Assembly (NCBI GenBank): GCA_021801125.1
Contig: JAJYYI010000017.1
Location: 33,095 to 97,094 of the forward strand
Source of the DNA: Deltaproteobacteria bacterium
GTDB lineage: Bacteria > Desulfobacterota > Binatia > Binatales > Binataceae
Direction of reading: 5' to 3'
DNA length: 64,000 nucleotides
The notes beneath the pieces were generated by a model. It was given only the letters and a program-made list of their open reading frames with translations, was not told the origin of the DNA and ran no database searches. This document shows positions 1 to 64,000 of the stretch, in pieces. Every line of letters begins with the position of its first letter. Within the stretch, counting starts at the first letter, position 1. The translations under genes were made by a program, and so were the position numbers.

Positions 1-249
1 CCCCAAACGAAGCATCAGGAAGACCGGCGCCGCGACGTAACCGAGGTAGTCGACTACGTTGTCCAGCAGGACACCGTCAAAATAGGCCAATCGTCGATCG
101 ACGCTCAGCGCGCGAGCGGCAAAACCGTCGGTCGAGTCGATCACGGTGGCCAGCGTGAGAGTCATAAACGCCGCACGCGCCCGATAATCAGCGGCGAATA
201 GCAGAGCGGCAAGCCCTAACACGGCGCCGAGAGCAGTGTAGAGATGCAC
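1..249 (-). CDS. CDP-alcohol phosphatidyltransferase family protein; 3' end (C-terminus) lies beyond the window edge. Probable GTG start near 249.
   Basis: Hand translation of the minus strand gives a TM helix (LYTALGAVLGLAALLFAA) followed by DGFAARALSVDRRLAYFDGVLLDNVVD, which fits the D-G-x2-A-R...G-x3-D-x3-D signature of CDP-OH phosphotransferases. The reading frame is open to position 1. It is missing from the ORF track because it has no stop inside the window. Confidence 0.55.
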   Translation of the reverse strand, partial: MHLYTALGAVLGLAALLFAADYRARAAFMTLTLATVIDSTDGFAARALSVDRRLAYFDGVLLDNVVDYLGYVAAPVFLMLRLG

Positions 250-332
250 GCCCCAGCTCGCTAGGCTGCTCCAGTCAATCGGGCCTTGCCGCCGGCAGCT
301 TTTCGCCGGCGCCGCCCCTTGACCTTCGCCGC

Positions 333-866
333 TTAACACCGGCCGCGAACGGAGCGGAAATATTCCTCCAGAGTTGAGACGAAAGGCCCGCAGTTGCGCC
401 GATCTTTCACGAATTTCGTTGCCTCCTCCAGCGAAAGCTTTTGGTGCCAATGGAGGAACGCGATCGCCACCGTCGGAGCGCGGTTGACGCCTGCGTTGCA
501 GTGGAGGTAAATGCGCTCCTTGGCCGCAGCGAGATCGGCTAGAACTTCCAGCGCCTCGCCCAGATGCAACACCACGTCGTCGCTGCTGCCATCGGCGATG
601 GGGGTGCGTACGAACCGGATGCCGTGTTCGCTGTATCCGTGTTGCAGGTCAACTATAGAGAGCCCGTTGACGACAAGGTCCCGGTCGTCTTGCAGGCTGT
701 GCACCGCGCTCACGCGCAACGCCTCTTTGAGCCAGCTGATATCACCTACCTGCGGATATTCGCCGATCAAAAGCTCCGGCAAAAGTTCGGTTACTGAAGG
801 ACGCCTGTCGCCGCGCACGAAACGGGGTTCCGAGTCAGGCCTAAGAGTCCACAAATTTTGCGTCAT
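333..866 (-). CDS. Dual-specificity / protein-tyrosine phosphatase (CX5R P-loop)
   Basis: HCNAGVNRAPT matches the HC(X)5R catalytic loop of DSP/PTP-fold phosphatases. It lies immediately upstream of, and co-directional with, the CDP-alcohol phosphatidyltransferase. Confidence 0.7.
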   Translation of the reverse strand: MTQNLWTLRPDSEPRFVRGDRRPSVTELLPELLIGEYPQVGDISWLKEALRVSAVHSLQDDRDLVVNGLSIVDLQHGYSEHGIRFVRTPIADGSSDDVVLHLGEALEVLADLAAAKERIYLHCNAGVNRAPTVAIAFLHWHQKLSLEEATKFVKDRRNCGPFVSTLEEYFRSVRGRC

Positions 867-1173
867 GAGCGTCTCCGCTCGCGCTCCTTGAAACTAAGCT
901 CGCGGCCAAGCACTTAGGTAAATACCGTCCCGCACGACGCGCAGATCCCGCGAGCAAAGCGCCCGAGGCGCCGCTCCGCCTAACAAGAGTACCAGTTTTG
1001 CCCGCAGCCGGCATCAAACCCACGCCACCCGGCTGAACAGCCGCGCCCACGGCCTCTTTCTGATCCCGTGCGCCCGAACCCGTCTTCTCTGAGCGAGAGT
1101 CAACTTCCGCTTCTCCCCGCGAAGGGCGTAATCCTTATTTCCCCAGGCGAAGGTCGACGCGTGACGAGTGATG

Positions 1174-4100
1174 CTACGACGAATCGCGCGCCGCGGCCGA
1201 CGCAGCCGGTTTCGTAGGCGCGTCATTGACGGATTCAGAATCGATTCCATCCGCGTTCGAGGCCACGGGTTCAGCGTCGGGCGCGGTGTGATTCGTCCCA
1301 CTCGATTCAATCCCGTCGCCATTGCCGGCCGCCACCACGGCTTCGACCCTGCTCGACGCGCGGAAGACGGCACGCGGCGCCGAAGAGCGCTGCGCCAGCC
1401 CCACAACTGCCTGACGCATCACCTCGGCCGCCTTGCGATAAACGCCGTACGACTCGCCATCGCTTGCCGCGCGAACGAGCGCCTCGTTGGTTATAACCGG
1501 ACCGATTCGCAATTCCACTGGGTAACGACGGGGTAGCAACTGCCCCTTGCCAAGAGCGTGATAAGTGCCCTGCACATATATCGGCAGCACATCACACCCG
1601 CTGCGCAGCGCAAGATATCCGGCTCCGCTCTTGAACTCCTGAATCGCGCCGTGCGGCGTGCGCGTACCCTCAGGAAACATCAGGACGCTCGCCCCACGAG
1701 CCAGCTTCTCCAGCGCCGCGTTCAGCGAATCGAGCTGCGCTCCCTCGCGGTCAAACGGAATGAGGGGACTGAAGTTAGCGGCGAGGAACCGTCGCGCGGA
1801 GCTGTTGAAAAAGTAATCCTTCGCCGCGAGCACTACCAGTTGCTCGCCAAGCTTGCCCAACGCGGAGCGAACCAAAACAAAGTCCAGATGGCTTGCGTGA
1901 TTCGCGATCACCAGCACGTTGCGGTTCGCGGGAATATTGCCCCGCCCCAGAACCCGCGGCTTAAGCCATCGGTCGACCGTGCTCTCAATCGCGCCTGCCA
2001 GGATGCTCTGCCCGACGCGGCGCAAGGCTTGCGGCAGGGCCGGCGTGTAGGGCTCGGCGAACGCGGCGTAAGAGGGAAGGCGCGGCCGGCTTGAGTCGCG
2101 AGCGATCAGCCCTTGAAGGTCGCCCGCCGTGCTGATCGCCGTCAGTTGATCCGCGGTTGGAGCCCATCCGCTATGCTGCGCGATTATCTCGGCCAACTCG
2201 GCGAGCGCTAGCGAATCAAGTCCGAGGTCCTCGAACAGACGCGAACCGCTGGAGATCTCGCGCGCGCCTCCGGCAACTTGCTCCAACGCCTCCGCCAGCC
2301 AGCTCGCCAGGTCGGACGTTCCGCCGGCCTCTGCGCCGGCGCTTTTTGCCACCATCGCGCGCAATGTCGAGGCCACTTCAGCGCGTTTAACTTTCCGTGT
2401 CCGTGTGCGCGGAAGCTCACCGCCCGTGAAGCGCAGAATATGCACCTGCTTGTACGGCGGCAGCGCGCGATTTACTTGGTCGAAATGCGCGCGAATCTTT
2501 TCTTCGACGGCGCGCTGGCTCTCGCCATGGGCGTAGGCCGGGACCACCAGCGCTGCGGCCTGCTCGCCCGAACCGACCTTGAGCGCCACGATCGCAAGCT
2601 CCTTGATCTGTGGCAAGCGTCCGTAGAACTCCTCGAGTTCGTCGATGTAGATATTGTTGCCGCCCGCGTCAACGATCACGTCCTTGCTGCGCCCGACGAT
2701 GTACAGCCGCCCGCCGTCGTCGAACCGCCCGAGGTCTCCCGTGTGCAGCCAACCATCCTTGAGCGCCTGCTCGGTGGCGCTTTCGTTGCGGAAGTAGCCT
2801 TTCATCACGTTGCCGCCGCGGACCAGGATCTCTCCGGTCTCCCCGCCTTCGACCGCCTCGAGCTTGACCTCCAGGCCCGACAGCGGTTTCCCGACCGAGC
2901 CCAGCCGCAAATCCTCGTCCGGACGGGCCACGCTCACCACGGGCGCCGCTTCCGTCAACCCGTAGCCTTCGAGCAGTCTGAGGCCAATGTCGTTGAAGAA
3001 CTCGGCGGTCTCGCCCGGCAGCGCAGCACCGCCGCTTACCGCCAGACGCAGGCGCCCGCCGAGGGCCTCGTGCAGCGGGCGAAAGATGAGATTTCCCAGA
3101 TCGAGCCTCAGGTCCCGCTCCAGCGAGTGATTGAGCGTCCGCAGGCGCTCAAACGCCCCCTTGAACACCGTCCCGCGCCGCTCAATCTGCTCGAGGATTC
3201 GGCGGTGGATGGCCTGCCATATCGCGGGCACGCCTATCAGGGCCGTCGGCTTGACATCCGCCAGCGTTCGGCCGAGCGTTGCGGCACTCACGTTGCGCGG
3301 GTACACGATGTGCGCGCCGCTGGCCAGCGGCAGCAACATGCCGCACGTGAATTCGAAACAATGATGCAGCGGCAGCAGGGAGAGCACCGTGTCGGTCGGA
3401 TCGAGTTCGAAGATTCGCGAGAGCATCAGCACTTCGGCCGTAAAGTTGCCGTGCGTGAGCATCGCGCCTTTGGCCGAGCCGGTGGTGCCCGAAGTGAACA
3501 CCACCGAAGCGAGCGTGTCCTTGCTCCATTCGACCTTCGCCGGCGTTTTGCCGTGCAAGACAAACGGCCGGCGCAAATCCTCGAACGCCATCTCAACCAG
3601 CGCCGTGCCGCACGCCTCAGCCATCGGGCCCAACCGCTGCCGAAAACTGGCTGAACACAGCGCGGCTGTCGGCGAGGCGACGCGGCAGATAGCGCGCAAC
3701 TCGTCCGTCGAAAGCATGGGGTCCAGCGGCACCGCCACCGCTCCCGCACCGATCACCGCGAAGAAGCCCAACACCCAATCAGGAGAGTTCTCTCCCGCCA
3801 GTAATACCCGATCGCCTGTTTGAACGCCGCGGCTGGAAAGCATCAAGCTCGCGCGGCGCGCCGCGTCTCGCAGCTCCCGGTAGCTGAGCGTCGAGTGATG
3901 GCCTGAAGAATGACGCCAGCTTAGCGCCGGCTTCGCGCCGTGGCGCTCGGCGCTTTCATCCAACAGGTCGATGAGATGCCTGAACCTGAGCGGCTTCGCC
4001 CGCACGCGCCCTCGCGTGTGCAAATCCAAGCGCGGAAAAATGTGGCGGCGCAACCCTGGGATGTGGATGTTAACCCAGTAGTCGTGCCAATCCATCTTGT

Positions 4101-5622
4101 CAGGATCGAAGCGATGGACCTCGGCGTCAGCCGGACTTAACCGCTTATATAAAGCGCGAATGTTGCGGCTGTGGAAAATATAGGAGAAGTCCTGGATGTA
4201 CGGGCGATAAATATCAATGAGCGACTGCCCCAGACGAATGCGATCACTGGTTTGCGCCGCCCATCGCTCCAAGCGCCTTACCGCCGGCGCATCGCGCCCC
4301 ATCAGCAGCTGTCCCGCGCGGGCGGTCTGCGCCAACGCCCTGGGCAGCCCCCAGATCGCCGCCTCGTAGGTTTTATGGGAAACGGCGATGGGCTCCAGGT
4401 GCTGTGTGAGCAACTTTCCGGCGGTCTCACCATGCTCGCGCTGATGGCGCCGGTTGGCCACGGCGGTAAGCTCGATCAAGCGCTCCATGCGGAACGGGTT
4501 GGAGTCCGAAGAGCCGAGCTGGTAAATCGGTTCGTGACGACCCAGCAGCAGCGCAGCCAGAACGGGAAACATGGCGTGCGCCACGAGGTCCACCGGAATG
4601 ACGTCCAATATCAGCTCGCGGCGCGCGGGATAAAAGCGGTATCCCTCGCCCGACAGGTAGGTGAGCGGCGCGCTGGTGTTGACCCCTTGGTTCCATCCAG
4701 GGAAGGGATCTCTTATCGCGCTCTCGATTACCGCCGGGCGCACCACCGTCACTTTGAGCGTGTCGCGCGCGGCCAATACCAACTGCTCGCCCAAACTCTT
4801 GCTGTAGCTGTACGTATTGGGCCATCCCCAGTAAAGCGCGCGGCTGCGCCCTTCGCGCTTGAGTTCCTCCTCGAGCTGTTGCTTGGGCAACAGTTCTGCG
4901 CCGTCGCGCGCTTCGTCAAGGGCGGCGCCGTTTTCATCCTCGGGTTCCCTTGCGGCGCTCGACTCGATGCGCGATATCACCGCCTGGGCTTCGCGAATTT
5001 CGCGCTTCAGGCTGAAACGGCGCGCGCCCGGCTGCGGGCACCAATCCACCGGGATGTCGTCCTCATGCCGGTGGCCGTCGGCCGCGCCGGCAACGTAACA
5101 GGTCGAAATATGGAGCATCGGCGCACGTATTTTGCGGCAAAAGTCGAGCACATTGCCCGCCCCCAGCGTGTTAATCGCCAACGCCTTGTTAAGCGGCGCG
5201 TCGAAGTTCACCAATCCCGCGCAGTTAACGACCGCGTCTATCTGACCGCGCGTGAAGCGCGTCTGAGAATCAGTGACAAGGCCAGGCTCCGTGATGTCGC
5301 CGCATACGACGGTCAGCTTCTCCCGTACCCACCGGTCGAACGAGTCTCCCATCTGCTCGCGCAACGGGGCAAACGCGGGCGAGGCGAGCACCTCGCGCTC
5401 CAGCCGCTTGGGCCCCGAGCGCTGATCGCCGCGAACCAGCAGATAGACCTGTTCGACCTCGGGATGCTCGCGAAGAAGCAGATATAGAAAGACCTTACCG
5501 AGAAAGCCGGTAGCCCCGGTAAGCATGATGCGCCGTCCGCGGAAGATCTTTTCCAGCGGTGGAAGGCGGTCTCGTTGAGTTTTTCGTTGACCGACGCGCA
5601 ACAAATTATTGGACATCCGCAA
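1174..5622 (-). CDS. Multidomain lipid-biosynthesis enzyme resembling ElbD. Domains: N-terminal NAD(P)-binding fatty-acyl reductase (approx nt 5535-4065), acyl-AMP/CoA ligase (approx nt 3960-2385), phosphopantetheine carrier (approx nt 2325-2115), C-terminal PlsC-type acyltransferase (approx nt 2025-1425).
   Basis: TGATGFLGK Rossmann motif with the male-sterility/NAD_binding_4 region. AMP-binding core (FTSGTTGSAKGAMLTHGN ... GYGLTE ... HTGDLG). PP-binding LGLDSLALAEL (DSL serine). AGPAT motifs NHASHLD and FPEGTR. The frame is a continuous 1482-aa ORF. Confidence 0.85.
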   Translation of the reverse strand: MRMSNNLLRVGQRKTQRDRLPPLEKIFRGRRIMLTGATGFLGKVFLYLLLREHPEVEQVYLLVRGDQRSGPKRLEREVLASPAFAPLREQMGDSFDRWVREKLTVVCGDITEPGLVTDSQTRFTRGQIDAVVNCAGLVNFDAPLNKALAINTLGAGNVLDFCRKIRAPMLHISTCYVAGAADGHRHEDDIPVDWCPQPGARRFSLKREIREAQAVISRIESSAAREPEDENGAALDEARDGAELLPKQQLEEELKREGRSRALYWGWPNTYSYSKSLGEQLVLAARDTLKVTVVRPAVIESAIRDPFPGWNQGVNTSAPLTYLSGEGYRFYPARRELILDVIPVDLVAHAMFPVLAALLLGRHEPIYQLGSSDSNPFRMERLIELTAVANRRHQREHGETAGKLLTQHLEPIAVSHKTYEAAIWGLPRALAQTARAGQLLMGRDAPAVRRLERWAAQTSDRIRLGQSLIDIYRPYIQDFSYIFHSRNIRALYKRLSPADAEVHRFDPDKMDWHDYWVNIHIPGLRRHIFPRLDLHTRGRVRAKPLRFRHLIDLLDESAERHGAKPALSWRHSSGHHSTLSYRELRDAARRASLMLSSRGVQTGDRVLLAGENSPDWVLGFFAVIGAGAVAVPLDPMLSTDELRAICRVASPTAALCSASFRQRLGPMAEACGTALVEMAFEDLRRPFVLHGKTPAKVEWSKDTLASVVFTSGTTGSAKGAMLTHGNFTAEVLMLSRIFELDPTDTVLSLLPLHHCFEFTCGMLLPLASGAHIVYPRNVSAATLGRTLADVKPTALIGVPAIWQAIHRRILEQIERRGTVFKGAFERLRTLNHSLERDLRLDLGNLIFRPLHEALGGRLRLAVSGGAALPGETAEFFNDIGLRLLEGYGLTEAAPVVSVARPDEDLRLGSVGKPLSGLEVKLEAVEGGETGEILVRGGNVMKGYFRNESATEQALKDGWLHTGDLGRFDDGGRLYIVGRSKDVIVDAGGNNIYIDELEEFYGRLPQIKELAIVALKVGSGEQAAALVVPAYAHGESQRAVEEKIRAHFDQVNRALPPYKQVHILRFTGGELPRTRTRKVKRAEVASTLRAMVAKSAGAEAGGTSDLASWLAEALEQVAGGAREISSGSRLFEDLGLDSLALAELAEIIAQHSGWAPTADQLTAISTAGDLQGLIARDSSRPRLPSYAAFAEPYTPALPQALRRVGQSILAGAIESTVDRWLKPRVLGRGNIPANRNVLVIANHASHLDFVLVRSALGKLGEQLVVLAAKDYFFNSSARRFLAANFSPLIPFDREGAQLDSLNAALEKLARGASVLMFPEGTRTPHGAIQEFKSGAGYLALRSGCDVLPIYVQGTYHALGKGQLLPRRYPVELRIGPVITNEALVRAASDGESYGVYRKAAEVMRQAVVGLAQRSSAPRAVFRASSRVEAVVAAGNGDGIESSGTNHTAPDAEPVASNADGIDSESVNDAPTKPAASAAARDSS

Positions 5623-7267
5623 CCACCAGCGGTGGCAGGTGCAGGTAGGTGATGGTCGCCGAGCGTCCGATGTCGCCGGTGGCCATCGCGATAGCCTCTT
5701 CGACCGTGTCCGCCGCTTCCCAGCCTAGCCTCGCGGCGACCTGAGGATCTTCGCAACCAGCCGCGATCACGCGCCCCAGATGCTTGCGGCCGGGCTCGCC
5801 CCAGTACCACATGTAAAACGGATGCACGCCGTGGTACGCGTGACCGTACCGATACATATGAATGTACGTAGGATTGGCCGCAAACTCAGCTTCAAAGCGC
5901 TTGGACAGCTCCTCGGAGTCCGTGGTCTCTGCCAGGCATCGATGAAAGAACTCGATGTAGCTCGGATGATGCTCCGGGTGAAATTCGTTGCGCAGCGGGT
6001 GACATATGATCATCGTTCCGCCCGGGCGGACCAGAGGTTTGTACCGGTACATGTTGAACAGGTAGCCAAGCCCGGTACACTGCACCAGCACCGGATTCAT
6101 TACCGAATTGACGTTGTAAGGACAGACATACGGGACGCCGACGAGCAGAACGTCGGACTGTCCGCTGACCGGCACTGCGTATTGCTGGAACACGCGGTCT
6201 AGAGTTTTGCGATGCACGGCCTCGGTTTCTCCGGCCCATACGCCGGTCAACTCGTACGGCGCGGAGTAATGGTGCAACAGTTCGCGGCGCGTCCGATTAG
6301 ACATGTTCGCCAGCGTCCAGTTGAAGGCGCGAAGCCGCATGCGGTCCCATTCGTTGAACTCGTCTTCGTTCTTCTGCAGGAAGTCGAAGAAGCCCGAGTA
6401 CATGCGATTGTTGATCGACGTCTCAACCGTGAAGATGTTGAGCTCGCGACTGACGACCTTTCCAAGCCTGTCGACCGTGCTGTGAAGCGCCGAGCGATTC
6501 GGATCCATGTAAGAATGACATCCGCGCAGCGTGGCCGGATTATGGTGGTAACGCAAACTCTGATACGGCGCGAGGCCTACCGCCACCGACTTGTGCCCGC
6601 CATCCATCGGCACCAATGTCAAATTGACGTAGATCACCAGGTCGGAGTCGGCGGCGCGCTTTGAGAGCCACACTTCCTCGCCGTGCTCGGTCTTGCCGAG
6701 CATCGCGAGGTCGCCCGGGTTCTCGCCGTCGAAATTGTATAAGCGGTCGGGCCAGAACTGGGCAAAGGCGCGCTCGCCCACGGCGCGGCGAATCTCCGCG
6801 GCGGTCATGCGGCGATGCAGCGAGGTCGCTATGATGATGTGCACGTCGTCGACGCCGTAGTCCGCCAGCGTCTGCAGCACGATGTTGAGCACGCGCTCAC
6901 GCGCGTCGGGCCGCTGCATCGGCGGCAGCGGCAAGCTGATATCGTCGACGGCGATCGTCACCCGCATGTTCGGGTTAAGCTGCGCGAACAGCGGGTCGGC
7001 GTTCTCGGGGTGAAGCAGCGCGTAACGGATCGCGACCTCGGGATCGGGCAGCCCGTCCATCGGCGGCGGCGGATAAACGACGCGCGTGCCAGGCGGCAGC
7101 TTTTCTTCGAGGAATTCGTCGCCGTAAGCGATCAGGCGAGGCTTGGAGCGGCGCGTAAGAGTCACCACGAGATCACTGCGCGCGCCGATCTCATGAAGTA
7201 GTTCGGCCCGTTTGAGTTCCCTGAGTTTCGCTTCCGGAGCTGCCATTCGTCTGGCCACCGCGTACAC
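5606..7267 (-). CDS. LarA-family protein (lactate-racemase-like, putative nickel-pincer-nucleotide-dependent 2-hydroxyacid racemase/epimerase homologue), 553 aa
   Basis: An ATSLHRR motif (AT[GS]xHR) is followed 75 residues later by GGHKS. A His-His pair sits 15-16 residues after that Lys (KSVAVGLAPYQSLRYHH). This matches the His108/Lys184/His200 spacing of L. plantarum LarA as I recall it. The gene overlaps the ElbD-like gene start by 17 nt, which suggests translational coupling. Confidence 0.6.
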   Translation of the reverse strand: MYAVARRMAAPEAKLRELKRAELLHEIGARSDLVVTLTRRSKPRLIAYGDEFLEEKLPPGTRVVYPPPPMDGLPDPEVAIRYALLHPENADPLFAQLNPNMRVTIAVDDISLPLPPMQRPDARERVLNIVLQTLADYGVDDVHIIIATSLHRRMTAAEIRRAVGERAFAQFWPDRLYNFDGENPGDLAMLGKTEHGEEVWLSKRAADSDLVIYVNLTLVPMDGGHKSVAVGLAPYQSLRYHHNPATLRGCHSYMDPNRSALHSTVDRLGKVVSRELNIFTVETSINNRMYSGFFDFLQKNEDEFNEWDRMRLRAFNWTLANMSNRTRRELLHHYSAPYELTGVWAGETEAVHRKTLDRVFQQYAVPVSGQSDVLLVGVPYVCPYNVNSVMNPVLVQCTGLGYLFNMYRYKPLVRPGGTMIICHPLRNEFHPEHHPSYIEFFHRCLAETTDSEELSKRFEAEFAANPTYIHMYRYGHAYHGVHPFYMWYWGEPGRKHLGRVIAAGCEDPQVAARLGWEAADTVEEAIAMATGDIGRSATITYLHLPPLVVADVQ

Positions 7268-7584
7268 CCGTCAACTTCGCGCATGCGCCGCGCGCGCATC
7301 CGCAACCTTGGCCCAACGACCTATTAGCGAAGGTAGACCGCGCTCGCCGCCAGGCGCCTTGAGGCGTTCCCGCCGCTGTCCCAATAGTGCGCCACTCGCC
7401 TGACGCACTCGCCGCGCCTGAACCGAGCGAGAACGCGCGCTACCGAGCCCGCAATGCGGGGCTCGACGTTATTAGCTTCCCGCGGCCAAAAGTCCATATT
7501 CAGGTTCGCTCGCTCCCCGCACCGCCTCAGGCAAAGCCGGTGGTCAGAACAAGCGGAGCAAACCGACGCGAACGGCCTTGCGCT

Positions 7585-8349
7585 TCATACTCCGACCAAG
7601 TGGCGCGCGAACGACGTCGCCCCGCGCAACCGGCCGTCGCCCGCAAACCGTATCACGGGCCAATGCCGGGAGTGGGCGAAAGCTTCAAGCGCGTCGTCCG
7701 GATTGACCGCGACCGGATGGCCAACCGCGCACAGAAACGGAACATCGTAATACGAGTCGGCGTAACCCCAACAAGCGCTCAGGTCCAACCCGCGGCGAGC
7801 CGCATAGTCAGCGCACCACGCCGCCTTCTCGCTTCCCGCCATCACGGGCTCTTGCAACGCCCCGGTGGCCACGCCTTGGCGAAATACCAACCGGTTGGCG
7901 GCAAAGTCGGTCACGCCAAGCCGTCGCGCCAAAGGAGCAACCATAAAGTCCGGCGAACCGGTTACGAGCACTGGTTCGAGCCCAACCTCGCGGTTGCGTT
8001 CCAACAAATCAAGGGCTTGCGGGTAAAGCCGGCTCGTCATGACGTAGTCGCAATACTCCTCGCCGACTATCGCCAGGCGGTCGCGCGAAACACCCTTGAA
8101 AGTCTCGAAAATTGCCCGGTTCAGCAAGGCCCGATCGCTTCTCTCAGCCACGTACAAAACCGGCAAACGCCGGACCAAGCGCGCGAGATAGCTCACACGC
8201 CGGTTCCATTCACGCAACTTGCTGAAAACGAAAATCCCCGCGTCGACGAGATTTAGCTCCGCCAGCGTGCCGTCAAGATCGTAGAAAGCCACTCGTGGAC
8301 GAGCGGAATTTTTCGCAGGCCGACTCATCGCGTAGAATAGAACTGACAC
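7585..8349 (-). CDS. HAD-superfamily hydrolase, subfamily IB (phosphoserine-phosphatase-like). Alternative ATG start at 8328.
   Basis: FYDLDGTL motif I (DxDGT), a conserved downstream Lys, and an Asp motif (GDGxxD-like ... GYADSYYD) are present. It is the first gene of the apparent operon HAD / LarA-like / ElbD-like. Confidence 0.6.
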   Translation of the reverse strand: MSVLFYAMSRPAKNSARPRVAFYDLDGTLAELNLVDAGIFVFSKLREWNRRVSYLARLVRRLPVLYVAERSDRALLNRAIFETFKGVSRDRLAIVGEEYCDYVMTSRLYPQALDLLERNREVGLEPVLVTGSPDFMVAPLARRLGVTDFAANRLVFRQGVATGALQEPVMAGSEKAAWCADYAARRGLDLSACWGYADSYYDVPFLCAVGHPVAVNPDDALEAFAHSRHWPVIRFAGDGRLRGATSFARHLVGV

Positions 8350-8508
8350 GTCAGTCTAGTGAGCCGCTGGGCCGCGGTCAACGCCGAAACGGAGTGGTCA
8401 ACCGCGATGCGACGCGTGCCGCTTTCGCCTACGGTTGCGGCGTTTTCGGCGCTGGGCGATCGACGGCCGCAAATGCGTCCCACCAACGGCATTTCGCAAC
8501 AATTGTGA

Positions 8509-9135
8509 TCAGTGCGGCCGGTTATCGTGGTTGGTCTCGCCCGCGCGCAGCAACTCCGCAGTGGCGACGCCATTTAGTCCGAAGTTCAAGATTTCTTCGG
8601 CCAGATGGCTAATTTCGCGCTGCGGTTGCCGAAGGGTTTGCCCCGCCACCTCCTTGATGCCGCCGAGGATGCAGGCCGCAACCACTCGCGTGTCGCAGGA
8701 CCTAACCAATTTCATCTCCAACCCGAGATCGAGCGAGCGCTGGATCTGCTGGGTTATCTGACCGTAGAACTCGCGTATTCTTCCTTCGAACTCACGGTCG
8801 AGGTCGAGCGAATGGTTAAGCAGGATGTCGGTAAGCTCCCTCTCGGTGAGGACAAAGTCGAGTATTCGCAGGAGGTTGTTGCGCAGTTGCTCGGCAGCGG
8901 AAGGCTCGCCGGGGGCCATCCTGATGCGGTAGATGCGCTTCTCGATCTCCAACAACGCCTCGTTGAGCAGTTCCTCGAAAAGCTCTTTCTTGTTCTGGAA
9001 ATAAAGGTAAAACGTGCCGCGCGCGATCTTCGCTTGGGCCACTATGTCCGAGATGTTGGTGCGATGGTAACCCTTGCGCGCGAATAGTTTTTTGGCGTGG
9101 CGAAGAACTTGTGCGCGTCTGACCTGCCGTTCCAT
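8509..9135 (-). CDS. TetR/AcrR-family transcriptional regulator
   Basis: N-terminal HTH: AKKLFARKGYHRTNISDIVAQAKIARGTFYLYFQNKKELF is typical of TetR_N. Confidence 0.8.
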   Translation of the reverse strand: MERQVRRAQVLRHAKKLFARKGYHRTNISDIVAQAKIARGTFYLYFQNKKELFEELLNEALLEIEKRIYRIRMAPGEPSAAEQLRNNLLRILDFVLTERELTDILLNHSLDLDREFEGRIREFYGQITQQIQRSLDLGLEMKLVRSCDTRVVAACILGGIKEVAGQTLRQPQREISHLAEEILNFGLNGVATAELLRAGETNHDNRPH

Positions 9136-9328
9136 TGCTCAGGAGTATGCCGGTTCGAGTATAGCGCCTAAATACAAGCGTGTCATCGCAAGCGAGCGAA
9201 CCGACCGCCAGCGACATTTTGGCGGGTCAAGTTTCAGTGGGCAAGGGCATCGGCACCAAGCGGCTGATCAATCGAGCAGCGCGCGAGCAGAGCGCGCTGC
9301 CGAGCAGAACGCGCTGCCTCGACGAAGC

Positions 9329-10213
9329 TTATTCCATTTGCACCTCGGCGACTCCGTCTCGGATAACCCCCTGGCCCTGTGGGTTGGCGGTCTCGTAGAA
9401 GTAGGTGCGCCGCGAACGATCCCGCGCGCCGGGCCAGAGTGTTGTGGTCAGCGTCTGGCCCGGAAAAACCGGGCGCGCAAAACGCGCGTACAGGCGCTTA
9501 AGTCGCAATGGGTCTCTGCCGCACACTGCGTCAATCACCGCCTTTGACGCAAACGCCATCGTGCACAGTCCATGCACGATCACGCCGGGCAGTCCCGCCG
9601 CTTTGGCGGATTCCTGGCTGAGATGAATCGGATTGTTGTCGCCGGACGCTTTCGCGTAGCGCACCGCTTGATCAAAATCGAGTTGTTGGACGACCGTCGC
9701 CGCCTGTTCAGCGCGCAGCGCCTCGACAGCGAGCGCTTTTCGCGCTTCGCGCTTCTCGCGCGAAACCGCGGAGCGAGCGCGCGCCTTGTTCCGCGCGCGG
9801 ATGAACGCCGTGAAAACTATTCGCTGCACCTCGACGCGATCCTGATTAGAAGCGCGCAACTCAACGGCAAGCGTCTCGCCGTGAGCCATGACCTCAATCC
9901 GCATTATCCTGGCCACAGTGGAAATCACGTCATCCGGCCGGATCGGCGCCAGGTACTCCATGTCCTGTTCGCTGTGTAGAAGGCGGACGAGATCTACGCC
10001 GAGTTCGGGATCGCTGGCTACTTGGAGCACCGCCGGATAAGTAGCCACGGCGCCGAAAAGCGGCGGGGCACTAATCCCGCCCGCGCGCGAGACGTCCAGA
10101 AAAGCCGGGTTATCTTCGTTGCAGGCCGAGGCATATTCCGTAATCGCACCTTCGCTTACCCGGAATGTAGTCGTCGGATAAACCTTGCCGATACAGTTTT
10201 GGTTAAGCCCCAT
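9329..10213 (-). CDS. Double hot-dog MaoC-like (R)-specific enoyl-CoA hydratase/dehydratase. The start is taken at the internal ATG at 10213, which has a GGAG Shine-Dalgarno; the ORF track extends it to 10357.
   Basis: The C-terminal half carries the MaoC signature (GDNNPIHLSQESAKAAGLPGVIVHG). The N-terminal half is a second hot-dog fold. Confidence 0.7.
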   Translation of the reverse strand: MGLNQNCIGKVYPTTTFRVSEGAITEYASACNEDNPAFLDVSRAGGISAPPLFGAVATYPAVLQVASDPELGVDLVRLLHSEQDMEYLAPIRPDDVISTVARIMRIEVMAHGETLAVELRASNQDRVEVQRIVFTAFIRARNKARARSAVSREKREARKALAVEALRAEQAATVVQQLDFDQAVRYAKASGDNNPIHLSQESAKAAGLPGVIVHGLCTMAFASKAVIDAVCGRDPLRLKRLYARFARPVFPGQTLTTTLWPGARDRSRRTYFYETANPQGQGVIRDGVAEVQME

Positions 10214-10473
10214 TGCGTGCGTTTCGCTCCTTACACCGCACCGTAAAAAGTCGAGCCGACCGGCAAAGGGAATCAAGCGAGCGTATGCGAAGCCCTTGCC
10301 GAGATTCTGAACAATCCCGCTTACCAGCCCCGCCGAACAACGATACAAGCGGGGCAATGCTCATCGCGACCCAACCACTCTGGCATCCCGACTATGTTCG
10401 GCTCTTTAATCGTTCGGCTTCATGCAACACACAGCTAAAGGCATCTTTCATTCGAGCCTTGCACGCACTGCGC

Positions 10474-11625
10474 TCAAGCCACTTCCCGTCCCCCGATGAA
10501 AACAGCCTTTAGGTTGAGATCTCGATCGAGCACGAGCAGGTCCGCGCGCGCGCCCACGGCGATCGTTCCTTGTTGGCTAAGCCGCATAAGGCGCGCCGGA
10601 TTTTCCGCCGCCATGGCGACCGCCTGAGACAGACTTGCGCCGGTGACTTGAATCATCAGGCGCACCGCGTCGAGCAACGAGGTGAAGCTGCCAGCCAGGA
10701 CGCCGCTGTCGCACCGCGCGGCGCCTTCTCGCGCGCCCATCCCGCGCATTCTTTCGAACCCGCCCATCGCATCGGCGCCCGACGCCGTAAGCCGCTCTTT
10801 GCCGCTATCGCTCGGCGTCGCCACGCGGTCGCTGGTCAGTATCAGCCCTTGGTGGCCACGCGCGCGAAAGGCCAGCCGAAGCATCGCCGGATGCACGTGC
10901 GCGCCGTCCGCAATCAGTGCGGCAAGAGCCGCCGACGGCAACAGACCCGCCACGGCGACGCCGGGCGCGCGATGGTGAATAGGGCGCATCGCGTTGAACA
11001 GATGGGTGAACATGCGCGCACCCGCCGAAACGGCCTCCATCGCCTCTTCCAGCGTGGCGTCTGAATGGCCGATCGCGCTCACCACACCGCGCGCTGCAAG
11101 CCTGTTGATCGCCTCCCGCGCACCCGCCAGCTCGGCGGCCAGCGTCACCATGCGCAACTGTTCCATTGCAAGCACACGCTCAAGCGCCTCGCCTCGAGGC
11201 TCCAGATTAAAGCGCGGATGGATCCCCAATCGGGCGGGTGAAATAAAGGGTCCTTCCAGGTGCAAGCCGACAATCGCCGCCTGTGCCGCCTCGTGCTCGA
11301 GCATAACCGCGGCTTGGCACACCGCGTCATGCACCCGCTCCAGGCGGTCAAGCGGCGCCGTAATCGCCGTCGGCAAAAAGGCCGTGACGCCCTCAGCCGC
11401 CAAGGAGCGCGCGATTGCGGCGATTTCGCCGGGCGAAGCCGCCATCACGTCGTGAGAACCCACGCCGTTCACTTGCAGGTCGATTAGGCCTGGGACAATC
11501 TGATCATCGCCTGCTGGCAGCGCCGGCTCGACCGCTTCGATCCGTTCCGAGAAAGTCACCCTGCCCGAGAGACTCAGACCGTCGGCACAGACAAGCTGGC
11601 CACGCAACGTCCTAGTCTCCAGCAT
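10474..11625 (-). CDS. nagA: N-acetylglucosamine-6-phosphate deacetylase
   Basis: Amidohydrolase fold with GLIDLQVNG and HLEGPFISP motifs characteristic of NagA. Confidence 0.8.
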   Translation of the reverse strand: MLETRTLRGQLVCADGLSLSGRVTFSERIEAVEPALPAGDDQIVPGLIDLQVNGVGSHDVMAASPGEIAAIARSLAAEGVTAFLPTAITAPLDRLERVHDAVCQAAVMLEHEAAQAAIVGLHLEGPFISPARLGIHPRFNLEPRGEALERVLAMEQLRMVTLAAELAGAREAINRLAARGVVSAIGHSDATLEEAMEAVSAGARMFTHLFNAMRPIHHRAPGVAVAGLLPSAALAALIADGAHVHPAMLRLAFRARGHQGLILTSDRVATPSDSGKERLTASGADAMGGFERMRGMGAREGAARCDSGVLAGSFTSLLDAVRLMIQVTGASLSQAVAMAAENPARLMRLSQQGTIAVGARADLLVLDRDLNLKAVFIGGREVA

Positions 11626-11638
11626 CGCTGTTCAAAGC

Positions 11639-11893
11639 TTAGTTGGCACCGAAGCGCTCCGCCAACAGGCGGGAAAAGCGCGGCGTGTATATCAGGTCGA
11701 AAACGGCCTCTTTGTCCGGAAACATCGCCAGCACCGCGCGCTTCAGCGCCAGCACATGCGCCCAAGCCTCGTCCAGCGTAATGCGGGGGTCTTGCGCGAT
11801 CACCGCAGTCGTCAGGTCAACCAGCAGATGCATCCGGCGGATCATGCGTTCTTCCAAAGCTAATTCGGCGTCGCGACCATGGTCGCCCATTGC
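11639..11893 (-). CDS. Hypothetical small protein (~84 aa). The longer track ORF has an Arg/Pro-rich, probably non-coding N-terminus.
   Basis: Only the C-terminal 84 codons read like a protein (MGDHGRDAELALEERMIRRMHLL...). No recognisable family. Confidence 0.3.
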   Translation of the reverse strand, partial: AMGDHGRDAELALEERMIRRMHLLVDLTTAVIAQDPRITLDEAWAHVLALKRAVLAMFPDKEAVFDLIYTPRFSRLLAERFGAN

Positions 11894-12122
11894 ACTTTTA
11901 CCTCGTGGTTGCGATTGTTGATGCGAGACAACTATAGCATCGCGGACGCCATGTTTTTTAAAGGGCTGCGCGCACGGCGCCCCGAAACAGAAGAAGCGCA
12001 AACGAAAGAATTCCGCTGCGACTTCCGAAAGGAAGTTCGCTGCTGGCCGTCGCCGACGGCGCAACGAAGGCGCAGCCTGACCGCTTCGACGCGAACGCTC
12101 CGGCAAGAGGTTCATAGCCGAG

Positions 12123-13031
12123 ATGATCCCGCAGCAACAGCCACGCCTTAAGAGCAGCTTTATTTACCTCGCGAACGCGGTGCGCGACCTTACCAGCAAT
12201 TGGGAAACCTTCGCGTTGACCCTTACACCGCTGGCTTTGGTGGCGGCGCTCTGCTTGATGCCGGACGCGCTCAATCTGCAGCACGAGTTGATGCGTTTCT
12301 TTTCGTCAGGCGTGCATAACGTGGGCGTGCGCGAGGTTCAACTGATTAAGGAAGGCCCGCAAGCGAATTTGCCGTTCTCGCCGTGGCAAACGCGGCTTTT
12401 GCACCTAATCATTCTTCTTCTCACGCTGGGCGTGAACCTGGTCGTCTTGTGCGCATTAAGCCGGATTCGTGCGGGGGTTCGCGAAAATAACCCATTAGGC
12501 GAGGCGCGGGCCGTTTACCGGCGAGCCTGGAAGTTAATAGGTCCCTTCTCGTGGGTTTTTCTATTGCAAGTGTTGACTGTCATCGTTGGGCTTGTTCTGC
12601 TCGTGATACCCGGGGCGTTGGCCTATATCTGGCTCTACTTCGCTCAGTACGCCGTGGTGATGGACAATCAGCGCAGCTGGCCGGCGCTCTTATTCAGCCG
12701 CGAGCTTATGCGTGGGCGTTTCTTCGCGGTTGCGATGCGCATCGTGGTTTTTCTCGCCGTATGGTCCGGATTCAATTCATGGACTGGCGGCGCATTTGTA
12801 CTGGTAAGCTGGACGCTCGGCATCATCGGCGCAGTGACCGGCTTTCTGTGGGCAGGCATCTTCGCGGCCGACCTGTTGGCGACCTGCGTCGGCTACGCGA
12901 CGATCGCATTTTTCTTTGCCGCGGGCGCGCGCTTGTACGAAGACCTAAACCAGCTTCGAAGGGCGCGCCAAGAGCTTGCACCAGCGCCGTCGCTGGCGCC
13001 AACTGAAGCGTTAGGCGCCCGCCCCTCTTAG
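12123..13031 (+). CDS. Polytopic integral membrane protein of unknown function
   Basis: At least six hydrophobic helices (e.g. LTLTPLALVAALCLMP, LLHLIILLLTLGVNLVVLCAL, VFLLQVLTVIVGLVLLVIPGALAYIWLYF). No diagnostic motif. Confidence 0.5.
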   Translation: MIPQQQPRLKSSFIYLANAVRDLTSNWETFALTLTPLALVAALCLMPDALNLQHELMRFFSSGVHNVGVREVQLIKEGPQANLPFSPWQTRLLHLIILLLTLGVNLVVLCALSRIRAGVRENNPLGEARAVYRRAWKLIGPFSWVFLLQVLTVIVGLVLLVIPGALAYIWLYFAQYAVVMDNQRSWPALLFSRELMRGRFFAVAMRIVVFLAVWSGFNSWTGGAFVLVSWTLGIIGAVTGFLWAGIFAADLLATCVGYATIAFFFAAGARLYEDLNQLRRARQELAPAPSLAPTEALGARPS

Positions 13032-13426
13032 CCATAGCTTCGGGCCGATAGCCGTCGTTTCCGCCGCCAGCGTCGAGCGGGCCCGAGCGCAATTACCAGT
13101 GTTCAAGCGCTAACTATAGCCTATTTGAAGCCGCAGGTATGCTACAGCGCCTCCGCTCGGGGCGGCCCCAGGCACGCCAAGGATTTGCATATTGATTTCG
13201 AAGAGCTTAATTGATGTGATTTTGCTTCTAGAAACCTTTTTAGCGCTAAAATCCCACTGTCCTTTCAGCCTTCCGCTCTGCCCAGCTAAGGGGCGCTGGT
13301 ATTGTCCGGCCATGCTATGCCATAATGGAGGTGCTGCTTCTATCTCAGCGGGCGCAAGAGAGGGGCGGATTCACCCCCAAAGCTCCCGGCTAACCCAGCG
13401 CGTGCGATCTTATGGCAAGGTGCGGT

Positions 13427-13918
13427 ATGACCCCCAGCTTCAAAAAGGGTGAGAAGGTTGTCTACCCGGCCCACGGCGTGGGTGTGATCGAAGGCGTTCA
13501 AACCAGAACCATCTCGGGCACCGAACGGACGTACTATTTGCTCAGGATCTTGGACAACCACATGACCATAATGGTTCCGACCGAAAACGTCGGAGCGGTC
13601 GGGCTGCGCCGGGTAATCGGCAAGGACATGGTTACCAAGATCTATCGTATCTTGCGGGACCGCAAGGTCCAGGCGGACGGTCAGACCTGGAATCGGCGGT
13701 ATCGGGAATACACGGAAAAAATCAAAACCGGCTCACCCCTCGAGATCGCCCAGGTGCTGCGCGACCTGTTGGTGCTCAAGGCAGACAAAGACCTGTCTTT
13801 CGGAGAGCGCAAGATTCTGGACACAGCGCGCAACCTGCTAGTCAAAGAGCTTTCCATCGCGCAAGACCATCCGGAAGAAAAGATCATAGAAGAACTCAAC
13901 GTTCTTTTCGCGAACTAG
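13427..13918 (+). CDS. cdnL: CarD/CdnL-family RNA-polymerase-binding transcription factor
   Basis: N-terminal CarD_CdnL_TRCF domain (FKKGEKVVYPAHGVGVIEGV ...). Length is ~160 aa, as for CdnL. Confidence 0.85.
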   Translation: MTPSFKKGEKVVYPAHGVGVIEGVQTRTISGTERTYYLLRILDNHMTIMVPTENVGAVGLRRVIGKDMVTKIYRILRDRKVQADGQTWNRRYREYTEKIKTGSPLEIAQVLRDLLVLKADKDLSFGERKILDTARNLLVKELSIAQDHPEEKIIEELNVLFAN

Positions 13919-14097
13919 GGCAGTGCACGCCCGCGTCCGCCATTCTATGACCCCAGGCGCCGACCAGCGGCAAGCATGCTCTAGCGCTCGCTCGCTTTCC
14001 GCACGATCCTGTAGCCCCCGCGTGGGTCGCGAGCGGACGTTCCTTCGACCGACGCGCGCGCATGCCACCCCGAAGGTTGCCGTCCTGGCCTGATTTC

Positions 14098-14814
14098 ATG
14101 GCCGCGAACGGTTGCGCGATTCGGGCTTCGGTCATTATCGTTGCCGCCGGCGTCGGCTCGCGGCTCGGCCACGCTACGGCCAAAGCGTTCGTCGATCTGT
14201 GCGGACATCCGATGTTGTACTATTCGCTTGCCGCTGTCGCGCGCGTGCCGGGAGTAATCGAGGTTGTCGTCGCCGTGCCGGCGGGAATGCAGGCCGCGGC
14301 ACGCGGTGCAGTGCGGGATGCGGGGCTTGAGCTGCCAGTTAAGATTACGCCTGGAGGACACGAGCGGCAGGAATCGGTGGGCATCGCACTGGAGATCACC
14401 AGCGCTGAAAGTGACTTGGTCGCGGTTCATGACGCAGCCAGGCCCTTTGCGCCGCCCCAGTTATTCGCTGACTTGCTCGCCTGCGCGTTCCGCTACGGCG
14501 CCGCCGTCGCCGCAGTGCCCGTTGCGGATACGCTCAAGCGCGCCGAAGCCGGCGTGGTCTCCGGCACGCTGCCCCGTCAAGGACTGTTTCAATCCCAGAC
14601 ACCGCAGGCATTTCGCCGCACGCTGTTAATCAACGCTTTTAAGGCCGCGCAAGAAAAGGGATGGCACGTCACCGACGACGCCGAACTCGTCGAGCGGGCC
14701 GGTGGCAAAGTCCGCCTGGTAGATAGCTCGCGCGAAAATTTCAAGGTAACGACGCCCGAGGACTTGATGATGGCGGAAATGCTAATTGCCGCGCGCCGGC
14801 GCTCCGCCATCTAA
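14098..14814 (+). CDS. ispD: 2-C-methyl-D-erythritol 4-phosphate cytidylyltransferase
   Basis: VIIVAAGVGSRLG nucleotidyltransferase P-loop. VHDAARPF motif. Confidence 0.85.
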   Translation: MAANGCAIRASVIIVAAGVGSRLGHATAKAFVDLCGHPMLYYSLAAVARVPGVIEVVVAVPAGMQAAARGAVRDAGLELPVKITPGGHERQESVGIALEITSAESDLVAVHDAARPFAPPQLFADLLACAFRYGAAVAAVPVADTLKRAEAGVVSGTLPRQGLFQSQTPQAFRRTLLINAFKAAQEKGWHVTDDAELVERAGGKVRLVDSSRENFKVTTPEDLMMAEMLIAARRRSAI

Positions 14815-14816
14815 GC

Positions 14817-15641
14817 TCACGACGCGAGCGGCGATGCGAGCCCTTCGTTGAGCGAGCCCGACCTGAAGCCCTTTAGGTCGAGCGCCACAAAGCGAAACCC
14901 GATTCGGCGAAATTCCCGGAAGACGAGGTCCGCGAGTTCCGGCTCGATTATCCTCCCCATCTCATCGCGTTCAAGCTCAAGGCGGGCAACGTCGTCGTGG
15001 TAGCGTACGCGGGCCACCTTGAAGCCCAGGCACCGCAAAAGCCGCTCGCCCTCTTCAACCTTTGCAAGCGCTTCGGCCGTAATCTTGGTGCCGTAGGGAA
15101 AACGGGAGGATAGACACGGCGAAGCCGGCCTGTCCCACGTCGGAAGCGCCAGCGAGCGCGAGAGCTCGCGAATCTCCGCTTTCCTCAAACCCGCCTCGAC
15201 CAGCGGGTGGCGCACGCGGCGTTGCTCGGCGGCCCTGATCCCAGGCCGGTAGTCCCCAAGGTCATCAAGGTTGAGGCCGTCCAAGATATGCTCGACGCCA
15301 AGCTGGCGCGCTCTCTCCTCGCAAATCGTGTAAAGGTTGCTCTTACATAGATAGCATCGGTTGGTCGGGTTCGCGGCGTAACCGGGTATGACCAGCTCGT
15401 TAGACTCAACCAGCATATGGCGCGCTCCGATCAGCGCCACCAGCGCGCGAGCGGACTCCAGGTCCTCCCGCGGCATCGTCGGCGAGGTCGTCGTCAGCGC
15501 CAGGACGTTGTCGCCCAGGACTTGATGGGTCACCTTGAGCAGGAAGGAGGAATCGACGCCGCCCGAAAACGCGACGATCGCAGATTTCATCGGCTCAAGC
15601 AGACTGCGCAAACGGTTCAGTTTCTCGACAAGCTCGCTCAT
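14817..15641 (-). CDS. larE: LarE-family ATP-dependent sulfur insertase (PP-loop ATP pyrophosphatase, TIGR00268-like), probably the multi-Cys (Fe-S) type. Start at the ATG with a GGAGAGG Shine-Dalgarno.
   Basis: SGGVDSS PP-loop. PASPCLSSRFPYG matches the LarE catalytic-Cys region. An additional CYLCKSNLYTIC cysteine cluster is present. Confidence 0.7.
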   Translation of the reverse strand: MSELVEKLNRLRSLLEPMKSAIVAFSGGVDSSFLLKVTHQVLGDNVLALTTTSPTMPREDLESARALVALIGARHMLVESNELVIPGYAANPTNRCYLCKSNLYTICEERARQLGVEHILDGLNLDDLGDYRPGIRAAEQRRVRHPLVEAGLRKAEIRELSRSLALPTWDRPASPCLSSRFPYGTKITAEALAKVEEGERLLRCLGFKVARVRYHDDVARLELERDEMGRIIEPELADLVFREFRRIGFRFVALDLKGFRSGSLNEGLASPLAS

Positions 15642-15785
15642 AGCAGGACCTCTCCGGTCCAGGCTTGACACATCCGTCAACACTTTCGCAAGCCCTCGCC
15701 TCGCGTGCCAAAGGCACAGAGCGACGCGCTAGGAAGGAACCGGACCCGACGGGCCGCACGCGAAGCAGGGCCACTTGCGCGGGCA

Positions 15786-16730
15786 CTAGATCCCATCGAG
15801 TTGAAACAGGTCGGTCGTCAAATAGCGATCGCCCGAGTCGCAGAACACGGTTGCAACGACTTTGCCCGGACCGAGCCGGCGGGCGATCTCGAGCGACGCC
15901 CAGCAGTTGGCACCGGCGGAGATCCCGACGAGGAGGCCTTCCGTGCGCGCCAAGCCGCGCGCGCATTCAGCTGCGTCCTCGTCGCTAACCTCAATGATCT
16001 CATCATAAATCTTCGTATCCAGAATTTCGGGCACGAAGCCAGCCCCGATACCTTGTATTTTATGGAAACCGGGCTCGCCGCCGGCCAACACGGGCGAATT
16101 CTTGGGCTCAACGGCCACGATCAACACCTGGTCTTTGAGCTCGCGCCGAAGAAAATTGCCCACTCCGGTGATCGTGCCACCCGTGCCCACACCGGCCACA
16201 AAGGCGTCGATTTGCTGCAATTGTGCGAGTAGCTCCGGCCCCGTGGTCTCGAAATGAATCCGCGGGTTGGCGGGATTCGAGAACTGCTGCGGCATGAAAT
16301 AGTCAGGGTTCTCCCGCACCAATTCCAAGGCTTTGGCGATCGCGGCGTGCATCCCGCGCGTATCAGGCGTGAGCACCACCTCCGCCCCGTACCCGGCCAA
16401 TAGCGAACGCCGCTCCTCGCTCATCGTGTCCGGCATGGTCAGGATGAGGCGATAGCCCTTGACCGCGGCAATCATGGCCAGGCCAATTCCGGTATTCCCT
16501 GAGGTCGGTTCAACGATCGTTCCGCCTGGCTTTAGCCGCCCGTCGCGCTCGGCCTGTTCGATCATCGCCAGACAGATGCGATCCTTGACGCTACCGCCAG
16601 GATTGAACATCTCGAGCTTCGCCCATATTTGCGCATAGCCATCCGGCACCAGTCGGCGCAAGCGAACCACCGGTGTGCTTCCTATAAAGTCGGTTGGCGA
16701 ATGTCCTACATCGACCGGCACGGTCTGCAT
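15786..16730 (-). CDS. cysK: Cysteine synthase (O-acetylserine sulfhydrylase)
   Basis: PLP-enzyme motifs KLEMFNPGGSVKDR and GTGGTITG. Confidence 0.85.
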   Translation of the reverse strand: MQTVPVDVGHSPTDFIGSTPVVRLRRLVPDGYAQIWAKLEMFNPGGSVKDRICLAMIEQAERDGRLKPGGTIVEPTSGNTGIGLAMIAAVKGYRLILTMPDTMSEERRSLLAGYGAEVVLTPDTRGMHAAIAKALELVRENPDYFMPQQFSNPANPRIHFETTGPELLAQLQQIDAFVAGVGTGGTITGVGNFLRRELKDQVLIVAVEPKNSPVLAGGEPGFHKIQGIGAGFVPEILDTKIYDEIIEVSDEDAAECARGLARTEGLLVGISAGANCWASLEIARRLGPGKVVATVFCDSGDRYLTTDLFQLDGI

Positions 16731-16802
16731 TAAATCATACGAGCCCTCGGGAGGCGAACTACCCGCGCGTAAACCCACCTCACCCTAACCGCCACCCCAC
16801 GC

Positions 16803-18335
16803 TCAGAGACCGACGAGCCTTCTCAGCAGAGCGAGGTCAATATGCTCGCGGACCGTAGCCGCCAGCCGGTCGTACTCGCGCTGTTTGCTCAAGGCGAAAC
16901 TAAACTGCGATTTCGGCGCCTGGGCCAATCCTTTACGGGCGCGAAGCCAGGCCAGGGTGGCCTCACGCACGCCATCGTTGTCGAAAATTCCGTGGAGCAT
17001 CGTGCCGACCACCGCGCCATCGGGACTAACCGCGCCGTCGAGGTCCGCGTCGTTGCGGCCGTTGCGCGTGAGCACCTCGAATGGCGCCGCCTGCTTGCCG
17101 ATCCTCTCAATCATTCCCATGTGAATCTCGTAACCGCTGATCACCTCTCGAGGGCTCAAGCCGGCCGTTAAAAAGCATCTTTCCCAGGCTCGCGCGGTCA
17201 CCTGAGCGGTGCGCTTGTGCGAGCCGAAGTGAGTACGCAGCCCGAGCAAACCCAATCCGTCCACGGATTTACGGTCCGATTCGACGCCGGCGGGGTCCTC
17301 GATCTTCTGCCCCAGCATCTGACATCCCCCACAAATCCCCAGAATCGGGCGCGCGTGCGCGGCGCGGACTAAAAGCGCGTCGGCGAGCCCCACCTCGCGC
17401 ATCCATTCCAGGTCGGCGATCGTGCTCTTCGACCCCGGGATGATTACCAAGTCGGCGTCCGCGAGGGCTTCACGAGTCTCGACAAAGCGCACGCGCGTCG
17501 CCGTAGTCCGCTCCAGGGCCAGCAGGTCGTCATAGTTAGAGAGGCGGGGCAGCTTGACCACGGCGACATCGATTTCACCCGCGTGATCGGGCCGCGCCGC
17601 AGCCCGATCCTCAAGAGCGACGGAATCCTCGTCCGCGATGCGCAAATCCCTGATATACGGTACGACGCCGAGCACCGGCCGTTCCACGCGGCGCGATAGG
17701 AACTCCAGCCCCGGCTCGAGCAAGCTGCGATCGCCGCGAAACTTATTAATGAGCAGCGCCGCAACGCGCGCGCGCTCGTCGTCGCGGAGCAGCTCCATTG
17801 TGCCGACAAGATGAGCGAAAACGCCGCCCCGATCGATATCACCAACCAGGATAACCGGCGCGGCAGCCAGCTTCGCCACGTACATGTTGACGATGTCGCT
17901 GTGGTTAAGGTTGATCTCGGCGGGACTGCCGGCACCTTCGATTATCACCACGTCGTAGCGCTGAACCAGGCGCTCTAGCGACTTCGCGACCACCTCGCGC
18001 AGTTGCAGTTTGTAAGATTGATATTCCGACGCGCTGAGCCGCCCGACCGGCTTCCCCATCACGACGACCTGCGCGCTCCGCTCGGCCTCGGGCTTGAGCA
18101 GCACGGGGTTCATGTCGACGGTCGGCGCGATTCCGGCCGCCTCGGCCTGCACCGCCTGCGCGCGGCTAATCTCGTGACCGTCGGGCGTGACAAAGGAGTT
18201 GAGCGCCATGTTTTGCGCCTTGAACGGCGCGACGCGAAGCCCGTCGTCGCGCAAAATTCGCAGCAAGGCCGCGACCAAAACGCTCTTGCCGACCGACGAC
18301 CCGGTGCCTTGCACCATCAGCGTTCGCGCGGCCAT
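16803..18335 (-). CDS. cobQ: Cobyric acid synthase
   Basis: CobQ/CbiP N-terminal AAA-like domain (MVQGTGSSVGKS) plus C-terminal glutamine amidotransferase domain (GICGGCQMLG). Confidence 0.85.
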   Translation of the reverse strand: MAARTLMVQGTGSSVGKSVLVAALLRILRDDGLRVAPFKAQNMALNSFVTPDGHEISRAQAVQAEAAGIAPTVDMNPVLLKPEAERSAQVVVMGKPVGRLSASEYQSYKLQLREVVAKSLERLVQRYDVVIIEGAGSPAEINLNHSDIVNMYVAKLAAAPVILVGDIDRGGVFAHLVGTMELLRDDERARVAALLINKFRGDRSLLEPGLEFLSRRVERPVLGVVPYIRDLRIADEDSVALEDRAAARPDHAGEIDVAVVKLPRLSNYDDLLALERTTATRVRFVETREALADADLVIIPGSKSTIADLEWMREVGLADALLVRAAHARPILGICGGCQMLGQKIEDPAGVESDRKSVDGLGLLGLRTHFGSHKRTAQVTARAWERCFLTAGLSPREVISGYEIHMGMIERIGKQAAPFEVLTRNGRNDADLDGAVSPDGAVVGTMLHGIFDNDGVREATLAWLRARKGLAQAPKSQFSFALSKQREYDRLAATVREHIDLALLRRLVGL

Positions 18336-18419
18336 GGCGAGTGGTTCTCCTCTATCCTTTCATCCTGCACGCAAGGCGTGCACACGCAATCCGACCAACC
18401 GGAGCCGACCCGGCGCGCC

Positions 18420-38906: not shown

Positions 38907-39989
38907 CTATTGGACTACATCCGAGTCGTTGGCCGGTATGCACAGCGCGCAGGGAAGGTCGCCGAACAGCTCCCTTCGCGCCTGATCACATGACCTAGCG
39001 TCGCTGTATATACCCCATGAGACCGAGCGCGCGAGCTTGTTTCGCTTCAAGCAGGTTATGCTCAGTTGGGCCTTGTTCCACTGCTCACCCATGAGCAGCA
39101 GCCACATGTCCAGAGGATTGCGGCCTCCCCACATCGGGTCCGTGCTGGAAACGCAGGCCAGTCCGCCTTCGCTCGCCTCATCGGCGTGGGGATCAAGCGC
39201 CGTCTCCGGCTTCTGACCGCTAAATTGATGCCTGACGCGTCGGCAATCGGCCGCCCGCTGGTAGACGCCGAGAATCATCGGGCTCGGCTCGCCTGCCCGC
39301 ACCCGGCCGGAAGCGCCGTCGACTCCGCTCCTCATTAACACCCAGACTTGCCGCGTCGGTGTGGATGCCGCGGCCGGAGCGCTTCGCGCAATCTGCTGCT
39401 CCCATTGCGCGGACTGGCTGCGATCCGCGGTCGGCAGCATCGTATAGGCCGTGGCGGCGTTCTTGGCCTCTTGCAGGTGCCCGGTCTGAATCAGCCCGGT
39501 GATCATCTGCCCGTACTCGCTTTTGAGGCCGACGTCGACCTGGCTGCGCACTTTCTCGCTCGCCTTGACGCAATTCTGCTGCACCTGCTCGGGAGAGACG
39601 ACGACGCCGTTGCCGGGCTGGCCCGCGGACGTGGGTTTGGAAACGCGGTAGCTCGCCAAGCAGTAGGCGTCCATAATCCGCTGATGCTGGCTCGGTGGGA
39701 TCTCGCGCGCGAACAGCGAATCGTTCACCACGGATCGAAGGTCAGCGAAGGCCAGTTGCGGGTCGCTATTCGACTCCACCAGCAGCACGCCGTTTGCCGC
39801 CTTGGCCCTGAGTTGGCAGGCCTCGTCGCACCATGGAAGCCCGCCCATCACGGCGACGTTTTTATAGTGTCCTTCGTCCAGTTCCGTATAGCTTCGCTTG
39901 TACTGGCGAGTTTGTTCCACGCACGAGGCGAGAAACAGACTCGCAATCGGCCAAAGCAAAAAGACCAGCCATGCCCTTGGTAATCTCAT
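38907..39989 (-). CDS. Putative lipoprotein of unknown function
   Basis: Signal peptide plus lipobox (FLASC). Soluble Cys-containing domain with no recognisable family. Confidence 0.45.
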   Translation of the reverse strand: MRLPRAWLVFLLWPIASLFLASCVEQTRQYKRSYTELDEGHYKNVAVMGGLPWCDEACQLRAKAANGVLLVESNSDPQLAFADLRSVVNDSLFAREIPPSQHQRIMDAYCLASYRVSKPTSAGQPGNGVVVSPEQVQQNCVKASEKVRSQVDVGLKSEYGQMITGLIQTGHLQEAKNAATAYTMLPTADRSQSAQWEQQIARSAPAAASTPTRQVWVLMRSGVDGASGRVRAGEPSPMILGVYQRAADCRRVRHQFSGQKPETALDPHADEASEGGLACVSSTDPMWGGRNPLDMWLLLMGEQWNKAQLSITCLKRNKLARSVSWGIYSDARSCDQARRELFGDLPCALCIPANDSDVVQ

Positions 39990-40547
39990 ATCCTCCTCAA
40001 GCCAAGCGCTCGCACAGGCTTGCCCGAACCATTAAGCGATAGCAGGGTCCCGTATTCAAGAACCAGTCAAAGGCGCCGGGCTGCGCCGGTGCGATAAAAG
40101 CCCCGGCGCGGCCGCGTCGGAGCCGCGCTGCGCGGCGACGTTCACATTACGCTTCCACCAACGGCCCTCGCCGACTATGATGACACGCGCGAGGGCTTTA
40201 TCCGACGGGCGTCAGGGCCGATCTTCGCGCTCGATGCCGAAGCAGGCGACGCTGGAGCGACGTACTTGCGCTCTTTGCAGCGCAGCCGTTGAGACTATGG
40301 TAAAGGTGGCCGACCGCACTTGCCAGGACACGCACGCGCTCGGCAAGAGCGCGCAGTTGATGCGGCCAATCTCCCAACCGTCGAACGCAGGCGCCGTCCG
40401 GCGAATCACCGCCGCTCAGCGTGACGTCGGCGGCGCATTTTTCCCGATCAAACCCGCGCAAGCGTTGCTTCGGCTGTCCCGCCAACCGCTTGCCCCACTC
40501 AGCGCGGCTCAATCTTGAAGGCGAACCCCATCGGGTTTTGAAAGATC

Positions 40548-41744
40548 ATGCCTGAAATATCATTTAACCCTTGGGATCCTGAATTTCGCGCGAACCCCTA
40601 TCCCTTCTACACGCTGCTGCGCCAAGGTCCGCCGCTGCTGCTCGAATTCCCCCAGGCCTTCGTGGCGTTCGTAACCCGCTACGACGACGTCGATGCGTTG
40701 CTGGACGACACGGAAACTTTGTCTAACGTGCGGATGCTGCCGCGGGAGACGCTCATGGCGGGCCCGTTCGGCGGGGCGCAGACGATGCTCACCTCTGATC
40801 CTCCCACCCATTCGCGGCTGCGCCACCTCGTAAGCCGAGACTTCACGCCGAAGCGGGTACGCGACCTGGAGCCTGATATCAGGAGTCTTACCTCCGAGCT
40901 GCTGGACAAGGTTGAAACGCAAAAGGGCGTTTTTGAAGTCATGGGCGACCTCGCCATTCCCCTGCCCGTGATGGTGATCGCAAATATGCTGGGTATAGAC
41001 CGCGACCATTACGGGATCTTCAAGGCGTGGTCGGACGCTATCGTGTCGGGCAACAACCCCAACGTTTCCGGCGCGAGGCCCTTCGGTTTCCACGAAGCCG
41101 TCGCCGCTATCCGCGGTTATTTTACGGCCGAAATAGAGAAGCGACGGCGACGTCCGGGAGAAGACCTTTTGAGCGCCCTGGTGGCCGCGCACGACGACGC
41201 CGAAGCGTTGACCGAGGACGAATTATTGGCCTTTGTCGTGTTGCTTTTGCTCGCCGGCAACGAAACGACGACGACGTTGATCGGCAACGCGCTGCTCGCT
41301 CTGGCGCGCAACCCCGACCAATTCGAACGCTTGCGCGCCGAGCCCAATCTGATGCCCAAGGCGATCGAAGAATTCCTGCGCTATGACGGCCCGGTTCAGG
41401 CAGTCCTCCGATACACCAAGCAAAACGTCAACCTTCGCGGCACGGACGTTCCCGCGAAAACCGCGGTTTTTCTGGCTCTGGCCTCGGCAAACCGCGACCC
41501 GGCGCAGTTCACCGACCCCGATACGCTCGATCTGGGGCGCTCGCCGAATAATCATGTCGCTTTTGGCCACGGTATTCACTTCTGCCTCGGCGCCACGCTC
41601 GCTCGCCTCGAAGCTGCGATCGCCCTAGGCGCGGTGCTCGAGCGCTTTCCTCGACTTCGCCTAACTGACCCCGAAGGGCGCATCGCCTACCGAGGCTCCT
41701 TCGCCTTGCGCAGCCCGGACGCCATTCAGATGCGCGTCGAATAG
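40548..41744 (+). CDS. Cytochrome P450
   Basis: Heme-binding loop FGHGIHFCLG. EXXR (EFLRYDGP) and the I-helix motif LLAGNETT. Confidence 0.85.
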   Translation: MPEISFNPWDPEFRANPYPFYTLLRQGPPLLLEFPQAFVAFVTRYDDVDALLDDTETLSNVRMLPRETLMAGPFGGAQTMLTSDPPTHSRLRHLVSRDFTPKRVRDLEPDIRSLTSELLDKVETQKGVFEVMGDLAIPLPVMVIANMLGIDRDHYGIFKAWSDAIVSGNNPNVSGARPFGFHEAVAAIRGYFTAEIEKRRRRPGEDLLSALVAAHDDAEALTEDELLAFVVLLLLAGNETTTTLIGNALLALARNPDQFERLRAEPNLMPKAIEEFLRYDGPVQAVLRYTKQNVNLRGTDVPAKTAVFLALASANRDPAQFTDPDTLDLGRSPNNHVAFGHGIHFCLGATLARLEAAIALGAVLERFPRLRLTDPEGRIAYRGSFALRSPDAIQMRVE

Positions 41745-41977
41745 TGCGCGTCGAATAGGGCTGGCCCCACGGGGGTTCGCCACGCTCACCTCGAACGCGG
41801 GCGCCCGCCGTCTCGCGTCCTACAGGAAAAAACTAAAACGATAGCTTCGCGCTGCTCCAGGCGGGCGCGGACGCCACGTATGCGCTTCGCAAACGCGCGA
41901 AAAGAAGAATTTTCAACGACGCAGTAGACGGAAAAAGAAAAGAAGAAACTGCCTCAAAACGAAAGGGTGCGAAAACG

Positions 41978-41996
41978 GCGCAAGGGCGCCTTGCGC
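41978..41996. terminator. Palindromic GC-rich hairpin (GCGCAAGG-GCG-CCTTGCGC) in an A-rich spacer between the convergent P450 and NUDIX genes; putative bidirectional terminator
   Basis: A perfect 8-bp inverted repeat read directly from the sequence, at the point where the two transcripts converge. Confidence 0.35.
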
Positions 41997-42019
41997 GGAC
42001 GGGATAAAAAAGCGCGGCT

Positions 42020-42691
42020 TTAGGTGTCCGAGGTCGAATTGGCTTGGAGCTTCGTCCTTCTTCCTCGCCGGCCGCGATTGTTGCCGTCATGGATCGTCAG
42101 CAAGTGGAATGCCGCGATCACCAGAGCGTGCGTGATGCGGCCACCGGCTATCAGCTGCGGGATCCGGTCGAGCGGATAAAGAACGACCCGAGTTGCCTCA
42201 TCGCTATCGAGTTTCTTGGGACCGGCCCTGACCACGTTTCGCGCCAAAAATGAAAAGCAAAGGTTATCCAGGATCGCGGGATTCGGATGAACGCTGCCCA
42301 ACTCGATTAACTCGGTCGAGTCATAGCCCGTTTCCTCGCACATCTCACGGCGTGCAGCTTCGAGCGGGTTAGGATCTTCCTGGTCTACCATCCCACCCGG
42401 TACCTCAAGCGTCACGGCCTCCACGCCATGGCGGTATTGGCGCACCATGACGACCTCGCCCTGCGGCGTAAGCGGTATGATATTGACCCAGAACGGCGCC
42501 TTGAGCACGAAGAAATCGCGCTTTCCGCGCCGCGGATGAAGGCTGCGCTGGCGGCGCAGCTCGAAGATTGGCGTGCGCGACAGGAGCTTCGTCTCGATCG
42601 TTTGCCATTTCAACACGTTTTCTTCCCCATGCGGAACGCCATTCTCGCACCTGCGCGGCGCGTCAGTGCACGGTGACGTTCGCTTCGCCAT
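42020..42691 (-). CDS. NUDIX hydrolase (ADP-ribose pyrophosphatase-like)
   Basis: Nudix box GGMVDQEDPNPLEAARREMCEETGY (Gx5Ex7REuxEExGu). Confidence 0.75.
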   Translation of the reverse strand: MAKRTSPCTDAPRRCENGVPHGEENVLKWQTIETKLLSRTPIFELRRQRSLHPRRGKRDFFVLKAPFWVNIIPLTPQGEVVMVRQYRHGVEAVTLEVPGGMVDQEDPNPLEAARREMCEETGYDSTELIELGSVHPNPAILDNLCFSFLARNVVRAGPKKLDSDEATRVVLYPLDRIPQLIAGGRITHALVIAAFHLLTIHDGNNRGRRGRRTKLQANSTSDT

Positions 42692-42784
42692 GCGAAGCGA
42701 ACGTCACCAACGATCCGCGTTGGCTGGCAGGCTGAAAGAGCGGTCTCTCCGCCGCGCCCGATTGCCATCGGGCACGGCCCATCG

Positions 42785-43297
42785 TCAGAGCAGTCGGTCT
42801 GCGGCAAGCGTCACAAGGCGCGCGATCTCGTCGCGGCAGCGCGCGAAGTGGTCGGAGCCTTTTTCGTACGGGTCCGCAATATCACCGCTCTCGCCGACGA
42901 AGGCCCGCAAGGTTAAGACTTCGCGCCCGCTCGCCACGGGAAAGCCGCGACGCAACTCAACTACTTGTTGCTCAGTCATGGCGAGCGCCAAGTCGGCGGC
43001 TTCGAGCAACTCCGGATGGTGTTTGAGGTCGGTTGACGAAGCCTCTTCCGCAAGCTCTATCCCGATATCGCGCAGCGCCAGGCGCGTGTCCAGGGAGACC
43101 AAAGCTCCATCCCGCGCGTAAGCAGCGATACCGGCCGAGCGCACGCAGATCAAACCGTCGAGACCGCGCCGGTTCAACTCGCGCCGCAGCAGATGTTCCG
43201 CGATCACGCTGCGCGCGGTGTTTGCGGCGCAGATGAACAGGACGGAACGATACCTCGGCTTGACCGCCGGCGCGGGCGCTTGACCCGCGTCGCTCAT
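42785..43297 (-). CDS. Low-molecular-weight protein-tyrosine phosphatase / LMWP-type arsenate reductase
   Basis: VLFICAANTARS CX5R P-loop at the N-terminus and a DPY motif, typical of LMW-PTP/ArsC(Trx). Confidence 0.75.
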   Translation of the reverse strand: MSDAGQAPAPAVKPRYRSVLFICAANTARSVIAEHLLRRELNRRGLDGLICVRSAGIAAYARDGALVSLDTRLALRDIGIELAEEASSTDLKHHPELLEAADLALAMTEQQVVELRRGFPVASGREVLTLRAFVGESGDIADPYEKGSDHFARCRDEIARLVTLAADRLL

Positions 43298-44229
43298 CGC
43301 ACGTCGCTGAGAATCTTGCCCAGCGATTCCTTTTTGGTCAGGCCCTTGGCCAACTCTTCTTTGACTTTACCGCCCAGTTCGGCCGGGTCCCAAAAACCCT
43401 TTTTGGTAATCCGCGACACCGAATGCCATCCCTTCATGAGCCAGACCGACCCTAGGCCCGCCCGGAAGACTTCGCCATGGACGTCCTTGGCGTCGTCGCT
43501 CGCCAACCAGACCACGATGGGCGCGATATGCGCGGGACTGTAGGGGTCGAATTCACCCGGCGCCACTTCAGGCATCGTGGCCGCGGTCTGCGGCGTGGCG
43601 TCGATCGTCATCCGAGTGCGCGCGATCGGTGCGACCGCGTTGGCCGTCACGCCGTAGCGCTGCATCTCCTGGTCAACGATAATCGCGAGCGCTGCGAGCG
43701 CCGCCTTGGCGGCACCATAGTTGCCCTGCCCGGCATTGCCGAGCAGGCCGGAGTCGGAAGTGGTGTTGATCAGCCGGCCGTTGAGCGTGTTGCCGGTCTT
43801 GAACTGCTCGCGCCAGTACGCGCAGGCGTGGCGCGCAAGGTTGAACGACCCCCTGAGATGCACCGCGATTACAGCGTCGAAATCGTCCTCCGACATGTTG
43901 AAGATCATGCGGTCACGCAAGATACCCGCGTTGTTCACCACAATGTTCAACTTGCCGAAGTTGTCGAGCGCGCAATCAATGATGCGCTTGGCGGCCTTGA
44001 AGTCGACCACGCTTTCGTAGTTAGCGACAGCTTCACCGCCGCCGTCGCGAATTTCTCTGCATACCTCTTCTGCGGGCGAACGCGACTGGCCGGTGCCGTC
44101 GAAATGTCCCCCCAAGTCGTTGACCACCACCTTGGCGCCATGTTTCGCCAGCAGCAGCGCCTCTTCACGCCCCACTCCGCGCCCGGCGCCCGTAACGATA
44201 GCGACCTTTCCTTCTAGTAATCTTGCCAT
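43294..44229 (-). CDS. SDR-family oxidoreductase (resembles the (3R)-hydroxyacyl-CoA dehydrogenase domain of MFE-2 type enzymes)
   Basis: VTGAGRGVGR cofactor motif. NNAG. YGAAKAA catalytic dyad. Overlaps the downstream LMW-PTP gene by 4 nt. Confidence 0.8.
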   Translation of the reverse strand: MARLLEGKVAIVTGAGRGVGREEALLLAKHGAKVVVNDLGGHFDGTGQSRSPAEEVCREIRDGGGEAVANYESVVDFKAAKRIIDCALDNFGKLNIVVNNAGILRDRMIFNMSEDDFDAVIAVHLRGSFNLARHACAYWREQFKTGNTLNGRLINTTSDSGLLGNAGQGNYGAAKAALAALAIIVDQEMQRYGVTANAVAPIARTRMTIDATPQTAATMPEVAPGEFDPYSPAHIAPIVVWLASDDAKDVHGEVFRAGLGSVWLMKGWHSVSRITKKGFWDPAELGGKVKEELAKGLTKKESLGKILSDVR

Positions 44230-44664
44230 AGCTGAATATCCCCTTCTGGTCTCCCTTCCTGCGGTTTTATTAAAGAATCAGACGCCTGGCGAACGGCGCG
44301 CCCACGGTCAACGGCTGACCGCGAGACGGCGCGGCCTGGAAATCGTTCGGCAATAAAACTCCCGCTAGTATAGCAAAAGTTGCCTCGGATGAAGGCGTCG
44401 CGGGCCGACCCCACCATTGGTTCAGGGCCTTATCGCATCCTGGCGCAGCTCGCGCCGCAGGGCCGGGGCGGCCTCATAAGGGCTATCTGCGCCGCCGAGT
44501 GGGCGCTGAAGGCGGACTCGCTCTCTGGCATGCTTCGTACCCCGGCCAGGCCGTGAGTGACGAGGGCAAATTGAGGTGATATCCTCTGCGTAAAACTGAC
44601 CTGGGAGCCTGACCGCGCTGTTACGAGCGCGCCGCAAGTCGCAGACACCGGGAGACGAACAGTC

Positions 44665-45033
44665 ATGGTGAAGCAGAAAAAGCTGGCCCGCTTTTTGTGG
44701 AAATCGACCTGAAGTTCATGCCGCAACGCAAGAAGTTTCTTGCGCGACGAACTTAAGGTGGAACTCGATGAGCGCGATTACGTCAAACAACCGTTGTCAG
44801 TAGCCGAGTTGAAAGAACTCTTTCGCGGCCGCGACCCTCGCGATTTCCTCAACCGCAAGAGCGCGGCTTTCAAGCAGCGGGAGCTTGCGGGTAAGGACTT
44901 GAGCGCCGACGAGACGATAGCCCTGATGGCCGCCGAGCCGAATTTTATCAAACGACCCCTGATAATCGCAGGTGGCGAGATGATCGCCGGACTCGATCGC
45001 GACCGCCTTAACGCGCTGTTCGGCCGCAGCTAG
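44665..45033 (+). CDS. ArsC/Spx-family (glutaredoxin-like) reductase, candidate selenoprotein: in-frame TGA at 44710-44712 sits at the catalytic Cys position of the UxxC motif
   Basis: From the ATG at 44665 (GGGAGA 9 nt upstream) the frame reads MVKQKKLARFLWKST-TGA-SSCRNARSFLRDELKVELDERDYVKQPLSVAELKELF... This aligns with the Spx/YffB N-terminus (..Y..P.C..CRKAR.WL...PLS..EL..L) with Sec replacing the first Cys. A hairpin follows the TGA directly. The ORF track calls only the downstream TTG-initiated fragment (44740-45033). Confidence 0.55.
44712..44754 (+). promoter_or_regulatory. Putative bacterial SECIS element (extended hairpin starting 2 nt after the in-frame UGA; apical loop with GU ~25 nt downstream of UGA)
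   Basis: Outer stem AAGUUC (44712-17) pairs with GAACUU (44749-54). Inner stem GCAAGA(A) pairs with (U)UCUUGC around an AGUU loop (44728-44744). Confidence 0.45.
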
Positions 45034-45596
45034 GTTGCCGCACTCTTGGCACCTACCGCTTTCACACCTATTGCTCTCGGATCCTCACCACGGCCGTTAA
45101 GCGCTCTTCAAGAAGATTCTTCGCCTTTTCGGCCTGGCTTATTGGGGCGAGAACCGGGGCATGCTATTGCGACGCCGGCCGGCTCGCCTGCTCACCTGTT
45201 TTTTGCTCGCGCTTCAAAACGGCCGCAGCTAATGGCGAGGCTCTCGCGATCTTGCGCTCTTTCAACTCCTTGTGGCCATCGTCCGCACTCACGTCGTCTT
45301 CCTTGCGTACGCCCGGCTTTGAGGCCCCACGCTCTCGCTCGAACCTGAGCATGAGGCGAAAATCTCAGAGCCGTCCAGAAGCATGGAAGGAGTCTCGCAG
45401 ACGGTCGTGAATCACAGAATGTCGAATCGTAACCGTCTCGGAATAATGTAGACGTAATTTACTTGACTTCGGTCGCATTGATCCGTATGGATACAAGAAA
45501 CTTGGCGCTAACGGGGGTAATCGCCACAGGCAGGACGCCAGCTAGAGTACCTTGGAAAACAATTTCGATAACACAAGCGCCATCTCGACTGAACTA

Positions 45597-45625
45597 TTGA
45601 CTTTTCTCAGCTTGATGGCTATGTA
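45597..45625 (+). promoter_or_regulatory. Sigma70-like promoter: TTGACT - 17 nt - TATGTA
   Basis: Exact match to the -35 consensus in 5 of 6 positions and a 17-bp spacer, in a lower-GC intergenic region ~560 bp upstream of the OMP gene start. Confidence 0.35.
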
Positions 45626-45892
45626 AAGCACGCTACATGTCGTGCCATGGTGGGCGGAAAACCAAAGGTCTTCGAGAAGTCGAAGCGGACCGCGGGTTGG
45701 GCGGGAGAATATGAGCCAGTGCGCGCTCTAGGCGCTCTGGTGAGGTGAGGTTGCAGGGCGGGCCTGTGTAAGGGGCCGTGGCGGTAATTCAACAAGATCA
45801 CCCGAGACCGTTTCATCGCATCTAGCGCGATGAAAGTAGGGATGCCGATGCCGCTGCAGTGCGTCGTGTTGCTGCCACGCACGCGTAAGCAG

Positions 45893-45995
45893 ATCTCGGG
45901 TCAAACAAAGCGCCTGCATAGTCAACGTTTATAACGTCTATTAGGTCTTTACGCTTATTAGGACCCTACGTTCGGGAGGAGGAAACGCTTGATGG
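45893..45995 (+). repeat. Copy 1 of a degenerate ~100-bp direct repeat ('leader' module ending in GTTCGGGAGGAGGAAAC + ATG). It is followed by a 7-codon mini-ORF (ATGGTTAAGGGGCGCCGACAATAA).
   Basis: AAGCGCCTGCATAGTCAACGTTTATAAC...TTAGGACCCTACGTTCGGGAGGAGGAAACGCTTGATG, compared with copy 2. Confidence 0.5.
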
Positions 45996-46116
45996 TTAAG
46001 GGGCGCCGACAATAATCCAACAAGATTAGCCCAAGTTTTTCGCGGTATCTGTTGCGAGAAGCTGAGCACGTCGATGCCTCCCAGGCGCATCGGGCGTTGG
46101 TGTGCGCGCCTGACCA

Positions 46117-46190
46117 AATTTCTGGACAGACGAAGCGCCTGTGTAGTCAACGGTTAATAGGACTTCATGTTCGGGAGGAGGAAAGCATGA
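46117..46190 (+). repeat. Copy 2 of the same direct repeat. It supplies the RBS and start codon of the OMP gene.
   Basis: AAGCGCCTGTGTAGTCAACGGTTAATAGGACTTCATGTTCGGGAGGAGGAAAGCATG. It is ~85% identical to copy 1, apart from a ~27-bp insertion in copy 1. Confidence 0.5.
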
Positions 46191-47284
46191 ACGGTAAAAG
46201 GCTTGTGACCGGGTTTGCGTTGGCCGGCTTCCTATGGCTAGCCTGCGCTAGCGCGGCCAGCGCACAGGGGATCTATAGCTACAGAGGAACCAGCTTCACG
46301 CCAACGGCGCCGGTTCCGGCGAACACCGGCCTCGGGACATACTACAATTTTTTTAACAACACCGACGTCGACTCCTACGGACTCCCGGCGGGTCTCGTGT
46401 TCGGCGCATGGTTCAGCACTTACGTGAGCGACGGGGCATTCTACGGGCCAAACGGCAACAAAGTGGCCGGAGCACCTAACGGCGGAAATATTTGGGCGAA
46501 CGTGGCATGGTTCAACTGGATTTATCCCTGGCAGTTCGACACTCCAAACTTTCGCGTCGGCTTCAACGCTTTCATGCCGATCATCGCCGAAAGCGTCGAA
46601 GTTGCTGGTCCGACGGAATTTTGGTTCAGCCCTCTTGAAATGTTCTACTCGTATCACCAGTTCCGCTTCCTGCGTGACTCCACGTTCTTCGGCCCCTACA
46701 TCTCGCTGCCGGTTGGTGGTGGCTTCGGCTTCACCCCTAACAACGGAGCCGTCAACCAGTACAACTTCGCGTGGTTGATGGAAGGTTGGTATCAGTTCCA
46801 GCACATGGATGAGCTGGCGCTGGGCAACATGGGACTCGGTTGGCTCAACACCTTGGAGTTCCAGCCCTGGTTCTCCTATACCCATCAGCTGAACTCCACA
46901 CCGAATCTGCCGGCAAATGCCGTGTTCAGCACCGCTGGTGCCGCCCAGTTGGGAATTCCGGGAAACGCGCTCGGCGGTTACATGCCCGGGGACGACATCG
47001 ACGCGGGTGGTATCTTCAGCTACGGGCTGAAGCAAATAAACCCCGCCCTCAAGAACTGGCGTGTCGGCATGGTGTTCGACAGCAACTTCAGCGTGTTCCA
47101 AAACACCTGGGCCGGTGCTCCGATCAAAAACACAGCGTTCGAAATGGTGGACGTAGGCCCCAGCATCCAGTACTCCAAAGGCGACTTCGTACTGTGGTTC
47201 TACTACACCACCAACGTGCATACGGAGAACCAATACGGCTACCAGCAGTTCTTCCTCCAGCTCTACTACTTCTTCAATCTGTAA
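46187..47284 (+). CDS. Putative outer-membrane beta-barrel protein (porin-like), with signal peptide
   Basis: Signal peptide MNGKRLVTGFALAGFLWLACASAASAQG. Aromatic/Gly/Asn-rich sequence with alternating hydrophobic residues. C-terminal aromatic cluster (LQLYYFFNL). The ORF track's upstream start (46052) precedes the RBS and is unlikely. Confidence 0.55.
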   Translation: MNGKRLVTGFALAGFLWLACASAASAQGIYSYRGTSFTPTAPVPANTGLGTYYNFFNNTDVDSYGLPAGLVFGAWFSTYVSDGAFYGPNGNKVAGAPNGGNIWANVAWFNWIYPWQFDTPNFRVGFNAFMPIIAESVEVAGPTEFWFSPLEMFYSYHQFRFLRDSTFFGPYISLPVGGGFGFTPNNGAVNQYNFAWLMEGWYQFQHMDELALGNMGLGWLNTLEFQPWFSYTHQLNSTPNLPANAVFSTAGAAQLGIPGNALGGYMPGDDIDAGGIFSYGLKQINPALKNWRVGMVFDSNFSVFQNTWAGAPIKNTAFEMVDVGPSIQYSKGDFVLWFYYTTNVHTENQYGYQQFFLQLYYFFNL

Positions 47285-47316
47285 GAGCGCAGACCGTTCG
47301 CTTTGATGTGTTGCGA

Positions 47317-47353
47317 GGTTTAGGCGGCTTGGGTTCGCTAGCCGCCTAAACCT
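47317..47353 (+). terminator. Perfect 13-bp stem hairpin (AGGTTTAGGCGGC ... GCCGCCTAAACCT) just downstream of the OMP gene
   Basis: Inverted repeat read from the sequence. No U-tract. Confidence 0.4.
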
Positions 47354-47373
47354 AAATTCAAGCATATCGCGAA

Positions 47374-47412
47374 GGCGAGCAGGACCGTTGGGTTTGCTCG
47401 CCTTCTTTTTTG
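47374..47412 (+). terminator. Rho-independent terminator (GGCGAGCA ... TGCTCGCC followed by TTCTTTTTTG)
   Basis: GC-rich 8-bp stem plus a T-tract, 90 nt after the OMP stop codon. Confidence 0.6.
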
Positions 47413-47568
47413 CAGCGACACTACCTGTCCATCCCCACATTTCCTCACTGCTTTGATAACCGCCGCGACCGCAGCCGAGGCGGTCTCTCCGCCTACGGAC
47501 GCCAATGGAATGTATGAAACCTGAAGCCCGCGCGAGGCGCCGGACGGCGCAAGGCGGAGATGATGCAG

Positions 47569-48639
47569 CTAGGGTGCGGGATGCTGCTGCGTCAGGCAAT
47601 GAATCGTGCCGAGGCCGATCGCCAGAGCGGTGGCCTGGATCGGTATTACTTGGCGCTGCGGAAACAGACGCTGCAGGATATCGGCCGCGATCAGATCATT
47701 CGGACAGTTGAAAGTAGGCAAGAGCACGCTATTGTTTGCTATGTAGAAGTTTCCGTACGAAGCGGGAAGGCGTGCGCCACGGTGATAGACAGGCTGCGGC
47801 ATCGGCAGAGCGGTGATTCGAAACGGCCGGCCGCGTTCATCGCGCATCGCCGCGATCCGGTCCAGGTTGTCCTTGAGCGCCAGGTAATTCTCGTCTGTCG
47901 CATCGTTTTCCATCATGGCCACGATGTGATCGGGCGCGACGAAGCGGGCCAACTGGTCAATATGGCCGTCGGTGTCGTCGCCCGCGATCTTTCCGTCGAG
48001 CCAAAGGATTTTTGTCACGCCAAGGTAATCGCGGAGCAGGGGCTCAACAGTCTCTTTATTTGAACGCGCTCCGTTGCGGTTGGGGTTGAGCAAGCAAACC
48101 TCAGTCGTGAGAAGCGTCCCAGCTCCATTCACTTCGATTGATCCGCCCTCGAGCACAAAATCGAGGTCGCATACCGAAAAGCCGAGACGAGCACCCAATC
48201 GGCGCGGTACGGCGTCATCAAGCTCCCACGGTGGGTACTTTTCGCCCCATGCATTGAATCGCCAGTTAAGCGCAACCTGAGCAGGAAGGTTTCGTCCGGA
48301 GCCAGTTCGGTTCACGAAGACCGGACCAAAGTCTCGGATCCACGAGTCGTTAGTGGGAACGCGCAGCCAGTCGACTCGGTCCATTCGGGCATCCGCCTCG
48401 CGCAGCATCGCACAGGCGCCCTGCTCGACCTGGCCGTCCGGCACGAGGATGCGCACCCGCTCGCCGTTACTGAGAGCGGCGGCAACCTGCGCCATCGCGC
48501 GCCGCGCATCCTCCAGAGAGTCGGGCCATGTCTCGACGTTATGCGGCCACGCCAGAAAGGTCGCCTCGTGGGCTTCCCACTCGGCGGGCATCCGGTAATG
48601 TCCGGCGACGGAAGCGGCAGGCTGTTGGGCAACAGTCAC
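47569..48639 (-). CDS. aguA: Agmatine deiminase
   Basis: PAD_porph family (MPAEWEAHEATFLAWPH ... WIRDFGP ... C-terminal GTIHCLTQQ catalytic Cys). Confidence 0.85.
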   Translation of the reverse strand: MTVAQQPAASVAGHYRMPAEWEAHEATFLAWPHNVETWPDSLEDARRAMAQVAAALSNGERVRILVPDGQVEQGACAMLREADARMDRVDWLRVPTNDSWIRDFGPVFVNRTGSGRNLPAQVALNWRFNAWGEKYPPWELDDAVPRRLGARLGFSVCDLDFVLEGGSIEVNGAGTLLTTEVCLLNPNRNGARSNKETVEPLLRDYLGVTKILWLDGKIAGDDTDGHIDQLARFVAPDHIVAMMENDATDENYLALKDNLDRIAAMRDERGRPFRITALPMPQPVYHRGARLPASYGNFYIANNSVLLPTFNCPNDLIAADILQRLFPQRQVIPIQATALAIGLGTIHCLTQQHPAP

Positions 48640-48673
48640 TGGGCCTAACGGTATCGCGAAGGAACTAGCTTAA

Positions 48674-49534
48674 TTACTTGCGCCAGCGTTCGAGCAGGTC
48701 ACCATAGGCGTCGATCCGCCGGTCGCGCAGGAACGGCCATAACCGCCGCACGCGTTCGACCTTCTCAAGCTTGCATTCGGCCAGCAATATGTCTTCGTCG
48801 CTGCCCGCGCGCGCCAGCACTTCACCCAGCGGTCCCGCAACAAACGAATTGCCCCAAAACTCGATCTCGTCCTCGGTGCCCACGCGGTTAACCGCAGCGA
48901 CATATACGCCGTTGGCGATCGCGTGAGAGCGCTGGATCGTCTCCCAGGCGTCGCGCTGCTTCTCCCGCGCACTCGGCCGTTCGTCGCGGTACCATCCGAT
49001 CGCGGTGGGGTAAAAAAGAATCTGCGCCCCAGCCATCGCCGTCAGCCTTGCCGCCTCGGGGAACCACTGGTCCCAGCAGATAAGCACGCCGAGCGTGCCG
49101 TGGCTGGTGCGATGACTCAAGAATCCAAGATCGCCTGGGGCAAAGTAAAATTTCTCGTAATAGCCCGGGTCGTCGGGTATATGCATCTTGCGATAGCATC
49201 CCGCGATTTGGCCGTCAGCGTCGATTACAACGGCGCTGTTATGATAAACGCCCGCCGCGCGCCGTTCGAACACGGGAACGATGATCCCGATTTTGCGGGC
49301 TGCGGCAAGCTTGCTCATCGCCTGCGTGCTCGGCCCCGGAATCGGCTCGGCCAGATCGAACAATTGCGCATCCTCGCGCTGGCATAAATACGGCGTGCGA
49401 AAAAGCTCCTGCAAGCATACGACCTGCGCGCCCTGCGCGGCCGCGCGCTCGGTCATCGCCAGCGCCTTTTCAAGGTTGAGCGCCGGTTCCGTCGCGCACA
49501 TCATCTGAACCAGGCCGATTTGAACAGACTCCAT
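48674..49534 (-). CDS. aguB: N-carbamoylputrescine amidase (carbon-nitrogen hydrolase family)
   Basis: The CN-hydrolase Glu-Lys-Cys triad context (LQELF ... ICWDQWFPE) lies adjacent to aguA. The start is taken at the internal ATG (MESVQIGLVQM). Confidence 0.8.
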   Translation of the reverse strand: MESVQIGLVQMMCATEPALNLEKALAMTERAAAQGAQVVCLQELFRTPYLCQREDAQLFDLAEPIPGPSTQAMSKLAAARKIGIIVPVFERRAAGVYHNSAVVIDADGQIAGCYRKMHIPDDPGYYEKFYFAPGDLGFLSHRTSHGTLGVLICWDQWFPEAARLTAMAGAQILFYPTAIGWYRDERPSAREKQRDAWETIQRSHAIANGVYVAAVNRVGTEDEIEFWGNSFVAGPLGEVLARAGSDEDILLAECKLEKVERVRRLWPFLRDRRIDAYGDLLERWRK

Positions 49535-49779
49535 AGGCAATTTACTAGCAACCGCAGCAAGCCAACGCCAGCGCCGCCGCATCGAGCGCCCGTCCGAGGC
49601 GCGCACGTGATGAGCAACGGCGCTGCGGCCGCCACTCTAGACGGGCGGCTATTTTTCTCGCCTGAGCTTTCGCCGCGCGAGCCGCGCTGCTATAAGGTCT
49701 AGAGCGCGATTCGACCTCGCGGTTGTAACTCGCCCGATTTGGGAATTAAATAAAACTTTGAGCGTTATATCCAATTGGC

Positions 49780-49918
49780 CCGGCGGCCGCCGGCCGCTGA
49801 TAGCCGGGTCCCGCGCAAGGGAAGGCCGCGAACCCCGCCAGGTCCGGAAGGAAGCAACGGCACCGGCTCAATCTCTGTGCCGCGGGGGTGCCTGGCTATC
49901 ATTTGACCGGCGGCGCCG
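49780..49918 (+). ncRNA. ffs: Signal recognition particle RNA (4.5S / ffs-like); ends approximate
   Basis: CAGGUCCGGAAGGAAGCAACGGCA matches the universally conserved SRP RNA domain-IV motif (..GGUCCGGAAGGAAGCAGC..). The 5' and 3' arms pair (GCUGAUAGCC with GGCUAUCA, and GC-rich extensions). Its location immediately upstream of dnaX is classic. Confidence 0.65.
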
Positions 49919-49944
49919 GGCTTACGTGATTGAGGGATAAGGCG

Positions 49945-51957
49945 ATGGCCGAGGACGCTTCATCCCATCTGGTACTGGCGCGCAAATGGCGACCAGGGCG
50001 CCTTGAAGACCTGGTGGGCCAGGAGCACGTCACGCGCATCCTAAGACAGGCGCTGGCGAGCAGGCGCGTGGCTCACGCCTTTTTGTTCTGTGGTATTCAC
50101 GGCGTCGGCAAGACCTCGGCCGCGCGAATTCTCGCGCGATGTTTGAATTGTACCCGCGGACCGACCTGCGAACCGTGCGGCGAATGCCAGCCATGCGTGG
50201 AGATCAGCGAAGGGAGGTCGCTGGACGTCGTCGAGATCGACGGCGCCACATATCGCAAGATTGACGATGCTCGCGCGATTATCGAAAACCTAGCTTATCG
50301 CCCAGCCCGCGACCGATACAAGGTCTACATCATCGACGAAGCGCATCAGCTGACCGATCAAGCCTTCAACGCGCTGCTGAAAACGCTCGAGGAGCCGCCC
50401 GCGCACGTCAAGTTCATCCTGGCGACCACCGAGCCGCAGAAGATGCCGGAAACGATCCTGTCGCGCCTCCAGCGCTATGACTTCCGGCGTATCCCATCAG
50501 CGCAAATAGTCGCGCGTCTGGGTGACCTTGCCAAACGCGAGGGCGTTACCGTAGAAACGGGCGCGCTGACGCTGATCGCGCGCGAGGCCGGTGGCAGCAT
50601 GCGCGACGCTGAACGCATGCTCGAGACGGCGGTTGCGATGGCGCCCGACGGCGTGCGCGAGAGCGAAGTTGCCGCCGCGCTGGGCGTCGCCAGCCGCAGT
50701 CGAATCCTAGCGCTCGTCGAGACGATTTTAAACCGCAACCCCGCGCGAGCGTTGCACGCCGTGCGCCAGGCTTACACTGACGGTGCGCGAGTCGAAGCGC
50801 TCGGCCATGACTTGTTAGAGACGATACGCAATCTTGCGCACGCCAAGCTGAGCGCAGGGCAGGGCGGCGAGGGGCTGCTTGACACCCTGCCGGATCAGGA
50901 GGCCACCGACCTGAGCCGACTTGCTCAAGCACCGTCGCTGCGTGACATCACGCGGTTGTTCCGACTGATGGCTCAGGCGCAAGAGGAGATTCTCCGCTCG
51001 CCATACCCTGAGCTGTTGTTGGAAATGGCGGTGGTACGGATGGCCACCCTGGCGCCGGTCCTGGATGCGGACGAGCTGATGCGCGCGATCGAGCGAGCGC
51101 AAGCCGCGCAGCCAGCCGACCGGCCGGACGCGCGCGCCCGCTCCACGCGGAGCAATTCGGCGCTGCCGACGGGCTTAAGAGATTCGGCCGCGAGGAGGAC
51201 CGCGAGCGACTCGGCCCCGAACATTCCCTCGACAGGGTCGCCGCAGTTGAATAATCCGACCGAAAGACCGCAACAATCGGCGTCGCCGCAGACCCAGCCC
51301 GCCGAGAGCGTTGCCGGGCTCGACGCGGATCCGACGCAGCGGCCACGTGGCGTACAGCACATTCGCGTTGAAGGCGAGGTGAAGGCCGACGCGCCGCGTC
51401 GCGTGGCAGACGAGGCGTCGATGCCTGATCTACCTGAGCTTCGCGAGTATATACGCTCTAAGAAGGGAGCTCTTGCGGCCTTTATGGAACACGGCGCAAG
51501 CCTCGCGCTCGAGGGAGACACGCTCGTCGTGACCGCCCGCGACGGCATCTACGTGCGCTACTTTAACGATCACCTCAAAACATTCGCCGAGCTCGCCTCG
51601 CAGTTCTATAGGAAGCCGATCGCCGCAAGGATGAGGACCGAACCCTCGACGGCTGGTGGCGCTCCCGACGTGGCTGCGCCCGGGACCGTATCGAGCGCCA
51701 ATGATGAAGACCTCTACGATGAAGCGCAGACAGCCTCGACCGCGCCGGCGAACGCTCACGCGGAATCCGACGCCAAGATGCGCCAAAACAATCGCGCATC
51801 CAGAAGCGAGGCGCTGAAAGCCGACCCGGTGGTGCGGATGATCCTTGACCAACTCGACGCTCGATTGGTGAGCGTCCGAAGCCGCGCGCCCCGCGCCGAA
51901 ATTGAACCAGCAGAGCAAGCGGGCCAGGCAGTAAAAGGGGGTTCTAACCGTGGCTGA
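49945..51957 (+). CDS. dnaX: DNA polymerase III subunits gamma/tau
   Basis: AAA+ clamp-loader motifs (GIHGVGKTS Walker A, Zn-module CxxC...CxxC, DEAHQLT, SRLQRY sensor). Confidence 0.9.
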   Translation: MAEDASSHLVLARKWRPGRLEDLVGQEHVTRILRQALASRRVAHAFLFCGIHGVGKTSAARILARCLNCTRGPTCEPCGECQPCVEISEGRSLDVVEIDGATYRKIDDARAIIENLAYRPARDRYKVYIIDEAHQLTDQAFNALLKTLEEPPAHVKFILATTEPQKMPETILSRLQRYDFRRIPSAQIVARLGDLAKREGVTVETGALTLIAREAGGSMRDAERMLETAVAMAPDGVRESEVAAALGVASRSRILALVETILNRNPARALHAVRQAYTDGARVEALGHDLLETIRNLAHAKLSAGQGGEGLLDTLPDQEATDLSRLAQAPSLRDITRLFRLMAQAQEEILRSPYPELLLEMAVVRMATLAPVLDADELMRAIERAQAAQPADRPDARARSTRSNSALPTGLRDSAARRTASDSAPNIPSTGSPQLNNPTERPQQSASPQTQPAESVAGLDADPTQRPRGVQHIRVEGEVKADAPRRVADEASMPDLPELREYIRSKKGALAAFMEHGASLALEGDTLVVTARDGIYVRYFNDHLKTFAELASQFYRKPIAARMRTEPSTAGGAPDVAAPGTVSSANDEDLYDEAQTASTAPANAHAESDAKMRQNNRASRSEALKADPVVRMILDQLDARLVSVRSRAPRAEIEPAEQAGQAVKGGSNRG

Positions 51958-52276
51958 ACTCGACCTCACAGCCCTGTTCAAGCAAGCACAAGCCTTGCAG
52001 GCAAAGCTTCAGGAAATGCAGGAAGGAGCGGCGAACAGGACCGTCGAGGCCGAGTCCGGCGGCGGGATGGTACGCGTGGTCGTGGATGGTTCGATGCGCG
52101 TGCGCAGCGTAACCGTCGATCCGGTGCTGCTTTCAAACGGCGACAAGGCGATGCTCGAAGACTTGGTGGTGGCAGCCGTCAACGAAGGGCTTCGCCGCGC
52201 TCAGGAGATGATGAGCGGCGAGTTCGGTAAGCTCGCCGGAGGGTTGCAGGGCGTTAAGTTGCCGTCAGGCGAGTGA
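51950..52276 (+). CDS. ybaB: Nucleoid-associated protein YbaB/EbfC
   Basis: 108-aa protein with FKQAQALQAKLQEMQE ... VVVDGSMRV pattern, between dnaX and recR. Confidence 0.85.
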   Translation: MAELDLTALFKQAQALQAKLQEMQEGAANRTVEAESGGGMVRVVVDGSMRVRSVTVDPVLLSNGDKAMLEDLVVAAVNEGLRRAQEMMSGEFGKLAGGLQGVKLPSGE

Positions 52277-52303
52277 GCCCGGACCGGGCCTGCCGTTTCA
52301 ACC

Positions 52304-52933
52304 ATGGCGGAAAACCATCGTAACAGCGAAGGCCTGCCGTCGGCGATGACGCGCTTGGTGCGCTCGCTCGCGCGATTGCCGGGAATCGGGGAAAAAACGG
52401 CCACTCGTCTTGTATTGGTGTTGTTGAGTTGGCCGCGCGAGCGCGTGATCGAATTAGCCGAGTCGCTGCTTGAGATGAAAGAGCGCGTGGGTCTATGCAC
52501 GTCATGCTTTGGCCTGTCCGACACCGCGACCTGCAACGTGTGCGCGGATGCGCAGCGTGATCAGGGCTCAATCTGCGTGGTCGAGACACCCGCGGACCTG
52601 CTGGCAATAGAACGCGCAAGGGCCTTTAAAGGCGTTTACCACGTGCTGCACGGCGCGCTCGCTCCGGTTCAGGGTATCGGACCGGATGACCTGAAAATAA
52701 GCGAGTTAAGGGAGCGTATCGAACGCAACCCCGCCGGCACTGTGCGCGAGGTTATTATCGCGACCAACGCCACCGTCGAGGGCGACGCTACCGCGCTTTA
52801 TTTGGCTAAGGTACTTAGACCGCTGGGCATAAAGACCACACGGCTTGCGCGCGGCCTTCCGACCGGCAGCGATCTCGAATACAGCGACGTAGCCACGCTG
52901 AGCGCGGCGCTGAACTATCGGCGCGAGCTTTAG
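52304..52933 (+). CDS. recR: Recombination protein RecR
   Basis: HhH (LARLPGIGEKTA). C4 zinc finger (CTSCFGLSDTATCNVC). Toprim domain. Confidence 0.85.
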   Translation: MAENHRNSEGLPSAMTRLVRSLARLPGIGEKTATRLVLVLLSWPRERVIELAESLLEMKERVGLCTSCFGLSDTATCNVCADAQRDQGSICVVETPADLLAIERARAFKGVYHVLHGALAPVQGIGPDDLKISELRERIERNPAGTVREVIIATNATVEGDATALYLAKVLRPLGIKTTRLARGLPTGSDLEYSDVATLSAALNYRREL

Positions 52934-53064
52934 GGCGCTTTCGCCAAATCTCCCGCGGAAAAGACGAACGCCGCCACGTAGGGCTGCGCTCGGGCTATCG
53001 GCCTTTGAGTGCTCAAGGCACTGCCGACTGGTCGCCCTCGGCTAACTAAACGCTCGCGCAATCC

Positions 53065-55014
53065 CTACGCGAGCGCGGGCTTAGGCGGCAACACGAGCAC
53101 GCCCGGCTCTTTGTCGCGCTCGGCCTGCTTGGCCTTATCCCTAGCGCTTTCCGGCGCAGATGGCAGTCCACCCGCGGGTGGGATTGCCGCTTGGTTAGGG
53201 GCACTTTCGGCCGCGCCTTCACCCTCGCGAACGCGCTTAACGATAGCCTCTACCTCGCTGCCGTTCAGCACCTCTTTTTCGAGCAAATCCTCAGCGACAG
53301 CGTGAAGGACGTTGATGTGCTCGGAGAGCAATGTGCGGGCGCGCTGGTAAGCCTCGTTGACGATCCGGTGAACTTCGCGGTCGATTTCTATGGCGGTTTG
53401 CTCAGAGTAATCCTTGTGGCGAGCGATATCGCGTCCCAGAAAGATCTGCTCCTCCTTACGTCCGAAGGCGATCGGTCCGAGGTTCTCGCTCATGCCCCAC
53501 TCACACACCATTTTGCGCGCCAGCTCGCTAGCCTTCTCGATATCGTCTCCGGCGCCCGTGGTCACGTGGCCAAACACGATCTCTTCGGCAACGCGCCCGC
53601 CGAACATCATCGCGAGCCGCGTCATCAAATATTCACTCGAGTAAGTATAGCGATCGTCGAGCGGGAGTTGTTGTGTAACGCCGAGCGCCATTCCGCGCGG
53701 AATAATCGTTACCTTGTGAACCGGGTCGGCGCCGGGCGACAAAATCGCCACGAGCGCGTGACCAGCCTCGTGGTAAGCGGTGTTGCGCCGCTCAGCCATC
53801 GACATCACCAGCGAGCGCCGCTCCACGCCCATCAGCACCTTGTCCTTGGCCACCTCAAACTCGTTCATGCCGACTTTGTCCTTGTTGCGGCGCGCCGCCA
53901 GCAAGGCGGCCTCGTTAACCAAGTTCTCGAGGTCGGCACCCGCGAAACCCGGTGTCGCGCGAGCGAGTTGATCGACTGACACGTCCTCGTTAACCGGCAC
54001 TTTACGAATATGAACGCGCAGAATTTCCTCACGCCCCTTTACGTCCGGGCGCGGAACCACCACGCGGCGGTCAAAACGACCGGGACGCAGCAGCGCGGGA
54101 TCGAGCACGTCGGGGCGGTTGGTAGCGGCAACCAGAATCACGCCCTCGTTGGCCTCGAAACCATCCATCTCCACAAGCAACTGGTTCAGGGTCTGCTCGC
54201 GTTCGTCGTGGCCTCCACCTAATCCGGCGCCCCGATGGCGCCCGACGGCGTCAATTTCATCAATAAAAATGATGCACGGCGCGTGCTTTTTGCCCTGCAC
54301 GAACAAGTCGCGCACGCGCGAGGCGCCCACGCCGACAAACATCTCAACAAAGTCGGAACCGGAAATGGAGAAGAACGGTACCCCTGCTTCGCCCGCGATC
54401 GCGCGCGCCAGCAGCGTCTTGCCGGTGCCCGGCGACCCGACCAGAAGCACGCCCTTCGGGATACGCCCACCGAGGCGAGTAAAGCGCTTCGGGTCGCGCA
54501 GGAACTGGATGATCTCCTGCAGTTCTTCTTTGGCTTCCTCTATTCCCGCCACGTCGGCGAAGGTCACTTTTGCGGTGTTCTCGTTGAGCAATTTCGCCCG
54601 GCTCTTGCCGAACGACATCGCCTTCCCACCACCGATTTGCATCTGGCGCATAAAGAAAATCCAGACGCCAACCAGCAGGAGCATCGGGAACCACTGCACC
54701 AGCGCGACCATCCACCACGGATCGCCCTCTTCCGGCTTGGCGGCGATCTTTACGCCTTTACGCCGCAGCAGGCTGATTAGGTCCGGGTCTTGGGGTGCGT
54801 AGGTGCGAAAGCGCTCGCCCTGGAGGGTGCGGCCGTGGATCAAATTTCCCTGGATCGTAACTTCAGCGACCTGCCCTTTTTCGACCTGATTGGTAAAGTC
54901 GGAGAAGATTACCTCGGGCTCATGAGGCCGTTGTCTGCTGAAAATGTTGAAGACCAGCAGAAACATCATCCCTAGCACGAGCCAGAGAGCGATGGTTCGC
55001 GAGAATTGATTCAT
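53065..55014 (-). CDS. ftsH: ATP-dependent zinc metalloprotease FtsH
   Basis: Two N-terminal TM helices. AAA module ([19 protein letters not shown]). HEAGHAL zinc site. Confidence 0.95.
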
Positions 55015-56522
55015 TTCAATCTAACCTGATTAAACGCTAGCATGGGGGTTTGCCTTCGGGCAATCAGCGAACGGGCGCGCAACTTTAGCACTGTCGACGT
55101 CTGCGCGCGCACCAAAGCCCGCCGGGAACGCGCGAGTCCGGGCACCCATACGATTTCCCCATTTAGCGTCACTACGGGAAAATTAGCCCGCCGCGGTCGC
55201 GGAATGTGCCGCTCCCGAAACAAATGCTTGAGTTTGCGGCTCGAATTGTCGCCCATTATCGTTAGGCGGTCGCCGGGGCGGAAATTCCTCACCCGAAGGC
55301 CGTCGCCAAGCTCGCTCGCGTCAAACCAAGCCTCGTCCGGAGGGAGCATCGGCACCGCCCCGTCAGCCGGCCCCAACGAAGCGTCGAACCTAACCTGAGC
55401 GGGCTCGACAACCGTGACGCCTGGCACATTGAGCGTCACGTCGAAGGCTTGCGCGGTTGGTTTTGCGCCAAAACTGCGCTCAAGGAGGAGCAATTGATAT
55501 TGGCGCCGGGCAATAAGATGACCAGGCAAGTTTACAAGCCCATTGGGCGGACCAAAAAGGCTCAAATGGACTACGGCATCGACGTGCGACCGCTCGACCC
55601 GCCGCAAAGAGCCTACGCTGCGCGCGATAAATTCGCGTATCATCGCGGCGACTAAGGCTTGGGGCAACTCTCCGACGCCACTGATATCAAGCCCGCCGAC
55701 AGCAACAGATGCGACCGTGGAATCGCTCATAGAATTCGCCACGACCGGCTCCGGACCAGCGCTCTCCACACCCAGCGCGTCCGCCGTGACCAAACGACGT
55801 TCGAGTTCGCCAGAAGCGAGGGCGGTCACAAGCCGGTCAAGGCGCTCCATTTCGACACCGAGCGCGCACAGCCGACCGGACAACCCGCAAGCGAACTGCG
55901 ACTCCAGCAGCGGAATCAGGTCGTGCCTGATGCGGTTTCTCAAGCGCTCGGGGGAGCTGTTACTGCTATCGGCAACCCACGCGGCATCTATTTCGCTGAG
56001 GTAGCTTAGGATCTCCCGGCGAGTTGCGCCGAGCAATGGTCGGATCAAATTTCCCGGTCCGGCCTCGGCCATCCCCTTAAGACCCCTGATTCCCGCGCCG
56101 CGAATAAGCCGCATCAGGATCGTCTCGGCCTGGTCGTCGCGATTGTGACCGAGCGCGATCCGCTTGGCCTGACGCGACGCGGCGACGCGGCGCAAGAAAT
56201 CCAAGCGCGAGACGCGCGCGCGTTCCTCCAGATTCGGCATCGTGGGGTAAAGGCCGCTTGCCGTTTCCACCGTGAGCGGCACGGCGATCTCTACGCACAG
56301 CGCGCGCACGAAACGCTCGTCGCGCTGGGACTCCTCGGCCCGCAAACCATGATTGAAGTGGGCAGCGCTTAGGCGCATCTCCCACTGCGGCGCCAGCGCA
56401 ACCAGGGCACGCAAAAGTGCGACGGAGTCGGGGCCGCCTGACAAGGCGACCAGGACTGACTCGCCGCGCTCGACCCCGATTCGGCCGAGCGCGCGCGCAA
56501 CAATTCTCTCAACCGTATGCAC
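55011..56522 (-). CDS. tilS: tRNA(Ile)-lysidine synthetase
   Basis: PP-loop SGGPDS near the N-terminus. Classic tilS-ftsH adjacency with a 4-nt overlap. Confidence 0.8.
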
Positions 56523-56709
56523 GGCACGCTGCGCCCGCTTGAGCCATAGGCGAACTCGCTTCGCTAAGACCGTAGGCTAACGACTAGGTCTTAGCGGCAA
56601 CAGGGCTTGAACGTCTGCGGCCGCACCGGCTGCAGCGACCGCGACGGGAGCGGAGCATTCTGCTCGCTCTTCTGAAAGCGGGCCGGTTATCAGGCTGGCA
56701 CGATGGCTC

Positions 56710-57021
56710 CTATCCGGGAAGTTGTTCGAGCAAATTCAATATAATGCTAATGCCGGGCAGGTTGACTTCCAATTCCTCGGCGAGCGTCGAGATAAGCCGA
56801 GCACGCTTAAGCGCGGCGGCGTCGTATAGCGCCACCTCGCCACCACCGCGCTTTACGAACGTCGCGGGCCGGATCAGTTCTTCGCGCTCCCACAGCGTCA
56901 GCTCCCGTTCGGAAATGTGGCATATCGTGCAGAGCACGGCGCGCGAATAGAGCGTGGACGAGCGGGATTGTTGCCGGTTGCGGTTTTGCCTGGAAGCAGT
57001 TGTCCGCCTGACCATCCTCAA
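56710..57021 (-). CDS. cbpM: CbpM-like (MerR-type) chaperone modulator
   Basis: ~100-aa protein, 4-nt overlap downstream of the DnaJ-like gene. MerR-like HTH-type N-terminus. Similarity to CbpM recalled from memory (moderate). Confidence 0.5.
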
Positions 57022-58091
57022 CTCCCCAAAAGTTCGCTGCGAGGGTCGGCCGGGTGGCGCGCGCGATGACGCTCCGCGAGCTGGCGCATCAAGGCGCGCT
57101 CGCTCTCGGACAGGCCGGTCGGCGCCAGCACCTTGAGTTCGTATTGCAGATCACCCGCCGGCTCTTTCCCCCGGCCTGGGATGCCGCGGCCTTTAATTCG
57201 CAACACCCGGCCGGTTTGGCTCTCCGGCGGGATTCTCAACGACACGCGTCCTGTGGGCGTCGGGACGGTGATTTCAGTTCCTAAAGCCGCCTCGTAATCC
57301 CACAGCGGCAGGAGGCAGCGAACGTGGCGCCCGTCAACGGTAAAGACTTTGTCAGGCTTAAGACGCAGGCTTAGGTATAGATCGCCGTTGAGATCAGGCT
57401 TGGAGCCGCGTCCGCCCTGCCCTTTCAGGCGCATCCTCATTCCATTGGTCACGCCTGGCGGAATAGTCACTTCGAGCGCGCGGCGGCTTGAAATTATCCC
57501 GCTTCCGCCGCATGCAGGGCAAGGTCGAGCGCTGTGAATCACCCGACTATGCCCATGCCGCTCCTCTTCCATCACTAAGCCGGAGCCGCCACAGCTGGTA
57601 CATTCATCCTGAACGGCCATTTCTATTCGCCGCTGGGCTCCGGTGATCGCTTCCTTTAGCGTTACCTCCAGCTCCGCTTCGGCGTCCGGAGCGCGTTGGG
57701 CACCGCGCGCCCGCGCGCCCAAGCCTTCGAACGGAGAAAAGCCGTAACGTTCCCCACGCGGTTCGAAGCCGAAGAAGCTTTCGAAGAAATCGCTGAAGCC
57801 GCCGGTACCCGCGCGCGGCCCCTGGCTCCAGGCATAGCGGCGACGAAGCTCGTCCTCGCTTGTGCCTCGCTCGAAGTCCGCTCCGAGTTGGTCGTATTTC
57901 TTACGTTTCTCGGCGTCGCCAAGGACCTGATACGCCTCGTTGATCTCCTTGAACTTGCGCTCGGCTTCCTTGTTGCCGGGGTTGACGTCGGGGTGATACT
58001 TACGGGCAAGCTTGCGGTAGGCGGTCTTGATATCCGCCGCCGAAGCATCGCGTTTCACGCCCAAAACGTTGTAATAGTCTCGAAATTCCAT
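57018..58091 (-). CDS. DnaJ-family co-chaperone (CbpA/DnaJ-like; J domain plus two CxxCxGxG repeats plus C-terminal substrate-binding domains)
   Basis: J domain with [15 protein letters not shown] and CPACGGSG zinc-finger repeats. Confidence 0.8.
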
Positions 58092-58173
58092 CGGCTAGCT
58101 TACCGCTTCTCGCGGCGTCGCATTCCGTCCCGCCCGAGCCATCTGCCCTCCATCTGTGCAGGCACCGGTGCCT

Positions 58174-58374
58174 TCACGCGCCGCTAACGCCTCGACCCTC
58201 GGGCATCTCGCTTTTGACCGCCCCGCTCTTGCGGAAAATCTCGCGAACTTCCTGCTCGAGGTGCGAGAGTTCATCTTCAAGGCGCACCTGGCGACGCCAC
58301 AGCGACAGCACATATAAAAAGATAGCCACGAATATTATGCTGTACGCGGCAAAAAGGTAGGAGAGATGGTTCAT
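58174..58374 (-). CDS. ccmD: Heme exporter protein CcmD
   Basis: 66-aa single-TM protein (YSIIFVAIFLYVLSLWRRQ) overlapping the ccmC stop, i.e. the canonical position. Confidence 0.6.
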   Translation of the reverse strand: MNHLSYLFAAYSIIFVAIFLYVLSLWRRQVRLEDELSHLEQEVREIFRKSGAVKSEMPEGRGVSGA

Positions 58375-59081
58375 GACGTGGCGTCCTCGGTTACCTGAGC
58401 GGAGGCGAGGGTCTGTCTCAGTTGATAAATTCGCGATTTAACGCGCAGCGTCTTCAGCCGCAGCCAAAACAGCCATGCGTACAGCAGCGTAACGGCCACC
58501 ATCGAAACGAGAAGCGTCTGCACCATGCGCGGATCCTCAAGCCCGTGCTCTCCTGAGCGAGTGATCAACACCGCGGGATGAATCGTTCGCCACAAGCGCA
58601 CCGAGATGACAATCAGCGGGATGTCGAGGACGGCGATAATCGCCACCACCGCCGCCAAGCGCGCCACCTGCTCGCTATCCTCGCCGATCACGCGAAGCAT
58701 CAGGTAGCCGCTATAAAGCAACCACAAAATAAAGGTTGTCGTCAGCCGCGAATCCCACGTCCACCAGGTGCCCCAGATGGGCTTAGCCCATAGCGAACCA
58801 GTGATCAACACCAGCGTGCAGAAGAGCATGCCGACTTCCGCGGCTGCGTAGCCAATGTCGTCCCAAAGTTGTTGCGCAAAAAACAGATAAAGGCCGCCGG
58901 CGATAGCGCTTAGACCGAATCCCATGAAGGCAGCCCACGCGCACGGCACGTGGAAATAAAAGATTCGCTGGACGATTCCCTGGTCGGCTTCGGTCGGGAC
59001 ATAAACGAAGACCATGAACAACGCGACCGGAACCAGCGTGCAGGTAACGGCGGCGAATACGGTGCTCGGTGACAACCTCAT
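58371..59081 (-). CDS. ccmC: Heme exporter protein CcmC
   Basis: WWD motif (WGTWWTWDSRLT). Six TM helices. Confidence 0.85.
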   Translation of the reverse strand: MRLSPSTVFAAVTCTLVPVALFMVFVYVPTEADQGIVQRIFYFHVPCAWAAFMGFGLSAIAGGLYLFFAQQLWDDIGYAAAEVGMLFCTLVLITGSLWAKPIWGTWWTWDSRLTTTFILWLLYSGYLMLRVIGEDSEQVARLAAVVAIIAVLDIPLIVISVRLWRTIHPAVLITRSGEHGLEDPRMVQTLLVSMVAVTLLYAWLFWLRLKTLRVKSRIYQLRQTLASAQVTEDATS

Positions 59082-59154
59082 CCTTCTTATATGATACGCG
59101 GCGGCGCGGGTTTAGACCCACCCACGGCTCGTTACTCTTCCGCTCGCGGGGACC

Positions 59155-59841
59155 TTAGGGCGCCAGATATTCAAAGAGCAGGTAGCCGCAGGTGACGAAT
59201 AGAAGATCGCACGCGGCGAGAATCTTCAGCGGCAGCAGCACGGCCGTCAAACCGCTGCCGCCCAGCACTGCGGTACTGGCTTTAATACCCGCAATTAACT
59301 CCGGCACGTAAAGTGGGGCGGCGAGCAACGCCAGCAGCATCTCTCCCGCACGTAGCCTACTTGTGGTGGTCCCTAGAAGCGTACTTAGGGCGGCAAGGCC
59401 GAGCGCGCCTAAAAGCAATATAGGAATCAACCGCAAAAGGTTTGTGTCAAACTGCAGGTTGAAAAACAACACCAGGAGCAACAATAAGGCCGCCTCGGAC
59501 ACCGCCATCGATAATCCGACGCCTGCCACTTTAGCAACATAGATCGTCGACGGCTCCAGCGGGCTTAGGCGCAGGCCCTTAATACAGTCGTTTTCATGCT
59601 CCGCCGCCACGGCAAGGCTGGCAGCTGGAAGTCCGGAAAGAATGAGCGCGACCCACAGCGCGCCAGCCGCCGACGCCGGACGCCCTCCCGCCTCGGGGCC
59701 GTATGCGATCGCCAAGACCACCAACACTAGCAGCGACAAGACGCAAAGCTCGAGCACAACTCGCCCTCCGCGCCGCTCAAGCGTGAGGTCCTTATGCAAA
59801 AGAAAGCGGAGACCAGCCAGCATCGGTGTGCGCAAAGTCAC
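59155..59841 (-). CDS. ccmB: Heme exporter protein CcmB
   Basis: ABC-2-type six-TM permease between ccmA and ccmC. Confidence 0.7.
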   Translation of the reverse strand: MTLRTPMLAGLRFLLHKDLTLERRGGRVVLELCVLSLLVLVVLAIAYGPEAGGRPASAAGALWVALILSGLPAASLAVAAEHENDCIKGLRLSPLEPSTIYVAKVAGVGLSMAVSEAALLLLLVLFFNLQFDTNLLRLIPILLLGALGLAALSTLLGTTTSRLRAGEMLLALLAAPLYVPELIAGIKASTAVLGGSGLTAVLLPLKILAACDLLFVTCGYLLFEYLAP

Positions 59842-59884
59842 AGGCTGACCATCAAACCAGCTAATGAAAAACCCGCGGCCGTTC

Positions 59885-60577
59885 TCAAGATAGCATCCAC
59901 CGCCAAACTATGCGGCGATTCGCCTCGGCGCCGGCGGGAAGCAGTCGACCCGAGTTCAGGCGGTAGCTTTCCATCTCGGCATCCTTTAGCGCAACCGTTT
60001 CATGTGACGTAACGAGGACGGCGGCTCCGCGCGCCAACCGTTCTTGTAGCAAGTCGACCACTAGCGCCGTGCCCTGCGGGTCAAGCGAAGCAAACGGCTC
60101 GTCGAACAAAATCAGTTCCGGCTCACCGATTAAAGCGCGCGCGATCGCCAAGCGCTGCTCCATTCCCCGCGACAGTTCGCGCGCGCGCTGGTCACCCACC
60201 GCGCTAAGGCCCATGCGTTCGAGCCAGCGCGCCGCATCTTCACTCGCACGCTCGCACCCGTTGAGCTTGGCGTAGAACTCGAGATTCTCGCGGGGGGTCA
60301 GGTTTCGGTACAGCATGCTGCGATGGAGCATCACGCCAACACGGCGGCGGTCCTGGGCCTGCAAACGGCGAACGTCTTGACCGAACATGCGCACCTGACC
60401 CGCGCTGGGCCCGATCAATCCGCACAGGGCGTGCACGAGCGTGGATTTGCCGGCGCCGTTGGCTCCCGTAATCAGCGCCAGGTGCCCGCGTTCCAGCCTT
60501 AGATTAACCTCGGCTAAAACGGACCTTAGCCCAAACATCACGCTGAGGTTCAAAGCCTCGGCCAGCGCAATATTCAT
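59885..60577 (-). CDS. ccmA: Cytochrome c biogenesis ABC transporter ATPase CcmA. The start is taken at the ATG at 60577; the track ORF extends upstream through non-protein-like sequence.
   Basis: Walker A (GANGAGKST). ABC signature (LSRGMEQRLAIARAL). Walker B (ILFDEP). Confidence 0.8.
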   Translation of the reverse strand: MNIALAEALNLSVMFGLRSVLAEVNLRLERGHLALITGANGAGKSTLVHALCGLIGPSAGQVRMFGQDVRRLQAQDRRRVGVMLHRSMLYRNLTPRENLEFYAKLNGCERASEDAARWLERMGLSAVGDQRARELSRGMEQRLAIARALIGEPELILFDEPFASLDPQGTALVVDLLQERLARGAAVLVTSHETVALKDAEMESYRLNSGRLLPAGAEANRRIVWRWMLS

Positions 60578-60749
60578 TGCTCGCACGCAGTGCAACGCAT
60601 CAGCGGGCACAGCGGACCCAAACACGCGCAACCGCTCTGCCCGTATGCTGGCCAGACCGAGGCAAGATTCCCGCAACAGGCACGGCGGACTTGACAAGCC
60701 TGCAGCGCCCAGCACCTTCGGGCAGCCGGTCGATCCGCAAGCATGAGGC

Positions 60750-61358
60750 TCATCGCGCCGTAGAAACGCGAACACCGCAGCTAGAGCAGAATTGCGCCGA
60801 GGCGTAGCGCCTCGCTCCGCAGGCGGGACAAAACCCGTTTTGCATCACTGCCGACCGCGGCCCTTCTGCCGCTCCAGGTTGCCTCCCGAGCGCGTTAGTT
60901 CTCGATACCGCGCCCGGCTGGTCTTTATCAGTTAGCAGAAGAATCGCATCCGGCGCCGCCTCGCGCCCGCCGGCGGAAACCTCGCGCGGCTGCTCCGGCG
61001 AGCTGACAGAGGCTTTGTGGGCGTCTGTTGGATGGGCCTCCGGCGCGTGACGTTCGGCGATCGTCCACTGCTTTTCAACGCGGGGGTTCAGCCGCTCAAG
61101 CGCGGCCATCGCGCTTAGCGCGCGGGCCTCCAAACGGGTGCGCAGCTGCTGATAGTCGGCACGAGAGAGCTTGTTCATCTGATGGTCAAACTCCAACTCG
61201 CGCAACCCGTGGACAGCCTGCGCTCGCTCATGTTCCAGCCGCTCGCGCTGTCCGTCGGGGCCTCTGCTGGCGGGCTCGGCGGAAGAGCCGTAGAGCGGAG
61301 CGCTCACGAAAAGCGCAACCCCGACAAAGAGCAGCAGAGCAGCGATCGCGTAAGTCAT
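60750..61358 (-). CDS. Hypothetical membrane-anchored protein with coiled coil and C-terminal double zinc ribbon, inserted between ccmH and ccmA
   Basis: N-terminal TM helix (AIAALLLFVGVALFVSAPLYG). C-terminal CPACGARRYASAQFCSSCG. Confidence 0.4.
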   Translation of the reverse strand: MTYAIAALLLFVGVALFVSAPLYGSSAEPASRGPDGQRERLEHERAQAVHGLRELEFDHQMNKLSRADYQQLRTRLEARALSAMAALERLNPRVEKQWTIAERHAPEAHPTDAHKASVSSPEQPREVSAGGREAAPDAILLLTDKDQPGAVSRTNALGRQPGAAEGPRSAVMQNGFCPACGARRYASAQFCSSCGVRVSTAR

Positions 61359-61449
61359 CTCAAATCAATCCGAAGCCTCGCCGAAATCCGGCGCTTGGCG
61401 TCGTAACTTTGCCTACCTCGGCGCTCGCGCGTTGGAAATCTCATGCTGG

Positions 61450-61947
61450 CTAGCCAAGCCTCTCCACTTCGCGTCTTAAACGATAACGCAGCTTCACGTC
61501 GTACCCTTGAACCGATTCGTTTGCTTCCGCTATCGGCTTCGACGGGCGAGCACGCCAGCGCGCCAACACGATGAGAATTACGGCCGCGCCGAAAAAAATC
61601 GCCGCAAACGGCATCACCCAGGCGAGCAGATTAAAGCCCTCAGGTTGAGGCGAAGACAAGACCTTTTCCCCGTACTTGGCGCGAAATTGTTCCAAAATCT
61701 GATGCTTGGTCAAACCGGAATTAAGCATCTTCTCAATCTGCTCGCGCACCGGCACGGAAAAACTGCACATCGGATGGTTGCAGTTGGCGACCGTAAGCCC
61801 ACATCCGCACTGACAGGTAAGCCCTTCGGCGACTTCATCTAGGGACGCCCTGGATGGCGCCGAGACAGTGCGCGAGAGCGCCGAGCCGAAAGGCGCAAGG
61901 GCCGCGAGCGAGGCCAGGAGAAAAAGCAGGAACGCCACCCTTCTCAA
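61450..61947 (-). CDS. ccmH: Cytochrome c-type biogenesis protein CcmH/NrfF family
   Basis: Signal peptide. Cys-rich motif (LTCQCGCGLTVANC, in place of the LRCxxC site). CcmH core (...FRAKYGEKVLSSPQP...). C-terminal TM helix. Confidence 0.65.
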   Translation of the reverse strand: MRRVAFLLFLLASLAALAPFGSALSRTVSAPSRASLDEVAEGLTCQCGCGLTVANCNHPMCSFSVPVREQIEKMLNSGLTKHQILEQFRAKYGEKVLSSPQPEGFNLLAWVMPFAAIFFGAAVILIVLARWRARPSKPIAEANESVQGYDVKLRYRLRREVERLG

Positions 61948-63968
61948 AACGACTCGCCCTCGAAATCGGCGGTGTCAGCAGCTTGCCAGCCCAGGGTGCG
62001 GCGCTCCCACGCGCGCGAGATGGCCTCGCGCTCGCGCACGTCCGGCCACATGGCGACCACGGTGCCTAACGCCATCAGAAAGCCGCCAGCCCACAGCCAC
62101 AAGACCAACGGCGTGAGGAAAACCTGGAAGGTCGCGAGGTTGCTCTTCGGATCGAGTCCGGCGAACACTACGTAAAGGTCCGCGCTCGGGGTGGTGCGCA
62201 GAGCGATTTGCGTCGCCGGCTGTTGCTGGCGTTTGTAGAACACCCTGGCCGGCTCCAAAACCCCTAACGAGCGGCCGTCTCGGCTCAACTCAAGGCGCGC
62301 GCCCAGGCGCTCCATATGAAACGTTTCGTCGCCAGACACGCCAAGATATTTGAGCTTATAGTCGCCGATATCCAGGGTTTGGTTCGGCGCCAAACTGCGC
62401 TTGACCTCGACCTTGAAGAAAGATGAAGCGACGATACCCACGAAGGCCATCGCCACGCCCAGGTGGACGATATAGCCGCCGTAGCGACGATTGTTCTTGG
62501 CGACCAGGTTCACCAGGGCGCGCGGCGCCGCCTCGTTCACCGCGCGCCGACGCGCCATCACGCCGCGGCTAAACTCGAGCATGACCGTGGCCGCTACGAA
62601 TGCCGCCAGCGACAGCGCGCTCAACACGTACCATTGGAGCACGCCCAAAGCAGCCGCCGCGGCGCCCACCGCGACGCCGATCACGGCCGGCATGCTGAAG
62701 TTCGCCACCAGGTTGCGCGTCGACGCGCGCCGCCAGGCGATCAGCGGCCCCACACCCATTAGAAAAAGCAGCGCGAGAGCGAGCGGGGCGTTCACCTCGT
62801 TGAAAAAGGGCGGTCCAACGGTGATTTTCACGCCGCGGACGGCCTCGGAGATGATCGGAAATACCGTGCCCCAGAACACCGCAAAGGCGATGCCAACCAA
62901 AACCAGGTTGTTAAAAAGAAAGGCCGCTTCCCGCGAAAGGAACGACTCAAGCTCGGCTGTGCTGCGCAACAGCTTCACGCGATAAAGTAGCAGCGCGGTG
63001 TAACATACGACGACCACCCCCAGAAAGGTGCTGAAGTAGGGACCGAGGCCGGATTGCGTAAACGAATGGACCGAGGAGATCACGCCGCTGCGTGTGATGA
63101 ATGTACCAAACAGCGTCAGAGCGAAAGCAAGACCTATCAGCGCGAGGTTCCATACCTTCAGCATGTCCTTGCGCTCCTGGATCATCACCGAATGCAGGTA
63201 CGCGGTCATCATCAGCCACGGCATAAAGGCCGCATTTTCCACCGGGTCCCAGGCCCAATAGCCACCCCAGCCTAACACCTCGTACGCCCAGCGCGCGCCG
63301 AACAGGTTGCCCAACGTGAGAAAGAACCATGAGAACAGCGCCCAACGGCGGGTGCGCCGAATCCACGCGTCGTCCAGGCGGCCGCTCACCATCGCCGCTA
63401 CTGCGAAGGCAAAGGGAACCGTTGTGCTTACATAGCCGGTGTAGAGCGAGGGCGGATGAATCGCCATCCAGTAGTTTTGCAGCAACGGGTTGAGGTCGCC
63501 CCCCTCCGGCGGGCGCGGAAAAGCTCGCGCGAACGGCGGCGTGACGAAGTTCAACATTATCAAGAAGAAACTCGCCACCGCGGCCAGAGTGAAAAGTGCG
63601 TAGGGCGTCAGCTCAAGACCAGTATCGCGGTTTTGCCAAGCCACTATCGCGGCAAAAATCGCCAACAGAAAGGTCCACAACAACAGCGAACCCTCCTGTC
63701 CGCCCCATAGCGCCGTGATCTTATAAAAAGTCGGCAGCGTAGTGCTCGAATGCTGGGCGACGTACTTGATCGCAAAGTCGCTGCTGAAAAGCGCGTTCAA
63801 GAGCACGCCGGTCGCGATCGCCACCATACCGGCCATCGCCCACAACGCATGACTCGCGCTCTCGACCAGCGCGGGCATTTTCCGCCTCGCACCCATAAGA
63901 CTGGCGCCGCAAGCGTATAGCGCGAGCAAAAGCGCAAGGGCTAGGGCAAAACTACCGATAAAAACCAT
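61944..63968 (-). CDS. ccmF: Cytochrome c-type biogenesis protein CcmF (heme lyase subunit)
   Basis: WWD domain (WGGYWAWDPVENAAFMPWL). More than 12 TM helices. 674 aa. Confidence 0.9.
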   Translation of the reverse strand: MVFIGSFALALALLLALYACGASLMGARRKMPALVESASHALWAMAGMVAIATGVLLNALFSSDFAIKYVAQHSSTTLPTFYKITALWGGQEGSLLLWTFLLAIFAAIVAWQNRDTGLELTPYALFTLAAVASFFLIMLNFVTPPFARAFPRPPEGGDLNPLLQNYWMAIHPPSLYTGYVSTTVPFAFAVAAMVSGRLDDAWIRRTRRWALFSWFFLTLGNLFGARWAYEVLGWGGYWAWDPVENAAFMPWLMMTAYLHSVMIQERKDMLKVWNLALIGLAFALTLFGTFITRSGVISSVHSFTQSGLGPYFSTFLGVVVVCYTALLLYRVKLLRSTAELESFLSREAAFLFNNLVLVGIAFAVFWGTVFPIISEAVRGVKITVGPPFFNEVNAPLALALLFLMGVGPLIAWRRASTRNLVANFSMPAVIGVAVGAAAAALGVLQWYVLSALSLAAFVAATVMLEFSRGVMARRRAVNEAAPRALVNLVAKNNRRYGGYIVHLGVAMAFVGIVASSFFKVEVKRSLAPNQTLDIGDYKLKYLGVSGDETFHMERLGARLELSRDGRSLGVLEPARVFYKRQQQPATQIALRTTPSADLYVVFAGLDPKSNLATFQVFLTPLVLWLWAGGFLMALGTVVAMWPDVREREAISRAWERRTLGWQAADTADFEGESF

Positions 63969-64000
63969 AGCTCCCTATTACAATCGCAATGGACCGCTGC

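Follow-up and report, generated by a model that had tools for sequence, protein, structure and literature searches.

Seven consecutive genes lie on one strand at the start of a 64,000-nucleotide stretch of DNA (hereafter the window), part of a metagenome contig from an uncultured soil bacterium of the Binatia (Binataceae-like). A sequence-only reading had joined them into a single pathway for an unusual, possibly ether-linked and stereochemically atypical phospholipid. Do these genes belong together, and in what system? Profile matches confirmed all seven on the minus strand with the domain content described (Table 1), and by synteny counts the arrangement exceeds chance for six of them (all but MaoC). 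We consider it fairly probable that the region comprises two adjoining lipid-synthesis units and one unrelated neighbour, the first unit being a TetR-controlled elbB-elbC-elbD operon, the form that the myxobacterial elb cluster takes in Binatia. Gene content, homology, synteny and the conservation of residues and operator are shown directly; the chemical steps, the pairing of TetR with the operator and any link between the two units are inferred. The locus is a recognisable member of the known elb system and not a new pathway.

Table 1. Features of the locus by position in the window (bit scores are given against the model cut-off where there is one)
Feature	Position	Strand	Remark
Pcs-family CDP-alcohol phosphatidyltransferase, N-terminal 113 codons	1..339	-	frame runs off position 1
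Dual-specificity phosphatase (DSP)-fold enzyme, 177 aa	333..866	-	PF00782, 61 bits; P-loop HCNAGVNR (CX5R)
ElbD-DSP spacer, 307 bp	867..1173		not conserved
ElbD homologue, 1480-1482 aa	1174..5622	-	four-function domain order
LarA homologue, ElbC position	5606..7267	-	NF052592 LarAH14/15/16, 819.8 bits vs 740
HAD-IB phosphatase, ElbB position	7585..8349	-	TIGR01490, 111.8 bits vs 98.3
14-bp palindrome ACTGACGTGTCAGT, candidate TetR operator	8342..8355		conserved in Binatia loci
Promoter-like TTGACC-17-TAGACT, directly upstream of HAD gene	8353..8381	-	consensus match only
TetR-family regulator, 208 aa	8509..9135	-	PF00440, E 1.3e-16
Promoter-like ATGACA-17-TATACT, upstream of TetR	9158..9186	-	10/12 consensus positions
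MaoC/double hot-dog dehydratase	9329..10357	-	PF13452 + PF01575
LarE, sulfur transferase of nickel-pincer cofactor synthesis	14817..15683	-	TIGR00268, 324.5 bits vs 150

Gene arrangement and synteny

Transcription runs from MaoC to TetR, the reverse of the order in which the two had been listed, and upstream of MaoC an amidohydrolase gene and a hypothetical one extend the same-strand run. The LarA and ElbD genes overlap by 11-17 nt, and the transferase GTG (339-337) overlaps the DSP TAA (335-333); these are the only tightly coupled pairs among the seven genes. Gaps of 159-216 bp and 317-338 bp separate TetR from HAD and HAD from LarA, the latter with an unconserved spacer.

We compared the locus with 80 related loci, 19 of them Binatia or Binatia-like and 61 from other phyla. 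The elbB-elbC-elbD order recurs in Binatia, Myxococcota, Acidobacteriota, Planctomycetota and Gemmatimonadota. The LarA homologue is preceded by HAD in every one of the 19 Binatia loci and in 46 of the 61 others; ElbD is present in every Binatia locus with room for the gene (17/17), while among the 61 it is full-length in 21 and split in 8. The TetR gene is confined to Binatia in this set (18/19, against 0/61 elsewhere), and the run TetR-HAD-LarA-ElbD recurs in 17-19 of the 19 Binatia-like loci. The pair of DSP and Pcs-type transferase occurs in 13/17 Binatia loci, and no DSP or Pcs homologue was found in the 61 non-Binatia elb loci. Six of the seven genes hold their synteny within Binatia, which leaves the proposed grouping standing to that extent. 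The seventh, MaoC, has no homologue in any of the 80 loci, including L001, whose LarA homologue is 94% identical; it is therefore only a neighbour, a bystander to the lipid set in which it had been placed.

The elbBCD unit and its candidate operator

Ether lipids in Myxococcus xanthus are made by the genetically characterised elbA-elbE operon (Lorenzen et al., 2014; MIBiG BGC0000871; reviewed in PMC9131029), which has a HAD phosphohydrolase (elbB), elbC and a four-domain ElbD in the same order as here (PMC9131029). Locus L045 of Corallococcus, another myxobacterium related to Myxococcus, with ElbA-like, HAD, LarA homologue, ElbD and ElbE genes in that order, matches the published operon; elbC, described in Myxococcus as of 'unknown function', is identified here as a LarA homologue. 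In the window, elbD is immediately preceded, on its own strand, by the HAD gene and the gene in the elbC position. The ElbD homologue is 38-39% identical over 93-94% of its length to the Corallococcus genes in the ElbD position, and combines fatty-acyl reductase, acyl-AMP ligase, acyl carrier protein and PlsC-type acyltransferase in one polypeptide (NAD_binding_4, 34-351; Sterile, 466-529; AMP-binding, 554-944; PP-binding, 1108-1169; Acyltransferase, 1223-1350), the last with the motifs NHASHLD and FPEGTR. The grouping of the HAD, LarA-like and ElbD-like genes as a lipid-synthesis unit is thus borne out, as they match elbB-elbC-elbD of Myxococcus in synteny (PMC9131029).

The Binatia version nonetheless differs from the Myxococcus cluster. 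Searching with Corallococcus ElbE (an NAD-dependent epimerase/dehydratase) by tblastn returned no match in the window, in locus L081 of the same contig or in the 19 Binatia loci, against matches in 36 of the 61 non-Binatia loci. Neither the window nor L081 nor any of the Binatia loci has elbA. Binatia instead add the TetR gene with a conserved operator, and a DSP-Pcs-X589 operon (described below) sits where elbE would be. Inactivation of elbE in Myxococcus lowers ether lipids; with the gene missing, the pathway may differ or be completed elsewhere. Reduced gene sets are also found among the elb-like families of sponge symbionts (Poribacteria and Acidobacteriota), some of which have only elbD and elbB homologues (10.64898/2026.06.23.733905).

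If ElbD works like its partly characterised Myxococcus homologue, for which only the ligase and carrier activities have been demonstrated in vitro (PMC9131029), its ligase domain would activate a fatty acid and load it onto the carrier domain of the same protein. Reduction of the thioester towards an aldehyde or alcohol would fall to the N-terminal reductase domain, and acylation of a glycerol-phosphate backbone to the C-terminal PlsC-type domain. The HAD protein carries motif I as FYDLDGT, although its start is uncertain (GTG 8349, ATG 8328 or GTG 8292). As ElbB, it is predicted to take a phosphate off an intermediate, and its putative role in dephosphorylating the product of ElbD, as had been suggested, is possible. 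Together, ElbD, ElbC and ElbB may yield 1-O-alkyl glycerolipids.

The TetR protein has the N-terminal HTH domain of its family (PF00440), and the named model it comes closest to is that of Bacillus-type FadR, at 63.5 bits where the cut-off is 200. In the spacer between TetR and HAD lies a palindrome with the family consensus ACTGACATGTCAGT. It is found, always in this spacer, as one copy with at most one mismatch in the window and in all 19 Binatia loci, where the flanking sequence has diverged; at that stringency, there is only 1 match in 989 kb of the other loci. The palindrome shares positions with the -10-like TAGACT in the elbB promoter, an element that forms part of the conserved block. 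The palindrome is hence probably the TetR operator, judging by its position and conservation. Most likely, TetR would bind it over the -10 region and the start of the elbB promoter, keeping elbBCD repressed until it is released by a lipid-type ligand, an acyl-CoA perhaps. No TetR operator is described for the elb-like clusters of sponge symbionts (10.64898/2026.06.23.733905).

The LarA homologue in the ElbC position

The protein in the ElbC position (probable start ATG 7246) has the Lar_N domain (PF09861) and matches the LarAH14/15/16 model over its full length and above the curated equivalog cut-off. It keeps H151, K226 and H242, the equivalents of His108, Lys184 and His200 in LarA, with the same spacing of 16 residues between the last two. 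These three residues and D108/D109 are invariant across 79 sequences, a set with 92 invariant or near-invariant residues. At the position of His174, the second catalytic histidine, the homologue has a gap, and the equivalents of Lys298 and of Arg75, which contacts the nickel-pincer nucleotide in LarA, are not kept. The same signature has been reported for groups 14, 15 and 16 (D72, H108, K184 and H200 kept, H174 and K298 missing; PMC7583248), which also share the neighbourhood seen here: acyltransferase, HAD phosphatase, thioester reductase and acyl-CoA synthetase.

The LarA family members characterised to date are racemases or epimerases (PMC7583248, PMC11770544). Racemisation by LarA needs both His108 and His174, and inversion of a stereocentre is probably or possibly beyond proteins without the His174 equivalent (PMC7583248, PMC12611868). 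Since the homologue lacks this histidine, racemisation is not supported, and the claim of a stereochemically atypical product, which had treated LarA as a racemase, loses its support. LarAH14 from Frankia showed no activity with any of the seven hydroxy acids tried as substrates (Desguin et al., 2020, PMC7583248), so cofactor use by the LarAH14/15/16 group itself remains putative. The window also encodes LarE, which supports a cofactor-using LarA homologue in the host genome. No LarB or LarC was found among the proteins scanned in the 64 kb (all but a few ORFs below 170 aa), and larE is not linked to the elb cluster in other loci. From the conserved residues, ElbC would bind the nickel-pincer nucleotide with one catalytic histidine, and most likely carry out a one-sided hydride transfer (hidden redox) on a hydroxylated intermediate rather than a racemisation.

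The DSP-Pcs-X589 operon and its relation to elbBCD

The transferase, seen in the window as a fragment, is complete on the same contig as a protein of 262 aa (L081 10480-11268, P0121). Next, beyond the window edge, comes X589, an unannotated 589-aa protein with an amidohydrolase-like domain and a lipid-binding barrel, which is translationally coupled with the DSP and transferase genes. The transferase motif, DSTDGFAAR-ALSVDRRLAYFD-GVLLDNVVD, fits the pattern DX2DGX2ARX12GX3DX3D, in which the 12-residue spacing is specific to Pcs (PMC3972451). Its best NCBIfam matches are five Pcs models, all full-length (E 1e-36 to 3e-50), compared with only E 5e-7 for the PssA model; with the PIP synthase, PgsA and PssA models it gives much lower scores or none. 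Although the scores on the Pcs models (127-171 bits) lie below all equivalog cut-offs (300-440), the Pcs of Sinorhizobium meliloti, used as a control, likewise falls short on four of the five, those of other lineages, with 134-240 bits. The protein aligns end to end with the Pcs of S. meliloti, Legionella and Pseudomonas (24 invariant columns), including the C-terminal block KTxDxYFxGFPxxWN. Its length is similar to that of S. meliloti Pcs (about 240-260 aa), but identity is only 30-34%, and known pcs genes have unrelated neighbours, unlike the Binatia gene with its coupled DSP and X589.

By motif, alignment and model, the transferase belongs to the Pcs family and is neither a PIP synthase nor a PGP synthase. 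Pcs enzymes, in their known reaction, pass through no phosphorylated intermediate, and hence the earlier idea of a PIP- or PGP-type synthesis followed by dephosphorylation loses its basis. Most likely, the enzyme would make phosphatidylcholine from CDP-diradylglycerol and choline, and it might add a choline head group to an ether lipid.

The DSP (a 161-aa product starting at 818 in the JGI call) has an invariant D92 in its TPIAD acid loop. By sequence, it comes closest in the PDB to two glucan phosphatases, LSF2 and SEX4, and in Foldseek its AF2 model (pLDDT 89) has LSF2, SEX4 and laforin at the head of the list, with PTPMT1 ninth. LSF2 thus tops both the sequence and the structure search, and the CX5R loop resembles that of LSF2 (HCSAGLGRAP). 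Despite sharing the fold of plant LSF2/SEX4, laforin and PTPMT1, the DSP has no carbohydrate-binding module and is only 18% identical to PTPMT1. The latter is mitochondrial, whereas the DSP family is bacterial and appears confined to Binataceae (about 200 homologues, the few with a taxon name all from this family).

The DSP-Pcs-X589 operon is specific to Binatia, but the downstream housekeeping genes ParA/Mrp, DksA and RimO are as syntenic with elbBCD as it is. In other Binatia loci the ElbD-DSP spacer can be as short as about 150 bp or as long as 2.9 kb, sometimes with inserted genes. The spacer lacks a copy of the TetR operator and probably supplies DSP-Pcs-X589 with a promoter of its own. 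With adjacency no better than that of housekeeping genes and no operator copy, the earlier placing of the DSP and transferase in the same set as elbBCD is not supported.

The two units could be wholly independent, side by side only through the general conservation of gene order in Binatia; we regard this as possible, if doubtful. elbBCD would then make lipids that are ether-linked or derived from fatty alcohols, such as neutral alkyl-acylglycerols like TG-1 of Myxococcus, and DSP-Pcs-X589 would be a separate housekeeping operon for phosphatidylcholine or another membrane lipid. Besides the equally syntenic housekeeping genes, the missing operator copy and the apparently own promoter region, this fits the insertion of genes between the units in 4 loci, the loss of the second unit in 4/17, and the absence of DSP and Pcs homologues from the 61 non-Binatia elb loci. 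However, the units are on the same strand and directly adjoining in 13/17 loci, and both are lipid-related. Moreover, elb-like clusters of sponge symbionts adjoin CDP-alcohol phosphatidyltransferases, with a phosphatase in one clade, and phosphocholine-headed ether lipids are reported in Acidobacteriota subdivision 4 (10.64898/2026.06.23.733905). The present clusters differ from those in belonging to soil Binatia and in having a Pcs-type transferase and a phosphatase of the DSP fold.

It is unlikely that the transferase instead uses a phosphorylated alcohol, the DSP stripping the phosphate (as PTPMT1 does on phosphatidylglycerol phosphate) and X589 trimming the product to a non-choline head group. 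Such a route would account for the coupling and constant co-occurrence of DSP and transferase, for the likeness of the DSP model to phosphatases with non-protein substrates (LSF2, SEX4, laforin and PTPMT1), for the transferase scoring under every Pcs cut-off, and for X589 having a lipid-binding barrel alongside its amidohydrolase-like fold. The X12 spacing, the C-terminal block and the end-to-end alignment nevertheless point to Pcs; sub-threshold scores are those of a true Pcs from another lineage, and the models for PIP synthase, PgsA and PssA do far worse. A single seven-gene operon that takes in MaoC and makes an ether phospholipid of inverted stereochemistry, the LarA homologue acting as a racemase on a glycerol or hydroxy-acid centre, is very improbable and already largely refuted by synteny: the shared strand and the racemase or epimerase activity of characterised LarA proteins are set against the absence of MaoC from all 80 loci, the promoter-like sites and operator that interrupt the gene string, the missing second histidine and Lys298 equivalent, and the lack of racemase activity in LarAH14.

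Within the preferred reading of two adjoining units, a more speculative and rather unlikely proposal concerns ElbC itself. As a nickel-pincer enzyme shuttling hydride on a glycerolipid, it could provide the redox step of ether-bond formation in the aerobic bacterial ElbD pathway, operating without ElbE in Binatia and feeding the lineage-specific DSP-Pcs-X589 operon to give an ether-linked choline (or related) phospholipid. If this is true, lipid synthesis would gain its first nickel-pincer enzyme in ElbC, and Binatia would be an unrecognised soil source of ether lipids.

Gene content and synteny

All seven genes listed by the sequence-only reading are present on the minus strand, and their coordinates and domain models agree (see the table of coordinates). 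Tight coupling is found at two junctions only: the LarA homologue and ElbD-like genes overlap by 11-17 nt, and the GTG start of the transferase (339-337) overlaps the phosphatase stop (335-333). The remaining junctions are looser (MaoC-TetR, 193 bp; TetR-HAD, 159-216 bp; HAD-LarA, 317-338 bp; ElbD-phosphatase, 307 bp). The HAD-LarA spacer shows no conservation when aligned with the related loci L001 and L002, and hence we do not propose a hidden element there. An Rfam scan of positions 1-14000 gave no credible RNA, the sole match (E 0.68) lying far under the gathering score, and a terminator scan was uninformative (16 found vs 12.5 expected). Long plus-strand open reading frames opposite the genes (e.g. 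7387-8256 and 2278-3654) were rejected as antisense shadows of the sort that high-GC DNA typically shows, and none is a JGI gene call.

Coordinates of the genes in the window, in its contig beyond position 1 (L081) and in related Binatia loci
Feature	Sequence	Coordinates	Strand	Support
MaoC-type double hot-dog protein	window	9329-10357	-	PF13452 + PF01575
TetR regulator	window	8509-9135	-	PF00440
HAD-IB hydrolase	window	7585-8349	-	TIGR01490, 111.8 bits, cut-off 98.3
LarA homologue	window	5606-7267	-	NF052592 'LarAH14/15/16', 819.8 bits, cut-off 740
ElbD-like, 1482 aa	window	1174-5622	-	NAD_binding_4 + Sterile, AMP-binding, PP-binding, PlsC-type acyltransferase
CX5R phosphatase	window	333-866	-	PF00782
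CDP-alcohol phosphatidyltransferase, start only	window	1-339	-	reading frame
X589, 589-aa hypothetical, translationally coupled to Pcs-type gene	L081	11268-13037		
Zn-dependent phospholipase C / S1-P1 nuclease-like gene after ElbD	L007	10708-11658		
Same	L012	15995-16876		
Same	L015	8912-9781		
Same	L016	16091-16972		
Same	L019	16035-16883		

Scanning a genome collection with the LarA homologue as query gave 80 loci. The 19 nearest (75-94% identity) belong to Binataceae or 'Deltaproteobacteria' MAGs, that is, to the class Binatia, while the remainder (49-59% identity) are mainly from Myxococcota, Bryobacterales/Terriglobia and Planctomycetota, with one Gemmatimonadales MAG. The window's own contig, JGI Ga0438459_0000007 (459,601 bp), gave a further 10 kb or so past window position 1 (locus L081).

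Neighbours of the LarA homologue across the 80 loci
Neighbour	Binatia	Other loci
HAD upstream	19/19	46/61, 3 more downstream
Full-length ElbD downstream	17/17 with room	21 full and 8 split, of 61
TetR upstream	18/19, 19th contig cut	0/61
Phosphatase + transferase	13/17	0/61
ElbE homologue	0/19	36/61
MaoC or amidohydrolase	0/19	0/61

By these counts, the synteny of the proposed seven-gene set, whose lack would have refuted it, holds for six genes within Binatia and for three across phyla, but not for the MaoC gene (0/80 loci). In L001, whose LarA homologue is 94% identical, a DNA-methyltransferase region rather than MaoC lies upstream of TetR; this insertion spans 5990-7926 of the locus, at the place of the window's MaoC gene. 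HAD, LarA homologue and ElbE are directly adjacent in many Acidobacteriota loci (Bryobacterales L074, L076, L078, L048, L080 and others), with an ElbD fragment a few kb upstream in L062, L065, L066 and L080 and no ElbD piece within the flank in others. The HAD-LarA pair is the steadiest part of the elb cluster.

The Myxococcus elb operon encodes an NAD epimerase (elbA), a HAD phosphohydrolase (elbB), a protein of unknown function (elbC), elbD and another NAD epimerase (elbE), and insertions in elbD or elbE result in fewer alkyl and vinyl ether lipids (PMC9131029). A Corallococcus locus (L045) has exactly the order elbA-elbE, with the LarA homologue in the elbC position. The window's ElbD is 38-39% identical to the Corallococcus genes across 93-94% of its length, and its translation keeps GATGFLG, the reductase motif YSYSK, TSGTTGSAKG, the carrier serine (DSL) and the acyltransferase blocks NHASHLD and FPEGTR. 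By gene order, identity and motif content, the window's HAD-LarA-ElbD genes are therefore elbB-elbC-elbD. The three form a conserved unit in which the catalytic motifs are intact. What chiefly sets the locus apart from the Myxococcus system is its lack of elbE. Beyond the myxobacteria, elb-like clusters have been reported in a preprint from Acidobacteriota, Poribacteria and 'over 150 organisms'; certain of these families consist of elbD and elbB only, and certain of them are adjoined by CDP-alcohol transferases or a phosphatase (10.64898/2026.06.23.733905).

Judging from the Myxococcus genetics and the domain chemistry, ElbD would activate, tether and reduce a fatty acid and acylate a glycerol-phosphate backbone, ElbC would provide a nickel-pincer hydride step, and ElbB would take off a phosphate, giving a 1-O-alkyl glycerolipid.

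ElbC as a LarA homologue

The closest alignments of the LarA homologue are to the recently solved single-histidine LarA-like proteins 9q2u and 9q3j (E 1e-27). The equivalent of His108 is H151 (in ATSLHRR), and those of Lys184 and His200 are K226 (in GGHK) and H242, sixteen residues apart, while the position of His174 (or its Asn substitute) is a gap. Among 79 aligned family members, H151, K226, H242, D108/D109 and many C-terminal His, Trp and Tyr residues are invariant. LarA groups 14 and 15 have been described as lacking a His174 equivalent, and a Frankia LarAH14 had no activity on any substrate tried (Desguin et al., PMC7583248). The gene context given for groups 14-16 includes 1-acyl-G3P acyltransferase, HAD-type phosphatase, thioester reductase, acyl-CoA synthetase and NDP-sugar-epimerase genes (Desguin et al. 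supplementary table, PMC7583248). This is the context of the elb cluster, a name absent from that table.

A bona fide LarE, the sulfur transferase for the nickel-pincer cofactor, is encoded at 14817-15683 on the minus strand (TIGR00268, 324.5 bits, cut-off 150), 7.5 kb from the LarA homologue. Neither LarB nor LarC turned up among the scanned proteins of the 64-kb window, and no LarE lies near the cluster in the other loci. With the His174 gap and the inactive LarAH14, the stereochemically atypical lipid of the sequence-only reading is left unsupported; a cofactor-dependent, one-sided hydride step is the better inference for ElbC.

What the ether-lipid field calls ElbC and what the nickel-pincer field calls the orphan LarAH14/15/16 group, with one catalytic histidine and no known activity, are the same. 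No paper joining 'lactate racemase' with 'ether lipid' or 'elbC' was found in the literature searched, where the two fields do not cite each other, and each would gain a concrete hypothesis from this link. Useful as it is, the link applies to elb clusters at large rather than to this window in particular.

A TetR protein and its candidate operator

A conserved palindrome lies at the elbBCD promoter, beside the conserved TetR gene. One copy of ACTGACATGTCAGT occurs in the TetR-HAD spacer of all 19 Binatia loci (13 exact, 6 with one mismatch), reading ACTGACGTGTCAGT at 8342-8355 of the window. It is preceded by TAGA, so that a -10-like TAGACT overlaps the palindrome; TTGACC is found 17 nt upstream in the window, and the flanks have diverged among the Binatia loci. 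No second copy with up to two mismatches is present upstream of the TetR or phosphatase gene. In L001, the closest relative, the TetR-HAD spacer also contains a degenerate second promoter/operator block (8760-8905; GACTAGACTCACGTGTCAAT).

The 989 kb of non-Binatia loci hold a single match with at most one mismatch, in a Myxococcales MAG (L075). This site (808-821; ACTGACACGTCAGT) has one mismatch to the Binatia candidate operator and lies just upstream of the locus's own HAD gene (elbB), with no TetR open reading frame in the 800 bp available upstream.

The arrangement suggests that the TetR protein represses elbBCD at the palindrome. Its nearest named model is the Bacillus-type FadR, at 63.5 bits vs a cut-off of 200, and hence an acyl-CoA-type ligand is only a guess. 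The locus offers a clean, testable candidate repressor-operator pair.

The adjoining phosphatase-transferase unit

The full-length transferase (P0121, 262 aa) has the motif specific to phosphatidylcholine synthase (Pcs), with its 12-residue spacing, and aligns end to end with Pcs of S. meliloti, Legionella and Pseudomonas (30-34% identity; 24 invariant columns, including KT.D.YF.GFP..WN). The five NCBIfam Pcs models all match it, at 127-171 bits, but their cut-offs lie higher, at 300-440. S. meliloti Pcs, taken as a control, clears no model other than that of its own lineage (437 bits), with 134-240 bits on the remaining four, so the P0121 score is what would be expected of a Pcs from an unmodelled lineage. 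JGI annotates the transferase as phosphatidylcholine synthase and NCBI as a family member only. From its family membership, the enzyme would make a choline phospholipid from CDP-activated diradylglycerol; the ether lipid as its acceptor is speculative.

The phosphatase has about 200 homologues; few carry a taxon name, and these are all Binataceae. The structures most similar to its AlphaFold model (pLDDT 89) are LSF2, SEX4 and laforin, followed by PTPMT1 at rank 9 and, behind it, the MAP-kinase phosphatases; this points to a non-protein substrate. We did not assign it as PTPMT1-like: no sequence hit is to PTPMT1, which ranks only ninth by structure (18% identity).

Past the window edge, X589 begins in overlap with the stop of the transferase gene; it follows the transferase in 13/13 loci, and its named homologues are likewise all Binataceae. 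X589 could be placed in neither a Pfam nor an NCBIfam family and hits no PDB sequence; the informative comparison is the predicted fold only, an N-formylglutamate-amidohydrolase/PghP-like domain with an AttH/CrtC-hydratase-like barrel. Residues H32, D50, H118 and E221 are invariant.

The phosphatase, Pcs-type and X589 genes are coupled and adjoin elbB-elbC-elbD. The convergent ParA/Mrp, DksA-type and RimO genes bordering the operon end match the operon itself in their degree of synteny within Binatia, and in some loci a secreted Zn-phospholipase-C/S1-P1-like gene is inserted between ElbD and the phosphatase. Adjacency alone is hence no proof that the second unit acts on the ElbD product. The insert was assigned in five Binatia loci, three by Pfam and two (L012 and L015) by their matching N-terminal motif and length; in L007, a class-I methyltransferase gene and an SDR gene are inserted there as well. 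As for a choline/methylation theme, the inserted genes gave generic matches only.

Elsewhere in the window, the 663-aa product of 29590-31581 (minus strand) contains a thaumatin-family domain (E 2e-26), unusual in bacteria, and the 858-aa product of 36165-38741 (plus strand) joins zinc ribbon, Ser/Thr kinase, adenylate/guanylate cyclase and SPOR domains in one chain. Third-position GC is low at 45046-47599 (0.45-0.51 vs about 0.7-0.8 elsewhere), and a 453-aa open reading frame within this stretch has no NCBIfam hit; the stretch may be recently acquired DNA. Four open reading frames (27088-27879, 28693-29460, 33239-34174 and 38907-39989; 255-360 aa), whose codon bias is typical, have no Pfam or NCBIfam match.

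Bacterial ether lipids serve as biomarkers in the environment, and which organisms make them, and with what enzymes, is only partly known; Binatia are an abundant, uncultured class of soil bacteria. The locus can be recognised as belonging to a known system, in a class without prior discussion of it. Its regulator and candidate operator are lineage-specific, elbE is lacking, and a Pcs-type operon lies next to it. The pairing with a Pcs family member suggests ether phosphatidylcholine, although the evidence that the two are functionally linked is weak. The elb core in Binatia adds a candidate source organism for ether lipids.

Follow-up and report, generated by a model that had tools for sequence, protein, structure and literature searches.

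The closest described system to the gene studied here is the elb locus of Myxococcus xanthus. Its ElbD protein (MXAN_1528, UniProt Q1DC43, MIBiG BGC0000871) consists of an N-terminal FAR1-like reductase followed by an acyl-CoA synthetase, an acyl carrier protein and an AGPAT domain (PMC9131029; PMC9426513). Disruption of elbD strongly reduced both alkyl and vinyl ether lipids, and inactivation of elbE also led to fewer ether lipids (PMC9131029); the i15:0 aldehyde is gone in elbD mutants. The acyl-CoA synthetase and carrier activities of M. xanthus ElbD have been demonstrated in vitro, and its reductase and acyltransferase activities were undetectable (PMC9131029). In the sections of the literature covered here, ElbD-like proteins are also placed in Acidobacteriota, Poribacteria and Latescibacterota. 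The elb-like clusters of sponge symbionts (Poribacteria and Acidobacteriota) and the ElbD of Acidobacteria subdivision 4, as described in those sections, have the elbD and elbB core in common with the locus below, and in some clades phospholipid genes, including CDP-alcohol phosphatidyltransferases, adjoin it.

A Binatia protein collinear with myxobacterial ElbD

A single 1482-aa ORF at 1174–5622 of the window (the whole 64-kb stretch of DNA analyzed) had been put forward by a sequence-only reading. The ORF listing agrees and places it on the minus strand, where the frame reaches TTG 5622 and ends at the stop codon 1174–1176. The likely start is ATG 5616, also used in the JGI gene call, which overlaps the elbC stop by 11 nt and gives a protein of 1480 aa (1174–5616, minus strand); the ORF, its translation, Pfam matches and alignment to ElbD identify it as an ElbD homologue with a FAR-ACS-ACP-acyltransferase architecture. 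NCBI annotates the identical protein from Met31 onward (1450 aa), a start that would truncate the first Rossmann strand as well as residues 18–30, which align with Myxococcus ElbD.

Pfam searches recovered the four domains anticipated by the sequence-only reading, every one above its curated cut-offs and with scores well outside what chance would give, and the motifs it had listed (TGATGFLGK, LGLDSLA, NHASHLD and FPEGTR) are all found in the translation. The reductase (NAD_binding_4, 178 bits; residues 32–349, 4570–5523, minus strand, as for all features of this protein) carries TGATGFLGK at 33–41 (GATGFLG, 34–40) and YSYSK at 269–273, motifs kept in 55–58 of 63 family members. It is followed by a FAR C-terminal Sterile domain (PF03015, 40.5 bits against a cut-off of 35.4; residues 464–527, 4036–4227), and residues 24–527 match the entire PDB entry 7eoz, 'Fatty acyl-CoA reductase' (E = 2.5e-52). 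The acyl-AMP/CoA ligase (2392–3963) comprises the Pfam domains AMP-binding (residues 552–942; 281 bits, E = 2e-83) and AMP-binding_C (993–1075), with core motifs TSGTTGSAKG (708–717), GYGLTE (884–889), TGD (959–961) and GRSKD (975–979) and Lys1075; its top NCBIfam models are long-chain fatty-acid CoA ligases. Within the carrier domain (PP-binding, PF00550, 29.4 bits against a cut-off of 20.8; residues 1106–1167, 2116–2301), the predicted phosphopantetheine attachment site is Ser1135 (codon 2212–2214) in LGLDSLA (1131–1137; GLDSL, 1132–1136), a serine kept in 60 of the 63 members. The PlsC/LPLAT-type acyltransferase (PF01553, 79 bits; residues 1221–1348, 1573–1956) matches Thermotoga PlsC (PDB 5kym, E = 2e-17) and contains NHASHLD (1239–1245), FPEGTR (1314–1319) and VLPI (1343–1346), kept in 62–63 of 63. 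All catalytic motifs are intact: GxxGxxG/YxxxK, A3/A5/A7/A8/A10, the DSL serine and NHxxxxD/FPEGTR.

The resemblance to ElbD suggested earlier, with the domain order left to be compared, bears out, since the order reductase-ligase-carrier-acyltransferase is that of published ElbD. Comparison was made through the Myxococcus stipitatus orthologue P0392, with which the BLASTP alignment runs from residue 18 to residue 1404, spans 1448 residues and has 38% identity and 55% positives. By module, identity to myxobacterial ElbD is 42% for the reductase, 41% for the ligase, 30% for the carrier and 48% for the acyltransferase. The two proteins have their four activities and the succession of these in common, along with a collinear alignment, all catalytic motifs and the lack of a predicted membrane span. 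Unlike the myxobacterial protein, the homologue belongs to the phylum Binatota and carries an additional 70-aa low-complexity tail; homologue alignments delimit this non-conserved region to residues ~1410–1480 (1177–1389), with homologues ceasing to align near residue 1404–1435 and identity in the tail falling to 5–13%.

The ORF is intact in 80 related genomes, at 56–82% amino-acid identity. The family had been described as rare and taxonomically restricted, a view that does not hold: grouping the full-length proteins at 50% identity gives ~60 clusters spread over several phyla, with named members from Myxococcota, Planctomycetota, Gemmatimonadota and Fervidibacterota. Because it sits in an uncultured soil Binatia bacterium, the gene is, as judged from its sequence, a new member of the known ElbD family, on which myxobacteria depend for ether-linked membrane lipids, and not a novel kind of enzyme.

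The elbB-elbC-elbD core and its neighbours

Directly upstream of elbD on the same strand are homologues of elbC and elbB, in the order and orientation seen in M. stipitatus. The elbC homologue (5606–7246, minus strand; likely start ATG 7246, in an ORF reaching GTG 7267) encodes a LarA-family (Lar_N) protein, identified by NCBIfam NF052592 and by 52% identity to M. stipitatus ElbC over 539 aa. The elbB homologue (7585–8349, minus strand) encodes an HAD-IB family phosphatase (PF12710, 104 bits; TIGR01490, 112 bits against a cut-off of 98) with 36% identity to M. stipitatus ElbB. This HAD-Lar_N-ElbD core was kept in all 71 Binatia loci (71/71) and in six of the eight loci sampled outside Binatia. 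The P0392 locus of M. stipitatus reads Epimerase-HAD-Lar_N-ElbD-Epimerase, matching the published elbA–E make-up. The Binatia locus differs in being without the epimerase/dehydratase genes elbA and elbE: tblastn detected neither across the 64-kb window nor, for 80 Binatia loci, within 10 kb; both may be encoded at another site of the genome. One Myxococcota locus (L085) likewise has neither gene.

The Binatia locus differs further in its flanking genes. A TetR-family regulator (TetR_N, TetR_C_24; 8509–9135, minus strand) lies directly upstream of the cluster and is kept in all 68 eligible Binatia loci (68/68), synteny stopping upstream of it. Downstream of elbD, 54 of 64 eligible Binatia loci have a gene for a dual-specificity-phosphatase-fold (DSP) protein with the P-loop HCNAGVNR (PF00782, 61 bits; here 333–866, minus strand). 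Its stop is overlapped by the GTG start (339) of a phosphatidylcholine-synthase-like (Pcs-like) CDP-alcohol phosphatidyltransferase gene, recognized here from the reading frame of its 5' part (1–339, minus strand), which continues beyond the window. A full-length orthologue (L002:15549-16499) matches PF01066 and scores at most 188 bits with the Pcs NCBIfam models, under their cut-offs, and such a gene is found in 51 of 61 eligible Binatia loci. The surrounding genes are ordinary chromosomal ones (ATP synthase, ispD, carD, ftsH and ccm genes), and the elbD locus is no secondary-metabolite island.

Probable ether-lipid synthesis and competing explanations

Taken together, our analysis points to a canonical ElbD-family multifunctional enzyme with an elbB-elbC-elbD core on a Binatia chromosome, whose role is most likely, and in our judgement with good confidence, the synthesis of 1-O-alkyl (ether) glycerolipids. 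The ligase would adenylate a long-chain fatty acid and tether it through a thioester bond to Ser1135 of the carrier domain in cis, as the intact core motifs suggest and as has been demonstrated in vitro for M. xanthus ElbD, and the N-terminal FAR1-type reductase would use NAD(P)H to convert the activated acyl group into a fatty aldehyde or alcohol. The C-terminal PlsC-type acyltransferase may then transfer an acyl group from the carrier to a glycerol-phosphate or DHAP-type acceptor. No in vitro work has yet demonstrated that ElbD itself forms the ether bond (PMC9131029), so the earlier wording that the enzyme could 'acylate or alkylate' such an acceptor is still inference. Joining of the alkyl chain to the glycerol backbone might involve the co-translated ElbC and ElbB, and in Binatia the DSP-fold phosphatase and the Pcs-like CDP-alcohol transferase could attach the head group or process it. 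FAR-GNPAT fusions (M. xanthus MXAN_1675 and Tetrahymena FARAT) similarly feed ether-lipid synthesis with a reductase and a glycerolipid acyltransferase on a single chain, as proposed here; they differ in having no ligase or carrier and in needing the flavoenzyme AGPS, and no AGPS was seen near the Binatia elbD. Counted against an ether-lipid role are the absence of elbE and elbA nearby, the lack of AGPS and CarF homologues in the window, an identity to ElbD of only 38%, the undetectable reductase and acyltransferase activities of ElbD in vitro (PMC9131029) and the failure to find ether lipids in Pontiella despite its elbD homologues (PMC11868695). Published papers on Binatota make no mention of ether lipids, and Binatia are uncultured.

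The same absences of AGPS, ElbE and CarF would suit a fatty-acid salvage enzyme, in which ligase, carrier and acyltransferase activate free fatty acids and re-acylate lysophospholipids, the fused reductase only feeding alcohols or aldehydes to wax esters and other sinks, perhaps tied to the reported alkane metabolism of Binatota. Such a role would also fit the in vitro record of ElbD (PMC9131029) and Pontiella, in which elbD homologues are present yet ether lipids were not found (PMC11868695). The model for it is E. coli Aas (2-acyl-GPE acyltransferase/acyl-ACP synthetase), which likewise fuses a PlsC-type acyltransferase to an AMP-binding ligase, activates free fatty acids and passes them to a glycerolipid. 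NCBIfam models for Aas-type 'acyl-[ACP]--phospholipid O-acyltransferase' do match, scoring 214 bits with the full protein and 58 bits with the acyltransferase alone, but far under their cut-offs (PRK08633, 214 against 1221 bits). Aas moreover is membrane bound and has the order acyltransferase-ligase, with neither a reductase nor its own carrier, whereas the order here is ligase-carrier-acyltransferase; membership of the Aas-type family was thus rejected. Salvage also leaves the tight coupling to a LarA-family enzyme unexplained and runs against the full-length collinearity with ElbD, the conserved elbB-elbC-elbD synteny and the M. xanthus genetics linking alkyl ether lipids to the same architecture (PMC9131029), and we regard it as unlikely.

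Much less probable still is an NRPS-like carboxylic acid reductase (antiSMASH would label it 'NRPS-like') releasing an aldehyde for a specialized metabolite. This chain does combine an adenylation domain with a phosphopantetheine carrier and an NAD(P)H reductase, and NCBIfam gave weak matches to thioester reductase (TIGR01746, 93 against 213 bits) and carboxylic acid reductase (NF041592, 162 against 1300 bits). However, those enzymes lack an acyltransferase and follow the order A-T-R, their thioester reductase being C-terminal, whereas here a FAR1-type reductase with a Sterile domain occupies the N-terminus and a PlsC acyltransferase is joined on at the C-terminal end. Further biosynthetic genes are absent nearby, the neighbours being lipid/phosphatase and housekeeping genes. 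The domain order largely refutes this reading, the possibility that the sequence-only reading had itself raised. One might suspect that a long ORF arose by chance in GC-rich DNA, or that separate genes were fused by mis-assembly, since the window has 62% G+C, spurious antisense ORFs of 458 and 438 aa lie over elbD on the plus strand, and elbD is described as split between its reductase and ligase domains in some Poribacteria and Acidobacteria, phyla other than that of Binatia, in the sections covered here. Pfam E-values as low as 2e-83, the same single ORF in 80 independent assemblies, closed chromosomes included, and the ~60 protein clusters at 50% identity refute an artefact, to which we give almost no credence. 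Ether-lipid synthesis stays our preferred reading.

ElbC as a LarA-family protein

ElbC has been annotated as of 'unknown function'. The Binatia homologue scores 820 bits with the LarAH14/15/16 model (NCBIfam NF052592) against a cut-off of 740, and it keeps the NPN-tethering Lys226, the Ni-binding His242 and one catalytic histidine, His151. The second catalytic histidine is absent, as in the LarAH14/15/16 group, the homologue having no EPHL segment, which would carry that histidine. Asp109, His151, Lys226 and His242 were kept in 73–74 of 74 sequences, and larE is present within the window. The sections covered here of the reports on sponge-symbiont and Acidobacteria elb clusters make no mention of elbC, lactate racemase or DUF2088. 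By these sequence criteria ElbC belongs to the LarAH14/15/16 group of the LarA family of nickel-pincer enzymes, and the homologue probably depends on the nickel-pincer nucleotide. We regard this LarA-family identity of ElbC as the most interesting side lead to emerge from the locus.

Domain architecture and family membership of the window ElbD

The elbD ORF lies on the minus strand (1174..5622; 1482 codons counted from TTG), and a Pfam scan of its product retrieved six domains, each above the curated cut-off. These are NAD_binding_4 (residues 32-349, 178 bits), Sterile, which is the C-terminal domain of fatty acyl reductase (FAR)-type reductases (464-527, 40.5 bits), AMP-binding (552-942, 281 bits), AMP-binding_C (993-1075), PP-binding (1106-1167, 29.4 bits) and Acyltransferase (1221-1348, 79 bits). 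The sequence-only reading of one ORF combining a reductase, a ligase, a carrier and an acyltransferase was thereby confirmed, and all the motifs it quoted were present in the translated ORF. Our motif scan placed the reductase motifs GATGFLG and YSYSK at residues 34-40 and 269-273, respectively, the ligase motifs TSGTTGSAKG at 708-717, GYGLTE at 884-889, TGD at 959-961 and GRSKD at 975-979, with the A10 lysine at 1075, the carrier motif GLDSL around Ser1135, and the acyltransferase motifs NHASHLD, FPEGTR and VLPI at 1239-1245, 1314-1319 and 1343-1346. No membrane-span-like hydrophobic stretch was seen in the translation, and the final ~70 residues form a low-complexity tail that is not conserved. 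Among solved structures, residues 24-527 cover all of PDB 7eoz, deposited as 'Fatty acyl-CoA reductase' (E = 2.5e-52), for which a literature search found no describing paper; the middle part matches many acyl/aryl-CoA ligase structures, and the C-terminal domain resembles Thermotoga PlsC (5kym, E = 2e-17).

Two starts have been annotated for this protein. The ATG at 5616 gives 1480 aa, overlaps the upstream gene, TAA included, by 11 nt and matches the JGI call, while NCBI has the identical protein begin at Met31 (1450 aa; region 5526..5616, minus strand). Starting at Met31 would drop part of the first Rossmann strand as well as residues 18-30, for which Myxococcus ElbD has aligned counterparts; ATG 5616 is more likely to be the correct start.

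As a reference we used P0392, the Myxococcus stipitatus ElbD orthologue found via the representative search and a second homologue search, as a proxy for M. xanthus ElbD (MXAN_1528, Q1DC43). The P0392 locus reads Epimerase-HAD-Lar_N-ElbD-Epimerase, which is the composition of the published M. xanthus operon, namely elbA (NAD epimerase), elbB (HAD), elbC (unknown), elbD and elbE (NAD epimerase) (PMC9131029; locus tags in PMC13012113). The alignment of the window ElbD with P0392 spans residues 18 to 1404, with 38% identity and 55% positives. Broken down by module, identity is 42% (reductase), 41% (ligase), 30% (carrier) and 48% (acyltransferase), and every catalytic column was conserved among 63 full-length family members. 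In M. xanthus ElbD, an N-terminal FAR1-like domain has been described as preceding the ACS, ACP and AGPAT-like domains (PMC9131029), a list matched by PMC9426513, so the order reductase, ligase, carrier, acyltransferase is the canonical ElbD order. The suggestion that this is an ElbD-like enzyme, with the domain order still to be compared, is thus supported by both an identical order and homology to P0392, and the evidence supports the window ElbD as a member, from a new phylum, of an already known enzyme family.

Other readings of the ORF fared less well. The best NCBIfam matches were to models of CoA ligases for long-chain fatty acids, Aas-type proteins and carboxylic acid reductases (CAR), all far under their cut-offs; no NCBIfam model was reached, which is why ElbD-like proteins carry no more specific database name than 'AMP-binding protein' or 'long-chain acyl-CoA synthetase'. 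A CAR/NRPS-like identity was ruled out by the domain order. A FAAL-type ligase was rejected, there being no large insertion: 391 residues cover the 384-position AMP-binding model. An artefactual ORF was likewise rejected, as was the idea that the gene sits on a mobile element or in a secondary-metabolite (BGC) island, the neighbours being housekeeping genes. The remainder of the window carries ATP synthase, ispD, carD, cobyrinate amidase, nagA, ftsH, tilS, dnaJ, dnaX, recR and ccm genes, and the surroundings of the cluster are ordinary chromosome.

A trimmed elb cluster in Binatia

Upstream of elbD, and on the same (minus) strand, are a Lar_N protein at the elbC position (ElbC-like, 5606..7267), a HAD-IB phosphatase (ElbB-like, 7585..8349) and, upstream of elbB, a TetR regulator (8509..9135). 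The Lar_N and HAD-IB proteins are 52% and 36% identical to ElbC and ElbB of M. stipitatus, respectively. The elbB-elbC gap is only 19 nt in Myxococcus, whereas in Binatia it is about 340 nt; in the window this spacer (7247..7584, 338 nt) holds a GC-rich hairpin (CGAGCCC...GGGCTCG, around 7440-7465) and had no Rfam match. An Rfam scan of 1-16000 and a promoter/terminator scan likewise gave nothing above background.

We compared this arrangement across the 80 best loci from a species-representative genome collection, nearly all of them in metagenome-assembled genomes (MAGs) named Candidatus Binataceae, Binatus, Binatia or 'Deltaproteobacteria' (the Binataceae fall within Candidatus Binatota), with ElbD tblastn identities of 56-82%. 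Where enough flank was available, the Lar_N and HAD genes were each found upstream on the same strand in 71 of 71 Binatia loci, and the TetR gene in 68 of 68. Synteny ends immediately upstream of TetR; the MaoC/HadAB-like double hot-dog dehydratase adjoining it in the window (9329..10357, minus strand) was found at none of the 80 loci and is specific to this genome. Homologues of ElbA and ElbE were found neither in the window nor at any of the 80 loci. TetR-elbB-elbC-elbD in Binatia is a trimmed, strongly conserved cluster without elbA or elbE.

Downstream of elbD on the minus strand (1..866) lie a dual-specificity-phosphatase-fold protein (DSP; P-loop HCNAGVNR) and then a phosphatidylcholine-synthase-like (Pcs-like) CDP-alcohol phosphatidyltransferase, found in 54 of 64 and 51 of 61 Binatia loci with enough flank, respectively; the pair is present downstream at about 85% of the Binatia loci. 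The window boundary truncates the Pcs-like gene, whose GTG at 339 shares bases with the stop codon of the DSP gene (GTGTTAA), and the Pcs-like product scores under every Pcs equivalog cut-off. In eukaryotes, alkyl-acyl-glycerol-3-phosphate passes through a phosphohydrolase and then a CDP-alcohol phosphotransferase. The phosphatase and transferase would resemble that route, and the pair may take part in head-group processing of the product. Some Binatia loci (for example L004, at 14353..15234 on the plus strand of that locus) have an additional gene between elbD and the DSP gene, with weak matches to zinc-dependent phospholipase C and S1-P1 nuclease domains; it is absent from the window. Elsewhere in the window, a 663-aa protein (29590..31581, minus strand) has a domain of the thaumatin family, an unusual find among bacteria, and in an 858-aa protein (36165..38741, plus strand) a zinc ribbon is joined to Ser/Thr kinase, adenylate/guanylate cyclase and SPOR domains.

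Family size was estimated by an exhaustive representative search with residues 281-1480 of the window ElbD as query. All Binatia proteins fell into one 50% cluster; beyond Binatia there were about 60 clusters of proteins of 1300-1700 aa with 29-44% identity, forming about 16 groups at 40% identity, and many forms of 850-930 aa without the reductase were also recovered. Named members belong to Myxococcota, Planctomycetota, Gemmatimonadota and Fervidibacterota, and papers, PMC11868695 among them, extend the list to Acidobacteriota, Poribacteria, Latescibacterota and others. Such enzymes, initially described as rare and taxonomically restricted, are hence uncommon, yet neither rare nor narrowly restricted. 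Eight non-Binatia loci were sampled: elbA-B-C-D-E was present in four and B-C-D-E in one, two (one from Planctomycetota) had elbD alone, and the sole B-C-D locus was that of the Myxococcota MAG encoding the closest non-Binatia relative.

Proposed lipid function and a LarA-family ElbC

In M. xanthus, disruption of elbD strongly reduces alkyl and vinyl ether lipids, i15:0 aldehyde is missing from elbD mutants, the ACS and ACP activities of ElbD are functional in vitro, and the vinyl ether is made by CarF rather than ElbD (PMC9131029). By inference, the window ElbD would activate a fatty acid and hold it on Ser1135, the held acyl group then being split between reduction to an aldehyde or alcohol and transfer onto a glycerol-phosphate-type acceptor; partner proteins would be needed to form the ether. 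There is no CarF within the window, so the case that can be made from the window genes alone is limited to an alkyl ether product. Polar elbB insertions in M. xanthus are partially rescued by elbD alone (PMC9131029), which argues against a strict need for ElbB and ElbC in that species, and in Pontiella elbD homologues are present and ether lipids were not detected (PMC11868695).

ElbC, co-translated with ElbD and listed as of 'unknown function' in the ether-lipid review (PMC9131029), is the cluster's best conserved gene, with a median identity of 77% versus 58% for ElbD. The window protein reaches the NCBIfam model 'NPN-dependent hydroxyacid isomerase, LarAH14/15/16 family' (820 bits, cut-off 740), and among solved structures it is closest to two single-histidine LarA-like enzymes, 9q2u and 9q3j. 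Alignment to Isosphaera LarA (9eia), with residue roles from PMC12611868, shows that it retains the ribose-binding Asp109, one catalytic His151, the cofactor-tethering Lys226 and the Ni-binding His242, that it lacks the segment bearing the second catalytic His, and that the substrate-carboxylate Arg is replaced by Leu. This pattern holds in 73-74 of 74 ElbC-like sequences, Myxococcota included. A larE gene (14817..15683, minus strand; TIGR00268, 324 bits, cut-off 150) stands 7.5 kb from the LarA-like gene, outside the conserved elb cluster, and neither larB nor larC was seen in the window. LarE is the ATP-dependent sacrificial sulfur transferase required for nickel-pincer cofactor synthesis.

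The acyl/fatty-alcohol exchange catalysed by AGPS needs the ketone of DHAP. ElbC might supply an equivalent through a hidden redox step, in which the C2-OH of 1-acyl-glycerol-3-phosphate would be oxidized transiently to a ketone, permitting a fatty alcohol to replace the acyl group, and the hydride would afterwards return to the same face of C2. That ElbC is in this way the missing catalyst of an AGPS-independent bacterial ether-lipid route we regard as unlikely, and a hidden-redox part in ether formation as attractive and speculative. If true, it would explain why neither the second catalytic His nor the Arg that binds the carboxylate is present in this LarA group, why Frankia LarAH14 was inactive on the hydroxyacids tested, and how the Binatia core cluster manages without an ElbE-type reductase. 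The LarA papers make no mention of lipids, and the literature searched held no paper joining ElbC or ether lipids with LarA, nickel-pincer or DUF2088, nor one tying Binatia or Binatota to ElbD or ether lipids. The connection between ElbC and LarA is the higher-value lead, and it extends beyond this window.

Binatia are a widespread, uncultured phylum of soil and peat, and many of the related loci came from peat, palsa and soil MAGs. The present cluster adds them to the bacteria that are candidates for making ether lipids, which bears on the question of which soil bacteria produce ether-bound membrane lipids, where ElbD homologues serve as markers. The trimmed Binatia cluster hints at the partners truly required by ElbD, and a nickel-pincer (LarA-family) view of ElbC could render the ether-forming step testable.

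What the first reader, a model, noticed from the sequence alone, without database searches (positions are those of the whole stretch)
5606..7267. LarA-family (nickel-pincer-nucleotide racemase-like) protein translationally coupled to the ElbD-like lipid enzyme
The 553-aa protein carries ATSLHRR (AT[GS]xHR), then 75 residues later GGHKS, then His-His 15-16 residues after the Lys. This matches the His108 / Lys184 / His200 constellation that tethers and coordinates the NPN cofactor in lactate racemase. LarA homologues are now known to racemise or epimerise diverse 2-hydroxy acids. One fused into an operon with an ether-lipid-type megasynthase suggests stereo-inversion at a secondary hydroxyl of a lipid precursor. 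Candidates are the C2 hydroxyl of a glycerol(-phosphate) backbone or a 2-hydroxy fatty acid. No characterised LarA homologue has such a substrate, so this is an attractive undescribed function. The protein also has ~60-aa N-terminal and ~70-aa C-terminal extensions relative to LarA.
Basis: partly seen in the sequence, partly recalled or inferred. Interest (0 to 1): 0.8.

Follow-up and report, generated by a model that had tools for sequence, protein, structure and literature searches.

The report
ElbC-type nickel-pincer enzyme in ether-lipid operon
The gene is a real lactate-racemase-family protein, an orthologue of the uncharacterised ElbC gene of the bacterial ether-lipid (elb) operon. It keeps the residues that hold the nickel cofactor but lacks those needed to racemise a 2-hydroxy acid, so it probably carries out a different, still unknown step in ether-lipid synthesis.

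Summary
The ORF is real but lies on the minus strand. It is most likely 546 aa (ATG at 7246), not 553.

**What it is**
- It matches NCBIfam NF052592 (LarAH14/15/16 family) at 820 bits, above the cutoff of 740.
- An AlphaFold model (pLDDT 94) matches only LarA structures.
- The equivalents of LarA Asp72, His108, Lys184 and His200 are conserved in 96-100% of 213 relatives.
- His174, Arg75 and Lys298 are absent across the family, which argues against a canonical 2-hydroxy-acid racemase.

**Context**
- The gene order is TetR, HAD, LarAH, then a FAR-ACS-ACP-acyltransferase gene. This order is kept in about 75 Binataceae genomes.
- Nine of ten loci from other lineages, including myxobacteria, keep HAD-LarAH beside ElbD-type functions. 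There it corresponds to elbB-elbC-elbD-elbE.
- The window protein is 48% identical to M. xanthus MXAN_1529, the gene next to elbD (MXAN_1528).

**What is already known**
- The family (Desguin 2020, groups 14-16) and the operon (ElbC, "unknown function") are both catalogued.
- No held paper connects the two.

**Proposed function (inferred, not shown)**
- Cofactor-mediated transient oxidation of a glycerol-phosphate-type intermediate during ether-bond formation.

The parts
5606..7246 (-). LarA-superfamily protein of 546 aa (maximal ORF extends to the GTG at 7267). It is the ElbC orthologue and belongs to the LarAH14/15/16 family. Key codons: Asp102 6941-6943, Leu105 (LarA Arg75 position) 6932-6934, His144 6815-6817, Thr210 (LarA His174 position) 6617-6619, Lys219 6590-6592, His235 6542-6544, Asn384 (LarA Lys298 position) 6095-6097.
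1174..5616 (-). ElbD-like multidomain enzyme of 1480 aa. Domain order: fatty-acyl reductase (NAD_binding_4 + Sterile), AMP-binding acyl synthetase, PP-binding carrier, AGPAT-type acyltransferase. Its ATG overlaps the LarAH stop by 11 nt.
   Evidence: Pfam domains. Junction sequence. Overlap conserved. Called as 1480 aa. The domain order matches published ElbD descriptions (PMC9131029, PMC9426513).
7585..8349 (-). HAD-superfamily hydrolase, ElbB-like. The maximal ORF is 254 aa; gene callers give 235-247 aa. The overlapping + strand ORF 7387..8256 is a shadow ORF.
   Evidence: Pfam PF12710, E 2e-29. The minus-strand frame is conserved at 54-84% identity across Binataceae loci, against 26-58% for the + strand ORF. 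HAD precedes LarAH in L081-L085 and L087-L091.
8509..9135 (-). TetR-family regulator at the head of the cluster. It is weakly FadR-like.
   Evidence: Pfam TetR_N, E 1e-16; NCBIfam FadR-type model 63 bits, below its cutoff. It is conserved upstream of HAD in Binataceae loci. A TetR gene also sits next to the cluster in L082 and L087.
333..866 (-). Dual-specificity-phosphatase-fold protein downstream of the ElbD-like gene. It is a conserved neighbour in Binataceae, and whether it belongs to the operon is uncertain.
   Evidence: Pfam DSPc, E 1e-16. It is present downstream of the ElbD-like gene in most of the long Binataceae loci.
14817..15683 (-). LarE, the sulfur-insertion enzyme of NPN biosynthesis. 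It lies 7.5 kb away in an unrelated neighbourhood and is the only NPN-biosynthesis gene in the window.
   Evidence: TIGR00268, 324.5 bits against a cutoff of 150. It carries a CxxC motif plus a third Cys. Its neighbours are IspD and CysK.

Best explanation
**Identity (shown).** The gene encodes the Binataceae orthologue of ElbC. ElbC is the uncharacterised protein encoded between elbB (HAD hydrolase) and elbD (FAR-ACS-ACP-acyltransferase) in the myxobacterial ether-lipid operon. It belongs to the LarA (lactate racemase) superfamily, Desguin groups 14/15/16.

**Active site (shown).**
- It retains the residues that tether and coordinate the nickel-pincer nucleotide cofactor: Lys219 (tether), His235 (Ni ligand) and Asp102 (ribose).
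- It retains one catalytic base, His144.
- It lacks the second catalytic His and both residues that bind a substrate carboxylate in LarA.

**Mechanism (inferred).**
- The cofactor acts as a transient hydride store. His144 deprotonates a secondary hydroxyl, the hydride moves to the cofactor, and a keto intermediate forms. The hydride is returned after a chemical step.
- The substrate is not a free 2-hydroxy acid.
- From the operon, the most likely substrate is a glycerol-3-phosphate-derived intermediate oxidised at C2 to a DHAP-like ketone.
- That ketone would allow the fatty aldehyde or alcohol made by ElbD to be joined as an sn-1 alkyl ether.
- On this reading ElbC fills the slot that alkyl-DHAP synthase (AGPS) fills in the other M. 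xanthus ether-lipid operon and in eukaryotes.

**Confidence by part.** Identity as an ElbC-type LarA homologue is about 0.9. Cofactor binding is about 0.7. The specific ether-forming role is about 0.25.
For: **Family and fold**
- NF052592 scores 819.8 bits against a cutoff of 740, full length.
- The AF2 model has pLDDT 94.1 and pTM 0.92.
- All 19 significant Foldseek PDB hits are LarA-family. The best is 9q3k (TM 0.84 normalised to target), and 5HUQ gives TM 0.79.

**Residues**
- The profile alignment to 5HUQ gives D102=D72, H144=H108, K219=K184 and H235=H200.
- The same alignment gives L105=R75 and T210=H174.
- Conservation in 213 relatives:

| Position | Residues found |
|---|---|
| D102 | 100% |
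| H144 | 96% |
| K219 | 98% |
| H235 | 97% |
| 105 | L/V/M/T/A, never Arg |
| 210 | Asn in 202, never His |

- Desguin 2020 Dataset S2 gives the same picture for groups 14/15, including K298 replaced by N.
- Gatreddi 2025 states that groups 14 and 15 lack the His174 equivalent.

**Operon**
- TetR-HAD-LarAH-ElbD-like is present in every Binataceae locus long enough to show it.
- HAD-LarAH-ElbD-epimerase is found in Myxococcota, Longimicrobiaceae and other loci.
- Anaeromyxobacter paludicola has the full epimerase-HAD-LarAH-ElbD-epimerase order, which corresponds to elbA-E.

**Orthology**
- MXAN_1529 is listed as a group-15 LarAH.
- elbD is MXAN_1528.
- elbC flanks elbD and is of unknown function.
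- The window protein is 48% identical to MXAN_1529 over 402 aa, E 2e-151.

**Pathway gap**
- An elbD-dependent i15:0 aldehyde is reported.
- The second operon, MXAN_1676-1674, encodes AGPS, a FAR-acyltransferase and an SDR.

**Other support**
- The sister family (group 17, the closest solved structures) neighbours triose-phosphate enzymes.
- LarE is present in the window.
Against: - No biochemical or genetic data exist for ElbC in the held literature.
- The only purified family member, Frankia LarAH14, showed no activity. The paper gives no data on whether it bound the cofactor.
- The position that binds the cofactor phosphate in LarA (Arg75, or Lys in group 17) is hydrophobic here. Cofactor binding is therefore not guaranteed.
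- larB and larC were not found among the window ORFs tested, and I could not search the rest of the genome.
- This particular protein has Thr at position 210, where 95% of the family has Asn.
- Binataceae loci lack an adjacent ElbE-type reductase.
- In one MAG, LarAH and HAD occur without an adjacent ElbD.
- I had no model coordinates, so the active-site equivalences rest on sequence and profile alignment plus a global fold match, not on residue-level superposition.
Confidence: 0.55

Rival explanations
1. The protein is a true racemase or epimerase that inverts the secondary hydroxyl of a lipid precursor, for example glycerol-3-phosphate to glycerol-1-phosphate, a lyso-lipid, or a 2-hydroxyacyl chain.
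For: It has a LarA fold with the cofactor-binding residues and one catalytic His. Its lipid-gene context is conserved. All characterised LarA homologues invert a C2 stereocentre. Many invariant His and Tyr residues in the C-terminal domain could supply a second base. The M. xanthus neutral ether lipid TG-1 is written as 'rac' in PMC9131029.
Against: The opposite-face base His174 is absent in all 213 relatives examined. The carboxylate binders Arg75 and Lys298 are also absent. The M. xanthus ether phospholipids are named as ordinary 1-alkyl-2-acyl-sn-glycero-3-phosphoethanolamines, which need no inversion. Gatreddi 2025 argues that single-His LarA homologues cannot run the two-base racemase cycle in both directions.
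Confidence: 0.15
2. The protein has no cofactor and is non-catalytic. It acts as a scaffold, chaperone or regulatory partner of ElbD, and has kept the LarA fold but not its chemistry.
For: Degenerate relatives exist. Desguin group 16 has lost Lys184 in all four listed members and His108 in three of them, yet still sits beside AGPAT and HAD genes. P0058 has lost both residues. The Arg75 position is hydrophobic. Published elb genetics did not single out elbC. LarAH14 was inactive.
Against: Asp, His, Lys and His at the cofactor site are conserved at 96-100% across distant lineages. That level is not expected without selection on the cofactor site. LarE is encoded in the same window.
Confidence: 0.1
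3. The enzyme acts on a phosphorylated sugar or polyol (a carbohydrate-type substrate, as speculated for group 17). It would supply a head group or precursor rather than take part in ether-bond formation.
For: The closest solved structures are the group-17 enzymes, for which a phospho-sugar ligand and a carbohydrate context were proposed. The most constant neighbour is a HAD phosphatase. In L086 the LarAH-HAD pair occurs without ElbD.
Against: Acyl-activating, acyltransferase or reductase genes neighbour the gene in nearly every locus examined. No sugar kinases, transporters or glycolytic genes do.
Confidence: 0.1
4. It is an ordinary lactate or 2-hydroxy-acid racemase, as many automatic annotations name it.
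For: JGI and NCBI name relatives 'nickel-dependent lactate racemase' or 'lactate racemase domain-containing protein'.
Against: It scores only 62.6 bits on the LarA equivalog model, whose cutoff is 460. His174, Arg75 and Lys298 are missing. LarAH14 was inactive on lactate, malate, 2-hydroxyglutarate, phenyllactate, 2-hydroxyisovalerate, 2-hydroxyisocaproate and gluconate.
Confidence: 0.03

Closest known systems
MXAN_1529 (ElbC) of the Myxococcus xanthus elbA-E ether-lipid operon; Desguin 2020 LarAH group 15
   Same: It is 48% identical over the 402 aa available, E 2e-151. It holds the same position between a HAD gene and the FAR-ACS-ACP-acyltransferase gene. It has the same active-site pattern: D, hydrophobic residue, H, no His174, K, H, and K298 replaced by N.
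   Different: The phylum differs (Binataceae versus Myxococcota). The window cluster has a TetR gene upstream, no adjacent ElbA- or ElbE-type epimerase, and a 338-nt gap between HAD and LarAH. Position 210 is Thr rather than Asn.
LarAH14 of Frankia sp. (Franean1_4168), Desguin 2020 group 14
   Same: It falls in the same NCBIfam family (NF052592). It has the same residue pattern and similar neighbours: AGPAT, HAD and thioester reductase.
   Different: It is actinobacterial. It is the only member purified, and it showed no activity on seven 2-hydroxy-acid assays.
Single-histidine LarA-like enzymes LarASp and LarABw (PDB 9Q3K/9Q2U and 9Q3J), group 17
   Same: These are the closest solved structures (profile E 3e-50; Foldseek E 2e-32, TM 0.84). 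They share the C-terminal-domain insertions and the ...YRY.hA.H..H.F... motif. They also lack the second catalytic His.
   Different: Identity is only about 20%. Group 17 keeps a Lys at the Arg75 position and an Asn in a loop one residue longer. Its neighbours are triose-phosphate and glycolytic genes, not lipid genes.
Lactate racemase LarA of Lactiplantibacillus plantarum (PDB 5HUQ)
   Same: It shares the two-domain fold (TM 0.79). It also shares the Asp72, His108, Lys184 and His200 equivalents.
   Different: Identity is about 16%. His174, Arg75, Gln295 and Lys298 are not conserved. The window protein is about 120 aa longer through an N-terminal extension of about 35 aa and internal insertions.
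Alkyl-dihydroxyacetone-phosphate synthase (AGPS; MXAN_1676 in M. xanthus)
   Same: This is a functional analogy only. AGPS occupies the equivalent slot in the alternative M. xanthus operon (AGPS, FAR-acyltransferase, SDR). It forms the ether bond on a C2-keto glycerol backbone.
   Different: It is an unrelated flavoprotein fold. No sequence or structural similarity was found, and the analogy is inference.

Membership tests
LarA (NPN-dependent racemase/epimerase) superfamily | Lar_N domain and the overall two-domain LarA fold | tested here: met
   Pfam PF09861, E 2e-33. The AF2 model (pLDDT 94) matches only LarA-family PDB entries at E<=1e-3, with TM 0.72-0.84 normalised to target.
LarA (NPN-dependent racemase/epimerase) superfamily | Lysine that forms the thioamide tether to the cofactor (LarA Lys184) | tested here: met
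   Lys219 aligns with Lys184. It is Lys in 208 of 213 relatives.
LarA (NPN-dependent racemase/epimerase) superfamily | Histidine ligand to nickel (LarA His200) and ribose-binding Asp72 | tested here: met
   His235 aligns with His200 and Asp102 with Asp72. They are conserved in 207/213 and 213/213 relatives.
LarA (NPN-dependent racemase/epimerase) superfamily | First catalytic histidine (LarA His108) | tested here: met
   His144 in ATSLHRR aligns with ATGFHRP of 5HUQ. It is His in 205 of 213 relatives.
Canonical two-base 2-hydroxy-acid racemases (LarA, Mar, Hgr, GntE, Sar) | Second catalytic histidine (LarA His174) | tested here: not met
   The aligned position is Thr210. It is Asn in 202 of 213 relatives and never His, and the loop is one residue shorter. 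Published alignments show a gap there for groups 14/15.
Canonical two-base 2-hydroxy-acid racemases (LarA, Mar, Hgr, GntE, Sar) | Carboxylate/phosphate-binding Arg75 and catalytic-site Lys298 | tested here: not met
   Arg75 is replaced by Leu105; the family has L/V/M/T/A there and never Arg. Lys298 is replaced by Asn in groups 14/15 in Desguin Dataset S2, and this corresponds to the invariant Asn384 here.
NCBIfam NF052592, LarAH14/15/16 family | Full-length score above the curated cutoff | tested here: met
   819.8 bits against a cutoff of 740, residues 34-553 of the 553-aa ORF matching profile positions 2-520 of 520.
NPN-dependent enzymes in general | The cofactor biosynthesis genes larB, larC and larE are present in the same genome | tested here: inconclusive
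   larE is present at 14817..15683. No AIR-carboxylase-type larB or DUF111-type larC was found among the window ORFs scanned. The rest of the genome could not be searched.
NPN-dependent enzymes in general | Protein actually carries nickel and the cofactor | not testable with these tools
   This requires purification with LarBCE co-expression. The literature held gives no loading data for groups 14-16.
ElbC of the elb ether-lipid operon | Encoded between a HAD hydrolase gene (elbB) and the FAR-ACS-ACP-acyltransferase gene (elbD) | tested here: met
   The window has HAD at 7585..8349, LarAH at 5606..7246 and the ElbD-like gene at 1174..5616, all on the minus strand. The same order occurs in Anaeromyxobacter, Pendulispora and Myxococcota loci.
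ElbC of the elb ether-lipid operon | Sequence orthology to M. xanthus ElbC | tested here: met
   48% identity, E 2e-151, to MXAN_1529. MXAN_1529 is the locus tag next to elbD = MXAN_1528. The assignment MXAN_1529 = elbC is inferred from adjacency plus the review's description. The original Lorenzen 2014 paper was not held.
ElbC of the elb ether-lipid operon | Requirement for ether-lipid synthesis | not testable with these tools
   No elbC mutant is described in the held literature. elbB insertion effects were attributed to polarity on elbD.

The most novel reading that the evidence does not exclude
ElbC is the missing ether-bond-forming enzyme of the aerobic bacterial ElbD pathway. It would use the nickel-pincer nucleotide as an internal hydride shuttle. 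First it oxidises C2 of a glycerol-3-phosphate-derived intermediate to the ketone. The fatty aldehyde or alcohol delivered by ElbD is then coupled at sn-1, and the hydride is returned. This would be the first enzyme of this cofactor class acting on a non-carboxylate, lipid-pathway substrate and doing something other than stereo-inversion. It would also make bacterial ether-lipid synthesis nickel-dependent in Myxococcota, Binataceae, Longimicrobiaceae and Frankia-type actinobacteria.
Probability: 0.2. Interest if true: 0.85.

Novelty: new member of a known kind. Interest (0 to 1): 0.6.

Why it matters
**The open question.** How aerobic bacteria make the alkyl ether bond through the ElbD pathway is unknown. 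The M. xanthus review states that the steps from fatty acid to alkyl ether are unknown.

**The missed link.** The literature on elb-type clusters discusses elbB, elbD and elbE and leaves elbC as 'unknown function'. The nickel-pincer literature lists the same protein family as groups 14-16, 'unknown function', with lipid-type neighbours shown only in a supplementary table. Putting the two together gives a concrete, testable candidate for the missing chemistry.

**What would follow.**
- Ether-lipid production would be predicted to depend on nickel and on larB, larC and larE.
- The known reaction scope of the cofactor would extend beyond 2-hydroxy-acid inversion.

**This gene in particular.** The gene in this window is an ordinary member of that family. 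The value lies in the family-level connection, not in this locus.

Tried and rejected
1. **larB/larC in the window.** I scanned about 55 ORFs against Pfam and NCBIfam and found neither.
2. **RNA element near the cluster.** An Rfam scan of 1-16000 found nothing, including in the 338-nt HAD-LarAH gap.
3. **Finding M. xanthus ElbC by homology search.** The top-120 lists for P0118 and P0211 did not name M. xanthus. I resolved this through Desguin Dataset S2, which contains MXAN_1529.
4. **Lorenzen 2014, the original elb paper.** It is not held.
5. **'LarAH15' of JBC 2024 (Phytophthora gluconate 2-epimerase).** I considered it as a characterised family member and rejected it.
   - It is described as lying in the GntE branch with a GntE-like pocket.
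   - The 2020 group 15 is 12 myxobacterial sequences.
   - Its sequence was not in the held supplement.
6. **An adjacent ElbE-type epimerase in Binataceae.** No suitable ORF lies between the ElbD-like gene and the phosphatase in L003 or L009.
7. **Residue-level structural superposition on 5HUQ.** Model coordinates are not exported. The equivalences therefore rest on HMM alignments and published alignments.
8. **Literature linking the two fields.** I found no papers combining 'lactate racemase' with ElbD, or DUF2088 with 'ether lipid'. A broader search listed no nickel-pincer paper on ether lipids. None combined LarB/C/E with Myxococcus.

Full report
**1. The observation**

The ORF at 5606..7267 exists but is on the minus strand. 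Its maximal form is 553 aa from a GTG.

The likely start is the ATG at 7246, giving 546 aa:
- Almost all close homologues are 546 aa and begin at that Met.
- Independent gene callers on ten metagenomic contigs call exactly this 546-aa protein.

In 546-aa numbering the motifs are as follows:
- ATSLHRR is at residues 140-146.
- GGHKS is at 216-220, with Lys219 75 residues after His144.
- His234 and His235 lie 15 and 16 residues after the Lys.

The family assignment is far beyond chance:
- Pfam Lar_N scores E 2e-33.
- NCBIfam NF052592, 'NPN-dependent hydroxyacid isomerase, LarAH14/15/16 family', scores 819.8 bits against a curated cutoff of 740 over the full length.

The window is about 61% G+C. 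By its closest relatives it comes from a Binataceae bacterium.

**2. Fold and active site**

An AlphaFold2 model built on 75 relatives is confident, with pLDDT 94.1 and pTM 0.92. All 19 significant Foldseek hits in the PDB are LarA-family proteins:
- The best are the 'single catalytic histidine' LarA-like enzymes 9Q3K and 9Q3J (TM 0.82-0.84 normalised to target).
- Isosphaera LarA follows.
- L. plantarum LarA 5HUQ gives TM 0.79.

A profile of the family aligned to 5HUQ gives these equivalences. Conservation is from 213 full-length relatives.

| Window residue | LarA residue | Role in LarA | Conservation in 213 relatives |
|---|---|---|---|
| Asp102 | Asp72 | ribose binding | 100% |
| His144 | His108 | catalytic base | 96% |
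| Lys219 | Lys184 | cofactor tether | 98% |
| His235 | His200 | nickel ligand | 97% |
| Leu105 | Arg75 | carboxylate/phosphate binding | L/V/M/T/A, never Arg |
| Thr210 | His174 | second catalytic base | Asn in 202, never His |

- LarA Arg75 corresponds to a hydrophobic residue.
- LarA His174 corresponds to Thr210, in a loop one residue shorter.
- Desguin 2020 Dataset S2 gives the same pattern for groups 14 and 15: D, I/L/V, H, gap, gap, L/F, K, H. It also shows Lys298 replaced by Asn, which corresponds to the invariant Asn384 here.
- Gatreddi et al. 2025 state explicitly that groups 14 and 15 lack the His174 equivalent.

The claimed ~70-aa C-terminal extension is not there:
- The C-termini align.
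- The N-terminal extension is about 35 aa.
- The remaining extra length is internal insertions, partly shared with the 9Q2U/9Q3J family.

**3. Genomic context**

On the minus strand the window reads, in order:

| Coordinates | Product |
|---|---|
| 8509-9135 | TetR regulator |
| 7585-8349 | HAD hydrolase |
| 5606-7246 | LarAH |
| 1174-5616 | 1480-aa protein: fatty-acyl reductase (NAD_binding_4 + Sterile), AMP-binding, PP-binding, AGPAT-type acyltransferase |
| 333-866 | dual-specificity-phosphatase-fold protein |

The + strand ORF 7387-8256 is a shadow of the HAD gene. The minus-strand frame is the conserved one.

The ATG of the big gene overlaps the LarAH stop by 11 nt. The same overlap is the first ATG in about 60 of 76 Binataceae loci. 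Translational coupling is therefore plausible and conserved in this lineage.

The block TetR-HAD-LarAH-ElbD-like is present in every Binataceae locus long enough to show it. Synteny upstream of TetR is not shared, even with the closest locus found, L001 at 94% identity.

Outside Binataceae:
- HAD-LarAH-[FAR-ACS-ACP-AT]-epimerase, or a variant with split ElbD-type genes, recurs in a Longimicrobiaceae MAG, three Myxococcota or 'Deltaproteobacteria' MAGs, Pendulispora rubella, Anaeromyxobacter paludicola and several unassigned contigs.
- One locus has the functions split into separate acyltransferase, AMP-binding, HAD and LarAH genes.
- One has LarAH and HAD without ElbD.

**4. Identification as ElbC**

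- The M. xanthus elb operon is described as elbA (NAD epimerase), elbB (HAD), elbC (unknown function, flanking elbD), elbD (FAR-ACS-ACP-AGPAT) and elbE (NAD epimerase).
- Anaeromyxobacter paludicola shows exactly epimerase-HAD-LarAH-ElbD-epimerase.
- Desguin 2020 Dataset S2 lists MXAN_1529 as a group-15 LarAH. All 12 group-15 members are myxobacteria.
- elbD is MXAN_1528.
- The window protein is 48% identical to MXAN_1529 over 402 aligned residues, E 2e-151.
- The group-15 neighbour table lists two epimerases, HAD, a long-chain acyl-CoA synthetase and a SWIB protein. That matches the locus seen.

I conclude that the window gene is the ElbC orthologue. The step MXAN_1529 = elbC is inferred from adjacency and from the review's description. 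The original paper was not available.

**5. What is already known**

- The family is catalogued as groups 14, 15 and 16, 'unknown function'.
- It has an NCBIfam model.
- One member, Frankia LarAH14, was purified, supplemented with cofactor, and found inactive on lactate, 2-hydroxyisovalerate, 2-hydroxyisocaproate, malate, 2-hydroxyglutarate, phenyllactate and gluconate.
- The neighbours AGPAT, HAD, acyl-CoA synthetase, thioester reductase and epimerase are tabulated in a supplement.
- On the lipid side, elbC is called a protein of unknown function. Cluster surveys discuss elbB, elbD and elbE.
- In the held library I found no paper connecting lactate racemase, DUF2088 or nickel-pincer with ElbD or ether lipids.
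- The 'LarAH15' of the 2024 JBC paper is a Phytophthora gluconate 2-epimerase in the GntE branch. It is not 2020 group 15 and should not be read as a characterised member of this family.

**6. Mechanism**

Shown:
- The cofactor-holding residues and one catalytic base are conserved.
- The second base and the carboxylate binders are absent.
- The partners are an acyl-activating, reducing and acyl-transferring megasynthase and a HAD phosphatase.
- A LarE gene is in the window.

Established knowledge: LarA-type enzymes use the cofactor as a transient hydride acceptor, giving a keto intermediate.

Inferred:
- His144 deprotonates a secondary hydroxyl of a non-carboxylate substrate and the hydride moves to the cofactor.
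- Given the context, the substrate is most plausibly a glycerol-3-phosphate-derived intermediate, oxidised at C2 to a DHAP-like ketone.
- A C2 ketone is what the flavoenzyme AGPS needs to build the sn-1 ether.
- M. xanthus's other ether-lipid operon encodes AGPS, a FAR-acyltransferase and an SDR. The elb operon encodes HAD, LarAH, FAR-ACS-ACP-AT and an SDR.
- By comparison, ElbC (with ElbB) occupies the AGPS slot.
- An elbD-dependent i15:0 aldehyde has been reported. It could be the partner.
- The sister family (group 17) neighbours triose-phosphate isomerase and GAPDH. That is consistent with C3-phosphate substrates in this branch of the superfamily.

This specific role is a hypothesis, at about 0.2-0.25.

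Weaknesses:
- The hydrophobic residue at the Arg75 position raises doubt about cofactor phosphate binding.
- There are no loading data for any family member.
- larB and larC were not found among the window ORFs tested.
- There is no adjacent ElbE in Binataceae.
- Degenerate paralogues exist that have lost the Lys and His.

**7. Verdict**

LarA family membership, cofactor-site residues and the ElbD coupling are correct. 'Undescribed' is incorrect at the family level. The stereo-inversion mechanism is disfavoured by the missing second base.
- This locus is a new member of a known but functionally unsolved family.
- The worthwhile point is that ElbC of the ether-lipid operon is a nickel-pincer-type enzyme, a link I did not find in the literature held. 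It makes the unknown ether-forming chemistry of the ElbD pathway directly testable.

Noticed in passing
window 333-866 (-): A dual-specificity-phosphatase-fold protein (Pfam DSPc, E 1e-16) lies downstream of the ElbD-like gene. It is conserved there in most of the long Binataceae loci, at variable distance. It could be a lipid-phosphate phosphatase belonging to the same cluster.
   Followed up: partly
window 7247-7584: A 338-nt non-coding gap separates the HAD stop from the LarAH start. Most Binataceae loci have only about 60-150 nt here, and in other phyla the two genes overlap or abut. There is no Rfam match, so this may be an internal promoter.
   Followed up: partly
window 9329-16778: The genes upstream of TetR are a MaoC/HadAB-like dehydratase, NagA, CarD, IspD, LarE and CysK. 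None is syntenic with any of the 80 Binataceae loci, including the closest one (94% identity). The proximity of LarE to the cluster therefore appears specific to this genome.
   Followed up: partly
window 14817-15683 (-): LarE carries a CxxC motif (CYLCKS) plus a third Cys (SPCLSS). This resembles the [4Fe-4S]-dependent LarE type described for Thermotoga rather than the single sacrificial-Cys type.
   Followed up: no
window 29590-31581 (-): A 663-aa protein has a Thaumatin-family domain (E 2e-26). This is an unusual domain for a bacterium.
   Followed up: no
window 36165-38741 (+): An 858-aa fusion combines a zinc ribbon, a Ser/Thr protein kinase, an adenylate/guanylate cyclase domain and a SPOR domain.
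   Followed up: no
window 47569-49606 (-): A PAD_porph (agmatine deiminase-type) gene sits next to a CN_hydrolase gene. This looks like the agmatine-to-putrescine pathway pair.
   Followed up: no
Desguin 2020 Dataset S2 group 16; protein P0058: Degenerate relatives have lost the cofactor-tethering Lys and/or the catalytic His. Group 16 (Frankia, Microlunatus, Propionibacterium) still neighbours AGPAT and HAD genes. P0058 (67% identical to the window protein) reads ATSLNRH and GGYRP. These look like pseudoenzyme paralogues.
   Followed up: partly
literature (PMC11770544 versus PMC7583248): There is a name collision. 'LarAH15' in the 2024 JBC paper is a Phytophthora gluconate 2-epimerase. 'Group 15' of the 2020 paper, and the NCBIfam name LarAH14/15/16, refer to the myxobacterial ElbC-type proteins.
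   Followed up: yes
L086 (CAWKVK010000001.1), locus coordinates 10001-13235: In one 6-Mb MAG contig the LarAH gene sits near a HAD gene, but no ElbD-type gene lies within 10 kb. The LarAH-HAD pair may therefore be the more constant unit.
   Followed up: no

What the first reader, a model, noticed from the sequence alone, without database searches (positions are those of the whole stretch)
44665..45033. Candidate selenocysteine-containing ArsC/Spx-family reductase hidden behind an in-frame TGA
An ATG at 44665 (preceded by GGGAGA) opens a frame reading MVKQKKLARFLWKST, then TGA (44710-12), then SSCRNARSFLRDELK... This continues into the ORF the track starts at a TTG (44740). With the TGA read as Sec, the N-terminus becomes a UxxC version of the ArsC/Spx/YffB redox motif (CxxCRKARxWL in Spx). 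Sec falls exactly at the catalytic/nucleophilic Cys position, which is the usual pattern for bacterial selenoproteins. A two-tiered hairpin follows directly (AAGUUC 44712-17 pairs with GAACUU 44749-54; inner stem GCAAGA / UCUUGC around an AGUU loop). That is the position and shape expected of a bacterial SECIS, with a GU in an apical loop roughly 25 nt after UGA. Without Sec read-through the gene looks like an N-terminally truncated pseudogene lacking its active site. An LMW-PTP/ArsC-type gene sits 1.4 kb upstream, but no arsR/arsB/acr3 is present, so a thiol-redox role is more likely than arsenic resistance.
Basis: partly seen in the sequence, partly recalled or inferred. Interest (0 to 1): 0.75.

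Follow-up and report, generated by a model that had tools for sequence, protein, structure and literature searches.

The report
Miscalled selenocysteine ArsC/Spx-family redox protein gene
A small thioredoxin-fold gene annotated as a 97-residue stump is almost certainly a 122-residue selenoprotein whose in-frame TGA encodes selenocysteine at the active-site position; this class of selenoprotein is already catalogued, so it mainly corrects an annotation in a soil bacterial lineage.

Summary
ATG 44665, in-frame TGA 44710-12, stop 45031-33, and a stable hairpin directly after the TGA (z = -3.9) are all present.

The read-through protein is a complete ArsC/Spx-family domain with a U-S-S-C motif. 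Across the window plus 91 related loci (mostly Binataceae/'delta-proteobacterial' MAGs and soil metagenomes), the same codon is TGA in 84 and TGT/TGC in 8. The ~10 codons upstream are conserved as protein with synonymous variation.

The apical hairpin, CGCAAGA-[A/G]GU[U/C]-UCUUGCG, is nearly invariant in 73 distinct Sec-form sequences, even at synonymous sites. It uses rare GCA/AGA/UUG codons, and the loop GU is invariant. Cys forms mostly lose the stem or the GU. TGA is an ordinary stop for neighbouring genes.

So this is a genuine selenoprotein gene, miscalled from TTG 44740. ArsC-like UxxC selenoproteins have been listed since 2006-2008 (Zhang & Gladyshev), so it is a new member of a known kind.

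It lacks the Arg residues of arsenate reductase and falls below the Spx/MgsR cutoffs, so a selenenylsulfide redox role is inferred, not shown. No selA/B/C/D lies in the window or in the flanks of 91 related loci (about 0.76 Mb with the window), so the rest of the genome remains to be checked.

The parts
44650..44655 (+). Shine-Dalgarno-like GGGAGA, 9 nt before the ATG
   Evidence: Read directly from the sequence.
44665..45033 (+). Full coding sequence of the selenoprotein: 122 codons plus TAG, product MVKQKKLARFLWKST-U-SSCRNARSFL...GRS
   Evidence: Translation. Pfam ArsC matches residues 13-116. Orthologue alignments.
44665..44709 (+). N-terminal 15 codons omitted by the gene callers. They encode strand beta1 (ARFLW) and the loop leading to the active site.
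   Evidence: ARFLWKST is conserved as protein, with synonymous variation, in 78 distinct Sec-form sequences. In the AF2 model of Cys orthologue P0002, beta1 is residues 3-8.
44710..44712 (+). In-frame TGA, read as selenocysteine (U16). It aligns with Cys10 of Spx and Cys12 of E. coli ArsC.
   Evidence: TGA in 84 and TGT/TGC in 8 of 92 loci, window included. Protein alignments.
44719..44721 (+). TGC codon for Cys19, the resolving Cys of the U-x-x-C motif
   Evidence: Invariant in all homologues. Aligns with Spx Cys13.
44727..44744 (+). Apical SECIS-like stem-loop: CGCAAGA (44727-33), loop AGUU (44734-37), UCUUGCG (44738-44). G44735 and U44736 are the invariant loop GU.
   Evidence: Fold results. 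The element is nearly invariant in 73 distinct Sec forms, with loop NGUY in 73 of 73. Synonymous entropy is 0-0.12 at codons +5 to +10.
44712..44754 (+). Lower tier of the hairpin in this window: AAGUUC 44712-17 pairs with GAACUU 44749-54. The register is not conserved in the family.
   Evidence: MFE structure. In other loci a different lower helix forms (CCACCU/AGGUGG type, 79% of cells paired, one CG/GC-covarying pair).
44740..44742 (+). TTG wrongly used as the start codon by ORF and gene callers. It is actually Leu26, inside helix alpha1 and inside the 3' arm of the hairpin.
   Evidence: The 95-97-aa database entries all start at this position.
45031..45033 (+). TAG stop codon

Best explanation
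Positions 44665-45033 encode a 122-residue thioredoxin-fold protein of the ArsC/Spx/MgsR superfamily (PF03960). UGA 44710-12 is decoded as selenocysteine. A bacterial-type SECIS inside the coding sequence directs this: an apical 7-bp stem with an NGUY tetraloop, 14 nt after the UGA. It is presumed to recruit SelB-GTP-Sec-tRNA(Sec) to the ribosome.

Sec16 sits at the N-cap of helix alpha1, in a U-S-S-C19 motif equivalent to the CxxC of Spx. The protein most likely cycles between a selenol/thiol state and a selenenylsulfide state. It would then act as a thiol-disulfide oxidoreductase or as a redox switch. It is not a glutaredoxin-coupled arsenate reductase.

Shown here: the frame, the Sec/Cys homology, conservation on both sides of the UGA, RNA-level constraint on the hairpin, and the fold. 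Inferred: SelB dependence, actual Se incorporation, and the biochemical role.
For: - Cys orthologues carry Cys at the TGA position within an otherwise identical RFLWKST-C-STCRNARSFL.
- Across 92 loci (the window plus 11 genome and 80 metagenome loci), the codon is TGA in 84 and TGT/TGC in 8. Nothing else occurs there.
- Codons -7 to -1 keep R-F-L-W-K-S-T while their third positions vary. The upstream segment is therefore translated in this frame.
- In 78 distinct Sec-form genes, codons +5 to +10 (N-A-R-x-F-L) have normalised synonymous entropy of 0-0.12, against about 0.4-0.9 elsewhere. They use GCA/AGA/UUG, whereas the same genes otherwise prefer GCC/GCG, CGC and CUC/CUG.
- The loop is NGUY in 73 of 73 distinct Sec forms. 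Only 4 of 9 distinct Cys forms keep the GU, and most break the stem. Hairpin dG is -10.2 +/- 0.8 for Sec forms against -7.9 +/- 2.5 for Cys forms, Mann-Whitney p = 0.007.
- The window hairpin has z = -3.86 against shuffles.
- E. coli fdhF has loop GGUC with G23/U24. Here the loop is AGUU with G26/U27.
- TGA terminates 5 of 16 neighbouring genes, so the code is not reassigned.
- The AF2 model of Cys orthologue P0002 (pLDDT 93) places Cys12 at the N-cap of helix 13-25, after strand 3-8. The 97-aa call would therefore lack beta1 and most of alpha1.
- The closest solved structures are Spx, YffB and ArsC-family proteins.
- ArsC-like UxxC selenoproteins are documented in the literature.
Against: - No selA, selB or selD (tblastn with the E. 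coli proteins) and no tRNA-Sec were found in the window or in the flanks of 91 related loci, about 0.76 Mb with the window. This is uninformative rather than negative, but presence of the machinery in this genome remains unverified.
- The upper stem shows almost no compensatory covariation because it is nearly invariant. Whole-structure covariation is not significant: 32 of 500 shuffles reach the observed score.
- bSECISearch itself was not run, and Rfam has no matching family.
- Four of nine Cys forms retain a reasonably stable hairpin.
- No other selenoprotein candidate was found in the window.
- There is no experimental evidence for Se incorporation or for any activity.
Confidence: 0.87

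Rival explanations
1. The gene is an N-terminally truncated remnant or pseudogene. The real product is the 97-aa protein starting at TTG 44740, or there is no product, and the TGA is a genuine stop.
For: Gene callers at JGI, NCBI and ENA-97-aa products for about 95 database clusters. No Sec machinery was seen in the sequence available.
Against: The TGA and the 10-15 codons before it are conserved in 84 loci that have diverged to about 65% protein identity, with synonymous variation upstream. The truncated product would lack beta1, the active-site motif and most of alpha1. The TTG lies inside a conserved helix codon (Leu26) that is CTG in some homologues.
Confidence: 0.03
2. The UGA is read through without selenocysteine. 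This could be near-cognate Cys/Trp-tRNA suppression stimulated by the downstream hairpin, or a lineage-specific code change.
For: Downstream hairpins can stimulate stop-codon read-through in general (established knowledge). Sec machinery is unverified in this genome.
Against: TGA is an ordinary stop for 5 of 16 neighbouring genes. The only alternative codons at this site are Cys codons, the classic Sec/Cys signature. The invariant loop GU, at a UGA distance like that in fdhF, fits SelB recognition. The same protein family is known to include selenoproteins.
Confidence: 0.05
3. Function-level rival: the protein is a glutaredoxin-coupled arsenate reductase (ArsC sensu stricto) with Sec replacing the catalytic Cys12.
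For: The best Pfam family is ArsC, and JGI names it 'arsenate reductase-like'. U16 aligns with ArsC Cys12 and R97 with Arg94.
Against: ArsC Arg60 aligns with the invariant Asn63, and Arg107 with Leu/Phe110. TIGR00014 scores 44 bits against a cutoff of 106. There is no arsR or arsB in the window and no ars genes in the conserved neighbourhood. A second Cys (UxxC) is typical of Spx-like members, not of ArsC.
Confidence: 0.04
4. Function-level rival: the protein is an Spx/MgsR-like regulator that binds RNA polymerase, with a selenenylsulfide switch in place of a disulfide switch.
For: The closest solved relatives are Spx proteins (3L78 E = 1.8e-10; 1Z3E Foldseek E = 7e-9, TM 0.82). The best NCBIfam hit is the Spx/MgsR model TIGR01617. 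The UxxC aligns with Spx C10xxC13. In most family loci the gene follows rpoZ and an RpoH-like sigma factor on the same strand.
Against: TIGR01617 scores 59 bits, below its cutoff of 75. Spx Gly52, known to be critical for alpha-CTD binding, aligns with the invariant Asp57 next to a 2-residue deletion, and the Spx C-terminal tail is absent. The synteny may reflect only the relatedness of these genomes, and it is absent from the window itself. YffB and uncharacterised ArsC-family structures match equally well.
Confidence: 0.15

Closest known systems
ArsC-like / 'arsenate reductase 2' (cd03032, COG1393) UxxC selenoproteins of Zhang & Gladyshev (PMC1794560, 2006; PMC2398784, 2008; review PMC9312934, 2022)
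   Same: PF03960/COG1393 domain, a UxxC motif with Sec at the first position, Cys-containing homologues, and an intragenic bacterial SECIS. Prediction is by the same Sec/Cys-homology logic.
   Different: The published members come from marine metagenomes and from Desulfotalea and Desulfuromonas. This clade comes from Binataceae-like soil and sediment MAGs, where the Sec form dominates (84 of 92).
Spx (Bacillus subtilis, Streptococcus; PDB 1Z3E, 3L78)
   Same: Same fold (TM 0.82). The CxxC/UxxC sits at the same position, at the N-cap of alpha1. The RRP/KRP motif is conserved and the size is similar.
   Different: Only 20-27% identity. The score is below the Spx/MgsR NCBIfam cutoff. Gly52 is replaced by an invariant Asp within a family-specific DPRD motif. 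There is no C-terminal degron tail. Sec replaces Cys10.
E. coli fdhF SECIS (the archetypal bacterial SECIS)
   Same: A hairpin immediately 3' of the UGA inside the ORF, with a 4-nt apical loop carrying GU at loop positions 2-3 (GGUC against AGUU/GGUU/GGUC) and a similar distance from the UGA.
   Different: The GU lies at +26/+27 here, against +23/+24 in fdhF. There is no bulged U in the upper stem of the common form. The stem sequence is unrelated.
E. coli / R773 ArsC (glutaredoxin-coupled arsenate reductase)
   Same: Same Pfam family and fold. The nucleophile position (Cys12) and Arg94 are conserved.
   Different: Arg60 and Arg107 are absent. A second Cys is present (UxxC). There is no ars operon context. 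TIGR00014 scores far below its cutoff.

Membership tests
Bacterial selenoprotein gene (SelB/SECIS-dependent UGA recoding) | An in-frame UGA aligned with Cys in homologues (Sec/Cys pair) | tested here: met
   TGA in 84 and TGT/TGC in 8 of 92 loci (the window plus 91 related loci), with no other codon at the site.
Bacterial selenoprotein gene (SelB/SECIS-dependent UGA recoding) | Protein-level conservation on both sides of the UGA, in one frame | tested here: met
   RFLWKST upstream and xxCRNARSFL downstream are conserved, with synonymous variation upstream.
Bacterial selenoprotein gene (SelB/SECIS-dependent UGA recoding) | A stem-loop directly downstream of the UGA with a conserved G(U) in a small apical loop, at roughly 16-37 nt (bSECIS model, recalled from Zhang & Gladyshev 2005) | tested here: met
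   A 7-8-bp stem begins 14 nt after the UGA and the loop is NGUY in 73 of 73 Sec forms. Synonymous sites are frozen. The geometry was compared with fdhF. The bSECISearch program itself was not run.
Bacterial selenoprotein gene (SelB/SECIS-dependent UGA recoding) | selA, selB, selC (tRNA-Sec) and selD present in the same genome | not testable with these tools
   None were found in the 64-kb window or in the flanks of 91 related loci, about 0.76 Mb with the window. The rest of the 459.6-kb contig and of the genome could not be fetched.
Bacterial selenoprotein gene (SelB/SECIS-dependent UGA recoding) | Selenium actually incorporated (75Se labelling or mass spectrometry) | not testable with these tools
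   This needs an experiment.
ArsC/Spx/MgsR superfamily (Pfam PF03960) | Pfam score above the gathering cutoff, and the ArsC-type thioredoxin fold | tested here: met
   53.7 bits against a cutoff of 24, covering residues 13-116. The AF2 model of the Cys orthologue matches Spx, YffB and ArsC at TM 0.74-0.85.
Spx/MgsR RNAP-binding regulators (TIGR01617; NF002459) | NCBIfam score above the curated cutoff | tested here: not met
   TIGR01617 scores 59 bits against 75.05. NF002459 scores 48.6 against 123.
Spx/MgsR RNAP-binding regulators (TIGR01617; NF002459) | An N-terminal CxxC redox switch | tested here: met
   U16-S-S-C19 aligns with Spx C10-T-S-C13.
Spx/MgsR RNAP-binding regulators (TIGR01617; NF002459) | The alpha-CTD contact residue Gly52 and the C-terminal tail (recalled from the Spx literature) | tested here: not met
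   Gly52 aligns with the invariant Asp57 next to a 2-residue gap, and the protein ends about 15 residues before the Spx C-terminus.
Glutaredoxin-coupled arsenate reductase ArsC (TIGR00014) | Catalytic Cys12 plus the Arg60/Arg94/Arg107 triad | tested here: not met
   Cys12 aligns with U16 and Arg94 with R97. However, Arg60 aligns with Asn63 and Arg107 with Leu110. TIGR00014 scores 44 bits against 106.05.
Glutaredoxin-coupled arsenate reductase ArsC (TIGR00014) | ars operon context (arsR, arsB or acr3) | tested here: not met
   No tblastn hit for E. coli ArsR or ArsB in the window. No ars-type Pfam families were seen in the neighbourhoods. Acr3 was not searched with its own query.
Published ArsC-like UxxC selenoprotein family (GOS 'arsenate reductase 2', cd03032) | A COG1393/PF03960 domain with Sec in a UxxC motif | tested here: met
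   compared with the tables quoted.
Published ArsC-like UxxC selenoprotein family (GOS 'arsenate reductase 2', cd03032) | Direct sequence similarity or orthology to the published members (e.g. MAM02162.1) | not tested
   The published sequences could not be retrieved with the available tools.

The most novel reading that the evidence does not exclude
The family may be a selenocysteine-based Spx-like stress or redox sensor acting on RNA polymerase. In most members the gene lies in a conserved same-strand run: rpoZ, an RpoH-like sigma factor, a CinA-like gene, a secreted protein, then the Sec gene. It is followed by a convergent LysR whose best (sub-threshold) match is the 'selenium metabolism-associated LysR' family. 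If true, this would be the first selenoprotein transcription regulator. Its switch would be tuned to a different redox potential or reactivity than the Cys-Cys switch of Spx.
Probability: 0.12. Interest if true: 0.7.

Novelty: new member of a known kind. Interest (0 to 1): 0.35.

Why it matters
The finding corrects a systematic annotation error. About 95 database clusters of this clade are recorded as 95-97-aa 'arsenate reductase-like' stumps that lack their active site.

It also implies that Binataceae-like soil bacteria use the selenocysteine-decoding trait, and that in this clade the Sec form is the rule (84 of 92) rather than the exception. That gives a compact marker gene for Sec use in these uncultured organisms. 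It also supplies a well-sampled natural series of Sec-to-Cys conversions in which SECIS decay can be followed.

It does not reveal a new kind of system. ArsC-like UxxC selenoproteins and intragenic bacterial SECIS elements are both established.

Tried and rejected
- **Sec machinery.** ARAGORN found no tRNA-Sec in the window or the loci. Tblastn with E. coli SelA, SelB and SelD found nothing in about 0.76 Mb. The word-indexed protein search would only reach close relatives of an E. coli query, so I ran no further search on this.
- **Other selenoproteins nearby.** A six-frame Sec/Cys-pair scan of all held sequence was swamped by off-frame conservation in syntenic GC-rich DNA. Restricted to the window, only 44710 stood out. 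A GC3-based read-through screen was uninformative. A mini-SECIS pattern scan found no other plausible candidate.
- **Compensatory covariation.** Covariation in the hairpin is weak because the upper stem is invariant. I relied on synonymous-site constraint and the Sec-versus-Cys contrast instead.
- **Rfam.** No family matched, even at E <= 10.
- **Promoter scan.** Nothing was found in the 435-nt upstream intergenic region.
- **Neighbour-based function.** The window's own neighbours (SDR, LMWPc, NUDIX, the 365-aa ORF) are shared only with its closest relatives, so I rejected them as functional partners.
- **Literature.** A search for Sec use in Binatota/Binatia found nothing relevant.
Full report
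**Observation.** GGGAGA lies at 44650-55 and ATG at 44665. Fifteen codons follow (MVKQKKLARFLWKST), then TGA at 44710-12, then SSCRNARSFLRDELK... in the same frame to TAG at 45031-33. The mechanical ORF list starts the gene at TTG 44740 (97 aa). The JGI gene call on the source contig is the same 97-aa product (3300039716, Ga0438459_0000007, 459,601 bp; window position 44740 = contig position 77863).

AAGUUC 44712-17 pairs with GAACUU 44749-54, and GCAAGA 44728-33 pairs with UCUUGC 44738-43 around loop AGUU. The energy is -21.9 kcal/mol, against -12.8 +/- 2.4 for 200 dinucleotide-preserving shuffles (z = -3.86, none as stable).

**The read-through product is a complete domain; the annotated one is not.** With U written as C, Pfam ArsC (PF03960) matches residues 13-116 at E = 2.6e-14. 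The 97-aa ORF matches only profile positions 16-77. The closest solved sequences are Spx proteins (3L78, E = 1.8e-10; 1Z3E), then YffB (1RW1) and uncharacterised ArsC-family proteins. KST-U-SSCRNARSFL aligns with SPS-C-TSCRKARAWL, so U16 corresponds to Spx Cys10 and C19 to Cys13.

An AlphaFold model of the 72%-identical Cys orthologue P0002 has pLDDT 93 and pTM 0.82. Strand beta1 is residues 3-8, and the first Cys sits at the N-cap of helix 13-25. Foldseek returns Spx (1Z3E, TM 0.82), 3GKX, YffB (TM 0.85) and E. coli ArsC. The 97-aa call would therefore lack the central strand, the active-site motif and most of helix alpha1.

**Comparative evidence for recoding.** A protein search returned about nine full-length homologues of 115-118 aa. 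These carry RFLWKST-C-STCRNARSFLRDEL, with Cys exactly where the window has TGA. It also returned about 95 clusters of 95-97 aa that all begin at the equivalent of Leu26.

I fetched the DNA of 11 loci from GTDB species representatives. Their record titles are Candidatus Binataceae or 'Deltaproteobacteria'/'Proteobacteria' MAGs. I also fetched 80 loci from JGI metagenomes, the best of 377 relatives. Counting the window, that makes 92 loci. The aligned codon is TGA in 84, TGT in 5 and TGC in 3, and nothing else occurs there. In every TGA locus an ATG/GTG lies 10-15 codons upstream, followed by (K)(K)ARFLWKST.

In 78 distinct Sec-form genes, the residues R-F-L-W-K-S-T before the TGA are 86-100% conserved while their third codon positions vary (for example Arg CGC 33 / CGT 27 / CGG 7; Lys AAA 58 / AAG 20). 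This segment is therefore under purifying selection as protein, in the same frame as the downstream part. TGA is an ordinary stop for 5 of the 16 genes called within +/-10 kb, including the SDR, LMWPc, dnaX and ybaB genes. A genome-wide reassignment of TGA is excluded.

**The hairpin as a SECIS.** Across 73 distinct Sec-form sequences, the apical element A-CGCAAGA-[A/G]GU[U/C]-UCUUGCG-(U/C) is almost invariant. Seven sequence variants occur in total, and the loop is AGUU in 43, GGUU in 28 and GGUC in 2.

This goes beyond coding constraint. Codons +5 to +10 (N-A-R-x-F-L) have normalised synonymous entropy of 0-0.12, whereas conserved residues elsewhere in the same genes show about 0.4-0.9. The codons used are GCA (75 of 78), AGA (74 of 78) and UUG (75 of 78). 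Elsewhere the same genes prefer GCC/GCG, CGC and CUC/CUG.

Three Sec forms (L058, L059, L087) carry GCA to GCC, AGA to AGG and UUG to CUG together. This yields an alternative CAGG/CCUG hairpin with one bulge.

The nine distinct Cys-form sequences behave differently. Several break the stem (GCC CGA ... CUG). Others keep a stem but change the loop GU to GC (AGCU, GGCU). Only 4 of 9 keep the GU. Mean hairpin energy is -7.9 +/- 2.5 kcal/mol for Cys forms against -10.2 +/- 0.8 for Sec forms (Mann-Whitney p = 0.007, not corrected for phylogeny).

Classical compensatory covariation is weak. The upper stem never varies enough to show it. The lower helix used by most homologues (79% of cells paired) has one pair with CG in 22 and GC in 21 sequences, and only 32 of 500 shuffles fall short of significance by reaching the whole-structure score. 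The window uses a different lower helix, so only the apical hairpin is a family feature.

For comparison I extracted the E. coli fdhF SECIS. There the loop is GGUC with G23/U24, counting the U of UGA as 1. In the window the loop is AGUU with G26/U27, one codon further away. From established knowledge, the apical stem-loop with its GU at a fixed distance from the UGA is what SelB recognises. Rfam has no family that matches, and bSECISearch was not available.

**Sec machinery.** This is the one prediction I could not test properly. ARAGORN finds no tRNA in the window. It finds only one tRNA-Ala in all the loci. Tblastn with E. coli SelA, SelB and SelD finds nothing in the window or in the flanks of 91 related loci, about 0.76 Mb with the window.

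The window is a housekeeping region. It holds F-ATPase alpha/gamma/beta, cobyrinate/cobyric acid synthases, ispD, SRP RNA-dnaX-ybaB-recR, ftsH, tilS, dnaJ and ccmF. Absence of sel genes here therefore says little. No second selenoprotein candidate was found in the window, either by a Sec/Cys-pair scan or by a SECIS-pattern scan.

**What the protein is not.** An alignment with E. coli ArsC puts Cys12 on U16 and Arg94 on the invariant R97. However, Arg60 falls on the invariant Asn63 and Arg107 on Leu/Phe110. TIGR00014 scores 44 bits against a cutoff of 106. No arsR or arsB homologue is present in the window. It is therefore not a glutaredoxin-coupled arsenate reductase.

The best NCBIfam model is Spx/MgsR (TIGR01617), but at 59 bits it is below its cutoff of 75. 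Spx Gly52 aligns with the invariant Asp57 of a family-specific DPRD motif, next to a 2-residue deletion, and the Spx C-terminal tail is missing. Membership of Spx sensu stricto is not supported either.

What remains is a thioredoxin-fold protein with a UxxC motif at the canonical position. The most economical mechanism is a selenol/thiol to selenenylsulfide cycle, used for disulfide reduction or as a redox switch. This is inference.

**Genomic context.** In the window, the gene is divergent from an SDR-LMWPc-NUDIX block and is followed by an unannotated 365-aa ORF. These neighbours are shared only with the closest relatives (L001, L015; partly L006/L050).

In most other loci the gene ends a same-strand run:
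- rpoZ;
- an RpoH-like sigma factor (NF005143, 276 bits against a cutoff of 241);
- a CinA/MoCF-like gene;
- a secreted 216-aa protein;
- the Sec gene.

The run is followed by a convergent LysR and an acyl-CoA dehydrogenase. The 216-aa protein is adjacent in 74 loci, and the sigma factor is present in 32 of the 34 loci that have at least 3 kb of upstream sequence. The LysR's best NCBIfam hit is 'selenium metabolism-associated LysR' (NF040786), at 193 bits against a cutoff of 250. That subfamily was reported only in SelD-containing, mostly Sec-decoding organisms (PMC5322559).

These are leads for an Spx-like or stress-linked role. They may equally reflect shared ancestry of closely related genomes, and Cys forms share the same context.

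**Comparison with what is known.** ArsC-like selenoproteins are in the literature:
- 'ArsC-like' in Desulfotalea psychrophila and Desulfuromonas acetoxidans (PMC1794560).
- 'Arsenate reductase 2' (cd03032, UxxC; 42 Sec sequences against 238 Cys homologues) in the GOS data (PMC2398784).
- Both listed in the 2022 catalogue (PMC9312934).

The present gene therefore belongs to a known kind of selenoprotein. What is new is the lineage (Binataceae-like soil MAGs), the dominance of the Sec form in it, and the fact that public annotations uniformly truncate it. I could not compare it directly with the published sequences.

**Verdict.** Confidence that this is a genuine Sec-encoding gene is about 0.87. 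The residual doubt rests on the unverified Sec machinery and the lack of experimental evidence. Novelty: new member of a known kind. Interest is modest (0.35).

Noticed in passing
L095:2738-8720 (also L096, and 30-70 other loci); not present in the window: Most family members sit in a conserved run: rpoZ, an RpoH-like sigma factor with a ~115-aa N-terminal extension, a CinA/MoCF-like gene, a secreted 216-aa protein, then the Sec gene. A convergent LysR and an acyl-CoA dehydrogenase follow. The LysR's best NCBIfam hit is 'selenium metabolism-associated LysR' NF040786, below its cutoff (193 against 250 bits).
   Followed up: partly
L049/L057/L074, L102, L104, L105 (the 72-nt segment after the Cys codon): Some Cys-form homologues keep the SECIS-like stem but have the loop GU changed to GC (AGCU/GGCU). 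They look like recent Sec-to-Cys conversions with a decaying SECIS.
   Followed up: partly
L058:2582-2653, L059:839-910, L087:10022-10093: Three Sec-form loci carry three coordinated synonymous changes (GCA to GCC, AGA to AGG, UUG to CUG). These re-form the hairpin in a shifted register with one bulged base.
   Followed up: partly
window 49802-49900 (+) and 49945-52933 (+): A bacterial small SRP RNA (Rfam RF00169, 73.8 bits) lies directly upstream of dnaX-ybaB-recR.
   Followed up: no
window 29590-31596 (-): A 668-aa ORF with a thaumatin-family domain (PF00314, E = 1.8e-26, two stretches). This is an uncommon domain in bacteria.
   Followed up: no
window 1174-5721 (-): A 1515-aa fusion of a fatty-acyl-reductase-like domain (NAD_binding_4/Sterile), an AMP-binding adenylation domain, a phosphopantetheine carrier and an acyltransferase. 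This suggests a single-polypeptide lipid-building enzyme.
   Followed up: no
window 36303-38741 (+): An 812-aa protein combining Ser/Thr kinase, guanylate/adenylate cyclase and (weak) SPOR domains, according to the precomputed Pfam hits.
   Followed up: no
window 46187-47284 (+): A 365-aa ORF immediately downstream of the selenoprotein gene. It has a signal-peptide-like N-terminus and no Pfam or NCBIfam match. It is conserved (69-84% identity) only in the closest relatives L001, L015, L006 and L050.
   Followed up: partly

Follow-up and report, generated by a model that had tools for sequence, protein, structure and literature searches.

The long spacer upstream of an outer-membrane channel gene in this DNA is probably (we put the likelihood at about 0.6) the control region for transcription and translation of that gene, a COG4313-like channel, and it carries a tandem duplication specific to its lineage. 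The arrangement is that of an ordinary promoter with a long leader; no analysis here showed a structured regulatory RNA. Positions refer to the window, the whole 64-kb stretch of DNA that was analysed, in which the relevant features are:

44740–45033, plus strand: upstream gene, 97-aa ArsC-family protein (Pfam PF03960, E = 1.1e-10)
45034–45440, no strand: non-conserved part of the spacer, with no BLAST alignment to relatives
45164–45352, minus strand: 62-aa ORF, called as a gene by JGI
45443–45517, plus strand: conserved block P1, putative upstream promoter and/or operator (alignment A1, BLAST)
45593–45650, plus strand: conserved block P2, the promoter proposed earlier (alignment A1, BLAST)
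45632–45768, plus strand: first part of the leader, G-rich and C-poor (G 42%, C 21%)
45769–45996 (to 46004 in the alignment), plus strand: copy 1 of the repeat, upstream and decaying (self-BLAST, alignment A3)
45992–46015, plus strand: 7-codon ORF MVKGRRQ*, read from the sequence and spanning the duplication junction
45997–46202, plus strand: copy 2 of the repeat, functional (self-BLAST, alignment A3)
46187–47284, plus strand: channel gene, 365 aa with a signal peptide, a predicted distant COG4313/PF13557-type outer-membrane β-barrel

The spacer and its neighbouring genes

Over positions 45350–46190 the GC content is 52.8%, against 61.3% for the whole 64-kb window, in agreement with a first-pass annotation that had described the spacer as AT-richer than its surroundings. 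The same annotation rightly considered the spacer unusually long, but its size of 0.8 kb was an underestimate: the gene-free stretch measures 1153 bp (45034–46186), provided that the 62-aa ORF on the minus strand, which lacks support, is not a true gene. That ORF had no match in Pfam and none by tblastn against the relatives. The region was not considered a mobile element because BLAST searches of plasmid and phage collections returned no match. A 12-mer, CGGCCGCAGCTA, found at 45021 and 45220, was considered as the mark of a second duplication, involving the 3′ end of the ArsC-family gene, and was discarded for want of any wider similarity.

Orthologous loci were identified by synteny with the ArsC-family gene, which precedes the channel gene also in L001, L003/L004/L009 and L005. 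A protein scan of the genome collection yielded two loci only, and five of the eight homologous proteins were traced to contigs. Scanning metagenomes at large for the P2 pattern added a single contig, L009, which agrees with L003 in leader and channel protein; the collection scanned evidently lacks the window's own sample, the sequence of which fits the pattern. Alignment A1 comprises the window, L001, L003 and L005.

Judged by its modelled structure, the gene downstream encodes an outer-membrane β-barrel channel distantly related to the COG4313 type. Its product has no direct match in Pfam or NCBIfam. The profile of its family reaches PF13557 proteins with E values of ~1e-10 to 1e-9 and matches PDB 4RL8 with E = 0.0019. 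AlphaFold supplied with 9 close homologs alone gave a pLDDT of 28, which rose to 79.6 when remote homologs were added, and Foldseek matched this AF2 model to 4RL8 with E = 4.6e-10 and a TM-score of 0.74–0.78 normalised to the target. Profile homology and a β-barrel fold like that of a solved member were found, in the place of a direct Pfam model match, and the earlier description of the spacer as lying upstream of an outer-membrane protein gene is borne out by the same structural match. With the COG4313/PF13557 (Phenol_MetA_deg) channels, such as Pput2725 (4RL8), TcpY and SphA, the protein shares the signal peptide, the profile reach and a barrel that best matches 4RL8, whereas it differs from them in the missing Pfam match, in an identity to 4RL8 of only ~12% and in a mature length of ~340 aa versus 270–320. 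The subfamily is tiny, with 13 representatives among 1.84 billion, and nine other assemblies contain the identical protein. The COG4313 family has been linked to uptake of hydrophobic molecules (PMC4493636), and a former orphan can now be placed in this family of hydrophobic-substrate channels.

A tandem duplication of the 5′ end of the gene

The spacer contains a repeat unit of ~228 bp arranged head to tail (self-BLAST, E = 6e-14), with 45769–45931 pairing with 45997–46156 (the match with that E value) and 45959–46004 with 46158–46202; the repeat families show spacings of 225–228 and 199 nt. A module present twice had been noticed before, at ~100 bp and ~85% identity. The repetition is real, but the unit is more than twice that length, and its copies are 81% identical within the narrower range then considered and 66.5% identical over all 206 aligned columns, apart from a 27-nt insertion in copy 1. 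In copy 1 we found a 9-bp hairpin (45811–45835, z = −2.2), an array of ~9-nt slippage repeats that adds the 27 nt (45925–45960) and an intact Shine–Dalgarno (SD) sequence, GTTCGGGAGGAGGAAA, at 45970–45985. Copy 2 contains the equivalent hairpin (~46034–46063), its SD (46169–46184) and the start codon at 46187. The 64-kb window has GTTCGGGAGGAGGAAA at exactly two places, 45970 and 46169, and each copy carries it ahead of an ATG, as had been reported; AAGCGCCTGYRTAGTCAACG also occurs exactly twice, with 0 occurrences expected by chance.

L001, L003 and L005, the three related genomes that share the gene order, each have one copy only, and in alignment A1 a block of ~200 columns is occupied by the window alone. 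The junction lies at a 9-nt near-repeat, GTAAGGGGC in the leader (45767–45775) and GTAAAAGGC in codons 3–5 of the gene (46193–46201). Adjacent head-to-tail copies, relatives with one copy each, a junction at short homology and the decay of one copy are the features of a microhomology-mediated tandem duplication of a 5′ end. Compared with typical cases nothing here is unusual, except that the unit carries an SD and a start codon and hence yields an upstream mini-ORF.

The copies are 63–66% identical to each other, and either is 50–61% identical to the orthologs; being closer to each other than to the orthologs, they point to a duplication that postdates the divergence from those lineages without being recent. 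In the last 48 columns, next to the SD, copy 2 is 91.7% identical to L001 and 89.6% to L003, whereas copy 1 is 69% identical to the orthologs, and because of this difference (90–92% versus 69%) copy 2 appears to have been kept under selection. Unequal exchange or slippage between GTAAGGGGC and GTAAAAGGC, in this lineage only, duplicated the ~228 bp, and decay of the upstream copy came afterwards. The duplication itself was presumably neutral or nearly so.

The mini-ORF fits the same history. MVKGRRQ* aligns to ATGAACGGTAAAAGG at the real start of the channel gene and ends 171 nt ahead of the main ATG (46187); by this alignment it is a decayed duplicate of the start of the channel gene (MNGKR...). 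The 7-codon ORF thus exists as first described, but the idea of a designed upstream mini-ORF is not supported, since module and ORF are absent from 3 of 3 related leaders (L001, L003 and L005), and no terminator-like site follows the ORF, whereas a regulatory one would be conserved and coupled to a terminator/antiterminator or to the main start. The first-pass annotation had itself named, as outcomes that would overturn its proposal, a lack of conservation in relatives or a recent local duplication with no counterpart elsewhere, and the absence from the three related leaders is such an outcome. On this sequence evidence the second 'leader' and its mini-ORF arose as by-products when a tandem duplication copied the 5′ end of the gene, and no conserved regulatory design lies behind them. 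A repeat unit carrying a ribosome-binding site together with a start codon can therefore mimic a designed 'leader plus mini-ORF', and three relatives sufficed to reveal the scar.

Promoter-like blocks and the leader

Only three parts of the region were aligned to the relatives by BLAST: 45453–45517, 45593–45635 and 46148–46224. The first falls in P1, which is 83% identical to L001 and L005 over 45453–45517 and consists, in order, of an AT-rich tract, TTGACT (45463–45468), a 17-nt spacer and TATGGA (45486–45491), with a palindrome, GTATGGATAC, at 45485–45494 and an invariant AAACTTGGCG at 45498–45507 (alignment A1). P2, 84–91% identical to L001, L003 and L005 by BLAST, contains ACTATTGACTTT, a −35 hexamer TTGACT (45597–45602), a 17-nt spacer that includes an invariant TGATGG, and a weak −10 hexamer TATGTA (45620–45625), followed by TAAAGCACGCTA and by the inverted repeat GCACG-N8-CGTGC (45628–45645). 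Centred at the same place, the relatives retain an inverted repeat AGCAC-N10-GTGCT. The motifs of the conserved blocks were found at no other locus.

A near-consensus σ70 promoter, TTGACT-17-TATGTA, had been proposed at 45597–45625. The sequence is there, but 'near-consensus' overstates it: the match is 8/12 (5/6 in the −35 and 3/6 in the −10, where the final T is missing), the 64-kb window holds 58 sites of the 8/12 class on both strands, and a consensus promoter scanner reported neither the P1 nor the P2 site. TTGACT with a 17-nt spacer is present in both blocks, and the −35 varies little or not at all among the four orthologs. The −10 hexamers TATGTA and TATGGA, on the other hand, each match at 3 of 6 positions, again without the final T, and the −10 hexamer differs among the window and its relatives (TATGTA, TAAATA and TAATTA). 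Conservation at P2 extends over ~55 contiguous nt, spacer included, which is more than a promoter alone requires. A promoter at P2 followed by a long untranslated leader is plausible from these alignments, because the block is among the few parts of the region conserved in the relatives (83–91%).

We infer that P1 and P2 are active promoters and that their palindromes act as operators. The gene would then be served by two conserved promoter-like blocks 134 nt apart (P1, ~45463–45491; P2, 45597–45625), each with an A/T-rich tract ahead of it and overlapped by a short palindrome to which a regulator could bind. The predicted transcript would begin with a long untranslated leader, ~555 nt here and 265–355 nt in the relatives, G-rich and C-poor and apparently no more structured than random sequence, with a very strong Shine–Dalgarno, GGGAGGAGG, at an initiation region that seems open and weakly folded. 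Such an arrangement suits strong expression of the gene better than control by an RNA switch. The composition holds across all four orthologs (G 42–49%, C 18–21%) and may shield the untranslated leader from Rho. The first part of the leader also contains an invariant block, GGTGAGGTTGCAGG, at 45744–45757. On both strands of the leader we looked for a small conserved ORF and found none, frames and indels being inconsistent. The work thereby defines candidate promoter/operator blocks for an uncultured deltaproteobacterial lineage; its significance beyond annotation is small.

Alternative readings of the leader

The ~550-nt structured transcript proposed earlier received no support from folding, covariation or family searches. 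The leader might still be a structured cis-regulatory RNA (riboswitch-like, a thermosensor or protein-binding) acting on the translation of the channel mRNA or on its termination; we consider this improbable. It is long, with several blocks conserved in four orthologs; the inverted repeat right after P2 is kept, albeit in a shifted register; and a hairpin recurs at corresponding sites of the two window copies, its stems differing in sequence and its z being ~−2 in each, and also in L003, where its z of −0.9 is not distinguishable from shuffled sequence. Against this, the Rfam scan that the annotation had called for matched no RNA family: from 44500 to 47000 the sole match at E ≤ 10 was a chance lncRNA inside the coding region, the conserved part of the orthologous L001 and L003 leaders had no match even at permissive E, and the whole 64-kb window gave only the SRP RNA (49802–49900). 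Minimum free energies were those of shuffled sequences, or worse in L001 (z = −0.52 for the plus strand of the window, −1.24 for the minus strand and +1.96 for L001), and the initiation region around the SD and AUG was less folded than shuffles in all orthologs (z = +0.5 to +1.4). The covariation check proposed earlier, run on the relatives, gave RNAalifold terms of −0.44 and +0.56 kcal/mol, that is, about zero, although with only four distinct orthologous leaders in the searched collections it has little power. The plus strand of the leader lacks any terminator-like site detected by the scanner, and in L005 the hairpin-bearing middle section of ~110 nt is deleted. BLAST and nhmmer searches upstream of paralogs and distant homologs (L002, L007, L008, L010 and L011) found nothing but unrelated DNA, and an nhmmer profile of the leader had no significant match in the paralog loci or the rest of the window, which confines the element to the ArsC-syntenic orthologs.

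A variant of this idea, similarly doubtful, is that the leader (265 nt or longer) acts as a novel cis-acting RNA, restricted to this lineage and controlling the hydrophobic-substrate channel; it would include AAACTTGGCG, TAAAGCACGCTA, GGTGAGGTTGCAGG and the recurring hairpin, and in this genome its expression platform would have been copied and then retained as a decoy for ribosome loading or stabilisation, by way of its intact SD and mini-ORF. The recurring hairpin and the intact copy-1 SD hint at some RNA-level selection. Copy 1 may likewise have become functional by an adaptive duplication, its strong SD and mini-ORF loading ribosomes, stabilising the mRNA or blocking Rho, which we regard as unlikely. 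The copy-1 SD is identical to that of copy 2 at 16 of 16 positions in flanks of ~67% identity, but a run of at least 16 matches arises by chance somewhere in the alignment in ~9% of simulations. The duplication also added ~200 nt of untranslated leader that would raise exposure to Rho and RNase, and in ompA and ermC a strong SD stabilises the mRNA even without a start codon (PMC7509114); yet the relatives do without a second SD, and the uORF peptide is merely a frame-shifted gene start. If functional, the retained decoy SD would be a natural case of a duplication that created an mRNA-stabilising element. That P1 drives a separate small RNA gene, with the downstream module as a paralogous leader, in line with the earlier proposal of an sRNA gene plus paralogous leader, is very improbable: P1 is conserved, and behind it lie the invariant AAACTTGGCG and possible GGCG/CGCC pairings, but neither the stretch from P1 to P2 nor the boundary of the copies has a terminator-like site, Rfam gave no match, and adjacent head-to-tail copies with a junction inside the first codons of the gene are the signature of a tandem duplication and not of two genes. 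An assembly artefact could be suspected, the source being a metagenome assembly, but roughly one position in three differs between the copies, which are also set apart by a 27-nt indel, assemblers do not make diverged repeats, and a separately stored contig record, possibly from the same assembly, is identical over 1197 nt; this explanation is extremely improbable.

Outer-membrane protein leaders such as that of ompA are typical targets of trans-acting sRNAs, and the ompA leader is 133 nt long with defined stem-loops. The E. coli ompA promoter and 5′ UTR resemble the present case in that a strong SD lies in an untranslated leader ahead of an outer-membrane β-barrel gene, whereas the leader described here is 265–555 nt long, G-rich and C-poor, no more stable than shuffles and without any sequence or Rfam relationship to it. 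In ompA a long stabilising 5′ UTR with a strong SD is established, and part of the stability of the mRNA comes from ribosomes bound at the SD (review PMC7509114).

STAB-SD elements are SD-like sequences in 5′ leaders that stabilise mRNA, as in Bacillus thuringiensis cryIIIA. Copy 1 similarly leaves an intact strong SD inside the leader, ~200 nt upstream of the real start, but unlike a STAB-SD it has a start codon and a 7-codon ORF behind it, came about through duplication and is missing from the relatives; a stabilising effect of the copy-1 SD is hypothetical.

The three hairpins reported by the first-pass annotation are all present: GCACG/CGTGC (45628–45645), CTTCGA-gaag-TCGAAG (45670–45685) and TTTCATCGC/GCGATGAAA (45811–45835). 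The second is specific to the window, the relatives reading TTGCAAGAAGTCGAAG there with no hairpin, and a terminator-like site on the minus strand (45685–45670) proved to be this same hairpin and was set aside as not conserved. A hairpin UUCAUG/CAUGAA that would sequester the SD in the consensus fold was likewise rejected as a switch, being invariant, weak and no better than shuffles. Dinucleotide shuffles yield 8.1 ± 3.7 perfect hairpins with stems of at least 5 bp, whereas the region has 14, a number that a fraction of 0.09 of the shuffles reach or exceed (0.04–0.05 for longer stems), so that short perfect hairpins are only marginally above chance frequency.

Spacer, channel gene and related loci

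The gene-free spacer measures 1153 bp (45034-46186) and lies between a 97-aa gene of the ArsC family (Pfam PF03960), at its 5' side, and a channel gene. The first-pass annotation had described an AT-richer spacer at 45350-46190; the lower GC content is borne out (52.8% versus 61.3% in the whole window), but the true gene-free length is larger. The open reading frames (ORFs) concerned are the following:

46187-47284 (+), channel gene, encoding a 365-aa secreted protein
45992-46015 (+), 7-codon ORF MVKGRRQ-stop, read from the sequence
45164-45352 (-), 62-aa ORF, the sole ORF inside the spacer called by a public annotation (JGI)
6001-7116 in loci L010 and L011, channel paralog, listed beside the window gene 46187-47284 (+)

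The 62-aa ORF has no Pfam match and no tblastn counterpart in related loci, falls within the half of the spacer that lacks conservation and is probably not a gene. A 12-mer, CGGCCGCAGCTA, at the end of the ArsC-family gene (…GRS-stop, 45021-45032) is repeated 199 nt downstream (45220-45231), reading …NGRS-stop; no wider similarity was found around the two plus-strand sites, and the recurrence is probably due to chance.

The channel protein has no direct match in Pfam or NCBIfam. Its family profile reaches proteins bearing PF13557 (Phenol_MetA_deg) and PDB 4RL8 (E = 0.0019), a Pseudomonas putida COG4313 outer-membrane channel. AlphaFold reached a pLDDT of only 28 when given nine close homologs; once remote homologs were included (16 sequences), it produced an all-β barrel (pLDDT 79.6), for which 4RL8 was the top Foldseek match (E = 4.6e-10, TM 0.74-0.78, target-normalised). 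Together, the profile matches and the barrel model support the earlier call of an outer-membrane protein gene, and the label 'porin-like' is loosely right for this distant COG4313-type channel. Channels of this group are 12-stranded barrels implicated in the uptake of hydrophobic molecules (PMC4493636). Among 5.8 billion proteins, homologs of the channel protein form no more than eight clusters at 90% identity, and a profile search returned 13 representatives among 1.84 billion; this orphan subfamily is very small and distantly related to COG4313/PF13557.

The ArsC-spacer-channel gene order is kept in three distinct related genomes, represented by L001 (a MAG labelled Deltaproteobacteria bacterium), L003 and L005, whose channel proteins show 83%, 82% and 79% amino-acid identity, respectively. 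L004, with an upstream region identical to that of L003, was counted together with it as one relative; L009 has a leader that reads as L003 and encodes the same protein. L002, L007, L008, L010 and L011 are paralogs or more distant homologs in different contexts, and their upstream DNA is unrelated to the leader by BLAST and by an nhmmer leader profile. L011, a different contig from the same metagenome, carries an 85%-identical channel paralog with a differing N-terminus, an ECF sigma-factor gene downstream and a gene-free upstream region of ~1.1 kb, unrelated to the window leader. In L001, positions 5276-5332 (-) match the whalefall-1 RNA model (23.7 bits, below the gathering score of 37; E = 0.0014); the match falls where the L001 spacer is not conserved and is rich in palindromes (GGGGAGAGG / CCTCTCCCC), and is probably repeat-driven.

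Conserved promoter-like blocks and the translation start

BLAST aligns only 45453-45517, 45593-45635 and 46148-46224 of the spacer to relatives, and multiple alignment adds an invariant GGTGAGGTTGCAGG at 45744-45757. In the promoter-like block P1 (45443-45517), an A/T-rich tract is followed by TTGACT, a 17-nt gap, TATGGA and the invariant AAACTTGGCG; the palindrome GTATGGATAC (replaced in relatives by GTATCCATAC or CTATCCATAA) overlaps TATGGA. The second block, P2 (45593-45650), reads TTGACT (45597-45602), a 17-nt gap and TATGTA (45620-45625), with ACTATTGACTTT, TGATGG within the 17-nt gap and TAAAGCACGCTA as invariants. An inverted repeat 3' of the P2 promoter-like site, GCACG-N8-CGTGC in the window and AGCAC-N10-GTGCT in relatives, keeps the same centre. 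The P2 site had been taken for a near-consensus sigma70 promoter; it is present, but matches the -35 hexamer at 5/6 positions and the -10 hexamer at 3/6, without the final T, was not reported by a consensus promoter scanner and is one of 58 sites of this 8/12 class on both strands of the window. No terminator-like site was found on the plus strand between P1, P2 and the channel gene. Transcription would start from P1, P2 or both, and the palindromes overlapping them are possible operators.

The Shine-Dalgarno (SD) block GACTTCATG(A/T)TCGGGAGGAGGAAA(C)GCATGAACGG is nearly invariant. An ATG at 46167 shares the reading frame of the channel gene in L001 and L005, but not in L003 or the window, so the real start is the annotated ATG at 46187. 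The upstream ATG opens a second tiny ORF at 46167-46190 (+), ATG TTC GGG AGG AGG AAA GCA TGA, whose stop codon shares bases with the main start codon (ATGA).

A tandem duplication private to the window

A 16-mer, GTTCGGGAGGAGGAAA, has two occurrences in the entire 64 kb, at 45970 and 46169. Self-BLAST pairs 45769-45931 with 45997-46156 (E = 6e-14) and 45959-46004 with 46158-46202, and the repeat is a head-to-tail duplication of ~228 bp. A duplicated module of ~100 bp and ~85% identity had been proposed; the two copies are there, but the unit is larger, and identity is 81% inside that narrower range and 66.5% over 206 aligned columns of copy 1 (45769-45996) and copy 2 (45997-46202), besides a 27-nt insertion in copy 1. 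A plus-strand slippage array at 45925-45960, built of ~9-nt units (ACGTTTATA / ACGTCTATT / AGGTCTTT / ACGCTTATT), accounts for the insertion with about three additional units, and these 27 nt are missing from copy 2 and all relatives.

In the alignment of the window, L001, L003 and L005 leaders, relatives carry a single module copy and the window a private block of ~200 columns. The unit runs from GTAAGGGGC (45767-45775), in the leader, to GTAAAAGGC (46193-46201), codons 3-5 of the channel gene. The junction, ...GGAAACGCTTGATGGTTAAGGGGCGCCG..., joins a somewhat mutated gene start (ATGAACGGTAAAAGG) to leader sequence 3' of GTAAGGGGC, so MVKGRRQ-stop is a decayed copy of the channel gene's first codons, reading into the leader until a stop. 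Both this ORF and the second ATG (46187), which starts the secreted-protein gene, had been correctly read from the sequence; the first-pass annotation had itself named a local duplication lacking any counterpart elsewhere as grounds for refutation, and this applies to the duplicated module and the 7-codon ORF. The copies are 63-66% identical to each other and either is 50-61% identical to the orthologs; the duplication therefore postdates the split from the L001, L003 and L005 lineages, yet is not recent. Over the last 48 columns, identity to orthologs is 90-92% for copy 2 and 69% for copy 1, and clear constraint near the start is limited to copy 2.

Through the duplication the leader gained ~200 nt, together with a second SD and the vestigial ORF of 7 codons; the event is most likely neutral or nearly so. 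It is unlikely that the retained copy-1 SD and upstream ORF help to stabilise or protect the lengthened leader: that SD is intact (16/16, against flanks about 67% identical), but a match run as long as 16 arises somewhere in the alignment in about 9% of simulations.

Structure and composition of the leader

Within limited power, the evidence says that the leader is not a structured RNA. The Rfam scan proposed by the first-pass annotation gave no match at E ≤ 10 in the window region, nor in the L001 and L003 leaders. The structured cis-regulatory transcript it had envisaged finds no support in folding either: the 569-nt window leader has z = -0.52 against shuffles (minus strand, -1.24), the single-copy L001 leader is less stable than random (z = +1.96), and the RNAalifold consensus energies are weak, their covariation terms amounting to -0.44 and +0.56 kcal/mol. 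L005 lacks the ~110-nt middle section where two of the hairpins sit. Perfect short hairpins do exist, as had been noted (45628-45645, 45670-45685, 45811-45835), but their enrichment is only marginal (stems of at least 5 bp, 14 versus 8.1 ± 3.7 in dinucleotide shuffles, fraction at or above observed 0.09; longer stems, 0.04-0.05), and the CTTCGA hairpin (45670-45685) forms in no relative. The leader has no conserved ORF on either strand. Two findings point the other way, namely the intact copy-1 SD described above and a hairpin that occupies the equivalent position in both copies with differing stem sequences (z about -2 each). The L003 counterpart of this hairpin (z = -0.9) cannot be told from shuffled sequence, and in L001 no hairpin there does better than chance. 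It is very unlikely that the leader is a genuine structured regulator beyond the reach of four sequences. Around the SD and AUG, every ortholog has a 60-nt stretch that folds less than its shuffles do (z +0.5 to +1.4), as is typical of initiation regions that are open, not sequestered.

In all four orthologs, the first 140-170 nt after P2 (window 45632-45768) have a G content of 42-49% and a C content of 18-21%. Rho is loaded onto RNA rich in C and poor in G, and the opposite composition would be expected if a long untranslated leader had to escape premature Rho termination; it would fit an untranslated plus-strand transcript. Runs such as GG-TGA-GG-TGA-GG-TTGCA-GGG could conceivably form two-tetrad G-quadruplexes.

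The feature is real yet ordinary, a promoter and leader region with a lineage-specific tandem duplication; it falls in none of the described RNA families, and no new kind of element is required. We give a probability of about 0.6 to the whole picture of promoter-like blocks, a weakly structured leader, a strong SD and a near-neutral duplication. The long, purine- and G-rich leader and very strong SD would favour efficient channel expression, broadly as in ompA, whose mRNA is stabilised by its 5' UTR and by ribosomes binding at a strong SD (PMC7509114).

Elsewhere in the window, a bacterial small SRP RNA (RF00169, 73.8 bits, E = 1.4e-14) lies at 49802-49900 (+), directly 5' of dnaX-ybaB-recR. 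A TTGTAA-17-TTAAAT site is found ~50 nt upstream of it, and its AT-rich -10 region (TTAAATAAAAC) resembles that of P2 in the relatives (TAAATAAAGC).
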